A DNA stretch of 64,000 nt from a virus (taxonomy: Duplodnaviria; Heunggongvirae; Uroviricota; Caudoviricetes). The notes under the pieces were generated by a model. The model had not been told where the DNA came from, searched no databases, and saw only the letters and a list, made by a program, of their open reading frames with translations. Position numbers and translations under genes: made by a program. The stretch is from IMG/VR virus record IMGVR_UViG_3300042549_004104, positions 96,001 to 160,000 of that record. One strand, written 5' to 3'. Shown in pieces: positions 1 through 64,000 of the stretch (positions are counted from its first letter, which is position 1; each line of letters starts with the position of its first letter).

Positions 1-1219
1 TTCTTTTGTCAAATTCTTTTTGATCTGTATTCGTTAATGCAAGTGCGGCATTAACCATTTCAGCATTAAAACCCATTTGTTTAAGTTGTCCTTCTGATAA
101 TCTAAATGTAGTTGATAATGGCCCAAGACTAGCCATAGTATTTTTTGCAGTAGTAACAAGTCCTTCTTGAAAGAATGCCATTCCTTCTTTTTGAGCCCGC
201 ATTGCTAATTCATATTCTTTATTACCACGTTGGTAACTGGCTGCGCCTGCTTCAGTTGTGATACTACCAAAATTTACAATTCTATCTTTTAATCCTGCGG
301 CAGCTTCTGCTCCAAACGCTGCCTGATAAGCTACCATATATTGTTGAAGATTAGCTGCCTCATCTTTGTTCATTGTAGACAAATGTAGACTATATCGTGC
401 ATCTGCCATTTGTGCATCTCTGAGTTTTTGTTGCTCGTCACGAGTCATTCCAGTAAGTTCTTGTAACCCTCTCATCTCAACAAGATATTTTTGACTTTCT
501 TTTGTTAACTGTTCTGTTGTTTTTCCTTGAGCTTTACCCAATCTAGTTTGCATACTGATATAGTCTGCAACACCTTCACGTATAGTTTCGCTAGTATATC
601 CAATACGGGTAAGCGATAATTCTAGTTGATTACCTTCACCTACAAAATTACTAACAACATCTAATAAAGCATTTTTTCCAGATGTTACACTGCCGCCAAA
701 TTTTACTAAATCTTGTGAGATTGGTTTTAAAAAACTTGTTAATTTTTCATACTCAGAACTTATCAAACCAATACTACTTAAGTCAGCCTGTAAACCTTTT
801 ATACCATCTTGAGTTATACTACCTAATTCACTTAAATCACGGAAACCTTTTAATAAATTATCATTTTGTTTAAGCGCACTATCTACAAAATCCCCGAATA
901 CTTTTATTACTCCGCCTACTACAAATCCTAACTTACCAAAAGTTCCGGCAAAGTCACCTATAGCACCAGTGGCACTTGTAACTGAATCTCCAAATTTACC
1001 AAATCCATCGGTACCGCTGATAAGTGCTTTAGTAAAGTCTATACCACTTTTACCTAATTGCTCACCAAATTTCTTTAATCTATCTCCTGCTTCTTTGGCA
1101 GCTTTAGCTAATGCTAATTCTTCTTTTTGCGCTTCGGTTAGAGGTGCAACGGACGAGTTTATTAACTCAAAGAACTTGTTCATGTTCTCTATTTGTTCAG
1201 GGGTAAAAGAATCAGCCAT
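1..1219 (-). CDS. Tape-measure-like virion protein, N-terminal part (runs off window start)
   Basis: Not in the ORF track. ATG at 1219 opens a frame with no stop to the edge: MADSFTPEQIENMNKFFEL...GKFGDSVTSATGAIGDFAGTFGKLG...YLVEMRGLQELTGMTRDEQQK. Ala/Gly-rich and helical; divergent from the baseplate hub gene. Confidence 0.65.
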   Translation of the reverse strand, partial: MADSFTPEQIENMNKFFELINSSVAPLTEAQKEELALAKAAKEAGDRLKKFGEQLGKSGIDFTKALISGTDGFGKFGDSVTSATGAIGDFAGTFGKLGFVVGGVIKVFGDFVDSALKQNDNLLKGFRDLSELGSITQDGIKGLQADLSSIGLISSEYEKLTSFLKPISQDLVKFGGSVTSGKNALLDVVSNFVGEGNQLELSLTRIGYTSETIREGVADYISMQTRLGKAQGKTTEQLTKESQKYLVEMRGLQELTGMTRDEQQKLRDAQMADARYSLHLSTMNKDEAANLQQYMVAYQAAFGAEAAAGLKDRIVNFGSITTEAGAASYQRGNKEYELAMRAQKEGMAFFQEGLVTTAKNTMASLGPLSTTFRLSEGQLKQMGFNAEMVNAALALTNTDQKEFDKR

Positions 1220-1230
1220 AGTTTAGGGAA

Positions 1231-1254
1231 ATAAATAATTTACAATGTATTTAG
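1231..1254. promoter_or_regulatory. Pair of opposed late-promoter motifs
   Basis: ATAAATA on + at 1231-1237 and CTAAATA on - at 1254-1248, between divergent structural genes; resembles the T4 late TATAAATA motif. Confidence 0.6.
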
Positions 1255-1276
1255 TCATTCAATTTTAGGAGTTTTA

Positions 1277-2101
1277 ATGTCAACTAATCCACTACAACAA
1301 TATTTCCGTCGTCCAGCTTTATATCTTAAATTACCTAGTCAAGGGGAAGGTTATCCTGAAAATAGCATAGAATTCCCTGAAAACGGTGAGTTAGCTATAT
1401 TTCCAATGACTGCAATTGATGAGATTACCGCACGTACACCGGACGCATTATTTAACGGGGTAGCAGTAATAGAAATCATCAAAAGTTGTGTACCATCAAT
1501 AAAAGATCCATGGCAAATCTTACAAATTGATCTAGACCCTATTTTGTTAGCAATCAAAATGGCTACTAATGGATCTACTATGGAATTTGATACTGTATGT
1601 CCATCATGCGAAGAACCTAATAAGTACGATATTAATTTAACACAATTATTAAATGAATATAAACCAGGGGAGTATAATACCCCACTAAAACTAGACCAAC
1701 TTTCATTGAAATTTTGTCCATTAAATTATAAACAAATTAATGAAACCAGTGTCATCCAATTTGAAATTCAACGTGCTTTACGCATTATACAAGACATGCC
1801 GGACGGTGATGAGAGAAATGCTAAATCAACTGAAGTTTTAAGAAAAATGAACCAAGTTACAATGGATATCATTGTTGAAACAATAGAATATATTTCTTCA
1901 CCGAATGGTATAGTATTGGATAAGAATTTTATTAAAGAATTTTTAGAAAATGTTGATGTAAAAACATTTGAAAAGATTAAAGATATCTCATTAGAATTAA
2001 AGAAATCAACAGATACAAAACCATTAAAATTCAAATGCATCAATTGTAGCCATGAATACGAACAACCTTTCAATGTGAACGTATCCGATTTTTTCGGATG
2101 A
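1277..2101 (+). CDS. Baseplate hub subunit, T4 gp26-like
   Basis: NPLQQYFRRP...LPS.G, PMTAIDEI, LLAIKMAT and CPSC...CINC motifs; AGGAG RBS. Confidence 0.75.
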   Translation: MSTNPLQQYFRRPALYLKLPSQGEGYPENSIEFPENGELAIFPMTAIDEITARTPDALFNGVAVIEIIKSCVPSIKDPWQILQIDLDPILLAIKMATNGSTMEFDTVCPSCEEPNKYDINLTQLLNEYKPGEYNTPLKLDQLSLKFCPLNYKQINETSVIQFEIQRALRIIQDMPDGDERNAKSTEVLRKMNQVTMDIIVETIEYISSPNGIVLDKNFIKEFLENVDVKTFEKIKDISLELKKSTDTKPLKFKCINCSHEYEQPFNVNVSDFFG

Positions 2102-2325
2102 AACTTCTTATACTTAACTCCGAAGCAGTTAAGAAGTGGTTGGATAATTTAGAGGAGGAAGTAAAAGATATTAAAGCAGGATGTTTAAAAATGTCTTGGT
2201 TTATGAGGGGCGGAGTTAGTTATGTTGATATACTTAACATGAGTACCGATGAAAGAAAAACCATTAATAAAATTATTGAAGAAAATCTAGAAACTACAAA
2301 AACTAGTAGAATGCCATTCTTCTAA
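2098..2325 (+). CDS. Small baseplate hub assembly protein (gp51-like)
   Basis: ATGA-overlapped with the hub gene; WFMRGGVSY..ILNMS.DER pattern. Confidence 0.55.
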   Translation: MKLLILNSEAVKKWLDNLEEEVKDIKAGCLKMSWFMRGGVSYVDILNMSTDERKTINKIIEENLETTKTSRMPFF

Positions 2326-2379
2326 TCCGTTATTATTCATTTGCATACAATTAGGGTTATTACCTTATTTTCATTTAAT

Positions 2380-2422
2380 AGATGAACTTCGTTCATCTCA
2401 GAACTCGCTATTGCTCGTTCTG
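2380..2422 (-). other. Tandem hairpins with a GAA triloop and tandem GA mismatches
   Basis: Minus strand reads CAGAAC-GA-GC-AATA-GC-GA-GTTCTG directly followed by AGATGAAC-GAA-GTTCATCT. Confidence 0.6.
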
Positions 2423-2479
2423 GATTGTATTGTTTTTATTCTTATCTAGATTTTTAATTTTGTTTATTAAGGAATATAT

Positions 2480-2840
2480 TGCCGCTTAGAAGCCATGGTA
2501 GTGCAAATTTGCACTACCAATGGTTAAGGTCATTTGCCATGCCCGTCATCCTTAGCTATCTATTCCCCAGTTAATCACCGTTTTTATGATATTAACTGTC
2601 ACCGGTTGTCCTGTAAATTGTTATGGGACTGTAGTGAGACTATCAAGTTTATTTCAACTGACGCCTCGACAACGCATGTTACATACCCGCAAGATAGAAT
2701 TAGATATGTACTCATTGTAGGTTCCCTAGAAAGATTGCCTACTCGGTGTTCCTATGTTATTGCTAACATACATACTCCAGAATCTAACGGCACAGCACAA
2801 TCTGTACAATCTCAAGGAGGACTGACAACTCAGCCAACGA
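2480..2840 (-). ncRNA. Putative large structured non-coding RNA, family unknown
   Basis: GC-elevated intergenic tract with many helices on the minus strand, a GCAA tetraloop, a 13-bp long-range helix (2797-2785 with 2548-2535) and a terminal 24-bp palindrome (2496-2519). Ends are approximate. Confidence 0.6.
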
Positions 2841-2849
2841 ATTTTTATA

Positions 2850-3407
2850 TTATGTTGTTTCTAAAGTTATTATTTTTGGTTTTGACGTGGTGTCTGTTGA
2901 TAAACCTGAGTATAATTTTACTAAGTCTTTGTTTTGTTTGAAGAAGGTTTCGAACTCTGTTAGATACCAATCACCATACTTCTTACTTCCATAAAATATG
3001 TAATTATCCATAATCCATGTAAATTTAGGTTGTACAGCAACATAACGACCCTTACGATTAAACTTCATAAAAAGAATATTTAAATCATTTGAATCTTCTA
3101 CATCTAACAGTTGTCCAATCCACGAATCAAGTTGTTTGCATTCACCTGTAAGTATTAGGTGAAAAGGAAAGTCCGCATAGAACTTACACTCTGCATTCAT
3201 TTTGCTGAAACTCTGTCCCGGAACAATATCGCCCTTAAAAGAACGAATCTGTCCCTCATGTAAGAATTGAGTTCTGGCTTGATTCTTGCCACCCACATAT
3301 GCACCGGATCCAGGAGCACGAATGAAACTTTCACCGTACAATTCTGATAGAAATTTTGCAATTTCCCGTTCAAAACCTGAACCTTTATTCTTTTGTGGAC
3401 TTGACAT
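2850..3407 (-). CDS. Holliday junction resolvase-like PD-(D/E)xK nuclease
   Basis: KNKGSGFEREIA..L, R.PGSGA, GDI and ECK motifs typical of Hjc-like phage resolvases; adjacent to SbcCD. Confidence 0.75.
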   Translation of the reverse strand: MSSPQKNKGSGFEREIAKFLSELYGESFIRAPGSGAYVGGKNQARTQFLHEGQIRSFKGDIVPGQSFSKMNAECKFYADFPFHLILTGECKQLDSWIGQLLDVEDSNDLNILFMKFNRKGRYVAVQPKFTWIMDNYIFYGSKKYGDWYLTEFETFFKQNKDLVKLYSGLSTDTTSKPKIITLETT

Positions 3408-3412
3408 ACTGT

Positions 3413-3419
3413 TACTTAT
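3413..3419 (-). promoter_or_regulatory. Late-promoter variant ATAAGTA
   Basis: Minus strand GATAAGTA-ACAGT-ATG; no SD. Confidence 0.5.
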
Positions 3420-3439
3420 CTGTAATTTACCATTGTGAA

Positions 3440-5512
3440 TTATTCTATATCAACTGCTGTATTGTATGTAGTAAAACCATTTTCTTTTACCACTTTTAAT
3501 ACGCTAGGAACACGACCGGCTAATTCTTCTCTATGACTAACAAGCCAAATAGATTTCTGTCGCTTACGTGACATATCTTTAAGAATAGCAATAGCATTCT
3601 CAACACCCATTGTGTCTAATCCTGAATCAATTAATTCATCAATAAATAACGTATTAATAGGTGAATATAAGTTCTCCCATACATCACGGAAAGCAAAACT
3701 TAATCCAAGAATCAATCTATTACGTTCACCACGACTTAAATTGTCAAAGTCAAGTTCGCGGCCCAACTCTGTAATTTCAACTTCTAAATCATTTTTAAAA
3801 ATAACTTGATGAGGTAACCCAATCTTATCTAAGTAATGTGTCAATCTACCGTTCAAGTAACTTAAGTTCTGGTCAATAATCTTCTTACGAACAAAACTAT
3901 CTTTACTAGTCAAAATATCTAACAAGAACTTCTGATGTTCCATAGTCTTAGTTAGTTTGTTAATTGCTTCAAAGTCAATTGCTTGCAATGCGTTTGATTC
4001 CATTTCTGTCACTTGTTCTGCATACGGATCAGATTCAGCAGCCTTTGTTTCAATCTGTTGTAACAGCCCAGACACTTTACTACGATGTTCAATTGCTTGT
4101 GTTTCAGTGTCATAATGTGTAACTGGCATCGGACCTAATGTAACTACTGTTAACTCTTTGAGTTGTTCAGCATAGGGGTCAGACTCTTTTTCTTTTTCAA
4201 GTATCTTTGTACGAATGTTTTCTGCATCACTGCCATGACGAATTGCCTCAGCTTCTGTTTTGTAATGCGTTTTGGGCTTATCACCTAACTCAATAACTTT
4301 ATCAGTTTGTTCTTTTAATTGTCGTTCTAACATATTTGCATGAACTGTAGATTCAATTAATAATTGTTCTTTATCAGCCAACACAGTAGCATGTTGTTCA
4401 TCATGGAAATCTTGTCCACACGCATAACATGTATGATTTTGTAATGTAGCAACCTCTGTAGTCAGTTTAGTTATTAATTTTTTCTCTTTGTCTAAATCTT
4501 TTGTTAACCTAGTAATTTCTTTGTCTCGGTCAATAAGTTCTTTTGATTTTATATTATATTCGGCTAAAGCACGATGTGCTAAAATTTCTTGAACAATATC
4601 AATGTGGCTCAACTTAAGAACACTATCTTCTAAGTCATACAAATCTTTATCTTGTTTTTGTTTCCAAGCAGTTTGTCTAGCCGATAAAGCAGTGTATGTA
4701 TCTTGTTGTTTTTTCTTTTCGTTCCAAATAACTAATTCTTTGTGCGCTAGTAATTCTTTTCCAATGTCAATTTTTATAAGGTCTTCATATTGAGATGCTA
4801 GATAAGCCAAATCACTTTCATGTTTCTTTTGCCAAAGACCTTGTCTACGCTTAAAACTTTCAATTTGTTCTTTGACTCGTTTATTGGCTTCTTCAATGGC
4901 TTTGACTTTAAATTCTTCTGCTTGTATATCGTCTTTTGTATTTTTAAGTAGAGTTTTGATAACCTCTGCTTTTTCTGATAACAAAGTAATACCCAACAAC
5001 TGCTCAATAATTTCACGTTGTTCATTGTTCTTTAATGCTAAAAACGGTTCTGAATATGTATTCAATGCTACGATATGGCGGAACATGCTACTGGACATGC
5101 ACAATACTTTTTCAATTTGTGCTTGTGTTTCTTTGTTCTCACCCTGTGCATCATCTGTGCCTTTTTGTAAATCACTGTTTACATAAAATCTTAATAAGTT
5201 TGGCTTACGACCACGCTCAATCTTATAATCAATACCACCTACACTAAATTCAAGTGTAACTAACATGCCTTTGGCATTTGTACGATTAACTAAATTATCT
5301 TTTCTGATTGAGTTAATAGGTACACCAAATAATGCATAACTTAAGCCTTGAATAAGACTCGTTTTACCTGTACCATTACGAGCACCATCACCACCTAAGT
5401 CTAAGTTCTCACCCAGAATAAGTGTTAAGTCTTGTCGATTAAAGTCAACTGCTTGCGTTACTTGTCCGATACTCAAAAAATTACGTAGGGTAATATTCTT
5501 CAATAAAATCAT
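3440..5512 (-). CDS. sbcC: SbcC/Rad50-like recombination ATPase (T4 gp46-like)
   Basis: Walker A NGTGKTS, coiled coil with CYACG zinc hook, LSRGE signature, FIDE Walker B, VSH. Confidence 0.92.
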   Translation of the reverse strand: MILLKNITLRNFLSIGQVTQAVDFNRQDLTLILGENLDLGGDGARNGTGKTSLIQGLSYALFGVPINSIRKDNLVNRTNAKGMLVTLEFSVGGIDYKIERGRKPNLLRFYVNSDLQKGTDDAQGENKETQAQIEKVLCMSSSMFRHIVALNTYSEPFLALKNNEQREIIEQLLGITLLSEKAEVIKTLLKNTKDDIQAEEFKVKAIEEANKRVKEQIESFKRRQGLWQKKHESDLAYLASQYEDLIKIDIGKELLAHKELVIWNEKKKQQDTYTALSARQTAWKQKQDKDLYDLEDSVLKLSHIDIVQEILAHRALAEYNIKSKELIDRDKEITRLTKDLDKEKKLITKLTTEVATLQNHTCYACGQDFHDEQHATVLADKEQLLIESTVHANMLERQLKEQTDKVIELGDKPKTHYKTEAEAIRHGSDAENIRTKILEKEKESDPYAEQLKELTVVTLGPMPVTHYDTETQAIEHRSKVSGLLQQIETKAAESDPYAEQVTEMESNALQAIDFEAINKLTKTMEHQKFLLDILTSKDSFVRKKIIDQNLSYLNGRLTHYLDKIGLPHQVIFKNDLEVEITELGRELDFDNLSRGERNRLILGLSFAFRDVWENLYSPINTLFIDELIDSGLDTMGVENAIAILKDMSRKRQKSIWLVSHREELAGRVPSVLKVVKENGFTTYNTAVDIE

Positions 5513-6522
5513 AAGTTGTTGTAAATCTCTAGTAAAATCTTTTTGTCAAACGTATTTGACTCAATACTGTTAATTTGGTCAATGACGATTTGGTCAACAC
5601 TTTCAAACTTTAAGCCACCGTTAGCAGTTTGTTCTATTTGTTCAACCTTCATAGGTATCAATGCCATTTCACGTAGTTTATGTTCTGGAATAAGTGTTTC
5701 CCGAATAAAGTTTGCTTCTTCATAACTGATATCAATGTCAAGATGAACTCTAACATGACTGTCAGTTAATAGCAAGCCCTTAGGATTTTCTAATATGTCA
5801 CTGAGTTTGTAAACTCTGAATAATGGTTGATTTGGCCAACTATGGAATACAGGATCACTTCCCCATTCTAATATCATCATGCCTCTAGCATCATCACCTG
5901 CATCAGCATAGTTATGTGGGAAAGCATTACCGATATACCATATGTTTTTCTTTGCTTGTCGTTTATGAAAGTGACCGCTGAATGTCATTTCAAATCCATT
6001 AAAGTGGTCAGCACTAATCTCCCCGTGATCGGGCATCTCTACCATAGCATTCATAAAAAAGTTAGGTAATTCAAAATGTCCGAACATATACTTGCCCTTT
6101 AGTTTTTGAATCTTTTTATAATCATCTTGCACAAGCCATGGAGCAATAACTACATCGCCCTCATTGAACCAATCGTTAACAATTGTAATGTTAGGTAAAT
6201 GTTTAGCCCATTCAACACTGTGAATATCTCGTCTATCACGATAATATAAGTCGTGGTTACCGGGTATGAAAAATACCCGATCAAATGCGGCACTTAATTT
6301 CTCAAGTGCTTGTAATCCAAATTGTAATGTATGAATATTAATACTAGCGCGGTGATGATTATAATCACCTAAGAACAAACAAGTTTCACAACCCTCTTGT
6401 TTTGCTTTCTCAATAAACCAGTCTACGAAATTAATACAATCTTGGTTGTGTTGTAAACTGTTGCTCTTTAAACCAAAATGAATGTCTGTAAATACTGCGG
6501 CTTTTTTAAAAAGATTAATCAT
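5509..6522 (-). CDS. sbcD: SbcD/Mre11-like nuclease (T4 gp47-like)
   Basis: Metallophosphoesterase motifs DIHFG, LGD, GNHD, GHFH; overlaps the sbcC start. Confidence 0.92.
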   Translation of the reverse strand: MINLFKKAAVFTDIHFGLKSNSLQHNQDCINFVDWFIEKAKQEGCETCLFLGDYNHHRASINIHTLQFGLQALEKLSAAFDRVFFIPGNHDLYYRDRRDIHSVEWAKHLPNITIVNDWFNEGDVVIAPWLVQDDYKKIQKLKGKYMFGHFELPNFFMNAMVEMPDHGEISADHFNGFEMTFSGHFHKRQAKKNIWYIGNAFPHNYADAGDDARGMMILEWGSDPVFHSWPNQPLFRVYKLSDILENPKGLLLTDSHVRVHLDIDISYEEANFIRETLIPEHKLREMALIPMKVEQIEQTANGGLKFESVDQIVIDQINSIESNTFDKKILLEIYNNL

Positions 6523-6528
6523 CTATCA

Positions 6529-6557
6529 ATAATAACATTTATTGTTTGGTATTTCAA
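6529..6557 (-). promoter_or_regulatory. Sigma70-type promoter for sbcD, probably giving a leaderless mRNA
   Basis: TTGAAA-17 nt-TATTAT with extended TG, 6 nt before the ATG. Confidence 0.6.
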
Positions 6558-6561
6558 GTTA

Positions 6562-7194
6562 TTAGGTTGCCGTAGTAAGTTCAAATAACTTTTCTGCCAC
6601 ACCCTGAATTGTTTTTTGTCCCCAGTGATGTCCGTCGGGCGCCCTATCTGACATGTATGAAGCTCTATACCATTCAAAATCAGTTTTGCAAATATCACTG
6701 TTTTCTGGAAGATGTGACCATTCGTATAAAGGTATGTTATATAGTTTCCATAATAAACGATAACCTCTAACTAAATTTAAATTATGTTTTCTACTGTTGC
6801 CATCGGATATCCATTTTAAAAATTCTTCTTCTGACCATCCACCTTTGTGTGATGGAATGTCATTTGAGTAAAGTGTATATCGTTCTAAATTAGGATAAAC
6901 AATGAAAACTCCTTTAGGTTTTATATTCTGTTCTAATATATCAAGTGTGTTAATATATTGAATATCCATTCCCGCCCCAGGAACACCTAAATTTATTACT
7001 GGAGCATTTAATAATTCGGATAAGTAAAAGGATACAATTTTGTTGTTATCCATAGTACTTTCTCCGAATACTTGGCTACACCCTTGAATAATATAACTGT
7101 TAGCCCAATCAACTTGGTTAAACTCAACCGAACGATAACCCAATGAATTAACATCATATCCAGCAGTGTCTATTGAATATTTGATATCAATCAC
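6562..7194 (-). CDS. SGNH-hydrolase-like hypothetical protein
   Basis: GCSQVFG, NLGVPGAG and C-terminal DGHH motifs; GTG start. Confidence 0.55.
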   Translation of the reverse strand: MIDIKYSIDTAGYDVNSLGYRSVEFNQVDWANSYIIQGCSQVFGESTMDNNKIVSFYLSELLNAPVINLGVPGAGMDIQYINTLDILEQNIKPKGVFIVYPNLERYTLYSNDIPSHKGGWSEEEFLKWISDGNSRKHNLNLVRGYRLLWKLYNIPLYEWSHLPENSDICKTDFEWYRASYMSDRAPDGHHWGQKTIQGVAEKLFELTTAT

Positions 7195-7199
7195 TAAGT

Positions 7200-8096
7200 T
7201 TATTCCTCGTATACTGTTGAACTAGATCCTTGACGAGTCCAGCTAGGATTCAACCCATTAATTTCTAAAATGTCATCACGGATATTTTGATTTCGCTTTT
7301 CCGTGTTCAATACACGACAGAAACTATTTGTAATGGCTGCTGTGTAATAAGCAAATGGGTTTGCACTTTTGGCTTCATTGAATCTTAAACCAACATATGT
7401 GAGTTGAAGAATAGCTGAGTTACGCATTTCATCATTGTATGTGTAGCCACGCCAATTAAACTTCATAGCATACTTTTCACACATCATAATATACATACGT
7501 GCTAATTTATTTGTAATATTTCCATGATCTTTACTGAATTCACCATCTTGCAGTGTACCCTTCCAATGACTTTTGCCGATACAATTAAATGAATTATTGG
7601 TATCTAACTGAAAGTGTTGGAATGGTGGAAAATTAACTTTTACATGAACCATGTCATCAATTTCCTTTGCAGTAGTAGGATCTTCTAAGTCAGCAAAAAT
7701 TTCGTCTGAATCATCTTCAAACTCAAAAATATCTTTGGCTGTTTTCTTCTTGTCAACTTTTCTAGGTTGTTTGGGCGCAACTGGAATATGATCCCAAGTC
7801 ATTACACGAAACACCAAATCAATAATTGGAATACTTAATGGATCAACACTATTTTTATCTCCTGATTCTAAACTAAGTCTAGTAGCTCTTGTTTCACGTG
7901 CTTGTTGAATAATTTCAGGCTTTAATGCATATTCTAAACTCTTTTCTATTGACTCTTGGGGCATGTCAACGATGAAATCGTATCTATGATCCTCTGGATG
8001 TAAGAATGTACAAAATGCATTTTTGCTTGTGTGAATCTCTTTTAAAATATCTTTGTTGTTAAGATAATTTACTGGTTTTTTGACTGCTATACTCAT
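7200..8096 (-). CDS. Late-transcription sigma factor, T4 gp55-like
   Basis: NYLNNKDILKEI, NWRGYTYNDEM, FNEAKSANPFAYYT...NSF motifs; synteny with gp47/gp46. Confidence 0.85.
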   Translation of the reverse strand: MSIAVKKPVNYLNNKDILKEIHTSKNAFCTFLHPEDHRYDFIVDMPQESIEKSLEYALKPEIIQQARETRATRLSLESGDKNSVDPLSIPIIDLVFRVMTWDHIPVAPKQPRKVDKKKTAKDIFEFEDDSDEIFADLEDPTTAKEIDDMVHVKVNFPPFQHFQLDTNNSFNCIGKSHWKGTLQDGEFSKDHGNITNKLARMYIMMCEKYAMKFNWRGYTYNDEMRNSAILQLTYVGLRFNEAKSANPFAYYTAAITNSFCRVLNTEKRNQNIRDDILEINGLNPSWTRQGSSSTVYEE

Positions 8097-8121
8097 ATAT
8101 CTCCGTAGTTATGATGGGTCA

Positions 8122-8150
8122 ATTATAACACTTTAGTTGCAGAAATGCAA
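8122..8150 (-). promoter_or_regulatory. Sigma70-type promoter of the late sigma gene
   Basis: TTGCAT-17 nt-TATAAT with TG extension; GGAG RBS downstream. Confidence 0.7.
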
Positions 8151-8184
8151 CAAGTATTGGTAAAAATGGGGGTTTTTTTATGCG

Positions 8185-8191
8185 ATAAATA
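8185..8191 (+). promoter_or_regulatory. Late promoter of the baseplate operon
   Basis: ATAAATA. The same motif recurs at 15697, 16192, 35911, 36694, 39920 (GTAAATA), 44397, 49412, 50411, 52088, 52761, 52923, 53622, 55407, and on minus at 59099 and 60961. Confidence 0.65.
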
Positions 8192-8211
8192 TATTTAGTA
8201 TAGGAATAACC

Positions 8212-8274
8212 ATGGCAAATAACCAAACAGAAATCAGACAAAAATCTACACTAACAGAAGACTCGGGGATATAA
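8212..8274 (+). CDS. 20-aa upstream ORF (MANNQTEIRQKSTLTEDSGI)
   Basis: AGGA RBS; stop lies 1 nt before the next ATG. Confidence 0.35.
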   Translation: MANNQTEIRQKSTLTEDSGI

Positions 8275-8275
8275 C

Positions 8276-9784
8276 ATGGCTACACTTTATCAACTTAATA
8301 GAGAAGGTAACGAACTCGGTCAACAGTTAAAAAAAACCCAAAGTAATTTGTGGGAAGCTGAAAATTATCTTGCGGATCTTAAAGCTCGACCAAATGCTAA
8401 TCCTAAAGATATAGCACTGATAGAATCAGAAGTTACAAAATTTCAAGCGCAAGAAACTGCATTACAGGCAAAAATTGATGACTGGACATTAAGATGGAGA
8501 GATGTACAAGTCAAGGCTGCTGAAAAGGCAGAGCAAGAAGAAAAGGCAGCAGCACTTGCGGCAGAACAAAAAGCGGCAGCTGAAAAAGCACGAAATCCTG
8601 GGGCTGACCTACAAAAGACCGGAGAAGGATTAACACAAGATCAAATTGATTCGGGGTTTACTCCTGTTACTCAACAACAAACCGGAGAAATAACTGAACC
8701 TATAACTGCAAGCACCGTCAATGCTCAAACAGTAACCAATGTTGATATAACAACTACCGACCCAAGTGTAAATCAAGATACTTTATTATCACCGGAACAA
8801 TCTATCGCAAAGGCTCAAGTAAAACCTGAACCTCAAGATCCACAAGTGCTTGCCGCAGATAATGTCAATAATACAAATAGTGCTATTCGTGAAGCAATCA
8901 CGAACAATCCAGTGTCTTCAGCTGGTAATAATGTAACTACTGGAAACAACACTGCTGGATCAGTAGATCAAGTTAGAAAAGAAGCTGTTGAACAAGCGCA
9001 AGATAATACAAGAGAACAAGATGACTGGAGAGTAAGATTACAATTGGCAACAGACGCTTATGATTATCTTTATAATGCTGCCAAGTTGGGTGATGTTTTA
9101 TATCCGTTACAAGTAACTAAAGGTGTCATATTTCCATACACACCTCAAATACAAATGGGTTATAAAGCAAACTATGAAGCAATAGATTTAGTACATAATA
9201 ATTATAAACAATATTTTTATAAAAACAGTAGTGTTGAGGATGTTGTAATAACTTGCGATTTTACAGCACAAGACACAAACGAAGCAGATTATTTATTAGC
9301 AGTAATGCACTTTTTCAGATCAGTAACTAAAATGTTTTTTGGAAAAGATAGTAGCCCAAGAGCAGGAACACCTCCTCCTTTGTGCTTTCTATCTGGTTTA
9401 GGACAATATCAATTTAGCGATCACCCATTGTTAATTAATAGTTTTACATATACTTTACCTAATGATGTTGATTATATACGTGCTGGAAGTACAACACAGT
9501 TTGCTGGTGTAAATTTAAGTGCATATACTCCAAAACCACAAGCATTTACTAAATCTTATTTTCCTGCACTAGATCGGTTACGTGGAAGTAAATTAAAAAA
9601 GGGAGGATATATATCACAGGACCCTGATTTTCAATATTTGTCTAATTCAAAGGCTACTTATGTACCTACTAAGATACAATTACAAATAGGAGCATATCCA
9701 ATAGTAACTAGAAAAAATACAACAAATGTATTTTCAGTGGAAAAATATGCTACTGGCGAACTATTTAAGAAAGGTTTTTGGTAA
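8276..9784 (+). CDS. Baseplate/tail-tube initiator-like protein with an N-terminal coiled-coil extension
   Basis: C-terminal DWRVRL...GVIFPYTPQI...FTAQ...HFFRSVTKMFFG...PPP...LPNDVDYI tube-like domain; lies before a gp53-like gene. Confidence 0.6.
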   Translation: MATLYQLNREGNELGQQLKKTQSNLWEAENYLADLKARPNANPKDIALIESEVTKFQAQETALQAKIDDWTLRWRDVQVKAAEKAEQEEKAAALAAEQKAAAEKARNPGADLQKTGEGLTQDQIDSGFTPVTQQQTGEITEPITASTVNAQTVTNVDITTTDPSVNQDTLLSPEQSIAKAQVKPEPQDPQVLAADNVNNTNSAIREAITNNPVSSAGNNVTTGNNTAGSVDQVRKEAVEQAQDNTREQDDWRVRLQLATDAYDYLYNAAKLGDVLYPLQVTKGVIFPYTPQIQMGYKANYEAIDLVHNNYKQYFYKNSSVEDVVITCDFTAQDTNEADYLLAVMHFFRSVTKMFFGKDSSPRAGTPPPLCFLSGLGQYQFSDHPLLINSFTYTLPNDVDYIRAGSTTQFAGVNLSAYTPKPQAFTKSYFPALDRLRGSKLKKGGYISQDPDFQYLSNSKATYVPTKIQLQIGAYPIVTRKNTTNVFSVEKYATGELFKKGFW

Positions 9785-10083
9785 TGAGTTACCCACAAAC
9801 AAGTCCTTACTATTTAACAGGCATTTACGAACAACAATTTCTTGACAACATGACAAATAGACCTATACCGGTAAACACCTTAGATCAATATTGGACTATC
9901 ACTCAAACATATCATTTAAGACCTGATTTGTTAGCGTATGATTTGTATGATGATAGTAAACTATGGTGGGTATTTGCACAAAGAAATCCTAATACTTTGG
10001 CCGATCCGTTGTTTGATTTTGTAGTAGGTAAAAATATTTACATACCACAAGCTGCAACATTACAAACAGCGTTAGGATTATAA
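9784..10083 (+). CDS. Baseplate wedge gp53-like (LysM-like) protein
   Basis: RPDLLAYDLY...LWWVF...N...IYIP; ATG at 9784 overlaps the upstream TAA. Confidence 0.75.
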   Translation: MSYPQTSPYYLTGIYEQQFLDNMTNRPIPVNTLDQYWTITQTYHLRPDLLAYDLYDDSKLWWVFAQRNPNTLADPLFDFVVGKNIYIPQAATLQTALGL

Positions 10084-10084
10084 A

Positions 10085-12937
10085 ATGGCAGTTACAAATC
10101 AAGCCGAGTTTGATGCTTCTGTTGCAAAAGCAGAAGAAGCTAAAAAACTATCTATTCAATATTATGATGCATTTAAACAAGCTGTTAAAAACGGAAATAC
10201 TCAACTTGATCTCTATGTAGGTCAAATAACAGCAATAAGAAATGATTCTACTCTTAGTAATACTGAAAAAAAGCAAAAAGAGTTAGAGATAAGAAAAGGG
10301 CCAGTTGCAGAAATAGGAAGCATAACTGTTGCTGATTCTAGGACTTATTTTTTACAGACTTCTGAAATTCCTAGTACATTGTCTGACCCAATTAAAAATA
10401 CTTATCTTAAGAATATGGCAGAGAGCATACAATCACAACAAGCTGCCATCGATAAAAATAATTCATCTATTGCAAAGTTAGAAGCAGAATTGGGTCAACC
10501 TAATCAATCTACAGAAAATAAAACGCCCACTGAAAATCCTGAAGAAACTAAACCTGCAGAAAATAAAGTACAAGATAATAATGCAACTCCTGCTGTTACA
10601 GGAACTGCTGAATCTAACGAAGGTAATCTCACCCCAATTGCACAAAATGATGAAGATGTTTATAAAGGGCGAGCAGTTGAAGTAAAAGGAGTTGGAGATA
10701 AAGGTGACAGATTAACACCTGTACGTCCATCTAATCCTTTAAGTGCTTTTAGCAGTTATACTTATAACATAAGTTTGTATGGGATAACACCGGAAGCATA
10801 TAATAACTGGAATGTTAATGGAAAATGGCTCACAAAAGATTTATCTCTTTTAATGCAAAGTGGTGGTATTAATTCAAAATTAGATGGTGCTAGAAATGAA
10901 TTTTTTGATTTAGATTTTACCATAGATGATCTTGAAATAATTACACTTACTAATGCTAAAGCTACACGATTTGCAGGAAACCAAAGTGGTTTTAAATTTA
11001 AAATTTATGAACCAACTGGAGTTTCATTTTTATCTAGACTAGTTAACGCACAAGTAAAAATACAAGAACGAACAAATATAAAAAGTGATATTAAACAACA
11101 AATACAAGCATTACAATGTCCTTTTTTATTAGTAATAAGATTTTATGGATATGACGAAAAAGGTAAATTAGTCAAAAATTTATCTGATCCTAATTCTAAT
11201 AGCTCTACTAAAACTGATAGTAATTCAAATTTTGAAAGAGCCTTCCCTATTATTTTCAGTAAACTTACTTTTAAATTAGATGGTAAGGTTACTGTATATG
11301 ATATTGAGGCAAAAATGCTAAATGAAAATATCGGGTATGGATCTGAAAAGGGAGTTATTAAAACTGGATTTGAAATCGTGTCAGACACAGTTAGTAATGC
11401 TATAAATTCTCTTCTGGATAAAGTTAATAAACAACAAAAAGATTTAACAATAGCACCAAAAGATCCTAAATCGTCAGCTCCGCAAGAAATAGCTGATGTA
11501 TATAAAGTTATGTTTGAAGACCAATCGGGTATTGCAGATGCATTGATTGTTGATCAAGATTACTATGTAAAAACGTATACTCCATCGTCTACTGGAATTA
11601 GTTACGCTAGTCAAGTTAATGAACGAACTGCTCAAATAAGTACCCAATCAGTTACAAAAGATCAAAGAATAATTAAGATTGCTGAAGGCTCATCAGTATT
11701 AACTGCAATTGAAGCTATCATAACTCAGAGTACATTCATAAAAAATTCACTAAACAAACTTGAAAAAGAAGAACTTCAAAAGAAACAACCAAATGATTCG
11801 TCAGTGCAAACTACGTCTGAACAGTTAGATTTATATTGGTACACCACAAGACCCATGGTTAAAATCATTGGATATGATAAAGCAAGAAATCAATATGCAC
11901 ACGAAATCACTTACAATGTCATAAAGTATAGAATCCCTCATGTTCAAACATTATACTTAAATAAAACTTTGAAATATCACGGCCCTCATAAAATTTATGA
12001 ATATTACTATTCAGGTAATAATACTGAGATTATAGATTTCAATGCAACTTTTAATTTAGCATATTATAACATAGGGTCTTTAGCTAGTTCTGCCCCAAAT
12101 GCTACTAATTCCAATGATTCTGTACGTAATAGTAGAGAACCAGGGCAAAATGGTGATTCTACAAACAAATTGCCAGGTACAAATGAATTAGTTAATAGTC
12201 TTAAAAGTTATTTGTATAGTCCTACAGATTTATTAAATGCAACAATAACTATTTTAGGTGATCCGGATTATCTAATGCCTGGTCAAGCCGGCGACGCGGC
12301 AAATATGTTTAAATTATTTTATGGTCCTGATTTTACAATTAATCCAAATAGTGGTGAAGTTTTCATAGAGATAGGATTTAAACAAGTAAAAGATTATGAT
12401 ACATACTGGGGAATTTTAGAGCCACAAGATAATGTGGTATTTTGGACATACCCACAAGACTCAGAGATCCAACGAAGAACAAATGGAAGAATGGTTTACA
12501 TGTTAACCCAAGTTACAAGTAGATTTTCAGGTGGTGTTTTTAAGCAAGAATTAAAATCAGTAATACCATCATTTATAGACCAACCAAAAGGTGCAGGAGG
12601 TGGTGGTGGATTACGTGCAGATGAGAATCAATCTCAAGCTGAAGTTAACAGACTATTAAGACAAAATGCAAATAAAACTAAACCAAACATTGTTTCTAAG
12701 CCTAAACTACCTAGTAAACCACCATCAACTACTTCAAGTAGTGCGGCCGGAATGAAAAACTATAAACCAAGATTTACACAAACAGTTAATGATGATAATG
12801 CACCAGTAAAAATTAGAAATTTAGACAAAGTAAATAATTTTCAATTGGAAGAATATAGAAAAAAACTTGCTGCCGTCAACAAAAAAGATTCTGCCAAACC
12901 TAGCCGCAGTGCGACTGGCCGGCTTGAAGGAAAATAA
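10085..12937 (+). CDS. Baseplate hub protein (gp27-like position)
   Basis: NPLSAFSSYTYNISLY, F.IYEP.G, ITILGDP, F..G.FKQEL motifs; located between gp53-like and gp5-like genes. Confidence 0.55.
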   Translation: MAVTNQAEFDASVAKAEEAKKLSIQYYDAFKQAVKNGNTQLDLYVGQITAIRNDSTLSNTEKKQKELEIRKGPVAEIGSITVADSRTYFLQTSEIPSTLSDPIKNTYLKNMAESIQSQQAAIDKNNSSIAKLEAELGQPNQSTENKTPTENPEETKPAENKVQDNNATPAVTGTAESNEGNLTPIAQNDEDVYKGRAVEVKGVGDKGDRLTPVRPSNPLSAFSSYTYNISLYGITPEAYNNWNVNGKWLTKDLSLLMQSGGINSKLDGARNEFFDLDFTIDDLEIITLTNAKATRFAGNQSGFKFKIYEPTGVSFLSRLVNAQVKIQERTNIKSDIKQQIQALQCPFLLVIRFYGYDEKGKLVKNLSDPNSNSSTKTDSNSNFERAFPIIFSKLTFKLDGKVTVYDIEAKMLNENIGYGSEKGVIKTGFEIVSDTVSNAINSLLDKVNKQQKDLTIAPKDPKSSAPQEIADVYKVMFEDQSGIADALIVDQDYYVKTYTPSSTGISYASQVNERTAQISTQSVTKDQRIIKIAEGSSVLTAIEAIITQSTFIKNSLNKLEKEELQKKQPNDSSVQTTSEQLDLYWYTTRPMVKIIGYDKARNQYAHEITYNVIKYRIPHVQTLYLNKTLKYHGPHKIYEYYYSGNNTEIIDFNATFNLAYYNIGSLASSAPNATNSNDSVRNSREPGQNGDSTNKLPGTNELVNSLKSYLYSPTDLLNATITILGDPDYLMPGQAGDAANMFKLFYGPDFTINPNSGEVFIEIGFKQVKDYDTYWGILEPQDNVVFWTYPQDSEIQRRTNGRMVYMLTQVTSRFSGGVFKQELKSVIPSFIDQPKGAGGGGGLRADENQSQAEVNRLLRQNANKTKPNIVSKPKLPSKPPSTTSSSAAGMKNYKPRFTQTVNDDNAPVKIRNLDKVNNFQLEEYRKKLAAVNKKDSAKPSRSATGRLEGK

Positions 12938-12943
12938 TATTAT

Positions 12944-15700
12944 ATGAGTAATGAAAATATCATTAAACAACGGGGTACATTAAGCAACTACCGCGATGAT
13001 CGTGGCAGTGCTATATTATATCCTCATCCTATAATAGGTATTGTAAAGAATAACATAGATAATTTAAGATCAGGAAAAATTCAAGTTTATTTAAAAAGGT
13101 TAAATGAATACGATGAAAATGATCCTGACAATTGGACTACTGTTCGCTATTCTAGTCCTTTCTTTGGGTATACACCTAATACAGGTAGCCCCAATAGCGA
13201 CGGCACTTTCACAGGCAACCGCAATAGTTATGGTTTTTGGGCTACCCCACCTGATATTGGAACAGAAGTTATTTGTGTTTTCATCAACGGTGATCCTAGT
13301 CTAGGATATTATGTTGGTAATATACCGCCTATATCATTGACACATATGGTTCCTGCTATAGGTAGTGCTAAAGCTGTGATTCCAAACGCAGGTGAAGCTG
13401 AAGGTTATGGTGGGGCATCAGTGTTGCCAGTGACAGAATATAATGATGTAAATAAGGGTCAAGATAATAGCTCAACACCAAACACGGAACCTAGACCAAT
13501 TCATAGTTATCAGGCAGCAATTTTAAATAAACAGGGGTTAATCAGAGACCCTGCAAGAGGCGTAATATCTAGTAGCAGTACACGTGAAAGCCCAAGTAGA
13601 GTGTTTGGTATGAGTACTCCCGGCAGACCTATCTATAAGGGAGGTTACGGAGGAGAAGGTCAACCACCAATTGAAGAAGCAATTAAAAACACATCTACGC
13701 CTGCTGAGAATTTTCAGGTAACTGGTAGATTAGGTGGGCATAGTATCGTAATGGATGACGGCGACCTACTTGGAAAAGACCAATTATTGAGATTTAGAAC
13801 AAGCACTGGTCATATGATATTAATGAGTGACACTGCACAAACATTATTCATCATTCATTCAAACGGACAAAGTTATATTGAGTTGGGCAAAGAAGGTACG
13901 ATTGACATGTACGCTACTAATAGTGTCAATATAAGAACACAAGGTGATTTGAATTTACACGCAGATAATAATATCAATATTAATGCAGCCAATCAATTAA
14001 GTATATCCGCAAAAACATTAAAAACACAAAGCATTGACTCAACTACTCAATATACAGGAACTACTTTCGAACAGTATACTAAAGGCAATCATACTCTTAA
14101 AGTTAATAGTAAAATGAGTTTTGAAAGTAAAGGTGAAAGCAGTTTAAAAAGCGGTGGTACCAATTATATAAACGGCGGGCCTAATATAATGTTGAATTCA
14201 GGTTCAGGTTCATTGAACCCAGAAGAAGTGAAACAATTACCAATAACTGCCCATTATGATACTTTGTACGATTCATCAAAGGGATATGTATCAACTCCTG
14301 ATAAATTACAAAGTATTGTAAGTCGTGCCCCTACTCATTCTCCTTGGGAAGATGCAAACAAAGGAGTAAATGTTAAAACAAATTTAGATGCAGGTGCTAA
14401 TTTACCTGCAGCACCTTCTCCTAGTCTTGAATCAGTAAATCAATCAACACAAAATGCATCAGTAACAACAACAACACCTTCTGTAACCGCAACTGTCCCG
14501 CAAGTTAGTAATGCAAGCAATAATTTAGATCAAGGATCAACTGTTGCATTAGCTAGTCAACTTGCAGTAAATGCCGGCAATGGTCCTGCAAAAGATGCTA
14601 TCGCAACTAATGCAGGTGTTGTATCGGGTGCAAATGGTAAAATGGCTAGCCTATCTCCATATGGATTAAATCCAAGTCAATTGGTTGCAACTGGTTATTT
14701 AAAACCAGGAACAGATGTTGCAATTAATAAATTAATAAATGAAGGTAAAACATTAGATGAAGCTATGCCCGATAACTGCTGGACCGGTAAAGATGGTATT
14801 ACATCAACTCAATCTTTCCTAAATAGCAAACAAGCACAATCTAATGCCGCGGTCAATTTAATTAGTCAGGGTGAGAAATCGATGATTGATGCTGGTATCA
14901 TTACAGGCAATGAAAGCCCAACACAAACAGGTGGGGTTATATTAAGTGCAGTTTCTGCCGGAGTTGCTTCAACTGTAGACTATGTAAAAACATCTGCATC
15001 TTCAGCAATCTCAGTTGATGCCCCAATTACTAGTCCTACTGTTAATAGTGTTACTAATGTTAGTGCAAGTAGTTTAAGCGGAGTAATTAGTCCATATGCT
15101 ATAAAACCGTCTAATGCTATTGCAAGTGGAAATAATGCAACAGCTATGGCAGATTCATTTAAGACAGGAAATAAATCTAAATCAAACTTTAGTTTAAAGG
15201 GATCTGTCGCCGGACTTTTCAATAAAGCAGTAAGTAAATTTAAATCGTTAAAACCAAATATTCCGCAGAAATTAACCGGTGTTATATCTGATGCAGGAGA
15301 TAAGGCATTAGATAAAACACTCGCAAGTACTTTAGGTACAGGAGGTCCGGTCAATATAAAAATTGCTTCAGCTATAAAAAATAGTTTTAATTCCGGAGCA
15401 CTATCGGCTCAAAGTACTAAATTGTTAGGGGACAAGGGCATTCCTCCTCTAGCGTTTGATGCAACATCTACTACCCCTAAGGAACAATCAGCAGAAGGTG
15501 GTAAAAAATATGATACATTAAAGGCTGAGCTAACAAAATTAGATGATGATAAATGGGTATTGCGTAAAAAATACTACGATGCAAAGAAAATATATGGTGA
15601 CAGTTCTCCTGAAGCACAAGCCGCAGAAGCTGATTATAAAAAATGTTTACAAAGAATTGAAGAAGTTCGCAAAGAGATGTTTAAGGCAAGCACATCATAA
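12944..15700 (+). CDS. Baseplate central spike, gp5/VgrG-like, with long C-terminal extension
   Basis: OB-fold pattern GIVKNNID...GKIQVY...SYGFW..PPDIGTEV...F.NGD; GHSIVMDD and RTSTGH beta-helix repeats; RAPTHSPW. Confidence 0.8.
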   Translation: MSNENIIKQRGTLSNYRDDRGSAILYPHPIIGIVKNNIDNLRSGKIQVYLKRLNEYDENDPDNWTTVRYSSPFFGYTPNTGSPNSDGTFTGNRNSYGFWATPPDIGTEVICVFINGDPSLGYYVGNIPPISLTHMVPAIGSAKAVIPNAGEAEGYGGASVLPVTEYNDVNKGQDNSSTPNTEPRPIHSYQAAILNKQGLIRDPARGVISSSSTRESPSRVFGMSTPGRPIYKGGYGGEGQPPIEEAIKNTSTPAENFQVTGRLGGHSIVMDDGDLLGKDQLLRFRTSTGHMILMSDTAQTLFIIHSNGQSYIELGKEGTIDMYATNSVNIRTQGDLNLHADNNININAANQLSISAKTLKTQSIDSTTQYTGTTFEQYTKGNHTLKVNSKMSFESKGESSLKSGGTNYINGGPNIMLNSGSGSLNPEEVKQLPITAHYDTLYDSSKGYVSTPDKLQSIVSRAPTHSPWEDANKGVNVKTNLDAGANLPAAPSPSLESVNQSTQNASVTTTTPSVTATVPQVSNASNNLDQGSTVALASQLAVNAGNGPAKDAIATNAGVVSGANGKMASLSPYGLNPSQLVATGYLKPGTDVAINKLINEGKTLDEAMPDNCWTGKDGITSTQSFLNSKQAQSNAAVNLISQGEKSMIDAGIITGNESPTQTGGVILSAVSAGVASTVDYVKTSASSAISVDAPITSPTVNSVTNVSASSLSGVISPYAIKPSNAIASGNNATAMADSFKTGNKSKSNFSLKGSVAGLFNKAVSKFKSLKPNIPQKLTGVISDAGDKALDKTLASTLGTGGPVNIKIASAIKNSFNSGALSAQSTKLLGDKGIPPLAFDATSTTPKEQSAEGGKKYDTLKAELTKLDDDKWVLRKKYYDAKKIYGDSSPEAQAAEADYKKCLQRIEEVRKEMFKASTS

Positions 15701-15720
15701 ATATGGTATAGGATATAAAA

Positions 15721-16170
15721 ATGGCTACTTTTATAGGATTTAACACTCAAAAAATAGATCAAGTTCGTAAAACATCATTTATTGATAGTGGTGATGGTGG
15801 TTCCGGATCGGTCACTAATTCAATAAGACCAACTAAAAAATTTAGAACAGTCGATAGAGATTTAGTAGTGCAAGATTTAATCAATGCATTGAACATTCCC
15901 CAGGGACAAAAGCCCGGTAAACCTGAATACGGCACTACGTTATGGAGTTTTGTGTTTGAACCTAATACAGTAGATGTTCAAATCCAAATTGAAAATGAAA
16001 TACGAAGGATAGCAGGCCAAGATCCTAGGTTAACTCTAAACAGTGTGGTTTCTTATCCACAAGACAATGGTATACTGGTTGAAGTTGAGTTTGCTATTTC
16101 TCCCTTCAATGATGTAGAGCAATTAGCTATTAGATTCGATCAAAACACGACCCAAGCATATAGTGCCTAA
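15721..16170 (+). CDS. Baseplate wedge subunit gp25-like
   Basis: DLINAL..P.G.KP..PEYGT.LW..VFEP...I..I...DPR. Confidence 0.85.
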   Translation: MATFIGFNTQKIDQVRKTSFIDSGDGGSGSVTNSIRPTKKFRTVDRDLVVQDLINALNIPQGQKPGKPEYGTTLWSFVFEPNTVDVQIQIENEIRRIAGQDPRLTLNSVVSYPQDNGILVEVEFAISPFNDVEQLAIRFDQNTTQAYSA

Positions 16171-16216
16171 ATTTAGGTGTTTTTCAAATAGATAAATACT
16201 ATAAAGAGATTATAGT

Positions 16217-19200
16217 ATGGCCACAAGTTCAAGACAATCAAGTATATTTGGTGTAAACGATTGGAAATCAATCTACAAAAATTATAGTCAAGCTGATTTT
16301 CAGAGCTATGACTATGATACCTTACGTAAAACTTTTGTAGATTATCTCCGAACTTATTACCCTGAAACGTTTAATGACTATATAGAATCTAGCGAATATA
16401 TTGCGTTGCTAGACGTTATGGCCTATATGGGCCAAGCATTAAGTTTCCGTAATGATTTAAATACCCGCGAAAATTTTATTGACACTGCGGAACGTAGAGA
16501 CAGTGTAATCAAACTAGCTAACCTAGTGAGCTATACTCCAAAAAGAAATATTGCAGGTCAAGGTTACGCAAAAATTGTATCAGTATCAACATCAGAACAA
16601 ATCCGTGATATTAATAATTTAAATCTAAGTAATTTAACTATACTTTGGAATGATCCATCTAATCCAAATTGGCAAGAACAATTTAATTCTATAATAAATT
16701 CCGCGTTAATTGATACTCAAAAAGTTGGAAAACCTGGAAATAGTAAATCAATTTTAAACATCAAAACGGATGAGTATAGTATATTTTTACCAAACGGGGC
16801 TACCCCTGTAATTCCATTCGGGGCAACAGTAGATGGAATATCAATGGGATTTGAGGGTGTAAGTGTAACCAGTGTTGACAGTGATGACATGTACGAAGTA
16901 CCACCGGGCAACACTAGTTTATTTAATATTCTATATAGGAATGATAAACTAGGTTACGGTAGCGCAAATACAGGATTCTTCATTTACTTTAAACAAGGAT
17001 CATTAACTTCATATACTTTTAATTTACCAGAACAAATTACAAATAATAGTGTTGATGTAAACATTGAAGGTATTAATAACACTGATACTTGGTTGTATCA
17101 AAGTGATCAAGCAGGTACCGAACTCACATTATGGACACAAGTAGAAAGTGTTTATGCAAATGCTAGTTTGCAAAAATTAACTAGCGGTAAAAAAGTATAT
17201 AGTGTAAATTCACGAACAAATGATCAAGTAACCTATGTGTTTGGTGACGGTGTGTTTAGTGAAGTTCCGGTAGGGACATTTACTGCATTATTACGTTCTA
17301 GTAATGGTTTAAATTATGTCATCGATCCGTCTGAATTTCAAAGTATAACTCTTTCTATTCCTTACATAAGTCGTAGCAATAGAACAGAAACATTGACAGC
17401 AACAATTAGTTTACAACTACCTGTTAGTACTGCTCAACAACGTGAAACATTACCTGAAATAAAAGAACGTGCTCCACAACGCTATTATACACAAAATCGT
17501 ATGGTTAATGGCGAAGATTATAATAATTTTCCATATACTCTTTATAGTTCAATTATCAAAAGCAAAGCCATTAATCGTAGTAGTGTAGGTGTATCTAGAA
17601 ATTTTGATTTGTTAGACCCAAGTGCAAAATATTCTAGTACAAATGATTTTGCAGATGATGGTGGACTATATGAAGTAACCAACGATGGTTTTACTAATTT
17701 TACAGCATCAACAACAAATGATATTACAAATTTTCTATCAGAATATTTACCTGATGTATTAGGCGGCAACCGCGTTTATCAATACTATACTCAATTTTAC
17801 ACCCGATATATAATGAGCGGAGACATTGTTTCTTGGAATCAAACTTTCAATCTTTCAGGAGAAAGTAATGGATATTTCTATAGTAATGGATTGCCTATAT
17901 CAGTTGGTGTCTATGCACAAGGAAATGTAAAATATATTTCTCAAGGCGCACTATTAGGTTTTGTAGCCCCTTCTGGATATTATTTTGGTACTGACAATAA
18001 ATTAGTTGCAGGATTAGCATCTCCGAGTGATGTTACATCTATTTGGACTAGCGTGTTAAGCGTCATAGGTGATGGATATAATAATGGCGAAGGTAATCTT
18101 AACAATGGACTGGGACCTATTAATTTATCTAATAGCATACCTGACGGGGCAGTTTTATCTGTAATTATTCCTAGTTTAACTAATGTTTTAGGTACAACTT
18201 TAACACAAGAATGTATTACAAAAATTAGATTAGGACAAAGTTTTTCATTGATTTATGATAATTCTTTGTTAGCAAATCAAGAACGCTGGTCTACTAGCAC
18301 ATTTAATAATACTGAATATTTGGTAAAATTTGAAAGTTTGGGTTCTACTAGATATTTGGTAACTTACAAATCTATAGGTTATTATTTCGCTAGTGTCAAT
18401 GATGTACGATTTACATATGACAGAGATAAAATAATATATGATCCACTAAGTGGAAAATTACTACAGGATACTGTTACTGTTTTAAAAGCTAACTCACAAC
18501 CAACTAATAACTATCCTTTATCAGGAGACATTAAATTAAATGTTTTTGGTCAACAAATTGAATCAGACGGATATATAAATGATTTTGGTGTTGAATTAAG
18601 TAATTTTGATTTAACAAGTGTTGGATCATATAAAAATCCAGATTTCTTTGTTACTATAACAGGTTACTTACCTGGAACAGGTAATTACGACAAATATTGT
18701 TTTTTTCAAACAATAATTGATGCAAATTTGTTGTCACGTGTTGAGATGATTCCTACTAGTAACATTGTATATGCTTATGCATCAGAATCAGAAATCGCAA
18801 TTGTCAAATATGAATTCCCAGTAGGACAAGTATTTTATGCAGTTGTAGAAGATAAATTTTATCAATCAGTAAGTGATACAACCAGTGCTAATATTGTTAA
18901 TTTGATATCAGCTACAGATTACAGTCAAAAGACAGGTCGTCAAGGTTTATATTTCCAATATAAACATATTTCGGGTGACACAACACGAATTGATCCGGCA
19001 ACAACAAATATTATTGATTTGTACTTATTAACACAAAGTTATTATACTGCATATCAAAATTGGTTACGTGATACAACAGATACAATCATCGAACCAGAAA
19101 GACCAACAATTAATGAATTGACACAAACTTATAGTAACATTTATGAATATAAAATGTTATCAGATGCGGTGGTTGTTAACAGTGCTAGATTTAAACCATT

Positions 19201-19561
19201 ATTTGGTGCAAAAGCAGCACCTGAATTAAGAGGCACAATTAAAGTTATTAAATCACCGTTGACAACGATAAGTGATAGTGAAATTCGTACAAATGTTCTT
19301 ACAGAATTAAACACTTATTTTAGTATTGACAACTGGACGTTTGGAGACACATTTTATTTTAGTGAATTAAGTTCATATTTGCATTCTCAATTAGGAGATA
19401 TAATAAGTTCTGTGGTTCTAGTTCCAACTAGCCCATTACTTACATTTGGTGATTTATATGAAATCAAAAGTGCCCCTTATGAAATATTCGTAAATGGCGC
19501 ACAGGCAACAGATATTGTAGTAATAACAGCACTTACCCCAAGTGAATTAAAAGCAGGTTAA
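16217..19561 (+). CDS. Baseplate wedge subunit gp6-like
   Basis: YD.LR...YLR..YPE.FND..ESSE...LLD..AY, ENFIDTAERRDSV..LA, FGDG, Q.RMV..EDY. Confidence 0.85.
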   Translation: MATSSRQSSIFGVNDWKSIYKNYSQADFQSYDYDTLRKTFVDYLRTYYPETFNDYIESSEYIALLDVMAYMGQALSFRNDLNTRENFIDTAERRDSVIKLANLVSYTPKRNIAGQGYAKIVSVSTSEQIRDINNLNLSNLTILWNDPSNPNWQEQFNSIINSALIDTQKVGKPGNSKSILNIKTDEYSIFLPNGATPVIPFGATVDGISMGFEGVSVTSVDSDDMYEVPPGNTSLFNILYRNDKLGYGSANTGFFIYFKQGSLTSYTFNLPEQITNNSVDVNIEGINNTDTWLYQSDQAGTELTLWTQVESVYANASLQKLTSGKKVYSVNSRTNDQVTYVFGDGVFSEVPVGTFTALLRSSNGLNYVIDPSEFQSITLSIPYISRSNRTETLTATISLQLPVSTAQQRETLPEIKERAPQRYYTQNRMVNGEDYNNFPYTLYSSIIKSKAINRSSVGVSRNFDLLDPSAKYSSTNDFADDGGLYEVTNDGFTNFTASTTNDITNFLSEYLPDVLGGNRVYQYYTQFYTRYIMSGDIVSWNQTFNLSGESNGYFYSNGLPISVGVYAQGNVKYISQGALLGFVAPSGYYFGTDNKLVAGLASPSDVTSIWTSVLSVIGDGYNNGEGNLNNGLGPINLSNSIPDGAVLSVIIPSLTNVLGTTLTQECITKIRLGQSFSLIYDNSLLANQERWSTSTFNNTEYLVKFESLGSTRYLVTYKSIGYYFASVNDVRFTYDRDKIIYDPLSGKLLQDTVTVLKANSQPTNNYPLSGDIKLNVFGQQIESDGYINDFGVELSNFDLTSVGSYKNPDFFVTITGYLPGTGNYDKYCFFQTIIDANLLSRVEMIPTSNIVYAYASESEIAIVKYEFPVGQVFYAVVEDKFYQSVSDTTSANIVNLISATDYSQKTGRQGLYFQYKHISGDTTRIDPATTNIIDLYLLTQSYYTAYQNWLRDTTDTIIEPERPTINELTQTYSNIYEYKMLSDAVVVNSARFKPLFGAKAAPELRGTIKVIKSPLTTISDSEIRTNVLTELNTYFSIDNWTFGDTFYFSELSSYLHSQLGDIISSVVLVPTSPLLTFGDLYEIKSAPYEIFVNGAQATDIVVITALTPSELKAG

Positions 19562-19575
19562 TATAGGTAATAATA

Positions 19576-22500
19576 ATGGTAACAAAAGTTAGAACAATTG
19601 ATTTCTTACCGGAAATTTTTAAAACAAAAACTAATAGTCAGTTTTTACAGGCTACGCTGGATCAATTAACACAACAACCAGATTTTAAAAGAATACAAGG
19701 TTATATTGGTAGTAAGTTTGGTTATGGTGTTAATACCACAGACAAATATCTAGAGGAACCAAGTAAATCCCGAACAAATTATCAATTAGAACCTAGTATA
19801 GTTTTTAAAAAAACAGACACTAGTATTGCTAAAGATATATTGACGTATCAAGGATTATTAGACAGTTTAACACTACAAGGTAGTCTGGGTGAGAACATTA
19901 GTGATTCATTACAAAATCAATTTTATTCATGGGATAGTTTTGTTGATTTAGATAAAATAATTAACTATAGCCAATATTATTGGTTACCATTTGGTCCTGA
20001 TTCTGTTATTATTACACAAGACCAATTGTATAAAAATTTAACATATACAGTAACATCGGAGCCATCTCAATATTTCTTTGATACTGAAGAATTTAACATT
20101 GACCAATCTAATCCGCAAATCACTTTGGTGCGTGGAGGTACTTATGTTTTTGCAGTGAATCAAAATTCAAAGTTTTATATACAAACTAATGTTGGAATCA
20201 ACGGAGTAGAAGTAACAAGACCTAATTTTAGTACACGTGAAGTGTATGGAGTTGCCAATAATGGTGCATCAACAGGGTTAGTAACGTTCACAGTTCCTTT
20301 AAGTAACGCACAAGATGAATGGAATTTTCCCGGAAATTTAAATATTGATCTTGTAACAACTCTCAAATATGAAGATGTTCAAGGTAAGATTTTAAATGAT
20401 ATTGGTGGTATCGGAAATTATATAAACAAAACTTTATTATTTTATGGAAATCCTGCAGGGACCTTAGGAGCCAAATATGGTTTCTATGGTAGTGAATATG
20501 ATGTTGATCCGTTTGAATATACAACTTATACAGATGTCACTAAAAATTATTATACCATAAATGTATTAGACAACGGTGTAATTAATTTAGTAGAAGCTGG
20601 ATTACTGCCTGACAATACAAAAATTACTATAAATTTTGGTACTCAATATGTGTATAGAAATTTTGTAAAAAGTAGTTTGGGAGAGATCGTATTAATACCT
20701 TACTTAACTGCTAAATTAGATACATATTATTATCAAGATAGCGAGGACTCTAATAAGTATGGTATTATAAGAATAGTTGATTCCAACACATCTTCAAATA
20801 TAGACATTAATGATATTCTTGGTAAAAAACAATATATTAGTCCTAATAATATAAAATTTACTAACGGATTAAAAGTAGAATTTGCAGGAAACATATATCC
20901 TGAACAATATGCTCAAGGTCAATATTATGTTGAGGGTGTAGGCACTAGTATTCAATTATTACCTGTAACTGATTTTACTATTGTTGAAGATTTTGGTGAG
21001 TCATCAACCGCCCCATTTGATACTTACTCATATGATAGCACAAATTATGCAGACACGTTATTCTATCCAAAAGATCCAGATTATATTACTATAGCTAGAA
21101 ATAGTATTAATAAAAATGCATGGAGTCGCAGTAATCGATGGTTCCACATAGATGTATTGAATACTACTTTACAATATGCAGAATCTACTGAAAATACCTA
21201 TAATGCATTAAACAATTCTGATACACGCGGTAAAAGACCTATTGTAGAATTTTATCCTAATTTAAAATTATATAATTTAGGATCGGTATCTAAACCAAAT
21301 ACTAGTTTTATTGATTTTAGTTCAACTGATGCATTTTCTCAAGTTGCAGGACAAACAAGTTTTTCTCCTAATGGAGAATCTATTGCAATATTTGATGGTG
21401 CTACTATTATCTTTGCGGGTGACACTGATTTAAATATTAGAAATAAAATATTTGTTGTTAGTTTTGAAAGTTTAAGCGGAGTTAGCACCCCTGTAATTAC
21501 ATTAACTCCGATAGAGAACGGAAATATTTTATATAATGACCAAACAGTAATTACTATCGGTGATAATTATCAAGGCGAAACCTTTTGGTTTGATGGAACT
21601 AATTGGATTCAAGGACAATTAAAAACACGTACAAATCAACCTCCGTTGTTTGATGTTTTTGACAAAAATAATATAAGTTACGGAGATAAAGATTTTTATC
21701 CAAGTAGTGATTTTGAGGGATGTACATTATTTGAATATACAATAGGTACAGGAACAGATGATCCAGTATTAAAATTTCCAATCAAATATAGTTCTTTAAA
21801 CAATTTAGGAGATATAAGTTTCACTGTCTCATTAAATACACAAACCTTTAATTATGTGGATGGTAGTTTATCCGTAACTTCTAATATTAATAATGGATAT
21901 GTCTTCGATTATTATGATAGAGTTAATTATAATAGGGCTATTGGATGGCAAACTGCTATTGGGGAAAGTTTTCAATACCAAGTATTCAATACAACCTATA
22001 CTAGCATTCCAATAGAACCTACATTTACATTTGATATTGCAGCCAAAGTGCAAACATCTACTCCGTGGCCTGTATTAACTGTTTACGTAGATAATGTAAG
22101 ATTAGCGCAAACAGAATTTTCTTATATTATAACTGATAATACAACTACTATTACATTAACTACTACTCCCTTTATAGGAACTACAATTGATGTACTCATA
22201 TACAGTGATCAATCAAGTAAAACTGGATATTATGAAATTCCAAGTAATTTGGATCATAATCCATTTAATTCAGAAATAACTACTATTAATTTAGGTGACA
22301 TAAGAGGACATTATAAGAGTATTTGTAATAATAGTCCGAACTTCAGTGGATTAGCATTTGGATCTAATAATTATAGAGATTTAGGTAATGTAATTCCATA
22401 TGGCATGAGAATAGTACAGAACAGTGCTCCACTTGTAGCCGCCGGCGCATTTTTAAGAAATCCTTATGTAAATTTCTTTGACGCACTTAATTTTTCAGGT

Positions 22501-25500
22501 GTTGAATATATAAAATTTAAAGCATTGATTCTACAAACAATTCAAAATAATGATTATAATTCTTTAGATACTAGTGCTTATATTTTAGATGATGTTTTAG
22601 AAAAGATAGGACAATCTAAAATTAATTCTAATCCGTTTTTCTGGAGCGACATGCTACCTAATAAAAACGCTGAAGCTATAAATTCTTATGTGTTTAAGTC
22701 TGACATTTCTACTAGCAATTTTACGCTGTCTAGAATATATGACTTTACTAAAGCTAATTATTATGGTGTTTTGGTATACTTAACCAGACGTGTTAATGGT
22801 ACAATTAGATACATTCAACTTATAAAAGATGTTGACTATATAATTTCTTCAACAGAGGAAAAAATAACTGTTACAAAAGATTTAATCAACAACGATGTTA
22901 TAACCATTAAAGAATATAATCAAACATACGGAAGTTATGTTCCAAACACACCAACTAAAATAGGATTATATCCTGCGTCATTGCCGCAAGTTGTGTATGA
23001 TACTTCATATGTAAAACCTACTTACTTTATAAAAGGGCACGATGGTTCATTTAATAAATTATATGGAAAATATGTTGATGGTTTCTTAACTGATTATAGA
23101 GATAGTGTATTATTAGAGTTTGAAACAAGAATCTATAATAATTTGAAAATAAGTTCAGATATAGCGTTAGAATACGATGATGTTGCACCGGGTTATTTTA
23201 GAGACACTGGAGTATCTTATACTGACTTTTTAAACGTATACCTAACACAATTTTTAAATTGGGTAGGAACTAATAGAATTGATTATCAAGAGCATGACGA
23301 TTATGTCAGTACTAATCCATACACCTTTAATTATGCAGGTTCTACTTTAAAAATCGATAAATCAAAAAACTCCATTGGTAATTGGAGAGGATTGTATAAT
23401 TATTTGTATGACACCGCGACCCCAAATACAACTCCGTGGGAAATATTAGGACTAATAAACAAACCTGATTGGTGGGACACATATTATGGAGAAGCTCCAT
23501 ATACTAGTGATAATACTTTTATGTGGGATGATATTAGTCGGGGTTTTGTATATAACAATGGTAATAGCTATATAAACACAAAAAGAATTAGAGATGGCTT
23601 ATTGAATATTATCCCAGTTGACAGTGACGGAAATTTAAAGAGTCCGTTTGAATTCTTAATTAATTCATACGATGTAAATAATTTTTCTAATATATGGAAA
23701 GCAGGAGATACCGGACCTGCTGAATATAGTTACTTAAAAAGTAGCTCATGGCCATTTGATTTAATGCGTTTATATGCGTTATTCAAACCTGCTAAGTTTT
23801 TTGGTCTTAGTATTGATGTTGATGAATACAAATATAATAATGAGTTTAATCAATACTTATATCAAGATAGATTTAGAGATTCGTTAAGTAATCTTTCAAT
23901 ATACGGCAATGGAACTTCAAAAAATAGCTATATCAATTGGTTAGTAGATTATCTATCTCAATATGGAATAGACGGTCATGCAGATATTCTTACCTTACTT
24001 AAAAATCTAGATGTCCGTTTAAGTTATCGATTAGCTGGATTTACAGATAAGGATTTAATAAAATTTTTCGTAGAAAAGGGAACACCAAACAGTAGTAATA
24101 ATTCTTTGATGATTCCGGACGACAGTTATAGCATTATTTTATATGACAACCCACCAAATGATACTATTCGTTATAGTTCTATAATTATACAAAAAGTAAG
24201 TAATGGATATAGAGTTTTAGGTAATAATCAAAACAGAACATATTTTGTTTCGTTAAGCCCTATACAAGATGGATTATTTCAGACAATATCAGTTAATGAT
24301 GTTACTGTCAGAGTGCCTAAAAATTATAGAGATAGAAAAGTATTGACTCCTTATGGAAGTTTATTTACAAACCAAGAAGATTTGTTTACTTTTATGAGAG
24401 GGTATGGTAAATACCTAGAATCTCAGGGCATGACATTTGATGATATAGAAAACGGAATTGAATTGTCTTGGGATCAAATGCTTGCTGAGACATTGTATTG
24501 GGTAGAAACTGGTTGGGATGTCGGTAGTATTATTAACGTTAATCCCGCATCACGTATTATTAATGTAGATAAAGATAATAATGTCGTACAGCCTTTAACT
24601 TTGACAAAAGAAAACTTTATTTTAAACCAAAACAGCACTCCAATATTATTGTCGGATATGAATATTTTTAGACAAGGTACTACATTCAATGTTAAGGCAT
24701 TAAATGAAGGTGATAGTATGAGTTTCTTTAATTCTAACCTTAGCACAATTGAACATGTGGTGGTGTTTAACAATGAAACTGTCTTTAATGATGTAATATA
24801 TAATTTAATAACTGGATTAAGACAACAACGAATTTATGTAAAAGGTTCTAAATCAGCTGGCTGGGAAGGTTATGTAAATGCAGCAGGATTTATTTTAAAT
24901 CAAGACAACATTGAAGAATGGGTAGAAAATAAAAAATATACTAAAGGAACTATTGTTAAATTTAAAAATGAGTATTACAGTGCAAAAGAAATTATTACAC
25001 TACCAAAAATAAAATTTGATTATAATGATTGGAATAAAACGTCATATGACATGATTCAAAAAGGATTGTTACCAAATCCAAGTACTCGTTCCGCTGAAGC
25101 AACAAAATTCTATGATACAGTAAATCCTAATTTAGCAAACGACGGAGACCTATTAAGTTTCAGTTTAATTGGGTATAGACCAAGACAATATTTTGCAAGT
25201 GCTAATTTTGATGATGCTACTCAAGTTAACTTGTACAAAAACATGATTGGTGTGAAAGGTACAGTTGACAGCGTAACAAAACTTCAAGGTATAAATGTAC
25301 AACAAAATACTTTGAATTATGACATACATGAAAATTGGGCTATAAAATCTAGTGAATTTGGTGGTTTATTAAATCAAAACTTCATTGAATTTACTTTGAA
25401 CGAAGCTGAATTGACAGGTGATCCTAGTATAGTAAGTGTTATTAACAACATCGGGGTTGATGGGGCACAACAACAAATACCATTAAACAAAATTAAAAAT

Positions 25501-28500
25501 TATGGTCGTCCATTAAGCAACACTGATATTTTACCAATATTACCAAGTAATACTGAAGAAAAATTACCAAGCGCCGGATATGTTAATATTGACGATGTAT
25601 TGCAATATGGATATACAGTAAATAATTTACTTGATGCTGAAATTTACAACTTGTATAAAAATGATTATCTCTGGGTAGCAGATAAAGATAATACATGGCA
25701 AGTATACACCCCGTCAAGTTATGGTGCCATTGTAATTAGTATTCTTAATAATTTAAATGGTACTGTCACAGTTATTTTTGATAAACCACATAGTTTATTG
25801 TTAAATCAAGTGTTTGGTATATTAAATTTTGATAGTAGAATTGATGGATACCATTTAATTGAACAAGTTGTCAGTTTAACTAGTTTAGTTATCAGATTGA
25901 CGTTAGACCCGGGCATAATATCTTTAACAGGTAATGGTTTATCTTTCTTATTACAGAGTCAACGTGTTGCCACTGCAAGAGACATTTCGGGATTGCCTTT
26001 ATTAAATGCTGAATATGATACTAATCGTGTTTGGGTAGATCAAAATCAAAATGGTGATTGGACAGTATATGAAAAAACAAATAATTATACTGGCTCAGGT
26101 TTACCTACAGTAGGTTTAAGTGTTGACAATTTTGGAAGTAGTGTAGCATACATTGAAAACGTCGGGTATTTTGTCGGTGATCCTACTAATGGATCAGTGT
26201 ATCATTATGCAAAATCACCCGCTGGAGTTTTCTATCTAAGAAACACAATAACATATCCTGGTAGTGATTTTGGAACTAGTATAATTACTAGTCAGGATCT
26301 AATAATTATTTCTTCACCGGACGTAACACTTAGCCAAATTTATATATATAAAATACCACCTTCTGGTGAAATTAATAGTATTATTTTACAAGAAGTTATT
26401 TCAATAGGTGGAGCCCGTGTTGGTGATAGTATGGCTATATCCGGTGATGGTAACTGGTTATATTTAGGTGCAAAAACAGTAAATATTGTTTTATTATTCC
26501 AACGTATTGGTGTTTTGACATATCAAGCTGCTGGATTAAGTCTTGCAGAAGCTACAGTACTTAATTCAAATAGTTTTGTTTGTGACGGAGACGTTAGAAC
26601 ATTATTAAGTGAAGGACAATTAGTTAATTTCTTAGTATCATATACTTCACAAAGTATGTCATTAGCTCAACCAACTGTAGAGTTAGATACATTTTTTGTA
26701 GTTGAAGGAGATCAACGAAGTAAACTAGCAAATGGTGATAAGATTTCGTTTTATAATACCGGTGCAGTCGGTACGTATTTGTATACAATTGCTACCGAAA
26801 GCTATGATTCAATAGATGATACTACAACATTTTATACTCTTGAAGAATTTGAAGTAGGTGTAATTATACCTCCGGGAACAAATGTTTATAAAGTTAATTT
26901 TAATGATAATTTAACTTTTACAGTTGTTACTGGAACATATGATAATATAACTGATACTACAACATTCTACACATTAGAAAAAATAGAGTATACAGCTTCT
27001 TCTGGATCAAATATCTATATTGGAAATGTTAATTTTGCATTATCAACTTTCTTAGATTCTATATTGGCTAACGTAAATGCAGAATACGGTGGAAGTATAT
27101 CTACAAACTATGATGGTTCAAGATTGTTCATTGGGTCACCAAAAGAAGATTACAGTGAAAGTGTTTTGGATACAGGTGTAGTATATGTTTATGACAGATT
27201 AATTCAAAATTACGAGATACAATATAATCAAACAGATGCGGTTTTACTTATCAGAACTGCATTCAATTTAAACCCACAAACAAGAATTTTACGTAATGGG
27301 GTGTTTTTACCTCCTAATCAATATGTAATTATTTTAAATGCAGTAATTATAGGAGTTATTGGGGTTAAAGCAGGAGATATAATTACGGTTAGTAGTGCAG
27401 ACTTTGTGAATACATTTAGATTGTCTAATATGGATGATCCTAGTGATTTACGTCCTGGAGAACTATTTGGATTTGCATTAGATTGCAACAAATACGGTAG
27501 TGAATTGTTAATTGGATGTCCATATGATGTAAGCAATGATAACACTAAAGAAGGTTCTGTTGTAAGATTTACTGATGAAGGTAAACGATATGGAATTATA
27601 ACCGGTGTTCTAGCTTGTAATATAATACAATCAACATATATTTTATTAAATGGTTATGAAGTTGCATTACGTAACGATACTCCATTATTAGTATCTATTA
27701 CAGGTGGTGTTTCTACTACGGTAACTATTAGCACTACTATGGCAGCTACTTTACCAAGTAATGGAATAATTACGGTACAAAATTCAAGCACCGGAGATTT
27801 TGAATTATTATTTTATAATTCAGTAAACGTATCAACCGGTGTGTTAACTTGTGCTACTGCCGCAGTAAATTCGTACACAGCTAATCAAGCCAACGTAATC
27901 TTACCATTAGGTAATGCAAGCAACGTAGCGGCTAAAATTAATCAAACATTTATCACAAACATATTTGCTTATTCTACCCTAGATGGTAGACTTATAATTA
28001 GACTACGTGACCAATCATTGGGTCAATTAAATAATAAACTAACTATAAGTGTGTTTAATGGTAATTATTTGTATCAAATGGGATTCTTCTTCCCTAAATC
28101 ACAAGTTATTCAAGATCCGCACCCACAAACATCTACGCAATTTGGTTATGCAATTAAACATAATGAAGAAAGTAGTTTTGTTGTTGGCGCTCCTGTAAAC
28201 AGCAGATATGTTGCAACAAAATTTGATTATTCAAATGATAGTAATAATCACAATGATACAGTATTTGATAATAATCTAACAGTGTTTGAAGATAATTATA
28301 CAAATGCAGGTAGTGTTTATATGTATGATTACATAGAGGCTTATGATGAAAGTTTGAATAATATTGGCAATTATATCTATGCACAATCATGTAATGACAC
28401 CACGCTTGAATATGGAGTGCAGCCACAATATGGAAAAGCGTTGTCGTTTAATAACAATGCAGTAATGATCGGTGCACCTAATTTACAAACAACAATAAGT

Positions 28501-31500
28501 CCTGGTGGCAAAGCAATGCTTTGGAAAAATGATTCTGGTGTAAAAAATTGGCATGTTTATCGTGAAGGTGATGACATTGTTGATGTAAGCAAATTACAAA
28601 AAGTACAGCTTTATGATAATACTAATGATAATAATTTAATTTCATTAGACTATATTGATCCTTTACAAGGAAAATTATTAGGTGCGGTGCGTGAAAATAT
28701 TGATTTCATATCAACAACTGACCCTGCGGGCTATAATGCTCCTGGAGTCAACAAAGGAACCAAAGTTTGGACAAAGTCTTTTGTAGGTAAAATCTGGTTT
28801 GACACGACAACTACTAAGTTTTTAAATTATCATCAAGACGATGTAATTTATAATAGCAAATATTTTGGTATGGTATTTCCAGGAAGCGATATTACAGTTT
28901 ATAGTTGGATAGAAAGTAATGTAATACCTGCTTTATATGAAGGTCCCGGAACACCATACGACTTTGCAAAATACTCAACCATATTAGAAACAGATAGTAA
29001 TAATAATTTAATTACTAGATATTTTTATTGGGTTCGTAATACCAACATTATTAATACTGCTCAATATAAAACACTGTCAGATACGATTATTGAAAGATAT
29101 ATTGCTGATCCAATAAGTTCAGGTATAGCATATATGACACCGTTACGTCCTAATACATTTGGATTATACAATTCACAAGAATATATAAATGACACTTCAA
29201 CCAACATGCATGTTGGATTTAGTAGTGGTGGTAATGACACAAAAGGGCATGTTGAATTCCAACTAATACGTAGTAATTATGACACTGATTTCTTACCAGG
29301 ATTCCCGGAACCTGTAAAAGGTTACATTTTACCAACTGGATTATATGATAGATTTATTGATAGTCTAGCTGGAGTAGATGAATCAGGTTTAATAGTGCCC
29401 GATCCAACTTTACCTAAATTATTACAACTTGGAATCAACGTGAGACCAAGACAGGGATTTTTTATCAATAGATTAGAAGCATTACGTAATTACCTTGAAT
29501 ACGCAAATCAAGTCATCGCACAATATCCTATAAATGAGTTTGGTAATATAACTTTCTTATATGAGCAAGGTGATTATTTTGATGTAGCAAATTATTGGGA
29601 AAACATATATTGGTGGGAAACGGGTTATAGTAATAGTACACGCACAGTATTAGATGTAGCATCATATACAGATTTATCAACATTGTCTGTTACTGAAGGA
29701 ACTATCGTAGGGGTAGTAAGCAATGCACAGGGTAACCGTGAAGTATACATTTATACAGACTCAACTTGGAATAGAATTGGTTTACAAAATGGAACAATAC
29801 GATTCCTATCAACATTGTGGAATTACACAACTAACATGATAGGGTTTGGTGACAGTTTCTTTGACAACTCTAGTTATGATTCATATCCTTCAACTGAAAC
29901 TCGTTACATTATTCGTGCATTAAACGAACAAATTTATATTGGACCGTTGTTAACACATAGAAATAAAAGTTTAATTTTAATTTTTGAATATATTCAAAGT
30001 GAAAATATTGAATCACAAAATTATTTACCATGGTTAAATAAAACAAGTTTTGCAGATGTAAGCTACAGTGTTAGAACACTTACTACTAATCAAAAATTTC
30101 AACGTGACAATCAAAGTTTATTAGAAGGTTATATAAATGAGGTCAAACCATATCATGTGGTTATGAAAGAGTTTTATTTAAAATACGACAAAACTGATTT
30201 ATATAATACTGATATAACTGATTATGACTTGCCAAGTTTGTATAATACTAGTGTAAGTAATTTTGTAAGCCCTCAATTAGTTTACAAAGAATTCCCAAAT
30301 AAACCTGCGTATGAATTTAACACCACTAGTTCTGTTTGGGAACTTCCAAATTATGCCCAATGGTTTAATAACTATGGATTAGTAATAGGAACACTTGATA
30401 ATGTTGTCATGGGAGTATTAATTTCATACATAAGTTCAATATCAACAGAAATTTATGTAGACACCGTTGATGGGTTTCCGGTAGCCGGCGTAATAAAAAT
30501 TGATGATGAAATTATGGCATACACATCAGTGAATCGTGTTAATAAACTGTTATTAGGAATTAGTAGAGGTATAAACAATACAACACCAGTAGAACATTTT
30601 ACAAAATCAACTGTTTATATGGATGTTCCGGGTATAAATGTTTTAAATAGTGGTCGTGATTATGATGACATACCAACTGTTACAGCAGTGGTAGATACTA
30701 CTAAATATCCTGCACCAAGAAAAGCTGCATCGTTAGTAAGTATAATGTCAGGTAACAAAGTAGTGGGTGTAAAAGTAACGGATCCGGGAGACGGCTATGT
30801 AGTTACCCCAAACATTGTTTTTGAAGATGCATATTATGTTACTACGACTTTGGACAGAATTAATTTCTTAAATCATACTATACAATTTTTAGATATAACT
30901 TTTTCAACCGGAGAACTTGTTTATTTAGAAGGTGTTAGCTCAAATGGTTATACTATCGTACCTGATGGATTTTACTATATTGGAGTTATTCAAATCGAGA
31001 CTACATTCTCTATAACTCCAAATGGTATTATTGTAAGTCTACACACCAATTATCAAGACTCCATTGACGGACAAAATCATATTATATTTGTAAATGAAAA
31101 TACAGTTCCTGCTGATTATGAACAAAAAATGTCCATAAGAGCAAGAGCTATCCCCTCAATGGTAAATAACAAAATTAGAAGTTTGAAGCCTACATTATGT
31201 TTTGATAGAACTAGTTACGAGTCTAGAATAAAAGAATGGGTTCCCGGGGCATATTATTCAAGTCCTTATATTAGTATTGGAAATGATGCAAGTAATCCAG
31301 ATAAACTTTATATAGGCACACCTTATGATGAAATGTCAGGAACAGTAAGTCCTGCAGGTGGATCTGGAGCAACATTTACAATCTATAACATATTAATGGG
31401 TGGTAACTATGAAGCTGACATTGAATTTGGTGGAACAGGTTATGATGTTAACGATTTAATTACTATTTTAGGAACAGATTTAGGAGGCACAACACCTGCT

Positions 31501-34500
31501 AATGATTGTGTGATAAAAGTTATTGATATTGATTTAGGAGTTATCACAGAAATTGAAATAGATACTTCATCAGGTACTCCTTTAGATGTGCGTTTGGCAA
31601 GTTTACAAGGTGCGGTATTACCAATAGTAAGTGTTACTAGTGATGACGGAAACGCAGTTGCTACTGTAAATTATGGATATAGTGCATTACATCCGGGCCA
31701 AGTTAATGGATCATTAATGTATTTTTACCGAGTTCATTCTGCTTATCCTTATGATGATAGCAGTTCAGGTGGTGCAATTATTGATGTATATTGGCCTAAA
31801 TTTAATCCTAGTGATATTAATAATTTATATTATATTCAAGTGGTAGACCCCGGCTCTATATATACGACCGGAGATACTATTTCTATTCCTGGAGATCCGT
31901 ACTTGGGCGGTGTTACTGGTATTAACGATTGTAAGATTTACATTCAAGCAAACTTAGACGGATCAATATTTTCAACTAATGTAACTGGATTTAGTAACGG
32001 TCAATTTGGTCAATACTATGTTAAGGTAATTAGTAATACTGATTTAGAAATTGAATTAGGAATTTATTATGATCCTAAATTTATAAATCCAGTTGCATAT
32101 AGCAATTTTATATGGACAGATAATTCAACTGATTATGGTTATTTACCAGAGCCGCTAGTTGCTAATTATTCATATGGCTATAACATTAGTTCAATTGTTT
32201 ATTATAGTGGTTACGTTTGGCAATGTATAGATGCTAATAATGACACTGAATTTGATCCTACAAAATGGATAGAATTAAGTAGTGATGACGGGTCATTAAA
32301 TGCATTAGATAGAATTGAAGCATATTATGCTCCTACAATTGACATGCCGGGTAAAGATGCACAGCAACTTGTTAAAGGTATTACTTACCCTAACAATGTA
32401 TATTATGGTAATGCATTTGCCCCGGATGAAGAGTTACCGTTAGATTTTATTGTACGTGATGAGCCATTTTACCCTAGACAATTTAATGCTAAGGCATCAG
32501 TATTTGATGGCACTTATATATACGTAGTTGGAAATAATGAGACAACAACTCTTGTATTGAAGTTTGATAGCGAAGGAACTTTCGTATCAAGTTCATCTAT
32601 TGGAAGTCAAGTCTTTGAAATTACTAGTATGTCGTACTCTTTACTTCCAACAGAAACATATATCATTACAACAACAAATACAACCAATCCATTGTTTACA
32701 AGTTTTGATGGTGCAAATTGGATTGGTATAGGAGAAACCACAGCGTATGATACTACCCAATATGGAGATGGTGGATTTGATAGTTCTAGTATAGATGCCC
32801 CGTATGCATCATTGTACGGTGCTGTAATTGTTAATAATAATTACTTTTTAACAGGTAAGAACATACTAAAAAGCACAGACGCTTTTGCATACAATAGTGT
32901 ATATGACCCCTTTACAAGTTTCCCAACTTATATCAATAACATGATGTATGTCAATTTATCAGCGTTCAATGGATACATAGGAGTTGGTTTAACTTACAGG
33001 CTAACATCGGGCGGAGGCACAGCGTATCCTATATATTCAGAAGTTGGAAAAGTAGTATTAAGTATTGATGACGGTAACACCTGGACTCAATTATTGCCTG
33101 ATTTCTCTAGTTCTAAATTAAATGGTGTTTCTGCTTCTAATACATACATTGTTGTTGTAGGTAATGACGCAAGCGTATGGTATAGTACAAATGCTTCTAA
33201 TTGGACAGAAGGAACAATATCAGGTTCTTCTATAACTACTAACATAAAATCAGTAGCATATGGCGCTGGTAAATTTATAGCAGTTGGTGATAAAACAGGC
33301 ACATCGGCTACTGATCCAGGATTAATCTTGTTATCAACTGATGGAATAACTTGGTCTCAAATTTCTAGTTCTAGCATAACTACAAATAATTTAAATCAAG
33401 TTTACTATGGTAACAATAGATTTTATGTAGTTGGAGAAGAGAATACTTTAATAACATCAAGCGATGGTATCAATTGGTATGAGTTAGGAAAATTAGTAGC
33501 AAATGATCCGTTCTATATTGTGCAAGGTAATGACTTCTTGTACGGCTATGGTCCAGAAGAATTAGTCCCCGGCGTTATAGCTGACAATCTTTCAATGTAT
33601 GTTACTACTGCTCCCGGCGCATATTGGGACTTAAATGTTTCTAATCCATTCTGGTACAAGCACACCGGATTTAATATGCAAGCAGTTGTTAATAATCTTG
33701 ATATAAATTATCAAGTTAGCTTCCGTGACGTAGTATTAAATCCAGCAAGAATGAGTGTATTCTTATTGAACAATTCTACAAATTTAAGCACTAGAATTTA
33801 CGAAGATACTTATGGGCCTGCATTAACTTATAATTATTCTGTTGATTGGTATAATCAAACAATTACTTTCAATAACAGTGCGATTCCGGGCGTATTACCT
33901 GCAGGACATTCATTATTAATTGAATTGTATGAAGTAGGTAATGGCAAAGAAATAGTTCGAGGCAATAGTAGAAACATTCCATTATTGATTGATCCAGTAA
34001 CTGGATATTCAATGTACGTATTCAATACGACATACGAAAGTATTGTAAATGAACCTTTAGTGTATGTGTCTGAAAATGGCGGTTCGTTAACAAAGTTAAC
34101 ACATAACATTGATTATTTTGTAACTAATACAAATGATAATTTTTTAAAGTTACTATTTAATAAGACATATGACCTAAGCACTGACTATATTGTTTATTCA
34201 ATATTAGGTGATAGCAGTACGAGTATTAGTGTAGACCAGTTTGGATACTCTATACCTGAAACACAAATTTTTGTTGCTGAAACCACAAGTGTTTACTTTG
34301 AGTTAGATATGAGCTTAACAAGTTTAGATGGTGACAATGTATTAAATTCTGTTGTAGAAAAGAACGGTAACCGCATAGCATATATAGATGGTGATATAAA
34401 CACTGATTACATTTTTGAAGAAATTGATGATGTTTGGTATTTAAAATTAGAAACCGCACCTACTGTGGGTGATGTTATTGCTGTAACAACATTCTATGAT

Positions 34501-35904
34501 ACTTCAAGGCAGTTTTTAACAACAGGACGCTATATTAGTGGTACAAGTTTGCGTGTGGCAGCAATTACTTATATAGACAATACAGTAAGTCCAATCAGAG
34601 TAACATTTGCTACAGATCCCAATCCATCAGTTACAAATATATCAGGTTCATTGTTTAAATTAGATGGTGTTAATGGAACGACTGAAGTGAACGGTAATAC
34701 ATATTATATTAATCAAATTGATTCAACTAATTATGATTTATATTCATTTGTTGTCACAACATCAGTTACCGGAGTGTTGGGTGATTCATTCATAACTACG
34801 ACTGATATTGATGATATTATTATAGGTATGTTAGTGTCAGGAACTGGTATTGGTAAAGGTGCAACAAATGGAGGCGCCTTCATAACTAATATTGAAGCAG
34901 ATACACCAACTGCCGGAACATATAAAATTACATTATCTGTAGTTAATACTGATGTAGTATCATCGGCAAACTTTGCTTGGAAGACAACAGGTGATGATTT
35001 TAGTACTTATATTAGTAGTGGTTTTGGTTGGGATAATTTATTCACTATTCAAGTACCTTCTCCTACTATTCCTGCTAATTTTACTGGAATGCCCCCGATG
35101 ATATACACTGAAGGTTCTCGTACATGGGTAACTATAACAGGTAAAAGACTTAATCCTAGTTATGTTAAATTCTATGATGATAATTATATTGGAATTTTAC
35201 ATCCTTTAACTTTGGTTGAAGAAGTGTTAGTGACTAGTATGGTCACAGGTGCAAGTCCAAATAGCATTTCTTTCAATCTTTCTGTTGATAAAAATTCACA
35301 AAGTTATGTCACTAGAACGAATAGTCAAGACGGTTCATGGTTGACTCAAGATTTTATTACCGGTGAAGATACTATGCATTTTTATAATGTAAGTAATTTA
35401 GTTGAACAGGTAAACACTACAGTTAATGTTGTTGAAGTTGATTCTGTCATTTATGCGTATGTTCAATGTGATATTAATACAGTTAAACAAGTTGAAGTTT
35501 ATAACAATACAACTCTTGAAACTTTGACAGATGATTCAACATATGGAATAAGATTAGTTAATGGCCGAGCAGCTATAGTGTTTATCTCTGGAGCAAATGC
35601 TGGTGATTTAGTAACTGTAAGTTTAATTATTGGTAATATTGTGGAAATAAATGGAGAAAAAATTAAATTCAACACTATTAATATCAACAACAATACCATA
35701 ACTGGATTGACAAGGGGAGTTCAAGGAACAACAACCCTAGAAACTCATGCTGAAAATAGCATTGGTTTTGGTATTACTCCGGCTAGAAGATTGACAGAAG
35801 CTCAATATTCAGAAAATTGGAATAGTTACGAAATCACTAGTTTTGGTGATCCTTTACAGATAAGCACTACATCCGAAGGAATATTCTTAAATAGCATAAA
35901 TTAA
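19576..35904 (+). CDS. Giant (5442 aa) baseplate/virion structural protein (gp7-like position)
   Basis: Uninterrupted ORF after gp6; FG-GAP-like and Asp-box repeats; YINEVKPYH motif. Confidence 0.7.
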   Translation: MVTKVRTIDFLPEIFKTKTNSQFLQATLDQLTQQPDFKRIQGYIGSKFGYGVNTTDKYLEEPSKSRTNYQLEPSIVFKKTDTSIAKDILTYQGLLDSLTLQGSLGENISDSLQNQFYSWDSFVDLDKIINYSQYYWLPFGPDSVIITQDQLYKNLTYTVTSEPSQYFFDTEEFNIDQSNPQITLVRGGTYVFAVNQNSKFYIQTNVGINGVEVTRPNFSTREVYGVANNGASTGLVTFTVPLSNAQDEWNFPGNLNIDLVTTLKYEDVQGKILNDIGGIGNYINKTLLFYGNPAGTLGAKYGFYGSEYDVDPFEYTTYTDVTKNYYTINVLDNGVINLVEAGLLPDNTKITINFGTQYVYRNFVKSSLGEIVLIPYLTAKLDTYYYQDSEDSNKYGIIRIVDSNTSSNIDINDILGKKQYISPNNIKFTNGLKVEFAGNIYPEQYAQGQYYVEGVGTSIQLLPVTDFTIVEDFGESSTAPFDTYSYDSTNYADTLFYPKDPDYITIARNSINKNAWSRSNRWFHIDVLNTTLQYAESTENTYNALNNSDTRGKRPIVEFYPNLKLYNLGSVSKPNTSFIDFSSTDAFSQVAGQTSFSPNGESIAIFDGATIIFAGDTDLNIRNKIFVVSFESLSGVSTPVITLTPIENGNILYNDQTVITIGDNYQGETFWFDGTNWIQGQLKTRTNQPPLFDVFDKNNISYGDKDFYPSSDFEGCTLFEYTIGTGTDDPVLKFPIKYSSLNNLGDISFTVSLNTQTFNYVDGSLSVTSNINNGYVFDYYDRVNYNRAIGWQTAIGESFQYQVFNTTYTSIPIEPTFTFDIAAKVQTSTPWPVLTVYVDNVRLAQTEFSYIITDNTTTITLTTTPFIGTTIDVLIYSDQSSKTGYYEIPSNLDHNPFNSEITTINLGDIRGHYKSICNNSPNFSGLAFGSNNYRDLGNVIPYGMRIVQNSAPLVAAGAFLRNPYVNFFDALNFSGVEYIKFKALILQTIQNNDYNSLDTSAYILDDVLEKIGQSKINSNPFFWSDMLPNKNAEAINSYVFKSDISTSNFTLSRIYDFTKANYYGVLVYLTRRVNGTIRYIQLIKDVDYIISSTEEKITVTKDLINNDVITIKEYNQTYGSYVPNTPTKIGLYPASLPQVVYDTSYVKPTYFIKGHDGSFNKLYGKYVDGFLTDYRDSVLLEFETRIYNNLKISSDIALEYDDVAPGYFRDTGVSYTDFLNVYLTQFLNWVGTNRIDYQEHDDYVSTNPYTFNYAGSTLKIDKSKNSIGNWRGLYNYLYDTATPNTTPWEILGLINKPDWWDTYYGEAPYTSDNTFMWDDISRGFVYNNGNSYINTKRIRDGLLNIIPVDSDGNLKSPFEFLINSYDVNNFSNIWKAGDTGPAEYSYLKSSSWPFDLMRLYALFKPAKFFGLSIDVDEYKYNNEFNQYLYQDRFRDSLSNLSIYGNGTSKNSYINWLVDYLSQYGIDGHADILTLLKNLDVRLSYRLAGFTDKDLIKFFVEKGTPNSSNNSLMIPDDSYSIILYDNPPNDTIRYSSIIIQKVSNGYRVLGNNQNRTYFVSLSPIQDGLFQTISVNDVTVRVPKNYRDRKVLTPYGSLFTNQEDLFTFMRGYGKYLESQGMTFDDIENGIELSWDQMLAETLYWVETGWDVGSIINVNPASRIINVDKDNNVVQPLTLTKENFILNQNSTPILLSDMNIFRQGTTFNVKALNEGDSMSFFNSNLSTIEHVVVFNNETVFNDVIYNLITGLRQQRIYVKGSKSAGWEGYVNAAGFILNQDNIEEWVENKKYTKGTIVKFKNEYYSAKEIITLPKIKFDYNDWNKTSYDMIQKGLLPNPSTRSAEATKFYDTVNPNLANDGDLLSFSLIGYRPRQYFASANFDDATQVNLYKNMIGVKGTVDSVTKLQGINVQQNTLNYDIHENWAIKSSEFGGLLNQNFIEFTLNEAELTGDPSIVSVINNIGVDGAQQQIPLNKIKNYGRPLSNTDILPILPSNTEEKLPSAGYVNIDDVLQYGYTVNNLLDAEIYNLYKNDYLWVADKDNTWQVYTPSSYGAIVISILNNLNGTVTVIFDKPHSLLLNQVFGILNFDSRIDGYHLIEQVVSLTSLVIRLTLDPGIISLTGNGLSFLLQSQRVATARDISGLPLLNAEYDTNRVWVDQNQNGDWTVYEKTNNYTGSGLPTVGLSVDNFGSSVAYIENVGYFVGDPTNGSVYHYAKSPAGVFYLRNTITYPGSDFGTSIITSQDLIIISSPDVTLSQIYIYKIPPSGEINSIILQEVISIGGARVGDSMAISGDGNWLYLGAKTVNIVLLFQRIGVLTYQAAGLSLAEATVLNSNSFVCDGDVRTLLSEGQLVNFLVSYTSQSMSLAQPTVELDTFFVVEGDQRSKLANGDKISFYNTGAVGTYLYTIATESYDSIDDTTTFYTLEEFEVGVIIPPGTNVYKVNFNDNLTFTVVTGTYDNITDTTTFYTLEKIEYTASSGSNIYIGNVNFALSTFLDSILANVNAEYGGSISTNYDGSRLFIGSPKEDYSESVLDTGVVYVYDRLIQNYEIQYNQTDAVLLIRTAFNLNPQTRILRNGVFLPPNQYVIILNAVIIGVIGVKAGDIITVSSADFVNTFRLSNMDDPSDLRPGELFGFALDCNKYGSELLIGCPYDVSNDNTKEGSVVRFTDEGKRYGIITGVLACNIIQSTYILLNGYEVALRNDTPLLVSITGGVSTTVTISTTMAATLPSNGIITVQNSSTGDFELLFYNSVNVSTGVLTCATAAVNSYTANQANVILPLGNASNVAAKINQTFITNIFAYSTLDGRLIIRLRDQSLGQLNNKLTISVFNGNYLYQMGFFFPKSQVIQDPHPQTSTQFGYAIKHNEESSFVVGAPVNSRYVATKFDYSNDSNNHNDTVFDNNLTVFEDNYTNAGSVYMYDYIEAYDESLNNIGNYIYAQSCNDTTLEYGVQPQYGKALSFNNNAVMIGAPNLQTTISPGGKAMLWKNDSGVKNWHVYREGDDIVDVSKLQKVQLYDNTNDNNLISLDYIDPLQGKLLGAVRENIDFISTTDPAGYNAPGVNKGTKVWTKSFVGKIWFDTTTTKFLNYHQDDVIYNSKYFGMVFPGSDITVYSWIESNVIPALYEGPGTPYDFAKYSTILETDSNNNLITRYFYWVRNTNIINTAQYKTLSDTIIERYIADPISSGIAYMTPLRPNTFGLYNSQEYINDTSTNMHVGFSSGGNDTKGHVEFQLIRSNYDTDFLPGFPEPVKGYILPTGLYDRFIDSLAGVDESGLIVPDPTLPKLLQLGINVRPRQGFFINRLEALRNYLEYANQVIAQYPINEFGNITFLYEQGDYFDVANYWENIYWWETGYSNSTRTVLDVASYTDLSTLSVTEGTIVGVVSNAQGNREVYIYTDSTWNRIGLQNGTIRFLSTLWNYTTNMIGFGDSFFDNSSYDSYPSTETRYIIRALNEQIYIGPLLTHRNKSLILIFEYIQSENIESQNYLPWLNKTSFADVSYSVRTLTTNQKFQRDNQSLLEGYINEVKPYHVVMKEFYLKYDKTDLYNTDITDYDLPSLYNTSVSNFVSPQLVYKEFPNKPAYEFNTTSSVWELPNYAQWFNNYGLVIGTLDNVVMGVLISYISSISTEIYVDTVDGFPVAGVIKIDDEIMAYTSVNRVNKLLLGISRGINNTTPVEHFTKSTVYMDVPGINVLNSGRDYDDIPTVTAVVDTTKYPAPRKAASLVSIMSGNKVVGVKVTDPGDGYVVTPNIVFEDAYYVTTTLDRINFLNHTIQFLDITFSTGELVYLEGVSSNGYTIVPDGFYYIGVIQIETTFSITPNGIIVSLHTNYQDSIDGQNHIIFVNENTVPADYEQKMSIRARAIPSMVNNKIRSLKPTLCFDRTSYESRIKEWVPGAYYSSPYISIGNDASNPDKLYIGTPYDEMSGTVSPAGGSGATFTIYNILMGGNYEADIEFGGTGYDVNDLITILGTDLGGTTPANDCVIKVIDIDLGVITEIEIDTSSGTPLDVRLASLQGAVLPIVSVTSDDGNAVATVNYGYSALHPGQVNGSLMYFYRVHSAYPYDDSSSGGAIIDVYWPKFNPSDINNLYYIQVVDPGSIYTTGDTISIPGDPYLGGVTGINDCKIYIQANLDGSIFSTNVTGFSNGQFGQYYVKVISNTDLEIELGIYYDPKFINPVAYSNFIWTDNSTDYGYLPEPLVANYSYGYNISSIVYYSGYVWQCIDANNDTEFDPTKWIELSSDDGSLNALDRIEAYYAPTIDMPGKDAQQLVKGITYPNNVYYGNAFAPDEELPLDFIVRDEPFYPRQFNAKASVFDGTYIYVVGNNETTTLVLKFDSEGTFVSSSSIGSQVFEITSMSYSLLPTETYIITTTNTTNPLFTSFDGANWIGIGETTAYDTTQYGDGGFDSSSIDAPYASLYGAVIVNNNYFLTGKNILKSTDAFAYNSVYDPFTSFPTYINNMMYVNLSAFNGYIGVGLTYRLTSGGGTAYPIYSEVGKVVLSIDDGNTWTQLLPDFSSSKLNGVSASNTYIVVVGNDASVWYSTNASNWTEGTISGSSITTNIKSVAYGAGKFIAVGDKTGTSATDPGLILLSTDGITWSQISSSSITTNNLNQVYYGNNRFYVVGEENTLITSSDGINWYELGKLVANDPFYIVQGNDFLYGYGPEELVPGVIADNLSMYVTTAPGAYWDLNVSNPFWYKHTGFNMQAVVNNLDINYQVSFRDVVLNPARMSVFLLNNSTNLSTRIYEDTYGPALTYNYSVDWYNQTITFNNSAIPGVLPAGHSLLIELYEVGNGKEIVRGNSRNIPLLIDPVTGYSMYVFNTTYESIVNEPLVYVSENGGSLTKLTHNIDYFVTNTNDNFLKLLFNKTYDLSTDYIVYSILGDSSTSISVDQFGYSIPETQIFVAETTSVYFELDMSLTSLDGDNVLNSVVEKNGNRIAYIDGDINTDYIFEEIDDVWYLKLETAPTVGDVIAVTTFYDTSRQFLTTGRYISGTSLRVAAITYIDNTVSPIRVTFATDPNPSVTNISGSLFKLDGVNGTTEVNGNTYYINQIDSTNYDLYSFVVTTSVTGVLGDSFITTTDIDDIIIGMLVSGTGIGKGATNGGAFITNIEADTPTAGTYKITLSVVNTDVVSSANFAWKTTGDDFSTYISSGFGWDNLFTIQVPSPTIPANFTGMPPMIYTEGSRTWVTITGKRLNPSYVKFYDDNYIGILHPLTLVEEVLVTSMVTGASPNSISFNLSVDKNSQSYVTRTNSQDGSWLTQDFITGEDTMHFYNVSNLVEQVNTTVNVVEVDSVIYAYVQCDINTVKQVEVYNNTTLETLTDDSTYGIRLVNGRAAIVFISGANAGDLVTVSLIIGNIVEINGEKIKFNTININNNTITGLTRGVQGTTTLETHAENSIGFGITPARRLTEAQYSENWNSYEITSFGDPLQISTTSEGIFLNSIN

Positions 35905-35921
35905 GGGAAGATAAATAGATA

Positions 35922-36071
35922 ATGAACAAAAATATTTCAAATGAGCAGGAACAACTGGAAACCCCAAATGACCCTGTAGATGAGCATAGCGGTTTTTATT
36001 TCAGCTCCGCTATTAAAATTTTTGACCCAGAAACACAAGAAATACTAGTAAATATACGAGGCGATAACTAA
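35922..36071 (+). CDS. 49-aa hypothetical virion-associated protein
   Basis: MNKNISNEQ...DEHSGFYFSSAIKIFDPETQEILVNIRGDN; late motif 4 nt upstream; TAA overlaps the next ATG. Confidence 0.6.
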   Translation: MNKNISNEQEQLETPNDPVDEHSGFYFSSAIKIFDPETQEILVNIRGDN

Positions 36072-36691
36072 TGTCAGATGTTAAGATTCCAATTTCAATC
36101 CAGGGATTTCTAAAAATCTTTGACCCAAACACCCATGAAGTTTTTTTCGATGGATCAAATGCTATCCACTATGAAAATATTAGTTTAGCAATTGCTGAAG
36201 CACTAACTAATCGTGGTACCGGAATGATATATAAAATGGCATTTGGTAACGGCGGCGCCAGTGTTGATGAAACGGGTATTATCACTTATCTACCCCCAAA
36301 TACTGTGGGTGAGAATAGTGCATTATATAATCAAACTTACGCCAAAGTAGTTGACGATACGAATATCAATAATAACAATCCTAGTAGAAATAAAATGATT
36401 ATAAATCATACTACTGGTAAAGTATATACTGATATTTTAGTGCAATGCTTACTAGACTACAGCGAACCTCCTGGCCAGGCAGCGTTTGACAATGGAAATC
36501 AATTAGAATCAACATATGTTTTTGACGAGTTAGGATTATTAAGTTATGAGGGCGTAGATAATTCTGGAAATGAGTTGAATAAATTACTAACTCATGTGAT
36601 ATTTCATCCAGTGCAAAAAAGTTTGAATCGACAAATTCAAATTGACTATACAGTACGTATACAAAGTCTCACAAACTTAATAACAATTTAA
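36071..36691 (+). CDS. Baseplate-associated structural protein
   Basis: MAFGNGG, VFDELGL, LLTHVIFHPVQKSLNR motifs; structural context. Confidence 0.6.
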   Translation: MSDVKIPISIQGFLKIFDPNTHEVFFDGSNAIHYENISLAIAEALTNRGTGMIYKMAFGNGGASVDETGIITYLPPNTVGENSALYNQTYAKVVDDTNINNNNPSRNKMIINHTTGKVYTDILVQCLLDYSEPPGQAAFDNGNQLESTYVFDELGLLSYEGVDNSGNELNKLLTHVIFHPVQKSLNRQIQIDYTVRIQSLTNLITI

Positions 36692-36720
36692 GAATAAATA
36701 ATAAATTATCGGAGTAATAA

Positions 36721-37920
36721 ATGGCTTATACAATTATCAGAAGTAACGGAACCGTCTTAACAACTATTCAAGATGGTACTATAAATACAGGAAGTTCATC
36801 ACTGGGTTTACCCGGTAGAAACTATGCTGGTTATGGACAAACATTAGACACAAATTTTGTCAGAATGCTTGAAAATTTTGCTAGCAGTAGCGTTCCTGCT
36901 AACCCACTTAGGGGTCAACTTTGGTTTAACACCAGTGACGGAACATTAAGAATTTGTCCATCTGATGGTACTGCTGTAGCAAGCTCTTGGCCAATTTTAA
37001 ATACTGCATCAAGCGGTGGCAACACGACTCTAGGAAATTTAGTAGTATCAAGCGATATTGCATCAAATAATATAAGTGCAACAAATAATATAAGTGGGGT
37101 TACTCTTACAGTTCAAGATGCGACTATATCATCAGAATTGACAGCAGATACAATAACAGTAACTACTGCTAATTTAACGTATGTAAATACGCAGACTATA
37201 ACCGCAGGCTCTAGTAGTACATCGGGAGCAATAACCGGTAGATGGAGCATAACAGGCACTGGTAATAGTTTAACTAGTACCGGTAACGTAGCATTTTCAA
37301 GTAGCACATATGGTGTGAAATCAGACAACTATATGTACGCAAATGGAAGCCCATTTACTCCTAGCGGTACTTATACTAATGCGAATGTATCTGATTATTT
37401 GACGGGATCAAATTCAGTTACACAGTTTACCGGAAATATTGCACCAACTTTAGTTACAACAACTGCAATCGCAGGTGGAGGAACAATTTCTGGTATTTGG
37501 ACATTGGGTGCTAACTCACGTATTCAAGCTAACTATGCTGACATGGCAGAACGTTATGAAGCAGATGCAATTTATGCTCCAGGAACAGTATTAGAAATTG
37601 GTGGACAGAAAGAAGTCACTAGTGTAAAAGAAGATTTAAGTGAAGATGTTTTTGGTGTAGTGAGCACTAACTCTGCATACTTAATGAACTCTGGTGCAGG
37701 TGAAGATGAAACACACCCGCAAGTTGCTTTGGCTGGACGAGTACCTGTATTAGTTACTGGTAAATTAATTAAAGGTCAACGATTGGTAAGTGCAGGTAAT
37801 GGAAGAGCACGTGGTGCATCTAAGGAAGAATTGACTCCTTTTAATTCTATAGGTAGATCATTAGAAAATAAAAACGATGATGGTGATGGTGTTGTAGAAG
37901 CAGTAGTTATCATTAAATAA
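36721..37920 (+). CDS. Tail fibre/spike with C-terminal autocleavage-chaperone-like domain
   Basis: N-terminal G.NY.GYG...NF..MLENFA....P.NP..GQLW; C-terminal YADMAERYEAD..Y.PGTV...VALAGRVPV. Confidence 0.7.
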   Translation: MAYTIIRSNGTVLTTIQDGTINTGSSSLGLPGRNYAGYGQTLDTNFVRMLENFASSSVPANPLRGQLWFNTSDGTLRICPSDGTAVASSWPILNTASSGGNTTLGNLVVSSDIASNNISATNNISGVTLTVQDATISSELTADTITVTTANLTYVNTQTITAGSSSTSGAITGRWSITGTGNSLTSTGNVAFSSSTYGVKSDNYMYANGSPFTPSGTYTNANVSDYLTGSNSVTQFTGNIAPTLVTTTAIAGGGTISGIWTLGANSRIQANYADMAERYEADAIYAPGTVLEIGGQKEVTSVKEDLSEDVFGVVSTNSAYLMNSGAGEDETHPQVALAGRVPVLVTGKLIKGQRLVSAGNGRARGASKEELTPFNSIGRSLENKNDDGDGVVEAVVIIK

Positions 37921-37930
37921 AGGACAAACG

Positions 37931-38896
37931 ATGACATATGCACAATACGGATTAATACAAGCGGCAGACTATAATAACTTTACTGGATTATCATCCAGTG
38001 TAAGTACAGGAGCAAATCAACTCAATACAATTTTGGGAGTTGGTAACGGAAATGCAGGATATGGACAAACTGTTGTGCCTACTGTTACAGTAGGTAATGT
38101 AGTATCACATTCTAATTGGCAAAGTTTAATTTACGGTTATACAGAACTTGGAAATCATCAAAGTACTGCAATTACAGCTACAACTGTTCCTGTTCAAGGT
38201 GCAAAAATAGAAGTACTAAACCCAATTTCAACTAATTTAACATCACTTTATACAAACAGATTAAATGCTGCCTCACAAGCAGCCAGTACTGCGTATACCA
38301 CAACAAATGCCACTACATGGGCTTCTGCTATTACGTTTACACATACTATAACTTTTGCTTCAGCTAATCATGCTAGATATTTTTTCAATACCGGCGGCCA
38401 ACTAGCAGTTACATTTGGTCATCCTACAGGTGCAGGTATTAATGCATTATGGAATACATTAGCAACTGCATGTGGTACAATTGTGCTTAGTTCTACAAAC
38501 TCAGGCGCAGTTACGATTGCAGGAACATCTTATAACGGTATTACAAAAGTGGGTGGTTCAGGTAGTACCTCAGTTCTGTCTACTAATACAGGTTATTATG
38601 GATTAACTACTAGCTATGTGCAAGCATTCAAGCAAGTAGCATCTTCTGGGTTAGCAAAATATCTGGGTTCATTTATAAGTGTTGAAGTAAGATCAAATGG
38701 TTCAAATTTGGGCGGTAACGGCGATAATGGTAGTGTCATCAACATAAAAGTTACTTTTGATGAAGTACCTGATGGAGGTTCATTTGTCGTTACATCCGCT
38801 GGCACTACATCAACTGTTACTGTACGATCTCCATCATCTACATATCTAGCAACAAATACATGGGGTACACCATCTGTTAACGGTACTGTAACCTAA
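37931..38896 (+). CDS. Tail/baseplate structural protein, paralog 1
   Basis: MTY..GLIQAADYN, GYGQ, ARYFFNTGG; Ser/Thr/Gly-rich. Confidence 0.6.
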   Translation: MTYAQYGLIQAADYNNFTGLSSSVSTGANQLNTILGVGNGNAGYGQTVVPTVTVGNVVSHSNWQSLIYGYTELGNHQSTAITATTVPVQGAKIEVLNPISTNLTSLYTNRLNAASQAASTAYTTTNATTWASAITFTHTITFASANHARYFFNTGGQLAVTFGHPTGAGINALWNTLATACGTIVLSSTNSGAVTIAGTSYNGITKVGGSGSTSVLSTNTGYYGLTTSYVQAFKQVASSGLAKYLGSFISVEVRSNGSNLGGNGDNGSVINIKVTFDEVPDGGSFVVTSAGTTSTVTVRSPSSTYLATNTWGTPSVNGTVT

Positions 38897-38912
38897 TAGG
38901 TACGAAATTACA

Positions 38913-39896
38913 ATGACATATTCAACTGGTGGATTAATCCAAGCTAGTGACTTTAATGATATAATAGGGTCATATTCTCTTCCTAACTTAGGAAATAGTA
39001 TTAATACAATATGGGGAACTGGATTCAGTAATGCAGGCTATGGTCAACCACAATTAACTAATGTAACAGCAGATGAATTAATTACGTATGATGATTGGAA
39101 TAACCTTATTAAGGTTATGAATACGGCTGCTTATTATCAGAATACCTCTATAACAACATATGTACCTCCGGTTCAATATGATAAGATTACCTATCTTTCT
39201 AAATTAATATCAAATAAAAATACATTATATTCTAACAGAAATTATGCTAGACAGCATGGTTCGACATATATTGCCCCTACAACAACAGTGAGCAATGTTT
39301 GGTCAGATTCAGCAGTCTTTACACATAATATCATGTTTCAATCAGCAGATAAAGCAAGATATTTTTTCAATGCCGGCGGACAAATAGTTATCACATTGTC
39401 ACATACTAATGGAGCCGCAGTTAATTCTATGTGGCATGAATTAGCAACAAATGCAGGCAGTATTGTAATAAGTGCTTCATTGCCAAACACAACTAATACT
39501 ATTGCAGGAACAAATTATACAGGTATAACTAGAGTGGGTGGTTCAGGTGCTGCTACAGTGAATACCAATCAAAGTTATTACACTTTATCAACTAATTACG
39601 TAGAGATATTCCGTAAAAATGCGTTTTCTGTTTTCTCTAGTTACTTAGGATCATATGTTTCTATTGAATTAAAATCCAATGGAACTCAAGGAACAAACGG
39701 GGACAGAGGATCAATACTTACAATTAAAACTACTTGGAATGAAATACCAAATGGTTCAATTTCTAGTGCCACTACCGGAGTTACCTTAGCAATTAGATAC
39801 CCATTTTCTACATCAGTTCCTATCACAAACTATCCTGCACCTTTCCTTAATACATGGGGAACTGTCACAACAAATGGTTCAGTTATTTCCGAATAA
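38913..39896 (+). CDS. Tail/baseplate structural protein, paralog 2
   Basis: Collinear similarity to 37931..38896 (GLIQASDFN, GYGQ, ARYFFNAGG, NTWGT). Confidence 0.6.
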   Translation: MTYSTGGLIQASDFNDIIGSYSLPNLGNSINTIWGTGFSNAGYGQPQLTNVTADELITYDDWNNLIKVMNTAAYYQNTSITTYVPPVQYDKITYLSKLISNKNTLYSNRNYARQHGSTYIAPTTTVSNVWSDSAVFTHNIMFQSADKARYFFNAGGQIVITLSHTNGAAVNSMWHELATNAGSIVISASLPNTTNTIAGTNYTGITRVGGSGAATVNTNQSYYTLSTNYVEIFRKNAFSVFSSYLGSYVSIELKSNGTQGTNGDRGSILTIKTTWNEIPNGSISSATTGVTLAIRYPFSTSVPITNYPAPFLNTWGTVTTNGSVISE

Positions 39897-39942
39897 TATT
39901 TTCTGTTAGTATCGTGTCAGTAAATACTCAGAGGAGTATCTA

Positions 39943-40248
39943 ATGGACACACAGCAACTGGTCAACGATGTAAAAGCCAGATTCAATATCAATTATCAAA
40001 AACACCAACTACGTGAAAAATATACTGCAAAGTTAATTTTTGCCGATCAAGGTGGCCTATGGGTTGCAAATCCAAATTTACTATCGCAACTGTTTAGCTC
40101 GGATACACCTACATTAATACTTTTGGACAACTATGAAAATCCAATCAAAGTTGATAGATTAAAATTGCTTGAAAAAGCAAATGAGTTATACGTTTCAACT
40201 ATGAAAGATTGGCATAGTGAATACGAAACATTAAAGAACAACAGATGA
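39943..40248 (+). CDS. Hypothetical protein
   Basis: GAGGAG RBS, late motif at 39920; first gene of a translationally coupled operon. Confidence 0.6.
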   Translation: MDTQQLVNDVKARFNINYQKHQLREKYTAKLIFADQGGLWVANPNLLSQLFSSDTPTLILLDNYENPIKVDRLKLLEKANELYVSTMKDWHSEYETLKNNR

Positions 40249-41048
40249 GTAAAGGTGTTTTACTATTTGCCTTTAATAACGGTATAACCAATTATTATAA
40301 AATGGCAGAAGCTACTGCAAAAAGAATAAATCATTTCTTGAATTTACCTGTTACATTAGTAACAAATAAAGAATCATTCCTGACAAAATCAGAATATACA
40401 TTTGATAATATAATGTTTGTAGATGCACAAACCAATAATCAAAAACATAAAAAACTTTGGATAAACAAAGGTAGATATCAAGCATACGACTTAACACCGT
40501 ATGATGAGACAATATTATTAGATACAGATTATTTGATTAATAGTCCTCAACTTCTAAAGTTGTTTGACATTTATGATGATTTTATGTGTCCCGACAGGAC
40601 ATACTTTTTACTAGATGATAACGGTCATTGTCAAGAACCAATTAGTCCTACTGGTTTTGACACACTATGGGCTACTATAATAGCTTTTAAAAAATCAAAT
40701 AGATCCAAACAAATATTTGAATGTATGCGTATGGTTCAAGAAAATTATGTACACTATGTTAATCTTTATAATATGTATAGTTCTCAATATAGAAATGACC
40801 ATGCATTAGCAATAAGCTGTAGAATTGTAAATGGGCATATTGAAGATAAATCAATGTATATTCCTTGGGCACTAGTACATGCAAACAACAATTTAGTTGT
40901 TGAAAAATTATCTGATTCAGTGTATAATACTAGTTACAAAGTATATAAGCAAACAGAAAAATTAGGAAAGACTAAAATAGATTATTGTATTATCAACGAT
41001 ATGGATTTTCACTTATTAGATAAAAACAATTTTATGGAAATAGTATGA
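40245..41048 (+). CDS. GT-A fold glycosyltransferase-like protein
   Basis: LTPYDETILLDTD (DxD), RNDHALAI. Confidence 0.65.
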   Translation: MSKGVLLFAFNNGITNYYKMAEATAKRINHFLNLPVTLVTNKESFLTKSEYTFDNIMFVDAQTNNQKHKKLWINKGRYQAYDLTPYDETILLDTDYLINSPQLLKLFDIYDDFMCPDRTYFLLDDNGHCQEPISPTGFDTLWATIIAFKKSNRSKQIFECMRMVQENYVHYVNLYNMYSSQYRNDHALAISCRIVNGHIEDKSMYIPWALVHANNNLVVEKLSDSVYNTSYKVYKQTEKLGKTKIDYCIINDMDFHLLDKNNFMEIV

Positions 41049-41806
41049 AAAGAGGATTTGTAATAATGGCACAAAATACGCATAATGTAGATTATGTTGA
41101 ATGTGCTGAAGCATTATCTTTGAGTATTAAAAAAGTAATGCCTGATGCCAACGTGTCAATTATTACTAATGATATGTTACCATATGGTGATTTAGCTCCT
41201 ACTAGTGAATGGAAATTGATTAATGATTGGCAAGTATATGAAGCAAGTCCATACGATTATACAGTTAAAATTGAAGCGGATATCTATATTCCGTCAAATG
41301 TAGATTACTGGTGGGATGTACTAAAACAAAAAGACATTTGTATATCTACAAACATCAGAGACTATAAAGGTAAACTTTCAGACTGTAGACATTATCGTAA
41401 GTTTATAGATAATAATAAATTACCTGACGTATACAATGCATTGACTTATTTTAAAAAGTCTCCAATGGCTGAAGATTTTTTTAAAATAGTACGTGATGTT
41501 TTTGAAAATTGGAATAACTATAAAGAAACATTAAAATGTAATATTGATGAAATTGCAACTACAGATTGGGCATATAGCATTGCTTGTGCGATATTAGGAG
41601 AAGAAAATACTACTATGCATGAGTTTAAACAGTTTAGTATGATACATATGAAACAATATATAAACCAAACTATAACGGAAGATTGGACAAATGAATTAGT
41701 ATATGAATTTACTCAACCTTTAAAAATTCAAACTTACCCGCAATTATACCCAGTTCATTATCATATGAAAGATTTTGCCAAAAAATTGAAAGAAGCATAT
41801 GCTTGA
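41045..41806 (+). CDS. GT-A fold glycosyltransferase-like protein, paralog
   Basis: ASPYDYTVKIEAD (ExD), TDWAYSIA, HYHMK; collinear with the upstream gene. Confidence 0.6.
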   Translation: MKRGFVIMAQNTHNVDYVECAEALSLSIKKVMPDANVSIITNDMLPYGDLAPTSEWKLINDWQVYEASPYDYTVKIEADIYIPSNVDYWWDVLKQKDICISTNIRDYKGKLSDCRHYRKFIDNNKLPDVYNALTYFKKSPMAEDFFKIVRDVFENWNNYKETLKCNIDEIATTDWAYSIACAILGEENTTMHEFKQFSMIHMKQYINQTITEDWTNELVYEFTQPLKIQTYPQLYPVHYHMKDFAKKLKEAYA

Positions 41807-42092
41807 ATTTAGATTATATTATGATGAAAACGGAGAAATATTATTCTACACATGTGAAAAACCAGAGGGTAATTATGTTATAATTGACGCACAGACATAC
41901 GCTGAATGTAGAATAGATATTAAAATTATTGATGGTAAGATCGTTAAGACAAATCAAGGTTCGTTAATTAGTAAATTAGTACCCTCAACTATTGGTATAA
42001 AATGTGCGTCAAATGATATTAATATAATTACAGAAGATATTGATAATGTAATAACATGGAATGTAAAAAGATATGAACACAGATATAATTGA
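41799..42092 (+). CDS. Hypothetical protein
   Basis: Overlap-coupled in the operon; FRLYYDENG. Confidence 0.55.
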   Translation: MLEFRLYYDENGEILFYTCEKPEGNYVIIDAQTYAECRIDIKIIDGKIVKTNQGSLISKLVPSTIGIKCASNDINIITEDIDNVITWNVKRYEHRYN

Positions 42093-43020
42093 CATAGCAG
42101 ATTTAGATTGTATATACCTAAGTTATGATGAACCACAAAAAGAAGAATTTTGGGTTAAGATAAAGAACATGGTGCCTTGGGCACGTAGAGTAGATGGGAT
42201 TAAAGGCAGTGACGCCGCACATAAAGCCGCTGCCGAAGCTAGTGATACAGAACGATTCATATTGATTGACGGGGATAACATGCCTAACATGGAGTTCTTT
42301 AATTTAACATTAGACTTTACAGACAAACCAAAAGAATATAGAAACGCACAATATCGTTGGAGAGCAGTTAATGCTATTAACGGATTACGTTATGGCAATG
42401 GTGGTATGAGTAGTTGGACAAAGGAGTACGTAATGGACATGCGTACACACGAAGCAAGTGATGGCAACGATACACATACAGTTGACTTTTGTTTAGACTA
42501 CAGTAACAGTTTATATTGGAGTATGCACGATTGCTATAGCACTACATACCCTAACTATACACCTTTTCAAGCATGGCGTGCTGGATATCGTGAAGGTGTC
42601 AAGATGTGCTTGGTGAATGGTAAGAAACCAGAAATAGATGAATTCAAGCGAAGTGTACCCGGACGTAATTTTAATAATTTAACTATATGGCACAATGTAG
42701 GGCTAGACGTAGAGAACGGTGATTGGGCTATCTATGGTGCAAGATATGGTACTTACATGACAATGCTAGAACATTGGAATGTAAAAGATGTTCAATGGTT
42801 TGATAATCTTGCAAAATTATGGGAACATATCAAAAACATTAACCCTAGACAAAATGCAGAAAGCATCGGTGAACATTTAAGAGATAAATTGGGATTACCT
42901 ATATGCACAATGAGTGCCGAACAAAGTAAATTCTTTAAGCGTCATTATAACAATGACAAGCACAATCTAGGTCCACTGGTGCGTGAAATAGATGTAATTA
43001 GAAAAATAGAAGGTTGGTAA
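42073..43020 (+). CDS. Glycosyltransferase-like protein (GT-A)
   Basis: LSYDEP, RVDGIKG..AAHKAAA, FILIDGD, YGNGG, AWRAGYREGVK. Confidence 0.6.
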   Translation: MNTDIIDIADLDCIYLSYDEPQKEEFWVKIKNMVPWARRVDGIKGSDAAHKAAAEASDTERFILIDGDNMPNMEFFNLTLDFTDKPKEYRNAQYRWRAVNAINGLRYGNGGMSSWTKEYVMDMRTHEASDGNDTHTVDFCLDYSNSLYWSMHDCYSTTYPNYTPFQAWRAGYREGVKMCLVNGKKPEIDEFKRSVPGRNFNNLTIWHNVGLDVENGDWAIYGARYGTYMTMLEHWNVKDVQWFDNLAKLWEHIKNINPRQNAESIGEHLRDKLGLPICTMSAEQSKFFKRHYNNDKHNLGPLVREIDVIRKIEGW

Positions 43021-44390
43021 TGCAATATAAAGATGAACAAGATAAAATTAAAGTTATTAAAATAAAAGTAGAAAACGAAGCCGGACCAAGTTTTTGTTTG
43101 GCTAAATGGCATCACACTACAATCTATTTACAAACTGGTGAGACACATAGTTGTTATCACCCTGCACCACATAAAATTCCATTAGAAGAATTAAAAAATA
43201 ATCCTAGCGCATTACATAATACAAATCACAAAAAACTAGAACGTAGGGAAATGCTTAACGGCGAAAAACCCACCGGCTGTCAATATTGTTGGAACATTGA
43301 AAGTTTAGGACCTGATTATATCAGTGATAGACATATTCGTAACAGTACTATTTTTACAGAAGAAAGATATAAGCAAGTTTTAAACGGTTCATGGAATCAA
43401 GATATTAATCCTGAGTATATTGAAATTAATTTTGGAAATGAATGTAACTTTAAATGTGGTTATTGTCATCCTAAATTTAGTACAAGATTTTATAATGAAA
43501 TTAAAGAACATGGTCCAGTCACTACAGTTAAAAATCACCGATGTGACATTGATTGGATGGAATTATATCAACGAGAAGAAGATAACCCATACGCAGATGC
43601 TTTTTGGGAATGGTGGCCTGAACTAAGAAAAACGTTAAACATCATGCGAGTGACAGGCGGGGAACCATTGATGCATCGTAGTACTTGGCAATTGTTTGAC
43701 AAAATTGAAAATGACCCTATGCCAAACTTAGAATTGAACATTAATAGCAATCTAGGTGTTAAACATTCACTGGTAGAAAAAATGGCAGAGACTGTTGAGA
43801 GACTGCACAATGAAAAGAAAATACGTACTTTTAGATTGTTCACAAGTATAGACACATGGGGACAGAAAGCAGAATACATACGTACAGGTTTAGACTTGAC
43901 ATTATGGGAACAAAACTTTCATACGTATTTGAATAAAACAACAATGCCTATCAATTTTATGATAACATTTAATATACTCAGTGTTACAAGTTTCACAAGT
44001 TTATTAGAAAAAATATTAGAATGGCGTAAGCAATATGGGCATAAACGTATCAGATTTGATACACCTTACCTACGAGACCCATTACAATATGATATCAATA
44101 TCTTACCAAAAGAAGATTTCATGCCTTATATGTTGAAGTCTTTAGAATTTATGGAGAAGAACATTGATGAAAAAAATGATAAATTTAGTGTGGTTGAATA
44201 TGAAAAATTTAAACGGGTAGTAGATTATATGAAGAATACACACTATGCCGAACCCAAAATCATTGAAGGAAGAAAAGATTTTTACAATTGGTTTAATGCA
44301 CTAGATAGTAGGAGAGATACAAAGTTTTTGGAAATATTCCCAGAACTTGAAGAATTCTACTATGGTTGTAAAAGTTTATTGAATCACTAA
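43020..44390 (+). CDS. Radical SAM protein with N-terminal twitch/SPASM-like Cys cluster
   Basis: CNFKCGYC, TGGEP, N-terminal FCLAKW...SCYHP...GCQYCW; ATG at 43020. Confidence 0.85.
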   Translation: MQYKDEQDKIKVIKIKVENEAGPSFCLAKWHHTTIYLQTGETHSCYHPAPHKIPLEELKNNPSALHNTNHKKLERREMLNGEKPTGCQYCWNIESLGPDYISDRHIRNSTIFTEERYKQVLNGSWNQDINPEYIEINFGNECNFKCGYCHPKFSTRFYNEIKEHGPVTTVKNHRCDIDWMELYQREEDNPYADAFWEWWPELRKTLNIMRVTGGEPLMHRSTWQLFDKIENDPMPNLELNINSNLGVKHSLVEKMAETVERLHNEKKIRTFRLFTSIDTWGQKAEYIRTGLDLTLWEQNFHTYLNKTTMPINFMITFNILSVTSFTSLLEKILEWRKQYGHKRIRFDTPYLRDPLQYDINILPKEDFMPYMLKSLEFMEKNIDEKNDKFSVVEYEKFKRVVDYMKNTHYAEPKIIEGRKDFYNWFNALDSRRDTKFLEIFPELEEFYYGCKSLLNH

Positions 44391-44411
44391 ATCACCATAA
44401 ATAAATTTACT

Positions 44412-44537
44412 ATGAAAATCTTAACAACTATAAAAAATTTTATAAAACATAAAATATTTGGTAAAATCATTAGAGAATATAAGTTTAAAAAACGTATGAA
44501 AGAAATACGTAAGCGAGATCCATTTATCTACAAATAA
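44412..44537 (+). CDS. 41-aa basic hypothetical protein
   Basis: MKILTTIKNFIKHKIFGKIIREYKFKKRMKEIRKRDPFIYK; fills the gap after a late motif. Confidence 0.6.
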   Translation: MKILTTIKNFIKHKIFGKIIREYKFKKRMKEIRKRDPFIYK

Positions 44538-44538
44538 A

Positions 44539-45576
44539 ATGTACTATAAACAACTTAAAAAGATAAACGAAGATATTGAAAGAACTCAAAAAGCAATTAT
44601 AGGTTTGGGATGTTCCTTTGTTCAAGGTCAAGGAGCATTTAATGAAGAAATTGTACAAAAATATGGGACACATTTTAGTGAATTAGGTGATCCTCTAAAT
44701 CTAAATGAAATATCAGAGCAAGAAAAAAAGCAGTTGTTGGAAACATATCCATCATTGTATATTAAAGACAACAATATAGATTTTACATTTATGGAGTATG
44801 ATAATGCATTTACTAATGTGTTAGCAGAAAAATATTTTAATAAAGAATATGCCGCAATAAATTTAGGACAGCGTGGTTGTGGTAATAGAGCAACTATAAA
44901 TGAACTATATCTAAATACAGAAATTAATTGGGATAAGTTAAAAGAAATAATTGTCATATACTGTCCTAGTGGTCTAGAAAGATTTGATTTTATAAATGAC
45001 CAGTTTAATGACCATAATCATTGGGTATGCATGTGGCCTCATTCAAAAGAAGGAAAACCACGCGGTGATCTTTGGAGTGGTTATAAAGAAGCACTATATA
45101 GTGAAAAATTTGAAGTATTGGAACAAATAACTTATATACAGCAATTATTATCTTGGTGCAAACTACATAATGCAAAATTAATTATTACTCCTGCATTTGA
45201 TGTCAGATATAATAAAGAATATTTTAAAAATGCACTATCAACTAAAATTATGCGTAGCACAAATGGTAATTTACTTGAAATAGAAAAAGAATCAGTATTC
45301 AAGTCAATAATAAAGAAAACTTTTAATATAGATCATCAAGCGGTAAATTTATTAAATTTGTTTCCATGGGAGAAAGTGTTTGAGCCTGATGATATGCCTA
45401 CATTTGTGGATATGACATTGAAACAAGAATTCAAACACACTAACCCATTAAAATATCACTTTTGGTCATTTATAGGAAAGGGGACTCCTAATAATTGGCT
45501 TACACCTTGTGCCCATCCTTCAGCTAAAGCGCATGATCTTTTTGCAAAATTGTTACATGAACATTTAACAAAATAA
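44539..45576 (+). CDS. SGNH-hydrolase-like protein
   Basis: GLGCSFVQG, INLGQRGCGN, C-terminal AHPSAKAH. Confidence 0.55.
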   Translation: MYYKQLKKINEDIERTQKAIIGLGCSFVQGQGAFNEEIVQKYGTHFSELGDPLNLNEISEQEKKQLLETYPSLYIKDNNIDFTFMEYDNAFTNVLAEKYFNKEYAAINLGQRGCGNRATINELYLNTEINWDKLKEIIVIYCPSGLERFDFINDQFNDHNHWVCMWPHSKEGKPRGDLWSGYKEALYSEKFEVLEQITYIQQLLSWCKLHNAKLIITPAFDVRYNKEYFKNALSTKIMRSTNGNLLEIEKESVFKSIIKKTFNIDHQAVNLLNLFPWEKVFEPDDMPTFVDMTLKQEFKHTNPLKYHFWSFIGKGTPNNWLTPCAHPSAKAHDLFAKLLHEHLTK

Positions 45577-45577
45577 T

Positions 45578-47074
45578 ATGAGTAAAGAAAATATGAATTA
45601 TATAGGAATAAGTGCCGGTTTTCACGATGCGGCACTTTCAGTTGTGGGAGATGGTAAAATTTTATTTGCTGGCCACGGTGAACGGTACACAGGTGTAAAA
45701 TGTGATAAAGAAATACAATCTAGTATTGTTACTGATGCACTATCATATATCAATGGTGATTTTGAATTACACTATTATGAAAGACCTTGGGTAAAGTTTC
45801 TAAGACAAATTTACACAGGAGAAAATTATAATATATTCAATATCAATCCAAAAAATGGATTGAGCAAAAATGCATATGATCTTTTAGAAAAAAAGAAAAT
45901 ACATACACATGGTCATCATTTGAGTCATGCGGCAGCTGGATTTCAAACTAGTATATTTAAAGAAGCAACGGTATTAGTAATAGATGCGATTGGTGAATTA
46001 GATACTATTAGTATTTGGGATGCACGATATAACAATAAGGGTAAAGCAGTTTACAAAAAATTGTATAGCAAAAAATACCCTAATAGTTTAGGGTTATTTT
46101 ATAGTGCATTAACCGAAAGAGTAGGTTTAAAACCCAACGAAGAAGAATATATCACAATGGGTATGGCTGCGTATGGAACTAATATGCACTACACACAGAT
46201 GTATGAAACTTTGGTTCAAGATAGTTACGATATTGAGTTTAAAGAAAATTTACACATTGGATTGCCAGAAGATTTTCTACTTAATGCTAGTAATGAAGAT
46301 TTAGCATGTAGTGGGCAATTGTTACTTGAAGGACTATTGACTAATGTGTTAAGTCGTGCTAAAATATTAGGTCGCAGTAAAAATTTAGTTTATGGAGGTG
46401 GTGTAGCATTAAATTGCTTAGCCAATAGATTACTTGGTAAATATTTTGACAATATTTGGATTATGCCTAATCCTGGTGACGCTGGTAGTAGCCTTGGTGC
46501 AGCCCTTCTTGGCTATGGCTATCCTGTCAATTATGCTGATAGTTTTCTTGGGTATAACATACCAGGTCCTTACCCTGTTGATAATTTGCTTAATAATTTA
46601 CTCACTGATAAAATTGTGGGTGTGGCATCAGGAAGAGCAGAGTTTGGTCCGAGAGCACTTGGAAACAGGAGTTTGTTGGCTGATCCGAGAGGAAAAGAAA
46701 TCAAAGATAAAGTAAATGAAATTAAAAAGAGACAAAAGTTTAGACCATTTGCACCTGTTATTTTAGAGGAACACGTGCATAACTATTTTATGATGCCACT
46801 AAATTGGCGTAATAGCAAATATATGCAAGTAGTAGCAAAATGCAAGAATCCAGAAAGATTTCCTGCTATAGTACACGCAGATGGAACTAGTAGAGTTCAA
46901 ACAGTTAGTAAAGATGGTAGTGGTATACGTGAATTACTTGAGAACTGGTTTAAGTTGACAGGCTGTCCCATGTTGTTAAACACAAGTTTAAACATACGTG
47001 GAGAGCCAATGGTAAATACACGTGCAGATGCTGATAGATTTCAACAGTTATACAATATTAAAGTTTTAAGCTAA
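45578..47074 (+). CDS. Carbamoyltransferase, NodU/CmcH family
   Basis: FHDAA, HH.SHAA, GGVALNC, GDAG, EFGPRALGNRS, RPFAP, LLNTSLN.RGEP. Confidence 0.92.
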   Translation: MSKENMNYIGISAGFHDAALSVVGDGKILFAGHGERYTGVKCDKEIQSSIVTDALSYINGDFELHYYERPWVKFLRQIYTGENYNIFNINPKNGLSKNAYDLLEKKKIHTHGHHLSHAAAGFQTSIFKEATVLVIDAIGELDTISIWDARYNNKGKAVYKKLYSKKYPNSLGLFYSALTERVGLKPNEEEYITMGMAAYGTNMHYTQMYETLVQDSYDIEFKENLHIGLPEDFLLNASNEDLACSGQLLLEGLLTNVLSRAKILGRSKNLVYGGGVALNCLANRLLGKYFDNIWIMPNPGDAGSSLGAALLGYGYPVNYADSFLGYNIPGPYPVDNLLNNLLTDKIVGVASGRAEFGPRALGNRSLLADPRGKEIKDKVNEIKKRQKFRPFAPVILEEHVHNYFMMPLNWRNSKYMQVVAKCKNPERFPAIVHADGTSRVQTVSKDGSGIRELLENWFKLTGCPMLLNTSLNIRGEPMVNTRADADRFQQLYNIKVLS

Positions 47075-49419
47075 TGATAACAACGGAAGAACTACAGAGA
47101 AGATTTGATTTATTTGTTCAGGGTTATTGGGAAATACCAGATGGGTTAGATACAACTAACTTTGATTTTAATTGGAAACCTGAACCATACGATAGGCCTT
47201 ATATACATCAGTTTGGTACTCAACATCAAAAAACCGGCGGACCAAGATATATTATTCCAGAAAATGAAGGAGTTAAATATCAAAATTTTCAACGTGCAAT
47301 TAAATTACCTGATATAAACAATAGATGTTGGAGACCATTAGTAAACAATTGCATAATTGATTATAGTTGGCATCCTGATGACACCGACCCTCCGTTCATT
47401 TATGTATTTGGCAATCAATGGTATGATTCTCATATTATGCCCACATACCAATATAAGGTAAAAGGTGCAACAGATAAAAAATATATTATTGATGTTAAAG
47501 CAACATTATCACATAGTAAAAATAATTGGGAAATACCTAATGACATTGATGACAGCATATTTGATTATAGTTGGGTTCCTAACCCGCATGATCCGCCATT
47601 TAAATATGAATTTGGCACACAATGGCAAAAGACAGGTGGTCCAAAATATATTGTTGAAGGTGCAACAGAAACAAAATATGTTGATACATTAAAAGTAATT
47701 AAATTGCCGGAGATGCGTAATTGGCGTATTCTTGAAGAAATAGATGCTACTAAATTTGATTTTAGTTGGCATCCAGATAGTACTGAGCCACCCATGATGT
47801 ATGAATTTGGAACACAATGGCAAAAAGCAGGTGGACCTATTTACGTAACAAAAGGTAGTACACAGAAAAAATATTGCAGTGATCAAATTGCTATTCGTAT
47901 CGCAACAGTAAATAGATGCTATCGCCCACTTGTGTCTAATCTTGAATTTGATTATAGCTGGCACCCCGATCCTAACGATCCTCCATTTATATATGTATTT
48001 GGCAATCAATGGCATCCTCCTGAAATTATGCCCACTTTAGTATACAGAGTTAAAGGTGCTACTAATAAAAAATATGTCAATGAAATAAAAGCTAAATTAA
48101 TTCCTTCGAAGGAACAATGGATTGTGCCTGATGATATTGATGATACTATGTTTGATTATAGTTGGTGTCCTGATCCAACAGAACCTCCTTTTATTTATCA
48201 ATTTGGCACACAATGGCAAAAGACAGGTGGCCCGTCTTTCGTAGTTAAAGGTGCAATTGATGTGAAATACGTTATCGACTTTACTGTTATTAAAAAACCT
48301 AATTTACATAATTGGAGAATTATTGAACCTATAGATCAAAGTACTTTTGATTTTAGTTGGCATCCTGATGACACTGATGGTAATTTTACTTATGTGTTTG
48401 GTAATAAATTTTATTCACCTGAAATTATGCCCACAATTATGTATAAGAATAAAAAGTCAGTCCAAACTAAATTTTTCTATGATATACAAGCTGATTTAAA
48501 TATACCTTCTGTAATTTATGAAGATAGTATTTTTGATAAAGTAATTCAAACTAAATTTGAAACTACATACGTTAGATTTGTGAAAGAGCATTCAGACCTC
48601 AAATTAAATTATATAACTGGTGAAAGAGTTAACACATTATTTCCTAATTATTTGATAGGTAATCAGGCAATCATACACAAAGACGCTAAAAAACATTTAT
48701 ATGATACACTTACTGATTATCCTTGCGTTACACATCAGGCTAATAGTCAAGATACATCATTAGATATTATTTTCTTAAGTAATGGTGAAGCCATAGCAGA
48801 TGAAAATTATGAACATTTGTTGAATATGACTAAAGATAAACCTAATAGAGTTATTAGGATTGATAAAGTGAACGGTAGAGTGGCCAGTCAACATGCGGCT
48901 GCAAATGCAAGCAACACTGAATGGTATTTTTTAGTTAATGGTAAATTGCGAATCAATGAAAATTTTGATTTTAATTGGCAACCCGACATATATATGACAC
49001 GAAAACATTATGTGTTTACAGCTACCAATCCTATCAATAACTTAGAATACGGACATATGGCTATAGTGGCAAATAATAAAAAACTAACACTAGCAACTAT
49101 AGGTAAAGGACTTGATTTTACTATGGATAGTCCTATAAAATCTCTACCCATAAATAGTGGTATTGCTGTGTTCAATAGTAGTCCTTGGGATACATGGAGA
49201 ACAGCATTTAGAGAAGTTATTAAGTTATGTGATAGTAAAGATAAAGAAAGTAAAAATCGCTTGATAATTTGGACAAATATTGCTGAGGGAGATTTTGCCC
49301 AAGAGTGTTTACAGGGAGCCAAAGAGGCTGTAGAATATTATAATCAAGTAAATGGTGACTTTGAAAAGTTGAAATTATCATACGATTGGGATTGGTTATA
49401 CCAAAAGTATAATAAATAA
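47074..49419 (+). CDS. Seven-repeat protein fused to a degenerate GT-A-like domain
   Basis: Seven ~65-aa FDYSWxPD..PP..Y.FG repeats; the C-terminal domain resembles 42073..43020. Confidence 0.6.
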   Translation: MITTEELQRRFDLFVQGYWEIPDGLDTTNFDFNWKPEPYDRPYIHQFGTQHQKTGGPRYIIPENEGVKYQNFQRAIKLPDINNRCWRPLVNNCIIDYSWHPDDTDPPFIYVFGNQWYDSHIMPTYQYKVKGATDKKYIIDVKATLSHSKNNWEIPNDIDDSIFDYSWVPNPHDPPFKYEFGTQWQKTGGPKYIVEGATETKYVDTLKVIKLPEMRNWRILEEIDATKFDFSWHPDSTEPPMMYEFGTQWQKAGGPIYVTKGSTQKKYCSDQIAIRIATVNRCYRPLVSNLEFDYSWHPDPNDPPFIYVFGNQWHPPEIMPTLVYRVKGATNKKYVNEIKAKLIPSKEQWIVPDDIDDTMFDYSWCPDPTEPPFIYQFGTQWQKTGGPSFVVKGAIDVKYVIDFTVIKKPNLHNWRIIEPIDQSTFDFSWHPDDTDGNFTYVFGNKFYSPEIMPTIMYKNKKSVQTKFFYDIQADLNIPSVIYEDSIFDKVIQTKFETTYVRFVKEHSDLKLNYITGERVNTLFPNYLIGNQAIIHKDAKKHLYDTLTDYPCVTHQANSQDTSLDIIFLSNGEAIADENYEHLLNMTKDKPNRVIRIDKVNGRVASQHAAANASNTEWYFLVNGKLRINENFDFNWQPDIYMTRKHYVFTATNPINNLEYGHMAIVANNKKLTLATIGKGLDFTMDSPIKSLPINSGIAVFNSSPWDTWRTAFREVIKLCDSKDKESKNRLIIWTNIAEGDFAQECLQGAKEAVEYYNQVNGDFEKLKLSYDWDWLYQKYNK

Positions 49420-49423
49420 GTTT

Positions 49424-49516
49424 ATGTTTTACTTTTTATTGTTTATTGCCCTAATAGTCGCAGCCTTAATATATTTTATATTAGATTGGCAAAGTAAACA
49501 TGAAGATGGTGAATAA
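49424..49516 (+). CDS. 30-aa membrane peptide
   Basis: MFYFLLFIALIVAALIYFILDWQSKHEDGE; late motif 5 nt upstream. Confidence 0.45.
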   Translation: MFYFLLFIALIVAALIYFILDWQSKHEDGE

Positions 49517-49530
49517 ATTTAGGAACTATT

Positions 49531-49680
49531 ATGGAACTAGTACGATACAGAGATGCGGGTATGAACTCATATACTTGGTTTTATGTAAATGAAAAGCAAA
49601 ATTGTATTAGTCCGTTTTTTGATAGTGAAGAAGAAGCCAAAGATTGGTTTGAAAAAGTCTTTGATGAAGTGCAAGAGTAA
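49531..49680 (+). CDS. 49-aa hypothetical protein
   Basis: AGGA RBS; MELVRYRDAG...SPFFDSEEEAKDWF. Confidence 0.55.
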   Translation: MELVRYRDAGMNSYTWFYVNEKQNCISPFFDSEEEAKDWFEKVFDEVQE

Positions 49681-49687
49681 GGTTAAT

Positions 49688-49936
49688 ATGAAAATTTTGA
49701 AGTTTTACGCAGATTGGTGCGGTCCATGTAAAATGTTATCAAAGACGATTGATTCAATTAAAGAAGAAATTCCATTTGAAATTGAAGAAATCGATGCTGA
49801 TAACAATTCAGATATGGCTGTGAAATATAAAATTCGTGGGCTGCCTACAATGATTATTGTAGACGGTGATACGGAAATTAAACGACACACCGGTAACATG
49901 ACTGCGGATCAAGTCAAAGATTTTGTAAAAATATAA
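49688..49936 (+). CDS. trxA: Thioredoxin
   Basis: KFYADWCGPCK active site and IRGLPT; true start is ATG 49688. Confidence 0.9.
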   Translation: MKILKFYADWCGPCKMLSKTIDSIKEEIPFEIEEIDADNNSDMAVKYKIRGLPTMIIVDGDTEIKRHTGNMTADQVKDFVKI

Positions 49937-49955
49937 GTTATTGCTGTATGAAGCA
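49937..49955 (+). repeat. 19-bp direct repeat of the tmRNA acceptor-piece 5' end
   Basis: GTTATTGCTGTATGAAGCA is identical to 50428-50446. Confidence 0.85.
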
Positions 49956-49966
49956 GAAGGAAAGTT

Positions 49967-50074
49967 ATGTTAGGTTTATGTTTATTTTTAGCATTTTGGG
50001 TAGTATTTGGTATAGGATATCTCACTAGAGATAAATCCAAAGACAAAGAAAAACCTCAACACTTTGGTCACTGA
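49967..50074 (+). CDS. 35-aa membrane peptide
   Basis: AAGGA RBS; MLGLCLFLAFWVVFGIGYLTRDKSK...; TGATG overlap with the next gene. Confidence 0.5.
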   Translation: MLGLCLFLAFWVVFGIGYLTRDKSKDKEKPQHFGH

Positions 50075-50427
50075 TGTCAGATCATCAGTTGGTCTGTTCT
50101 TTGATTAAAACTCAAGAACAAGTTGTTTACGATTACACCAAAAATAAATGCAGTCTTGTATTCACTGTATCTGTGATCAAAAACAAAGTTCGGTCTAAAA
50201 AAATATCCACAGCAGTTTTCAAGTATGATAAGGACAACAAATGGTATCCGCATCACATTGAAGTATACCCTGACTACAAACGAACGGGTGTGGCCACGGT
50301 GATGTACGACATTGTGCAAAGTGAGATTGACGGAGTACTAGTTCCGAGCGATGAACAAAGCGATGCAGCCAAAGAATTTTGGCGTAACAGGTCATTGACA
50401 ACTCGCCTGAATAAATATATACTGTAG
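50074..50427 (+). CDS. GNAT-family acetyltransferase-like protein
   Basis: HIEVYPDYKRTGVAT motif A and QSDAAKEFW motif B. Confidence 0.65.
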   Translation: MSDHQLVCSLIKTQEQVVYDYTKNKCSLVFTVSVIKNKVRSKKISTAVFKYDKDNKWYPHHIEVYPDYKRTGVATVMYDIVQSEIDGVLVPSDEQSDAAKEFWRNRSLTTRLNKYIL

Positions 50428-50830
50428 GTTATTGCTGTATGAAGCAAAGAGAAAAGTGTTCTGGACGGGGGTGCGAATCCCCCCAGGTCCACCATAAGGA
50501 GTTTGTATGTGGCAAAGATTAGTTAATTGGTTGTCCGAAAGTTGGAAAGAAACTGGAGAAGCGGCAACATGGACAGTTGACTGGGTATATGGCGATACAG
50601 ACTGATTATGATGGGCCTGCATAGTTTCGACAGGGCAAGTAGTAACAGAGTGGACAGCACGGGAATGTGAAACCTGTAGGATTGAGGTAACTTTAGTCGC
50701 TATACCCATAGTGTAGAAAGACGAAGCTCGGTCGAAGAAGCAAAAAAAGTAACCGCAAACGACTCACAGTTCGCATTGGCTGCTTGATAAAAGCACCCTA
50801 GGGTAAGACATACCTCGTAACAGAAACTCA
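50424..50830 (+). ncRNA. ssrA: Circularly permuted (two-piece) tmRNA
   Basis: The acceptor piece comes first: T-arm GGGGG-UGCGAAU-CCCCC and CAGGUCC-A-CCA ending at 50494. The coding piece starts GGGCCUG at 50613, pairing 7/7 with the G3-U70 Ala determinant, then UUCGAC. Tag ANDSQFALAA-TGA-TAA at 50755-50790. Late motif at 50411; outer ends approximate. Confidence 0.93.
50507..50605 (+). CDS. 32-aa Trp-rich peptide inside the tmRNA intervening segment
   Basis: TAAGGAG (50495-50501) 5 nt before the ATG; MWQRLVNWLSESWKETGEAATWTVDWVYGDTD-TGA. Confidence 0.6.
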   Translation: MWQRLVNWLSESWKETGEAATWTVDWVYGDTD

Positions 50831-50855
50831 AATAGGCACTTCGGTGCCTATTTTT
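50830..50855 (+). terminator. Intrinsic terminator of the tmRNA transcript
   Basis: ATAGGCAC-TTCG-GTGCCTAT followed by a T-run. Confidence 0.9.
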
Positions 50856-50885
50856 CTAGGTATCCTAATGTATGATATATATTGT

Positions 50886-51746
50886 ATGGATAAAATATTA
50901 ATTTGCCAACCAGTAGGTGGAATCAATGACATGTTATGTCAAATTGGAATGTGTATTGAATATTCAGAAAAATTCAATAGAAAATTAATTATAGATACTA
51001 CTAAATCTGATTTGAATGACCATTTTTCACATTATTTTGAAACCAATGACTTGGGTAAAAACATACAAATAGAACTGAGTATGAAGCAAATTAATACTTT
51101 TTATAATGATCCTTTATTTCCTAAAGATTGTTATCTAACTCATAGTGAACACTTATATCCAATGTCAGTTCCATTAGACAGAGACTATAAAGATAAATTT
51201 TTATTGCATAGAACATGGGGCGGAGGAATAATGTCATTGTATGCATTAAAGTATTTTAAACTTCAGGATTACTTAATTAATAGAATTAAAAAAAGAAAAA
51301 AGTCTTTAGGAACGTATCATGCAATATTGATAAGACATACTGATTACAATACAGATTACAAGAACGCATTGAATGAAATTAAAGATATGAATTTACAAAC
51401 GCCTCTATATGTTTTTACTGATAGCACTGAGGTTCAAGAATATGCTAGAACTTTAAAATTTAAAAAATTAATTGTCAATGAAAATATATACAAAGGAACG
51501 ATGAATCATATTCCAATTATGCACTATTCAAGACTAGATCCAATGATTCTTCCATTTCAAATAAATGATGAAGTGTTAATGGATTTATTTTTAAGTAGTT
51601 TGTCAGAACATATTTACCCAACATATGTCACTGGATACCAAAACAATAATCAATATGCTGATATTAAATTTAAAAGTGGTTTTGTAAATTTAGCCATTGA
51701 ATTGAATAATGATAAAAAATTATTAAACAATATACTAGGAAATTAA
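50886..51746 (+). CDS. Fucosyltransferase-like (NodZ/O-FucT-type GT-B) protein
   Basis: GGINDMLCQI, HAILIRHTDY, YVFTDS, DLFLSS, SGF motifs; the track start lies inside the terminator, so ATG 50886 (or 50868) is preferred. Confidence 0.6.
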   Translation: MDKILICQPVGGINDMLCQIGMCIEYSEKFNRKLIIDTTKSDLNDHFSHYFETNDLGKNIQIELSMKQINTFYNDPLFPKDCYLTHSEHLYPMSVPLDRDYKDKFLLHRTWGGGIMSLYALKYFKLQDYLINRIKKRKKSLGTYHAILIRHTDYNTDYKNALNEIKDMNLQTPLYVFTDSTEVQEYARTLKFKKLIVNENIYKGTMNHIPIMHYSRLDPMILPFQINDEVLMDLFLSSLSEHIYPTYVTGYQNNNQYADIKFKSGFVNLAIELNNDKKLLNNILGN

Positions 51747-51755
51747 CCTTTTTCT

Positions 51756-51785
51756 TTGACTTATTGTCTCAATAATATATACTAT
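51756..51785 (+). promoter_or_regulatory. Sigma70-type promoter
   Basis: TTGACT with TATACT/TACTAT 16-18 nt downstream, just before ATG 51790. Confidence 0.5.
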
Positions 51786-51789
51786 GCAC

Positions 51790-52080
51790 ATGAGTACTGA
51801 ACAAGATAAATTTAACCATTCTAAGCGTTTACTCAAGGATGAAAACGCAATTAAGAAACAAACCAAGATTGCTAAGGCAGCAGGTATAAAAGTTGACGAA
51901 CCGCATAAGTTTGCTAAACACCATGCACTGGATTGCGGTAATCCAGAATGTTTTTTATGCGGTAATCCTAGAAAAACGCATAAAGATAAATTAACTCAAC
52001 AAGAAAAACGTTTATTTCAGGATGTAGACCAAGTACGTGATAAACATAGTAATGGTCTAAGTAAAAATAAAGATGATTGA
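51790..52080 (+). CDS. Hypothetical Cys-motif protein
   Basis: KHHALDCGNPECFLCGNPRK, a probable zinc site. Confidence 0.65.
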   Translation: MSTEQDKFNHSKRLLKDENAIKKQTKIAKAAGIKVDEPHKFAKHHALDCGNPECFLCGNPRKTHKDKLTQQEKRLFQDVDQVRDKHSNGLSKNKDD

Positions 52081-52137
52081 TTAATTAATAAATATATTGC
52101 GTCAAATTTGACGCACTAACACTTAAAGGAGACACAC

Positions 52138-52617
52138 ATGCCGTTTGAGAAGGTATCAACTACATTACAGAATTTAGAAAGCGCACTTGCTGGTGAGTCA
52201 ATGGCTCATATCAAGTATCGTTATTTCGCTAAGATTGCCCGTGAAGAAGGTCATGAAGAAATTGCAAAGCATTTCGAACATACCGCAGATCAGGAAATCT
52301 TACATGCTTGGGGTCACTTGGAATTATTAATCGGTAAACCAAGTACCAAAGAATGTTTACAGAAAGCAATTGACGGGGAAACATACGAGTTTACTACAAT
52401 GTATCCGGGGTTTGAAACCGAAGCTAAAGCTGAGAATAACCAAATTGCATTGAATGAATTCAGAAACCAAATCAGTGAAAGTGCTGAACACGCCGACCAG
52501 TTTAAGGCTTTGTTAGTTAAAGCTGAAAAACGTTTCAGTGCTTTAAAACGTGTAGAAGAACGTCATGCGGCTGCATATCAAGATAAGTTAAATTCAGTTA
52601 CCTTCCCGGTAATCTAA
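52138..52617 (+). CDS. Rubrerythrin (ferritin-like diiron domain)
   Basis: ALAGESMAHIKY, QEILH, GETYE...MYP, ESAEH; AAGGAG RBS. Confidence 0.9.
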   Translation: MPFEKVSTTLQNLESALAGESMAHIKYRYFAKIAREEGHEEIAKHFEHTADQEILHAWGHLELLIGKPSTKECLQKAIDGETYEFTTMYPGFETEAKAENNQIALNEFRNQISESAEHADQFKALLVKAEKRFSALKRVEERHAAAYQDKLNSVTFPVI

Positions 52618-52630
52618 TAAGGAGAATATA

Positions 52631-52759
52631 ATGGAACATATTTGTATTGTTTGTGGACATATCCACGATGAGGAAACAGAAGGTAAATGGGAAGAATTGC
52701 CAGAATCGTTTACTTGCCCCGAATGCGGAGTGGGTAAAGAAGATTACGAGATTATTTAA
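52631..52759 (+). CDS. Rubredoxin (42 aa)
   Basis: MEHICIVCGHIHDE...WEELPESFTCPECGVGKEDY; TAAGGAG RBS; absent from the ORF track. Confidence 0.9.
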   Translation: MEHICIVCGHIHDEETEGKWEELPESFTCPECGVGKEDYEII

Positions 52760-52790
52760 GATAAATACTACTTTAGAAGAGGGGACTACT

Positions 52791-52862
52791 ATGTGGACTA
52801 AACCAACAGCAATTGATATGCGTTTCGGTTTCGAAATCACAATGTATATTGCTAATCGCTGA
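52791..52862 (+). CDS. pqqA: Pyrroloquinoline quinone precursor peptide PqqA
   Basis: MWTKPTAIDMRFGFEITMYIANR with the E-x-x-x-Y core; GAGGGG RBS; late motif at 52761. Confidence 0.92.
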   Translation: MWTKPTAIDMRFGFEITMYIANR

Positions 52863-52878
52863 TATATACACTTGTTTT

Positions 52879-52903
52879 AAGGGGCTACATTGTAGCCCTT
52901 TTT
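52879..52903 (+). terminator. Intrinsic terminator after pqqA
   Basis: GGGCTAC-ATT-GTAGCCC-TTTTT. Confidence 0.8.
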
Positions 52904-52936
52904 GTGCCTAAAATACACAGTACTAAATAATACACA

Positions 52937-53587
52937 ATGAAGCCAAAAGTAGCCCTGTTCGTATATGATCCCAAATGTTCCGTGCAATCTGGAAACGGAA
53001 TTATGAAGGCACTAGGGGAACAATATAATTTCAGACTGTTCTCTAAGAACGAAATGGAACAGGGTTTTTTTGATGATATTGATTTAGTTATATTTCCCGG
53101 TGGATTTGGAGACAGTGATAGCTACGATAGACTATTAAAAGATAACAAAGAAGCTATCATTAACTATGTTGATAAAGGTGGTCATTATCTTGGAATATGT
53201 ATGGGAGCCTACTGGGCCGGATCACATTATTTCAACATCTTAAAAGATGTTGACGCAGTGCAATATTTCAAACGTCCCGAAACTGATACACGAAGACCAC
53301 ATGCAAAAAACATAGCAGTTACTTGGGAAGACAAACCGATGAACATGTTTTGGTATGATGGATGTGCATTAGTTGGTGATAATACTAAGTATGAAACTAT
53401 CTCAACATATAACAACGGTGATAGTATGGCTATCATACAAGATAACATAGGTTTAATTGGTTGTCATCCTGAAAGTGAGCAGTTCTGGTATGATAATTAC
53501 AGTTGGATGAAGGGTAAGTATCATAATGGAGAACATCATAACATTTTATTAAACTTTGTCAATAAGTTAATGAAACGGGACAATTAA
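52937..53587 (+). CDS. BPL-N-like class I glutamine amidotransferase-fold protein
   Basis: FPGG, YLGICMGAY, HPE. Confidence 0.75.
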   Translation: MKPKVALFVYDPKCSVQSGNGIMKALGEQYNFRLFSKNEMEQGFFDDIDLVIFPGGFGDSDSYDRLLKDNKEAIINYVDKGGHYLGICMGAYWAGSHYFNILKDVDAVQYFKRPETDTRRPHAKNIAVTWEDKPMNMFWYDGCALVGDNTKYETISTYNNGDSMAIIQDNIGLIGCHPESEQFWYDNYSWMKGKYHNGEHHNILLNFVNKLMKRDN

Positions 53588-53593
53588 TTATAA

Positions 53594-53611
53594 TTGTCAC
53601 TGAATTGTCAC
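53594..53611 (+). promoter_or_regulatory. Pho box
   Basis: TTGTCAC-TGAA-TTGTCAC direct repeat with 11-bp period upstream of pstS. Confidence 0.8.
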
Positions 53612-53661
53612 ATAATTCCTTCTAAATATTAGTGTAGTATAAATTTATAAGGAGACAATAA

Positions 53662-54672
53662 ATGAAACTATCAGCAATTCTAGTGACCTTATTACTGGTC
53701 ACGGGTATCACACAAGCACAGACAATTACAGGGGCAGGCGCGACTTTCCCCTTTCCCATTTATAGTAAGTGGGCTGAAATCTATAGCGAAAAACACGATG
53801 TTCAATTAAATTACCAAAGCATCGGTAGTTCAGGTGGATTACGACAAATAAAAGCTAAGACAGTAACTTTTGGCGCAACAGATGCACCCATGTCAGGTGC
53901 AGAATTAGAAAAAGAAGGATTGGTTCAGTTCCCTGCTATAATCGGTGGCACTGTGCCTATTGTAAATCTACAAGGATTTAAACCAGGTGAATTGAGAATC
54001 ACCGGTCAAATATTAGCAGAAATTTTCTTGGGTGACATATCTAAATGGAACGATGCTAAGATACTAGCTCTCAATCCAGGTAAGGCATTACCAGATCAAA
54101 CTATTACTGTTGTACATCGTGCAGATGGTTCAGGCACTACTTTTAACTGGACTGATTATCTCAGTACAGCAAGTCCACAGTGGTTAGAGCGTGTGGGTCG
54201 TGGAGCCGCTGTAAAATGGCCTGCACCAACTTCTGTTGGTGGTAAGGGCAATGAGGGTGTTGCAGCCAATGTAGCACGTGTCAAAGGTTCTATTGGCTAC
54301 GTTGAATATGCTTATGTGAAGAAAAACAAATTGGTGTTCATGCAAATGCAGAATCGCAATGGTCGTTGGGTATCACCAGATGACACTACATTCGCTGCCG
54401 CGGCTGCTGGTGCTGATTGGTTTAGTATACCTGGAATGGGTCTAAGCATCGTGGATCAAAAGGGAGACGCAGTGTGGCCAGTGACCACTGCCAGTTTTAT
54501 TCTTATGTACAAGGATCCTGCAGACCGACGTCAAAGTGCCGAAGCATTAAAATTCTTTGATTGGGCGTTTAAGAATGGGCAAAAGGCAGCAGTAGATTTG
54601 GACTACGTACCATTGCCAGACACCCTGACTCAACAGATTCGTGACCGTGTTTGGGTACAAATTAAGAAATAA
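53662..54672 (+). CDS. pstS: Phosphate ABC transporter substrate-binding protein
   Basis: Signal peptide, GAGATFP, YQSIGS, FGATD, HRADGSGTT, GKGNEGV, IGYVE. Confidence 0.95.
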   Translation: MKLSAILVTLLLVTGITQAQTITGAGATFPFPIYSKWAEIYSEKHDVQLNYQSIGSSGGLRQIKAKTVTFGATDAPMSGAELEKEGLVQFPAIIGGTVPIVNLQGFKPGELRITGQILAEIFLGDISKWNDAKILALNPGKALPDQTITVVHRADGSGTTFNWTDYLSTASPQWLERVGRGAAVKWPAPTSVGGKGNEGVAANVARVKGSIGYVEYAYVKKNKLVFMQMQNRNGRWVSPDDTTFAAAAAGADWFSIPGMGLSIVDQKGDAVWPVTTASFILMYKDPADRRQSAEALKFFDWAFKNGQKAAVDLDYVPLPDTLTQQIRDRVWVQIKK

Positions 54673-54676
54673 AAGG

Positions 54677-54705
54677 TTGACTTTATACAGTCATAAGTAT
54701 ATAAT
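54677..54705 (+). promoter_or_regulatory. Near-consensus sigma70 promoter with an embedded late motif
   Basis: TTGACT-17 nt-TATAAT; ATAAGTA at 54693-54699. Confidence 0.8.
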
Positions 54706-54742
54706 CACAGATTAGACACAGTAAATTAACAAAGGAGAAATT

Positions 54743-55300
54743 ATGAAATTTACAAAAGCAATCGCAGCCGCACTTTTGATGGCAGCAACCAGTACAGCAT
54801 TTGCTAATGGCTATGCTACTTATGAGTATAGTGAAGAAGAAAACCGTGCAACCAGCGCCAACAACATTGCCAACGCAGTGGTAGTTGGCTTTAAAGCTGC
54901 TGAAGGTTGGGACTACAGTCTCAAAAGCAACACCAGCCAAACTGCATTGGGTTCAGGTTCAATTAGTTCAGGTCTAGAAGTTCGTGCTAGAAAATCTATG
55001 GGCATGTTTTACTTGGGTGGACGCCTAGGTGAACGCATTACCAGCAGCACACACTTCAGCACCTATGCCATTGACGCAGGTGTTAAGTTTCCTTTGGCAG
55101 CTGGTTTTACTGGTGATGTAGGCGGACGCTATCGCAATGCACTTGACAGCGACACTAACAGTACTTACGAAACCCAACGTGTACATGCTACTGTAGGTTA
55201 TGCATTGACTAAAAAAGACGCAGTAGCGGTTCGTTTTTCACGTAGCTACGGTGACGAAGAAAAAGATGCATGGCGTTTAAGCTATACACGTAGTTTCTAA
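54743..55300 (+). CDS. Outer-membrane beta-barrel protein (small porin)
   Basis: Signal peptide ending AFA, amphipathic beta strands, C-terminal YTRSF. Confidence 0.75.
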   Translation: MKFTKAIAAALLMAATSTAFANGYATYEYSEEENRATSANNIANAVVVGFKAAEGWDYSLKSNTSQTALGSGSISSGLEVRARKSMGMFYLGGRLGERITSSTHFSTYAIDAGVKFPLAAGFTGDVGGRYRNALDSDTNSTYETQRVHATVGYALTKKDAVAVRFSRSYGDEEKDAWRLSYTRSF

Positions 55301-55346
55301 ATCGACCGCAAAGATTGAGCGGACACTGGAACTCGTAACCAGAACT

Positions 55347-55368
55347 AAGACCCGAAAGGGTCTTTTTT
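55347..55368 (+). terminator. Intrinsic terminator after the porin gene
   Basis: AAGACCC-GAAA-GGGTCTT-TTTT. Confidence 0.85.
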
Positions 55369-55433
55369 AATGGGTAATATAAGCAGAATAATTAAAAGTA
55401 ATTGTACTAAATATTAATTTAGAAGGAGCCATT

Positions 55434-55736
55434 ATGCGAAAAATAGCAATGGCGTTCCTATTCTGCCTAACTAGCTCTATAGCAAACGCCCAGGAGACCA
55501 TTGATTTAACTAAACCAATGAAATGTTCAGACGCACAAACAGTAATGAATTATTTTGTTGACACACATAAAGAAACACCAATCTGGGTTGGCAAATCAGT
55601 ACACAATACACATATAACATTAATGATGAATAAAGAAACACGTTCATGGACTGTTATAGAATATGATTCTAGACTAGCATGTGTATTAGGTGCCGGCGAA
55701 GAAAAATCAGCTAGCGATCCAAACTTAGGCATATGA
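55434..55736 (+). CDS. Secreted hypothetical protein
   Basis: AAGGAG RBS, signal peptide, two Cys in the mature part. Confidence 0.65.
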   Translation: MRKIAMAFLFCLTSSIANAQETIDLTKPMKCSDAQTVMNYFVDTHKETPIWVGKSVHNTHITLMMNKETRSWTVIEYDSRLACVLGAGEEKSASDPNLGI

Positions 55737-55823
55737 CTCAACAGTTATTGATACAAATCAATAATTAAATAATATTATAGTACACCAATAATAACAATAA
55801 AAAAGGGAACTATAATATTCTAA

Positions 55824-56129
55824 ATGAAAACTATAAACAAGGTGTTAATCGGGCTGGCTACAGTAACAACAGTATTAGCACCTTTAGTTCCAAAAAATAT
55901 CAATATTAATATTAATCTTGAATCACCAAGGGCATTTAAAGAAAAATCTTATAAATTAGTGAATACCACTTGCGACTTAAAAAATAATAATACTACTGAT
56001 TCAGGAATGCAAGTATGTGAATACACTTGTAGGGGAGGTGACAAAGTTACGGTGTACAAAACATTTCGTTCAAATGCAGTAAATTGTCCCTCTACCACAC
56101 GTGAAAATATAAAGGAAACTTCACGTTAA
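55824..56129 (+). CDS. Membrane-anchored Cys-containing hypothetical protein
   Basis: N-terminal hydrophobic segment; TCDL...CEYTC...CP. Confidence 0.55.
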   Translation: MKTINKVLIGLATVTTVLAPLVPKNINININLESPRAFKEKSYKLVNTTCDLKNNNTTDSGMQVCEYTCRGGDKVTVYKTFRSNAVNCPSTTRENIKETSR

Positions 56130-56141
56130 TTAAATAGATTA

Positions 56142-56396
56142 ATGAAGATAGAAACATCACTTGATTGGAAAAACATTTCGAATAAGTTACATGCTCAATT
56201 GAATAATTTACCCTACAATTCTGACCTACACAAAATGTTAAAAAACATTGATAAGATGGTTGATGACTTGAGTAAACTAGAAGTTACTGCTAGACGTATT
56301 CGCAATACATCGTATCTATCTGATAAAATTTCAGATATTAACAAATCCATTAACCATTTAGAAAAACTAATAGTAGTGGCAAATCTAATGAGATAA
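56142..56396 (+). CDS. Hypothetical coiled-coil protein
   Basis: TTAAATA 5 nt before the ATG. Confidence 0.55.
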   Translation: MKIETSLDWKNISNKLHAQLNNLPYNSDLHKMLKNIDKMVDDLSKLEVTARRIRNTSYLSDKISDINKSINHLEKLIVVANLMR

Positions 56397-56540
56397 TGTA
56401 TTATCTTCAATAATTATTGGTTCAGGTCCAGGAATAAACTTATCTTGTACTTCATCATATGTTTGTAGTCGCAGTTAAGCTGCCTACTGTGAAGCTACCT
56501 GAAGTGTTTACCATAATGGTTCTAATTGTGTTAATGCCAT
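56385..56540 (-). pseudogene. Frameshifted deletion remnant of a fibre gene fused to another gene's 3' end
   Basis: AGGA-ATG MALTQLEP, frameshift, MVNTSGSFTVGSLTATTN, then in another frame TYDEVQDKFIPGPEP... Confidence 0.5.
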
Positions 56541-56549
56541 TGTTTATCC

Positions 56550-57401
56550 TTATAATTGGTCTGTCGTTAATGTATTAGGGAATGCACGGCCGGTTCCCCA
56601 TATGATACGAACTGCGCCACCACCACCATAATTATTTGTTGTGCCTGTAAAATGTCCAGCACTTCCGCCACCATATGCTCCACCATTTCGGCTTCGAGTA
56701 GCAGAATTACCGCCTCCACCAGAGCCACCGCCACCTTGATATCCGGTTAAGCTACCACTGTCGTATCCTGCCGGATTTGCTACACCATTTGCGCCTTGGC
56801 CAAGGATGCCAACTCCGCCACCACCACCACCACCGGGGCTTGGTGATCCCACTGCACCGCCGCCACCGCCGCCACCAGAGCCGGCAACGCCTGCATACGG
56901 TGGGCTATCATTACTTCCTCCACCTTTGCCACCGGCACCAGCGTATCCCCCGGCACCACCGCCACCTGAAGCACTGCCGGCTGTACTAGTTCCGCCGGCT
57001 CCTCCGTTGCCGCCGCCATCTCCTGCATATGTTCCACCTGCACCACCTAAACTAGCTGTGCCGTTGCCGCCGGCGCCACCCTTAACAGTGACTGCTGATA
57101 TAAAATAAGAATCTGTTCCGGTACCAGCACCACCTACTACTACTGTATAACTTTGACCAGGTGTTACGGAAATATTATTTTTCCAACCAAGACCACCACC
57201 GCCGCCGCCTTCATTTGGCATAGTGATCCCATAACCCAGTCCGCCAGGACCGACACATACTACACAAACACTAGTTATCCCTGCAGGTGCTGTCCAACTA
57301 TATGTACCGAGAGTTGTATATGCTTGTTGTCCGGCTGGCACAACTCCACCGCCGCCACCTGCAAACCATATCCTTGATCCAGAAAATGAATTAATTCTCA
57401 T
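56550..57401 (-). CDS. Glycine-rich tail-fibre-associated protein
   Basis: Start ATG 57401; GQQAYTT.GTYSW.APAG...GGGGGL...GAVRIIWG..R.FP. Confidence 0.7.
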   Translation of the reverse strand: MRINSFSGSRIWFAGGGGGVVPAGQQAYTTLGTYSWTAPAGITSVCVVCVGPGGLGYGITMPNEGGGGGGLGWKNNISVTPGQSYTVVVGGAGTGTDSYFISAVTVKGGAGGNGTASLGGAGGTYAGDGGGNGGAGGTSTAGSASGGGGAGGYAGAGGKGGGSNDSPPYAGVAGSGGGGGGGAVGSPSPGGGGGGGVGILGQGANGVANPAGYDSGSLTGYQGGGGSGGGGNSATRSRNGGAYGGGSAGHFTGTTNNYGGGGAVRIIWGTGRAFPNTLTTDQL

Positions 57402-57406
57402 TATAA

Positions 57407-59074
57407 TTATCCATAATTTACTGAGGCTTGGCCAAGAACGATCCAAGCAGATCCAGTTCTTATTAAACTAAATGATATTATATCTATCTTGTTTGCAGTA
57501 CCGGTAGGTGCGGCAGATCCAATCCATTTAATAGTTTGAGCAACACCGCCGATTTGTACCGCATTTGATATATAAGGTGTGGCGCCTTGAGTAATTATAA
57601 GAGTTGCCATTAATACTCTACTATTAGTTGTAGGAACATTGGTAAAATTTGCTGTAAAATTTGCGGCAGGAGTAGTATGATAAAACACTCCACCATTAGA
57701 TACATCATGTGCAACCACTCCTGTTGCTCCGGTTAATGTTAAAAGAATGTCAGAAGTTAATCCATACGAGCTTTCACCAGATACAATTAAACTTGTTAAC
57801 GTACCAACTGACGTTATATTAGGTTGTGCGTTTGTAGTTACAGTACCTGCTGTATTTGCGGCTGTAGCTAAAGGTACATAACCACTTACGTTAGCACCAG
57901 TTAAACTTGTTAATGTACTACCATTACCAATGAAATAGTTAGCAGAGACATTACCTGTATAACTTGGTAAATATGCGGCTACGTTTGTATTTGAATAACT
58001 TGTAGTTATACCAGTTAATTGACTACCGTTACCAATGAAGTAATTAGCAGATACGTTACCAGTGACAGTAAGAGTTGTTAAATTACCGACACTTGTAATA
58101 TTAGGTTGAGCCGCAGTTGTTAATGTTCCTGTAAAATAATTAGCACTTATTAAATTAGCACCAGTCATTGAACCACCGGTTGCTGCCCCTACGGATAAAA
58201 TTCCAGTTGCTTTGTTAAATGTAAAATTTGAGTTTGCACCTAAAACACCATTGTCGTTAAATTGTACTTGTGTGTTGCTACCAGCTGGGCTTGCTGTTAG
58301 ACCAGTTAATTGACTACCGTTACCTGTAAAATAGTTACCTGATACATTACCTGTTACTGATAAACTACTTAATGTACCTACACTAGTAATATTTGGTTGT
58401 GCATTTGTTGTTATAGTACCTGCTGTAGTTGCTGAATTCGCAACATTTGCATTTGGTACATAACCACTTACGTTAGCACCAGTTATATTTGTTAATTGAC
58501 TACCATTACCTATAAAGTAATTTGCACTTACATTACCTGTATATGTTGGTAGATATGCGGCTACGTTTGTATTTGAATAACTTGCAGGTAAGCCAGTTAA
58601 TTGACTACCATTACCAATAAAATAGTTACCGGCTACATTACCTGTATATGTTGGTAGATATGCGGCTACGTTTGTATTTGAATAACTTGCAGGTAAGCCA
58701 GTTAATTGACTACCATTACCAATGAAATAGTTTGCTGACACATTACCTGTATAAGTTGGTAGATATGCGGCTACGTTTGTGTTACTATAGCTTGCAGGTA
58801 ATCCGGTTAATTGACTACCATTACCAATGAAGTAATTTGCAGATATGTTACCTGTATAAGTTGGTAGATATGCGGCTACGTTTGTGTTACTATAGCTTGC
58901 AGGTAATCCGGTCAATAAACTACCATTACCAATGAAGTAATTTGCTGTTGCAGAATTTCCTAAATTACTATTAGTATTACTTCCAGTAACCAAATTACCG
59001 GAAACATTTAAGTTAGCAAATGTGAACGTTGCTGTTGAGTTGATTGATGACGGTTCTAGTACAGTGAATGACAT
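57407..59074 (-). CDS. Tail fibre protein with tandem repeats
   Basis: ANYFIGNGSQLTG and AQPNITSVG repeats; C-terminal WIGSAAPTGTANKIDIISF domain. Confidence 0.75.
   Translation of the reverse strand: MSFTVLEPSSINSTATFTFANLNVSGNLVTGSNTNSNLGNSATANYFIGNGSLLTGLPASYSNTNVAAYLPTYTGNISANYFIGNGSQLTGLPASYSNTNVAAYLPTYTGNVSANYFIGNGSQLTGLPASYSNTNVAAYLPTYTGNVAGNYFIGNGSQLTGLPASYSNTNVAAYLPTYTGNVSANYFIGNGSQLTNITGANVSGYVPNANVANSATTAGTITTNAQPNITSVGTLSSLSVTGNVSGNYFTGNGSQLTGLTASPAGSNTQVQFNDNGVLGANSNFTFNKATGILSVGAATGGSMTGANLISANYFTGTLTTAAQPNITSVGNLTTLTVTGNVSANYFIGNGSQLTGITTSYSNTNVAAYLPSYTGNVSANYFIGNGSTLTSLTGANVSGYVPLATAANTAGTVTTNAQPNITSVGTLTSLIVSGESSYGLTSDILLTLTGATGVVAHDVSNGGVFYHTTPAANFTANFTNVPTTNSRVLMATLIITQGATPYISNAVQIGGVAQTIKWIGSAAPTGTANKIDIISFSLIRTGSAWIVLGQASVNYG
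58495..58945 (-). repeat. 105-bp (35-aa) coding tandem repeat, about 4.3 copies
   Basis: YFIGNGSQLTGLPASYSNTNVAAYLPTYTGNVSAN, near-identical at DNA level. Confidence 0.9.
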
Positions 59075-59173
59075 ATGTTTTGTTCTTTATTCTATTTATG
59101 CATATTACATAGTCAATTTTTGACCATGACCTGCTAATTATTGGACTCTAAAATAATCACCAACCCAAAGAAG

Positions 59174-60367
59174 CTAATTAAACCATGTTATAACACTGTA
59201 TCTCACGCCCTTAGTTATTGGTAAAATTTGGTGAGGGTACATAAAATTAGACGGGAATAATAAAGCTGACCCGCGTTTTGGTTTCTTTTTTATCCTACTA
59301 TTGAAAAAAGCCCATTCTCCACCCTCGTAGTCATCATTTAATGCAAAACTACAAGAAACAGTCCTAGGTAACTCAGTGAAATTATCACAGTGTTCTTTAT
59401 AAAATTGCCCGGCAAAATATCGTAATAATTGATAACCCGAATCATTTTTTATCGCTGAATGTGGGAAAAGATTATTATAGTTTTGAATTGCGACTTTAGC
59501 ACACTCATATAACTCTTTATCTAAATATTCTCTGATTTCTTTATTTTGTGTCAAAACTATAGGTGACGATAACGCTACCTCATCTACATTTCTAATATTT
59601 CTATCAACGCCACCGGCTGTACCTGCATATTCCCAATTATTACAATTTTCATATTCCCTAAAAATTGCATCAATTAACCATTCCGGAACTACATTTTCAA
59701 CTTCAATAATATAATCTTCTATGTTAACAGGATATGTATTATTTTTAACTTCATCACTTATTTTTTTAATTTCTTCTTTTTCAGAAATAACTGTGGGTGA
59801 AATTAAATTAATTGGGGTATCTGTTGGTTTTATTCTTTCTTTATCAAAGTAAGCAAAGTTATTCTTGCCCCTACTTCTTACATAATGTAAAAATATTTGT
59901 ACATGTTCATTGCCTTCATAACGTTCACGCCAATGTTGTCCTACAGTTCCAAGATAAAGCATTGCATCACCTGATTTTAAGTTCAAGCTAATACTTTCAC
60001 CATTTGGTTTTTTTATAAATATAGGCCATTTAGCATCACCATTTAATTGAACAGTGAGGCTAATTTCACATGCTTCTCTATCAGTGTGTGGTTCTAATAC
60101 TGCACCTTTTTGATAAACTCTAGCATAACTATATGTAGGTAAAACTCTTTCTCCTAAAAATTTACTTACTTGTGGAGTTTTCTCACATAGTAATTCTAAA
60201 AATGCGATGTAATCATAACAAGCAGGACTTCCTTCTACCTGCGTATCAGATTTCAAATTGTTCGTTCGAGCAAATTGTTTAAATTCTTCTGATAATAAAA
60301 TAGCATCTCCACTGTCTATAAACTGGGGAATATACAAATAATTATTTTCTTCTAAAAATGTATTCAT
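59174..60367 (-). CDS. Tandem two-domain 2OG-Fe(II) oxygenase
   Basis: Domain 1 HTD...HWR; domain 2 HCD...HQI...RYS (prolyl-hydroxylase-like). Confidence 0.85.
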   Translation of the reverse strand: MNTFLEENNYLYIPQFIDSGDAILLSEEFKQFARTNNLKSDTQVEGSPACYDYIAFLELLCEKTPQVSKFLGERVLPTYSYARVYQKGAVLEPHTDREACEISLTVQLNGDAKWPIFIKKPNGESISLNLKSGDAMLYLGTVGQHWRERYEGNEHVQIFLHYVRSRGKNNFAYFDKERIKPTDTPINLISPTVISEKEEIKKISDEVKNNTYPVNIEDYIIEVENVVPEWLIDAIFREYENCNNWEYAGTAGGVDRNIRNVDEVALSSPIVLTQNKEIREYLDKELYECAKVAIQNYNNLFPHSAIKNDSGYQLLRYFAGQFYKEHCDNFTELPRTVSCSFALNDDYEGGEWAFFNSRIKKKPKRGSALLFPSNFMYPHQILPITKGVRYSVITWFN

Positions 60368-60633
60368 ACAGATCCTGGATCCTCAACAACTTCTCTTGGT
60401 ATCGACTGATGCAATTCGTAACAACGTAAAGCCCATGCAGGTAATTCGTTGATTATCTGGTTATGACTATTATCTCTAAATTCTATTTCCCCAGTACCAT
60501 CTTTCCATTGTAATGCCCAAACCTCAGGTGGAATACCAAAATCACTAAGGTCTAAATTTATAAAATAAAAATCATCAGTATATACGGCACCATCATCAAT
60601 GATGATTGCCAATCTATTGGTTGTAAGTTCCAT
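60364..60633 (-). CDS. Hypothetical fibre-associated protein
   Basis: VWALQW..G.GEIEF; ATGA-coupled to the oxygenase gene. Confidence 0.6.
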   Translation of the reverse strand: MELTTNRLAIIIDDGAVYTDDFYFINLDLSDFGIPPEVWALQWKDGTGEIEFRDNSHNQIINELPAWALRCYELHQSIPREVVEDPGSV

Positions 60634-60637
60634 ATTA

Positions 60638-60928
60638 TTATTCCTTTTGAATACGTGCTAAATTTGCCGCTTGTAAAAATATGTTTTGAGTAGCCTCATT
60701 TGATTTAACCATTTCATTGCGAAAACTTTCAACTGCCGCACCAGTTTGCCTACTCATCCCGCTATTTTCTATAAGTAACATTGGTAAAAATGCTATTGAA
60801 CAGTTCCATTCGTCTACTCTATTTCCAGTATTTATATCATACCCTTCGACTTTACAGAACCATGCACATTTTAATCCAACACATTCATCTTTAATTAAAG
60901 GGCAAAAATTACCCGGTTTTAATTGCAT
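60638..60928 (-). CDS. Cys-rich hypothetical protein
   Basis: FCPL...C...CAWF...WNC...TGAAVESFRNEMV; AGGAG RBS. Confidence 0.65.
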   Translation of the reverse strand: MQLKPGNFCPLIKDECVGLKCAWFCKVEGYDINTGNRVDEWNCSIAFLPMLLIENSGMSRQTGAAVESFRNEMVKSNEATQNIFLQAANLARIQKE

Positions 60929-60978
60929 TGTGTATCTCCTACATGTAATACTGATATTTAACTGTTTTAATATACCAG

Positions 60979-61461
60979 TTAATCTTTTACAACTAAAATT
61001 ATGTCTACATATTTTACAGACAAATCTACTGATCCGTTTACACTTGCGGATACAGTGCTAAATGGGTGACTATGCCCGCTAGTACTAGCAGGTATAGCTC
61101 CACCTGGAGCTGACCCCGTTGGAGTTGTAAAAGAACTAGGGGTAGTACCTAGATTGTAAGGACTTACTGTTGCTGTACTAAAATTTGTTGATCCTGACCC
61201 TTGGCTGATGCTATGTGTATGAGATGGCAATGTTGGTGCAGCCAAAGTGGTTGGTCCTGTCGATAAGGGAGCGAAGGGTGCTGACGATGAAAAACTTCTT
61301 GATGTGAACACAGTAGAAAAATTAGTACTACCACCACTAGTCGCTGATCCAGTGGTAACACGTAATGCATAATCATTATACGTAGTATCTTTTGTCCAAC
61401 CGGTTGTTGCGGTTGTACCAACAAAGAATGTTTTTGTGCCTGAAGGAAACGCTGTTGCCAT
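60979..61461 (-). CDS. Tail-collar/fibre-tip-like protein, paralog 3
   Basis: FPSGT...GWTK...ALRV..G...HTH...HSH...VKYVDII. Confidence 0.7.
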   Translation of the reverse strand: MATAFPSGTKTFFVGTTATTGWTKDTTYNDYALRVTTGSATSGGSTNFSTVFTSRSFSSSAPFAPLSTGPTTLAAPTLPSHTHSISQGSGSTNFSTATVSPYNLGTTPSSFTTPTGSAPGGAIPASTSGHSHPFSTVSASVNGSVDLSVKYVDIILVVKD

Positions 61462-61462
61462 A

Positions 61463-61933
61463 TTAATTCCTCGTTGCTATTATAATGTCTAGATATCGCA
61501 CTGCTAAATTCAATGAATTTGAAGGGCTCCATGTGAAGCCTATATCACCGACTGGATGTGTATGAGCACCACTTGAACCTGTACTACTACTATTTGATGG
61601 AACATTCCAGCCTGGTCCACCGGTAACTGAGATTGGTTGACCACTTGTACCATATCTACCTGGACGGTTTGCTGTCAATCTAGGATATGTGTGGGTATGT
61701 TGTGGAATATGTTGATATGTTAAAGTGAAAGGTCCTATTGATCCAGAAACAGTACCAGTGGCGCTGACTGGTATGTTTGTAAACACATTACTAAAATTCG
61801 CACTTCCGCCACTGCTTGCTGAGCCAGAAACTACCCTTAATGCATGTTCATTAAAAGAAGTATTTTTTGTCCATCCAATCGGTGGAGTTGTCATACGAAA
61901 TAATGTTGATGTTCCTGAAACTATATCTGGCAT
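61463..61933 (-). CDS. Tail-collar/fibre-tip-like protein, paralog 2
   Basis: PPIGWTK, ALRVVSG, PQHTH, AHTH, VRYLDII. Confidence 0.7.
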   Translation of the reverse strand: MPDIVSGTSTLFRMTTPPIGWTKNTSFNEHALRVVSGSASSGGSANFSNVFTNIPVSATGTVSGSIGPFTLTYQHIPQHTHTYPRLTANRPGRYGTSGQPISVTGGPGWNVPSNSSSTGSSGAHTHPVGDIGFTWSPSNSLNLAVRYLDIIIATRN

Positions 61934-61943
61934 TTCTTAATCC

Positions 61944-62480
61944 TTAACTCTTAGTTGCTAACATTGTATCTACGTACCTCACACTCATGGTAAAAGGAGC
62001 GTTAGCACTAGCAGTAGTTCCCGGAGATATTGAATGTACATGTGAACCACCTGACCAAGTTGTACCCGATGTTATAGAAGCCCCTGATGAGAATGTACCG
62101 TATGGTACAGCGGGAACAGTAGGAGATGGTGAAGGTGATCTTGATACTGCTCCGTTTACAGTTAAAGGACCATGCAAATGGGTTGGTAATGTTGTTGAAC
62201 TAATCGTTGTGCCACCTACTGCTGTTCCAGATAATGTTGCAGTGCCATTTAAAGTTGTATCTGTATTCATTGTGCCAAATGCTACAGAACCACCAGTACT
62301 TATTGTACCTGTTGTCACTCTTAATGTATAATCATCATATGTAGTTTCTTTTACCCATCCTGTTGGAGCCGCTGTTTGTGCAAACACCATGGTTGCACCT
62401 TGGTATTCATCACCGGAAGCTCTAGTGATACTTATAGATTGATAACCTGCAAATCCTGATAAAGACGCTAATATTCCCAT
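61944..62480 (-). CDS. Tail-collar/fibre-tip-like protein, paralog 1
   Basis: QTAAPTGWVK, TLRV, PTHLH, SHVH, VRYVD. Confidence 0.7.
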   Translation of the reverse strand: MGILASLSGFAGYQSISITRASGDEYQGATMVFAQTAAPTGWVKETTYDDYTLRVTTGTISTGGSVAFGTMNTDTTLNGTATLSGTAVGGTTISSTTLPTHLHGPLTVNGAVSRSPSPSPTVPAVPYGTFSSGASITSGTTWSGGSHVHSISPGTTASANAPFTMSVRYVDTMLATKS

Positions 62481-62483
62481 GTA

Positions 62484-64000
62484 TTATCCGTAGTATGATG
62501 ATTGTCCTAATACTGCCCATGACCCAGAATTATTTAGCAACGCAAAACTGAATACTTCATTTTTTGATGCAGTTCCTGTAGGCGTAGCACCACTAACCCA
62601 CAATATTGTTTGTAACGAATTGTTAATATATACATTTGATGGAATATATGCCGTAACACCTTGAGAAATTACTGCTGTTGTAACAATGCTTATATTACTA
62701 GTAGTTGGCACATTACTTATTACTATATTTATATTTCCAGATAAGCCTGACAACATAACAGTACTTCCTTGGCTATAGTCAATTGAATAATTTCCGGAAC
62801 CTGTGCTAGAATCTACTTTTATTTTTTCAGTAACTTGTTGAATTGTTAATGTATTGTTTGCAGATATAGCACCACCGGTTATATTACCTGTTACAGTAAG
62901 ATTAGCAGGAGTGTTAACATTACCCGATCCATTTGGAGTTAACACAATATTTGCACTACCAGCAGTTGTTTGTATATCTAATTGTCCTGAATCAGTAATT
63001 GCACCAGTTAATGATAGGTTGCCAGCAGAAATATTTCCTGTATATGTCGGAAGATAATCAGATACATTAGTATTTGAATAACTGCCTCCACCTGAAATAC
63101 CAGTTAAATAATATCCATTACCAACAAAATATGTTGCTGTGATGTTACCACTACCACTAGTTCCTGCGACAATATTACCATAGACACCCACGTCACCGGA
63201 CTGACTTGCATATCCAGTAACTAACGTAACTGTACCTGCACTGTCTTGTATATTTGAGGCTTTGATACCAGTTCCAGTAGCAGTAATCAATCCTGTTACT
63301 GATAAACCACTCAATGTCCCAACTGAAGTAATATTGGGTTGAGCAGTTGTATACACCGTACCAGCAATTAATGCATTTGATACTTGACCTGTTACATTAG
63401 CACCGTTGATATCTGTTAGTTCGGATCCGCTACCACTTAGATTGCCTGTTATAGAAATGCCATTGCCATCTGCACTTAGACTTTGTGTTCCTAAAAATAT
63501 AGTATTTCCAGATAGATATAAATCATTAAAACGATGGGTGTTGTTACCTAAACTGTAGGTTAAATTAGCAGTAGGGGTAATATTACCTGATACAACTAAC
63601 CCTGTCAAGATCCCTACGCTAGTTATGTTTGGTTGTGCATTTGTCGTTACAGTATCGGCTGTAGTAGCACTATTTGCATTGGTTGCATTTGGTACATAAC
63701 CAGTAACGTTACTACCGGTAATATTTGTTAAAGTTGAACCATTGCCAATAAAATAGTTACCGGCTACATTGCCTGTATACGTTGGAAGATATGCGGCTAC
63801 GTTTGTGTTTGAATAACTAGTACCTCCGGTAATACCAGTTAAGTAATAGCCATTTCCTACAAAATATGTAGCTACAACGTTTCCACTACCATTAGTACCA
63901 GCAGTAATATTTCCATAAACACCTATATCACCGACTTGATTTCCATATCTAGTAACCAATGTAACTGTGCCAGAAGTGTCCTGTATATTTGCGGCTTTAA
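62484..64000 (-). CDS. Tail fibre protein, C-terminal part (start lies beyond the window)
   Basis: The frame stays open to the edge (KAANIQDTSGTVTLVTRYG, matching an internal repeat); shares repeats and the C-terminal domain with 57407..59074. Confidence 0.75.
   Translation of the reverse strand, partial: KAANIQDTSGTVTLVTRYGNQVGDIGVYGNITAGTNGSGNVVATYFVGNGYYLTGITGGTSYSNTNVAAYLPTYTGNVAGNYFIGNGSTLTNITGSNVTGYVPNATNANSATTADTVTTNAQPNITSVGILTGLVVSGNITPTANLTYSLGNNTHRFNDLYLSGNTIFLGTQSLSADGNGISITGNLSGSGSELTDINGANVTGQVSNALIAGTVYTTAQPNITSVGTLSGLSVTGLITATGTGIKASNIQDSAGTVTLVTGYASQSGDVGVYGNIVAGTSGSGNITATYFVGNGYYLTGISGGGSYSNTNVSDYLPTYTGNISAGNLSLTGAITDSGQLDIQTTAGSANIVLTPNGSGNVNTPANLTVTGNITGGAISANNTLTIQQVTEKIKVDSSTGSGNYSIDYSQGSTVMLSGLSGNINIVISNVPTTSNISIVTTAVISQGVTAYIPSNVYINNSLQTILWVSGATPTGTASKNEVFSFALLNNSGSWAVLGQSSYYG

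Follow-up and report, generated by a model that had tools for sequence, protein, structure and literature searches.

The window analysed here is a stretch of 64,000 nucleotides (64 kb), and forms part of a virus record of 359,563 bases that belongs to a lytic-type, T4-related jumbo phage with a helicase gene of its own. Within it, convergent baseplate-hub and Holliday junction resolvase genes bound a slot that holds the element under study, and the features of this locus are as follows.

1277–2325, plus strand: baseplate-hub (gp26/gp51-like) genes (PF12322, phrog_150), convergent with the resolvase gene and bounding the slot
2326–2849: non-coding gap between the convergent hub (plus) and resolvase (minus) genes
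2479–2838, minus strand: structured RNA of about 360 nt, with its ends inferred from the limits of conservation
2850–3407, minus strand: PD-(D/E)XK / RusA-like Holliday junction resolvase gene (PF24608, phrog_244)
2884–2894, minus strand: GAC-N5-GTC motif (GAC-N5-GT[CT] form) within the 3′ end of the resolvase gene
3420–3413, minus strand: late-promoter-like GATAAGTA, preceding the resolvase gene

Preceding the resolvase, which is a plain 185-aa PF24608 protein without an extra domain, are SbcC-like, SbcD-like, and late-sigma genes. As regards promoters, ATAAATA is the top upstream 7-mer in the genome, being found at 51 of 372 genes. The GAC-N5-GTC motif is kept at the nucleotide level in 82 of 85 cases and always begins with GAC, while aspartate elsewhere is encoded by GAT and GAC in a proportion of 483 to 258, and the specific form occurs once in the genome. 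We regard the GAC-N5-GT[CT] motif as a possible protein-binding site. In five loci, a second copy is situated past the resolvase stop codon.

Judged by its conservation and pairing pattern, the minus strand from about 2838 to 2479 is a real and conserved structured RNA. Among 323 viral loci with a related resolvase, the best 80 all carry a homologous stretch behind this gene (80/80). Conversely, in loci that were found via the RNA, the resolvase lies upstream wherever there is enough upstream DNA (81/81 and 63/63), with the hub genes downstream in 83 of 83. The 3′ motif recurs in about 240 viral and 230 metagenome stretches, and the carriers are giant lake phages with one element per genome. 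In fact, the element is single-copy in this 360-kb genome and in four of five large relative records, these being the four that hold the RNA. A protein search with the resolvase gave only close resolvases among the matches listed. For the covariation analysis, we used 85 homologues that are less than 97% identical (mean identity of 72%), in which 105 alignment columns are at least 97% conserved. Extra genes (ORFs that by eye resemble homing endonucleases, one unknown ORF, and a second copy of a hub gene) are located between the hairpins and the hub genes in L323 (4107–4880), L070 (1938–2438), L074 (4044–4655), and L018 (4099–4917).

The sequence-only reading of this DNA had seen no sign of RNase P, an intron, SRP, or tmRNA, and with Rfam 15 no family reached its gathering score in the region, there being only two chance CRISPR-repeat matches (E of 6–10). 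Similarly, nothing at E ≤ 1 was found in three homologous loci, and the families left unmatched include RNase P, SRP, tmRNA, introns, GOLLD, ROOL, HEARO, ARRPOF, GEBRO, and Polynucleobacter-1. When the gap was compared by blastn with 50,697 records of cultured phages, just four short chance matches came up. With nhmmer, there was no homologue of the RNA in 12 cultured-phage loci, nor was there one with two sub-domain covariance models in 10 of those 12 (best E of 0.1–0.3). Among 185,579 prokaryote genomes, there was a single pattern match, which was not the RNA, and with a loose 5′ pattern just 10 of 119 loci were genuine. Moreover, genes for a reverse transcriptase (PF00078) and Ro60 (PF05731) were both missing from the one genome searched, so the companion genes of a retron/RT-associated RNA or a Y RNA are lacking. 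Our literature search, in which most subscription papers lay out of reach, gave no account of this RNA. In the portion of Fremin et al. 2023 (PMC10690425) that was available, the candidate RNAs are up to 151 nt long, and fragments of this RNA may be included among them.

Pair covariation was scored with our own implementation (not R-scape) of a G-test with average-product correction and 20 tree-simulated nulls. Among the 85 homologues, 31 column pairs reached E ≤ 0.05, and all but three of these (28) are standard pairs; the covariation that the sequence-only reading had asked for is thus present. The resulting 66-pair model, which was derived from the same homologues on which it was scored, has 97.7% of cells paired and 42 pairs changed on both sides; no shuffle among 500 scored as high, and slid controls gave 31–46% pairing. 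By comparison, the single-sequence fold is modestly above shuffles and does not discriminate the strand (z of −2.50 for minus and −2.46 for plus). As modelled, the RNA consists of a 5′ domain (P1–P4), a four-way junction (P5–P8), a hairpin, two pseudoknots, and a terminal hairpin.

2820–2835, minus strand: P1 hairpin, with 5 of 5 tested pairs changing on both sides and pair 2834:2821 as the predicted GNRA receptor
2775–2819, minus strand: P2 (2819–2816/2778–2775), a conserved internal loop, and the local hairpin P3 (2807–2802/2795–2790)
2753–2770, minus strand: P4 hairpin with a GNRA tetraloop (2763–2760)
2600–2748, minus strand: four-way junction domain, made up of P5 (2748–2744/2604–2600), P6 (2742–2738/2721–2717), P7 (2715–2703/2687–2676), and P8 (2673–2668/2610–2605)
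2556–2697, minus strand: pseudoknot 1, loop 2697–2692 with 2561–2556, with 5 of 6 pairs changing on both sides and 96% paired
2564–2628, minus strand: pseudoknot 2, 2628–2625 with 2567–2564, with 3 of 3 tested pairs changing on both sides
2569–2597, minus strand: P10 hairpin, with seven pairs at E ≤ 0.05
2497–2518, minus strand: terminal 8-pair hairpin of near-invariant sequence, with 6 of 8 pairs never varying and 100% paired

All motifs listed in the sequence-only reading are found where it had placed them, and much of its pairing is borne out in the 85 homologues, which includes the hairpins at 2835–2820, 2770–2753, and 2597–2589/2578–2569 as well as the helices 2742–2738/2721–2717 and 2710–2703/2687–2680. 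Its proposed pseudoknot (2697–2692/2561–2556) likewise holds, with 10–11 concerted changes on the tree. On the other hand, a long-range helix drawn between 2797–2785 and 2548–2535 is wrong, since no compensatory change is seen (two-sided in none of nine pairs, with 86.5% pairing versus 86.6% in shuffles) and its 5′ strand instead forms the local hairpin P3. The GAGGC..GUCUC stem is variable (best pair E of 1.4) and is reduced or absent in some homologues, and what was described as a 24-base palindrome is a hairpin of eight pairs with a loop that in most homologues is not palindromic. Absent from that reading were pseudoknot 2 (for which pair 2628:2564 has 14–15 tree changes), the four-way junction, the contact of the GNRA loop with its receptor, the direct repeat at the RNA's 3′ end, and the hairpins that follow it.

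As for the P2/P3 region, a C-G to U-A replacement is found in 3 of 78 homologues and corresponds to two tree events. P8 encloses a variable hairpin along with invariant single strands. Insertions of about 40 nt lengthen P4 in L005 and L011, while the P8-enclosed hairpin is nearly missing in L031, L044, L047, and L072, and we thus consider both the P4 extensions and this hairpin to be peripheral. Three other helices (2780–2774/2635–2629, 2791–2788/2484–2481, and 2778–2775/2492–2489) found no support in the homologues, and one more (2544–2539/2496–2491) displays one-sided changes only.

With respect to strand, the G-U pairs and GNRA loop had been said to work on the minus strand only. This agrees with the 193 G-U versus 25 A-C combinations among 5095 cells and with the GNRA sequence of the P4 loop in 62–63 of 85 homologues. 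A plus-strand ORF of 135 aa offered no competing explanation: at least 95 codons stay open in just 4 of 85 homologues, open lengths fall in all three frames, and there is no Pfam match. More conspicuously, the third base of the P4 loop varies together with the P1 pair 2834:2821, such that GYAA accompanies G·U in 29 of 35 homologues and GYGA accompanies U-A in 21 of 28; seven of eight tree changes are concerted, which ranks this pair as the top one among 178 other variable columns. A GNRA loop base that covaries with a helix pair is the signature of a tetraloop-receptor contact, this being an RNA contact. Because of this covariation, the predicted loop-helix contact argues for an RNA with a three-dimensional fold. 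The same rule speaks against the idea that the 360-base fold works as single-stranded DNA, as does the presence of the region in RNA libraries, and we hold this alternative to be next to negligible. In its favour, the hairpins further downstream look DNA-type, and the available text of PMC5737381 notes that covariation alone cannot tell RNA from single-stranded DNA.

When public sequencing runs were searched, 17 carried a small share of this phage's words, the best of them probably being DNA, and sequence differences in the best-holding run pointed to the relative L012. In all four of four lake metatranscriptome runs (2025), contigs at least 98% identical to L012 span the RNA and continue into the resolvase gene. 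These contigs are unstranded, come maybe from one campaign, and may include DNA, so that what they attest is the presence of the region in RNA libraries and not the ends or level of the RNA. In one run (X3), the contig over the RNA ends 10 nt past the conserved end, with L012 3906–4076 uncovered, and its depth across the resolvase and RNA is 97–163 versus 4–21 for the neighbours, although depth in one run cannot rank genes. No dedicated sigma-70 promoter for the RNA stands out (best, 9/12). As regards a ColE1-type antisense RNA I over the 5′ end, the one hint is a plus-strand promoter-like site at 2822–2851 (10/12), which is directed away from the RNA body.

Such contigs, although a bridging one does not prove a single transcript, are in line with the RNA being the 3′ end element of the recombination-operon mRNA, i.e., a structured terminator, nuclease block, or regulator that meets the convergent hub transcript, and so is its unfailing position, in which it follows the resolvase immediately and is opposed to the hub genes. 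However, its structure is far more elaborate than terminators require, no U-tract terminator was found at the RNA end, and the equivalents in cultured relatives have promoters of their own and occupy several unrelated loci; we view this explanation as quite unlikely. Taken together, the covariation and strand asymmetry, the lack of an Rfam counterpart, and the recovery of the region in RNA libraries support the earlier suggestion of a new large phage non-coding RNA family.

A ribozyme that cuts or joins RNA, for instance in order to free itself from the mRNA or to create its own primer end, would be compatible with the replication-origin role that is set out below. The element is ribozyme-like in size and has both tertiary contacts and invariant unpaired segments (2635–2630, 2615–2611, and 2484–2480), but no Rfam ribozyme matches at E ≤ 10, and contigs on L012 contain no joined or skipped segment. 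Resemblances to RNase P P4, the group I intron S-segment, and group II introns, as noted by eye against consensus sequences, fail on topology. To us, catalysis of this sort seems very unlikely.

Turning to the 3′ end of the RNA and the DNA beyond it, four features are arranged in succession.

2534–2542, minus strand: upstream copy of a bulged direct repeat, N-C-(AU)-GGCAA
2479–2485, minus strand: terminal repeat copy, N-CGGCAA, at which conservation ends
2423–2478, minus strand: A+T-rich spacer (84% A+T), a candidate unwinding element
2380–2422, minus strand: twin hairpins, comprising a tandem-GA hairpin (2422–2399) and a C-GAA-G triloop hairpin (2398–2380)

The variable first bases of the two repeat copies, 2542 and 2485, are identical in all 159 parsed 3′ domains (G in 114, U in 42, and C in 3), with eight of the 167 distinct domains being unparsed and the C/C register our own choice, and the two positions undergo 10–11 concerted tree changes. 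Variants of the 3′ domain that differ in the spacer keep the repeat. Across 78 loci, with 700 nt of upstream and 400 nt of downstream sequence included, none of 1418 columns covaries as a complementary partner of 2542/2485, and thus any common partner must be on the opposite strand. What is left is that the two copies are either paired with that strand or homo-paired with one another. In 78 homologues, the spacer has a median length of 58 nt and a mean of 76% A+T. Past the spacer, the tandem-GA hairpin occurs in 57 of 81 loci and the triloop hairpin in 67 of 81, as against 0 and 1 of 81 for the antisense, and together they fold as DNA with a z of −5.8. By virtue of tandem G-A mismatches and a C-GNA-G loop, we take these to belong to a class of DNA-type hairpin motifs. 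Counted as a hairpin-loop motif on the sense strand downstream, it is found in 69 of 78 loci, with none on the antisense.

Among 11 cultured relatives examined, seven have a gene-poor gap of 0.7–1.5 kb behind the hub genes, directly so in PA5oct, Phosso, 121Q, CBB, and EJP2 and three genes further on in XacN1 and Xoo-sp13, while the other four lack it. Large gene-free gaps with unrelated, conserved-looking sequence are seen at L319 2986–4001, L330 6338–7023, and L335 6405–7103; the Phosso gap adjoins a gene for RNase HI, and those of XacN1 and Xoo-sp13 adjoin one for a helicase. In the linear genomes of BF, GAP32, fHe-Yen9-03/04, and XacN1, though not PA5oct, the hub gene and slot are near the genome midpoint. 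None of the cultured-relative slot elements has detectable similarity to this RNA by nhmmer, covariance models, or a CBB-family profile, the last of which gave nothing significant in this genome or two relatives, and Rfam had no match in eight of the slot loci.

In the cultured relatives, the nuclease gene that neighbours the slot is itself changeable and may also be absent: the resolvase is inverted in PA5oct and Phosso and replaced by endonuclease VII in 121Q and CBB, and SCTP-2 has a 46%-identical resolvase and no such gap. The gap is thus not tied to this resolvase, which weighs on the proposal that the RNA is a scaffold or guide for the adjacent resolvase acting as an RNA-directed nuclease. 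TnpB and IscB exhibit a layout of nuclease gene and linked RNA to which the resolvase-RNA arrangement can be likened, and the invariable adjacency and co-orientation, along with the motif conserved at the nucleotide level in the 3′ end of the gene, fit such a role. Nonetheless, the protein is a PD-(D/E)XK resolvase of ordinary make and not a RuvC/HNH effector, homologues exist without the RNA or gap, and the RNA is a single fixed copy with no sign of mobility and an A+T-rich spacer downstream; a guide function strikes us as highly improbable.

The CBB/121Q/EJP2-type slot element is a conserved and unannotated sequence of roughly 500–600 nt (L332 4543–5330, L321 6046–6883, L336, and L468–L487). 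It matches 71 phage records, with four to five places per record in most rows listed; a CBB-family pattern gave six viral loci. The copies are dispersed and co-oriented (at 32, 94, 174, 258, and 336 kb in CBB, with five in EJP2 and four in 121Q) and begin with sigma-70-like promoters; RaK2, which is without the gap, has two copies elsewhere. In this CBB/121Q/EJP2/RaK2 family, the terminal hexamer, in which two positions vary, is repeated 43–94 nt upstream, with the two occurrences matching exactly in 15 of 16 copies, and the hairpin-loop motif is on the sense strand in 10 of 16 copies versus one for the antisense. The PA5oct slot element (L317 2480–3990) has paralogues at 12.9 kb and 246.1 kb of PA5oct, one of which falls within the published ncRNA004, with a hairpin match 52 nt past its end. 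As given in Table 1 of PMC7318152, ncRNA004 is scarce, making up 0.02–0.08% of phage reads and being highest early. The element described here thus has likenesses to these cultured counterparts in its slot (PA5oct) and its terminal repeat, A+T spacer, and hairpin motif (CBB family), but theirs have their own sigma-70 promoters, are multi-copy, and share no detectable sequence or model similarity with it.

This scarcity bears on another explanation, namely that the RNA is a free and ornate one akin to GOLLD or ROOL, processed from the resolvase transcript, and that it oligomerises or binds a host or phage protein, with the identical bases forming symmetric homo-pairs within or between molecules. 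A defined three-dimensional fold is implied by the two pseudoknots, the GNRA-receptor contact, and the 105 near-invariant columns, and GOLLD and ROOL are, as the available sections of PMC12286853 describe, phage-borne with conserved intermolecular contacts and an A-A helix. Indeed, being phage-borne, multi-junction, and pseudoknotted is common to all three (PMC12286853, PMC5737381, in the parts at hand), yet this RNA is shorter, has no Rfam match, keeps to a fixed single slot, has strand-specific DNA-type hairpins downstream, and is not near tRNAs, with no tRNA genes in the 64-kb window, whereas RNAs of the GOLLD/ROOL kind often lie close to tRNA islands. Set against the scarce PA5oct paralogue, ROOL can match the abundance of 16S rRNA. 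On balance, we find a free ornate RNA unlikely.

Our best reading of the element, for which we see about an even chance of being correct, is a candidate RNA-primed replication origin of the ColE1/T4 type. In terms of the model, it is predicted to be a compact two-pseudoknot RNA that likely functions in cis as a candidate origin initiator. Transcription of the resolvase gene would yield the RNA at the 3′ end of the transcript, and its tertiary fold would bring the upstream repeat (2542–2534) into pairing with the template strand of the DNA where the terminal copy lies (2485–2479), in a manner analogous to the rG stretch of ColE1 RNA II on a template dC stretch. Such pairing would hold a persistent RNA-DNA hybrid and open the A+T-rich spacer, with the displaced strand, as the carrier of the GA/GNA hairpins, then folding and loading helicase or primase. 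Lastly, a processed RNA 3′ end would prime leftward synthesis, this being co-directional with the 70-kb minus-strand gene block. Of the three functions suggested in the sequence-only reading, the primer has the most support, while the nuclease guide or scaffold is weakened and the ribozyme is without motif support.

Favouring an origin are the identity covariation of 2542/2485, its lack of a complementary partner, and the retention of the repeat in spacer variants. Further points in favour are the shared repeat layout in the unrelated CBB/121Q/EJP2/RaK2 family, a sense-strand hairpin-loop motif in both families, the gaps in cultured relatives (some beside RNase HI or helicase genes), the dispersed and co-oriented copies, the closeness to the orientation switch and skew minimum, and the RNA-library contigs. 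Since there is no detectable similarity to this RNA, what the cultured-relative slots, CBB layout, and dispersed copies contribute is analogy by position and layout. As for genome position, the RNA is about 5–10 kb from the main gene-orientation switch and GC-skew minimum in three of three genomes, which are syntenic and so not independent, and in its own genome the skew minimum is 5–8 kb away. As the skew tracks the coding strand and the genomes are syntenic, position is weak support for an origin; at four-fold sites, origin effects on the skew are not separable from those of transcription.

Comparison with known systems places this candidate origin in context. In the available portions of PMC4412123 and PMC5043065, the persistent hybrid of ColE1 RNA II is described as needing an RNA rG stretch that pairs with a template dC stretch. 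The likeness here would be a long structured transcript that ends at a candidate origin, a proposed pairing between upstream segment and template that holds an R-loop, and a displaced strand available for helicase or primase; the difference is a pseudoknotted tertiary fold that is apparently fused to an mRNA 3′ end in a phage encoding its own helicase. With no match in 72,556 plasmids, the element is not a ColE1 homologue, but by analogy may work like ColE1 RNA II. For T4, the sections of PMC3016281 at our disposal describe at least five origins, several of which are near strand switches, and R-loop origins at which a transcript is combined with an A+T-rich element. These depend on middle promoters and cease to work late in infection. 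According to the same sections, about 100 bp with a middle promoter suffices for oriF/oriG, with no specific RNA structure. Thus, the T4-related phage, the order of transcript and A+T-rich element, and the nearby coding-strand switch are alike, whereas a conserved 360-nt fold, the terminal repeat, the hairpins, and an apparent late-type promoter set this element apart from oriF/oriG. Cluster A mycobacteriophage prophages have RNA-based origins beside parABS for prophage-plasmid replication (PMC7157519, in the text available). Both cases concern non-coding RNA of a phage for which a part in driving replication has been proposed or demonstrated, though theirs serve prophage plasmids beside parABS, and no parABS is found among the annotated neighbours here. 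In the extract of PMC5737381 that was available, ARRPOF and GEBRO are structured motifs linked to replication regions, and three plasmid motifs average 223–349 nt. Like these, the present motif is moderately long, structured, and linked (as a candidate) to replication, but theirs are plasmid-borne and it has no Rfam match.

Several observations count against an origin. The element is single-copy here and in four relatives, unlike the multi-copy cultured families, and it is likely driven from a late-type promoter, in contrast to the middle promoters of the T4 R-loop origins. Moreover, an RNase HI gene is absent from this phage genome and the 5′-3′ exonuclease gene, while present, is far from the RNA. 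Of the cultured relatives, 4 of 11 are without the gap, and the identity covariation is accounted for equally well if like bases pair with each other inside the RNA. A broader and more tentative proposition, which we consider possible but rather doubtful, is that several unrelated families of ribozyme-sized RNAs in T4-related jumbo phages have converged as replication initiators, in which the fold would dock an internal copy of the 3′ end on the template, open the duplex, and hand over to replisome-loading DNA hairpins. Within its reach, our literature search returned no paper that maps a replication origin in these jumbo phages.

Large and intricate RNAs of bacteria and phages are rare and mostly without a function, and in this family a fold with good support and tertiary contacts is coupled with the prospect of a genetic test at single bases (2542 versus 2485). 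Because the slot and layout also occur in cultured phages (Sharanji, for example, has E. coli K-12 as its listed host), an origin role is open to laboratory testing even though this phage is uncultured.

Elsewhere in the window, there is a phage-encoded and circularly permuted tmRNA of the betaproteobacterial type (50381–50878, plus strand; tag ANDSQFALAA), which suggests a betaproteobacterial host. In addition, a TTTTTTC is present where the gp26-like ORF overlaps the gp51-like one (about 2085–2105, plus strand), and an ORF of 5442 aa extends over 19576–35904 (plus strand).

Follow-up and report, generated by a model that had tools for sequence, protein, structure and literature searches.

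Permuted tmRNA precursors are cut into two pieces by tRNA-processing enzymes (PMC11915505, in the part of its text available), and the intervening segment that separates the pieces in the gene is commonly treated as a disposable spacer. Can this segment carry a gene of its own? The question arises from a tmRNA locus in a giant freshwater phage (~360 kb, G+C ~33%), for which an original prediction had placed a small protein-coding gene inside the excised part and had proposed that its translation is coupled to tmRNA maturation. The locus lies in a stretch of 64,000 nucleotides, hereafter the window, which corresponds to bases 96001-160000 of a virus record of 359,563 bp (IMGVR_UViG_3300042549_004104) rated complete by CheckV.

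The only gene that ARAGORN identified in the window is a permuted tmRNA (50402-50878), whose tag reads ANDSQFALAA followed by two stops. Rfam scored the locus at 104.5 bits for tmRNA_permuted (RF04321, cut-off 47) and 93.8 bits for beta_tmRNA (RF01850, cut-off 84), and the call was confirmed in the whole genome. The permuted order is present, with CAGGTCC-A-CCA (to 50494) upstream of GGGCCTG (from 50613), and the alanine-identity pair is found as G3 opposite U70. The positions originally given for the CCA, the Shine-Dalgarno sequence (SD), the spacer, the ORF and G1, together with the 118-nt length of the segment, proved correct to the base (Table 1). Based on the established tRNA-like processing, RNase P is predicted to cut the window precursor between 50612 and 50613. 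One promoter (50395-50423) and one terminator bracket both the tmRNA and the peptide ORF, and the same promoter boxes are found upstream of the tmRNA in two relatives, L203 and L205.

Table 1. Features of the permuted tmRNA locus, in window coordinates.
Feature	Position	Strand	Basis or remark
Sigma-70-type promoter, TTGACA-17 nt-TATACT	50395..50423	+	11/12 matches; within the 3' end of the upstream ORF
Acceptor piece: T-arm, 3' acceptor strand CAGGTCC, discriminator A, encoded CCA (50492-50494)	50430..50494	+	ARAGORN, Rfam, sequence
Intervening segment, 118 nt	50495..50612	+	absent from the mature tmRNA by the known processing of the family
Shine-Dalgarno sequence TAAGGAG, its first bases doubling as 5' strand of the closing stem	50495..50501	+	sequence, stem covariation
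Spacer TTTGT, 5 nt	50502-50506	+	sequence
Gene for a 32-residue Trp-rich acidic peptide; ATG 50507, stop TGA 50603-50605	50507..50605	+	relatives, codon-position pattern
Leader TTATGAT before G1, pairing with ACCAUAA to form the closing stem (3' strand)	50606..50612	+	fold and covariation
Coding piece: 5' acceptor strand GGGCCTG, pseudoknot region, tag frame, terminal hairpin	50613..50856	+	ARAGORN, Rfam
Tag reading frame ANDSQFALAA, then two stops	50755..50790	+	ARAGORN; coding part 354-389 of the gene starting at 50402
Terminator-like hairpin (50830-50853), then T run (to 50856)	50830-50856	+	sequence
Two upstream genes: 35-aa membrane peptide (49967-50074) and 117-aa protein (50074-50427)	49967..50427	+	homologues inside tmRNA segments of relatives

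Genes neighbouring the locus include those for a carbamoyltransferase, thioredoxin, rubrerythrin, rubredoxin and a PstS-like phosphate-binding protein. The phage has no SmpB of its own and must therefore rely on host factors. Further upstream, at window positions 47074-49419, lies an ORF of 781 residues in which a motif resembling FGTQWQKTGGP(K/R)Y recurs several times; it has no Pfam match. A minus-strand ORF of 105 codons (50392-50709), antisense across the tRNA-like part of the tmRNA, is probably spurious and was discarded.

The ORF of 32 codons, MWQRLVNWLSESWKETGEAATWTVDWVYGDTD, would encode a peptide of 3.9 kDa with a pI of 4.16, a net charge of -4.5 and a GRAVY of -0.68. Its five Trp and amphipathic N-terminus, both pointed out originally, were recovered by computation (helical moment ~0.6 over residues 1-14), and AlphaFold2 with a 20-row alignment predicted one helix spanning residues 2-28 (pLDDT 84.8, pTM 0.39). 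The family is present as a single copy in the phage genome. Searches of the ESM Atlas gave no usable match for the peptide, those of Pfam and PHROGs with this peptide and most other ORFs found in such segments gave nothing below E 0.03, and tblastn of the window peptide and P0007 against 50,697 isolate-phage records gave no match. By its GRAVY and charge, the peptide lacks the short, hydrophobic, membrane-spanning character of type I toxins, a hydrophobicity that other occupants of the same position do have, such as the 24-residue TM-A peptides described below.

The argument that this ORF exceeds chance comes from its conservation in relatives and not from the window sequence alone. Relatives of the window peptide (the W family) came from viral and metagenome scans with alignment of the peptide (L203, L205, L206 and L207) and from earlier scans (L062, L156 and L041); L208, another candidate from the metagenome scan, was rejected as a chance match. 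Frame-breaking changes in homologues, which had been named as the sign that would speak against a gene, are absent from seven of the eight full-length W-family sequences (the window, L062, L205, L206, L207, L156 and L203), and one of these, L062, has an in-frame insertion of 6 nt. The eighth does break the frame: L041 equals L206 minus one A in an A-run, a difference that reflects either an assembly error or decay. L156 and L203 stop elsewhere than the window, at a TGA adjoining G1. Across the seven intact DNA sequences, pN/pS was 0.53 in frame versus 2.15 and 0.90 in the shifted frames, the in-frame value being uncorrected and modest with pS near saturation, and the variable sites are distributed 14/16/31 over the three codon positions. 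Between the window and L062, pN/pS was 0.26. The start and the frame have been kept although the sequences differ at nearly every third codon position.

A profile built from the seven sequences and searched against 1.84 billion cluster representatives matched 22 proteins at E <= 0.001, of which 19 are 29-74 aa long and align nearly end to end; three long repeat proteins were set aside. The W-family proteins share the motif MWxxIKxW(F/L)xESWxxxxEAAxWTVDWVxGD and are named only as 'hypothetical protein' in public sources. One of them, P0018, has an N-terminus that is translated T-arm, acceptor and CCA, and a tail that is the translated 5' end of a tmRNA with a different acceptor. For all nine members with known DNA context, the gene is flanked by a CCA and a G1. 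Searching the viral collection with a context-blind, degenerate DNA pattern of the conserved core revealed no free-standing copy; the five loci matched were two known family members and three chance matches in GC-rich ORFs. Separately, P0005 (324 aa) has six tandem repeats, each beginning MSAAKLWTVDSLNG and matching the core motif of the family, through either chance resemblance or true relation.

The W family is a diverse set of Trp-rich, acidic peptides of 29-51 residues, predicted to be helical and under protein-level constraint. Judged from these comparisons, the window ORF is very probably a real gene. The segment also folds well as a hairpin, so its nucleotide conservation, above all at the invariant ...GATACAGACTGA 3' end, may in part be at the RNA level.

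To what extent is the window typical of phage tmRNAs? A search with a 16-mer that runs from the acceptor end into the SD gave 79 viral contigs, with a permuted tmRNA reported by ARAGORN in 51 and a permuted layout found by our own test in 62. Because this 16-mer contained the SD, we repeated the scan with an SD-blind pattern ending at the CCA. An estimated 2400 stretches match this backbone pattern alone, a number that is too high because ordinary tRNA genes can share the acceptor end; we drew 120 loci, many of which are such tRNA genes and 51 of which have the permuted layout. An ATG no more than 16 nt from the CCA, opening an ORF that reaches the segment end, was present in 18 of the 46 unique segments of at least 60 nt, compared to 3.25 expected from dinucleotide shuffles and one in the reverse complement. 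An SD-like motif occurs within the first 9 nt in 13 of the 18 ORF-bearing segments in this sample versus 2 of 33 ORF-less ones. Among all 114 permuted-layout loci, 71 have an early ATG with an ORF of at least 15 codons, yielding 55 distinct ORFs. In phages of this tmRNA lineage, between roughly a third and half of the segments combine an SD, an ATG and an ORF.

These ORFs come from many unrelated families, among them Cys-rich proteins, one-helix membrane peptides and NifU/IscU, and two-gene inserts also occur. The commonest occupants are hydrophobic peptides of 22-26 residues, and two of these families show purifying selection at the amino-acid level: pN/pS was 0.20 in frame (0.95 and 7.0 in shifted frames) for the 24-residue TM-A family with 12 distinct sequences, and 0.16 (0.77 and 2.6) for the 22-residue TM-B family. 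Pooling 11 independent nearest-neighbour pairs, with 53 synonymous and 35 nonsynonymous differences, gave 0.22 in frame versus 0.90 and 2.25. The proposed dN/dS-type comparison favours coding, modestly in the W family at 0.53 and more strongly, at 0.16-0.22, in the TM-A/TM-B slot families. A mixed 23-residue set carries no selection signal (0.63 versus 0.52 and 1.13), the TM-E pair has 2 synonymous versus 9 nonsynonymous changes, and in two small families single pairs carry no information or point in the opposite direction. Larger contents are also found. In L066, a segment of 405 nt is a full-length NifU/IscU gene (Pfam NifU_N, 186 bits, positions 1-124 of 127; PHROG 'NifU-like'); the L153 segment encodes a CxxCxxCC-domain protein, and that of L055 holds two genes within 474 nt. 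With unrelated genes up to a full-length NifU/IscU in the same place, the idea of a passenger slot for small genes fits well, and the conserved frame, the third-position variation and the genes in related slots all support the central proposal that the removed segment contains a protein-coding gene.

Thirteen of the 55 distinct ORFs read through G1 into the tmRNA body; the read-through ORFs of L124, L130 and L196, which have no SD, are probably due to chance. Six other loci (L002, L005, L020, L039, L047 and L067) have CCA-TAAGGAG, a conserved ATTGAATAAATACTAG and then an ATG opening genes of 101-152 residues with no family match, in segments of at least 400 nt; in three of these G1 lies beyond the fetched DNA. 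In L157 and L193, the first 20 nt after the CCA read AAAGGATTTTT-ATC and the frame then stays open, which resembles an ORF-bearing segment except that ATC stands where the ATG would be; this could be a non-ATG start or a decayed start. The tmRNA tag is usually ~10 residues long; in many permuted tmRNAs from phages of this lineage (L003, L010, L021, L037, L040 and others) it has 24-31 residues, as in ANADTFDFSAMSFTGNSVSGKSKVALAA, and these long tags form conserved families.

The segment behaves as a cassette-like slot in phages of this tmRNA lineage. The exact 37-nt T-arm/acceptor backbone of the window recurs at 10 loci with at least six different contents, and, conversely, the W family is found on at least four tmRNA backbones. 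Homologues of the two genes directly upstream of the window tmRNA are both inside the L055 segment, and the smaller one is also in that of L143. Bacterial genes of the same tmRNA type have just a short hairpin at this position. A segment-blind backbone pattern applied to bacterial genomes gave 120 loci, including 28 permuted tmRNAs by ARAGORN, and the segment could be defined in 25 of these; 24 segments are 4-52 nt long and one is 100 nt, and none of the 25 has an SD with a segment-filling ORF.

Among isolate phages, blastn of the window tmRNA region against the same 50,697 records gave no match, and blastn of L003 gave only T-arm/acceptor matches of 50-69 nt. The cultured Pseudomonas phages SM1 (L335, NC_041877.1, ~54041-54461) and UF_RH6 (L334) have an unannotated permuted tmRNA with the tag ANDTSFDVRLAA (ARAGORN), and their segment, ~104 nt long, forms a non-coding hairpin. 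UF_RH6 also has a hypothetical CDS that overlaps the permuted tmRNA on the other strand.

In the window, the segment folds into one long hairpin, an extension of the acceptor stem (z -3.6 and -3.7), and its inner part has a folding z of -2.1. Inner-segment z-scores give no useful separation between ORF-bearing segments (median -1.07, n=46) and ORF-less ones (-0.20, n=31). The hairpin is closed by a stem of ~15 pairs, in which positions 73-87, following the acceptor, pair with positions -1 to -15 before G1. Across 93 unique segments, 53 ORF-bearing and 40 ORF-less, most positions of this stem are paired in 91-100% of the sequences, compensatory pair types are numerous and one C-A mismatch is conserved. 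The pairing of CAUAA with UUAUG that had been proposed for the window is present in the minimum-energy fold and belongs to this covarying stem. Because compensatory pairing extends across both ORF-bearing and ORF-less segments, the closing stem is to be regarded as an ancient part of the precursor. Where a segment bears an ORF, the SD forms the 5' strand of this stem, mostly by G-U pairs, and the 3' strand is made up of the last codons and the stop, which in about half of the families is a TGA one base before G1.

This arrangement bears on how the gene might be expressed. By thermodynamic estimate, the probability that the window SD is unpaired is 0.66-0.77 in partial transcripts versus 0.34 once the segment is complete, and the SD would then be partly masked in the folded precursor. 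Ribosomes would accordingly be expected to load mainly on the growing or unfolded precursor. Folding of the stem, the predicted cut at 50612/50613 and trimming to the CCA would end the message, and peptide output would thus be tied to tmRNA synthesis. Such coupling of peptide synthesis to processing, as originally suggested, is plausible in this model because the SD is itself one strand of the stem that closes the segment. Overall, we are fairly confident that the 118-nt segment carries a conserved small protein gene, likely translated from the precursor before the predicted RNase P cleavage and 3' trimming, and one transcript likely serves as both messenger and RNA precursor.

RNA-library contigs offer weak hints at the precursor and its ends. 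Contigs from four lake or freshwater RNA studies cover both mature pieces, and some are identical to window positions 50428-50485 and 50448-50498. Several start at 50428-50430, near the promoter, and some end at 50494-50498. A 397-nt RNA contig of a relative contains the acceptor end, ~238 other letters and the coding piece, and may represent DNA carry-over. In four RNA runs, the segments of the window and of L003 are without contig cover, which is uninformative either way. Each of the 24 RNA runs listed holds only small shares of the stretch. Adapter letters occur directly after the CCA in an RNA contig of a relative (L003 609 and 709) and, in the window, directly before 50620-50624, 7-11 nt inside the coding piece; these junctions suggest sharp RNA ends.

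What the peptide does is a separate matter. It might be a partner dedicated to the tmRNA system, synthesized together with the tmRNA by virtue of its position, and might influence trans-translation or the breakdown of tagged proteins by way of SmpB, the ribosome or a protease adaptor, for instance. The W family is seen only within tmRNA segments (the nine members with DNA context, plus P0018 by its translated flanks), it occurs once in this phage genome and is kept on several backbones, and a phage without its own SmpB needs host factors. However, the slot houses many unrelated genes, including NifU/IscU and membrane peptides, and position alone is therefore no proof of a tmRNA-linked function. 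The window peptide has no homology to any known family, and the exclusive location of its relatives, in a small sample, could reflect inheritance or exchange of the segment with its conserved flanks. We consider a dedicated partner unlikely. Our best guess is that the peptide is an accessory phage product made from a strong host-type promoter, and not a dedicated part of trans-translation.

A more elaborate scenario joins several of these elements: the stem would act as an SD/anti-SD switch that permits translation before folding and cleavage, the cleaved and 3'-nibbled trailer would become a non-stop message, its peptide being tagged by the tmRNA freed from that transcript, and the Trp-rich peptide would act on host trans-translation or tag-dependent proteolysis. 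We give this combination a slim chance of being correct.

Alternatively, the act of translation could matter in place of the peptide, with ribosomes opening the stem, timing the processing and, once RNase P has cut and the 3' end has been nibbled, stalling at the trailer end as a built-in tmRNA substrate. The closing stem has the SD in one strand and the stop codon in the other, the stop is in most families a TGA one base before G1, and the 13 of 55 distinct ORFs that cross G1 would lose their stop on cleavage, all of which would suit such a role. Nevertheless, the TM-A, TM-B and W families show purifying selection on their amino-acid sequences, and one slot is occupied by a complete gene for an enzyme scaffold (NifU/IscU), which shows that the products of the slot matter and makes a role for translation alone quite improbable.

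Finally, we disfavour as very improbable the view that the ORF is an untranslated chance by-product of a structural spacer hairpin, since, although the segment folds well, its SD is partly paired and 28 of the 46 SD-blind segments are ORF-less, as is that of cultured Pseudomonas phage SM1, the start, frame and stop are kept despite third-position divergence, indels are in frame, the profile found 19 further family members, and both the ORFs (18 versus 3.25) and the SD accompanying them (13/18 versus 2/33) are enriched.

Returning to the preferred reading, of a small accessory gene probably translated from the tmRNA precursor, the intervening segment is here gene-bearing, and more broadly a widely used, swappable gene slot in aquatic phages. 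The built-in ribosome-binding site of the slot doubles as part of the processing stem, and the locus as a whole is a compact natural design of promoter, RNA scaffold and excisable mini-mRNA. Small phage genes inside an RNA gene would form a class that annotation pipelines would probably overlook. The slot also provides a simple, testable model for competition between RNA processing and translation on one transcript, and one may now ask whether phages link accessory peptides to ribosome rescue.

Several known systems share individual elements of this arrangement. In the dual-function RNAs SgrS/SgrT, RNAIII/delta-haemolysin and SR1/SR1P, one transcript gives both a functional RNA and a small peptide. 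Unlike these RNAs, where the peptide is coded in the mature RNA, the window has its peptide coded in the part that is removed, and each product would derive from its own fragment of the precursor. In the type I toxin mRNAs hok and tisB, the start region is masked by long-range 5'-3' pairing. The window is similar in having a short ORF with an SD sequestered by a distal 3' element, and many occupants in relatives are hydrophobic peptides of 22-26 residues, but the window peptide is hydrophilic and acidic.

Full-text literature searches found no paper describing a coding capacity of this segment, and the available main-text passages of PMC11915505, PMC9004378 and PMC7162821 (huge phages) do not mention one. 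In the partial text of PMC11915505, from which the terms 'ORF' and 'open reading' are absent, the contents reported for permuted-tmRNA intervening segments are a tRNA-Ala gene and a repetitive element (PMC11915505, tmRNA database). These insertions likewise show that the segment tolerates added sequence, but they are an RNA or a repeat in single genomes, whereas the phage slot holds protein genes. The same partial text describes homing-endonuclease ORFs in group I introns of tmRNA, which are similar in placing a protein gene in a part absent from the mature RNA. Unlike such an intron, which is self-splicing and has an ORF for its own mobility, the phage segment would be removed by tRNA-processing enzymes and carries diverse cargo with no mobility enzyme.

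Among phages, 53 two-piece tmRNAs have been reported in phage genomes, mostly aquatic (PMC9004378, from the excerpt available). The OM43 phage Melnitz, described there, is likewise an aquatic phage with a complete permuted ssrA adjoining a host-type promoter, but according to the same excerpt its tmRNA is of the alphaproteobacterial type, unlike the beta type of the window, and within that excerpt the word 'intervening' occurs 0 times and the segment is not discussed. The closest counterpart is the bacterial beta-type two-piece tmRNA (RF01850, RF04321), which the window matches in gene order, the G3-U70 pair, an ANDxxFALAA-type tag, the promoter, the terminal hairpin and the leader-trailer stem. 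The segment sets them apart: in the 25 bacterial genes sampled it is 4-100 nt with no SD or filling ORF, and in the phage it is 118 nt and coding. The locus belongs to the beta-type two-piece tmRNA family and adds to it a coding cassette in the excised segment.
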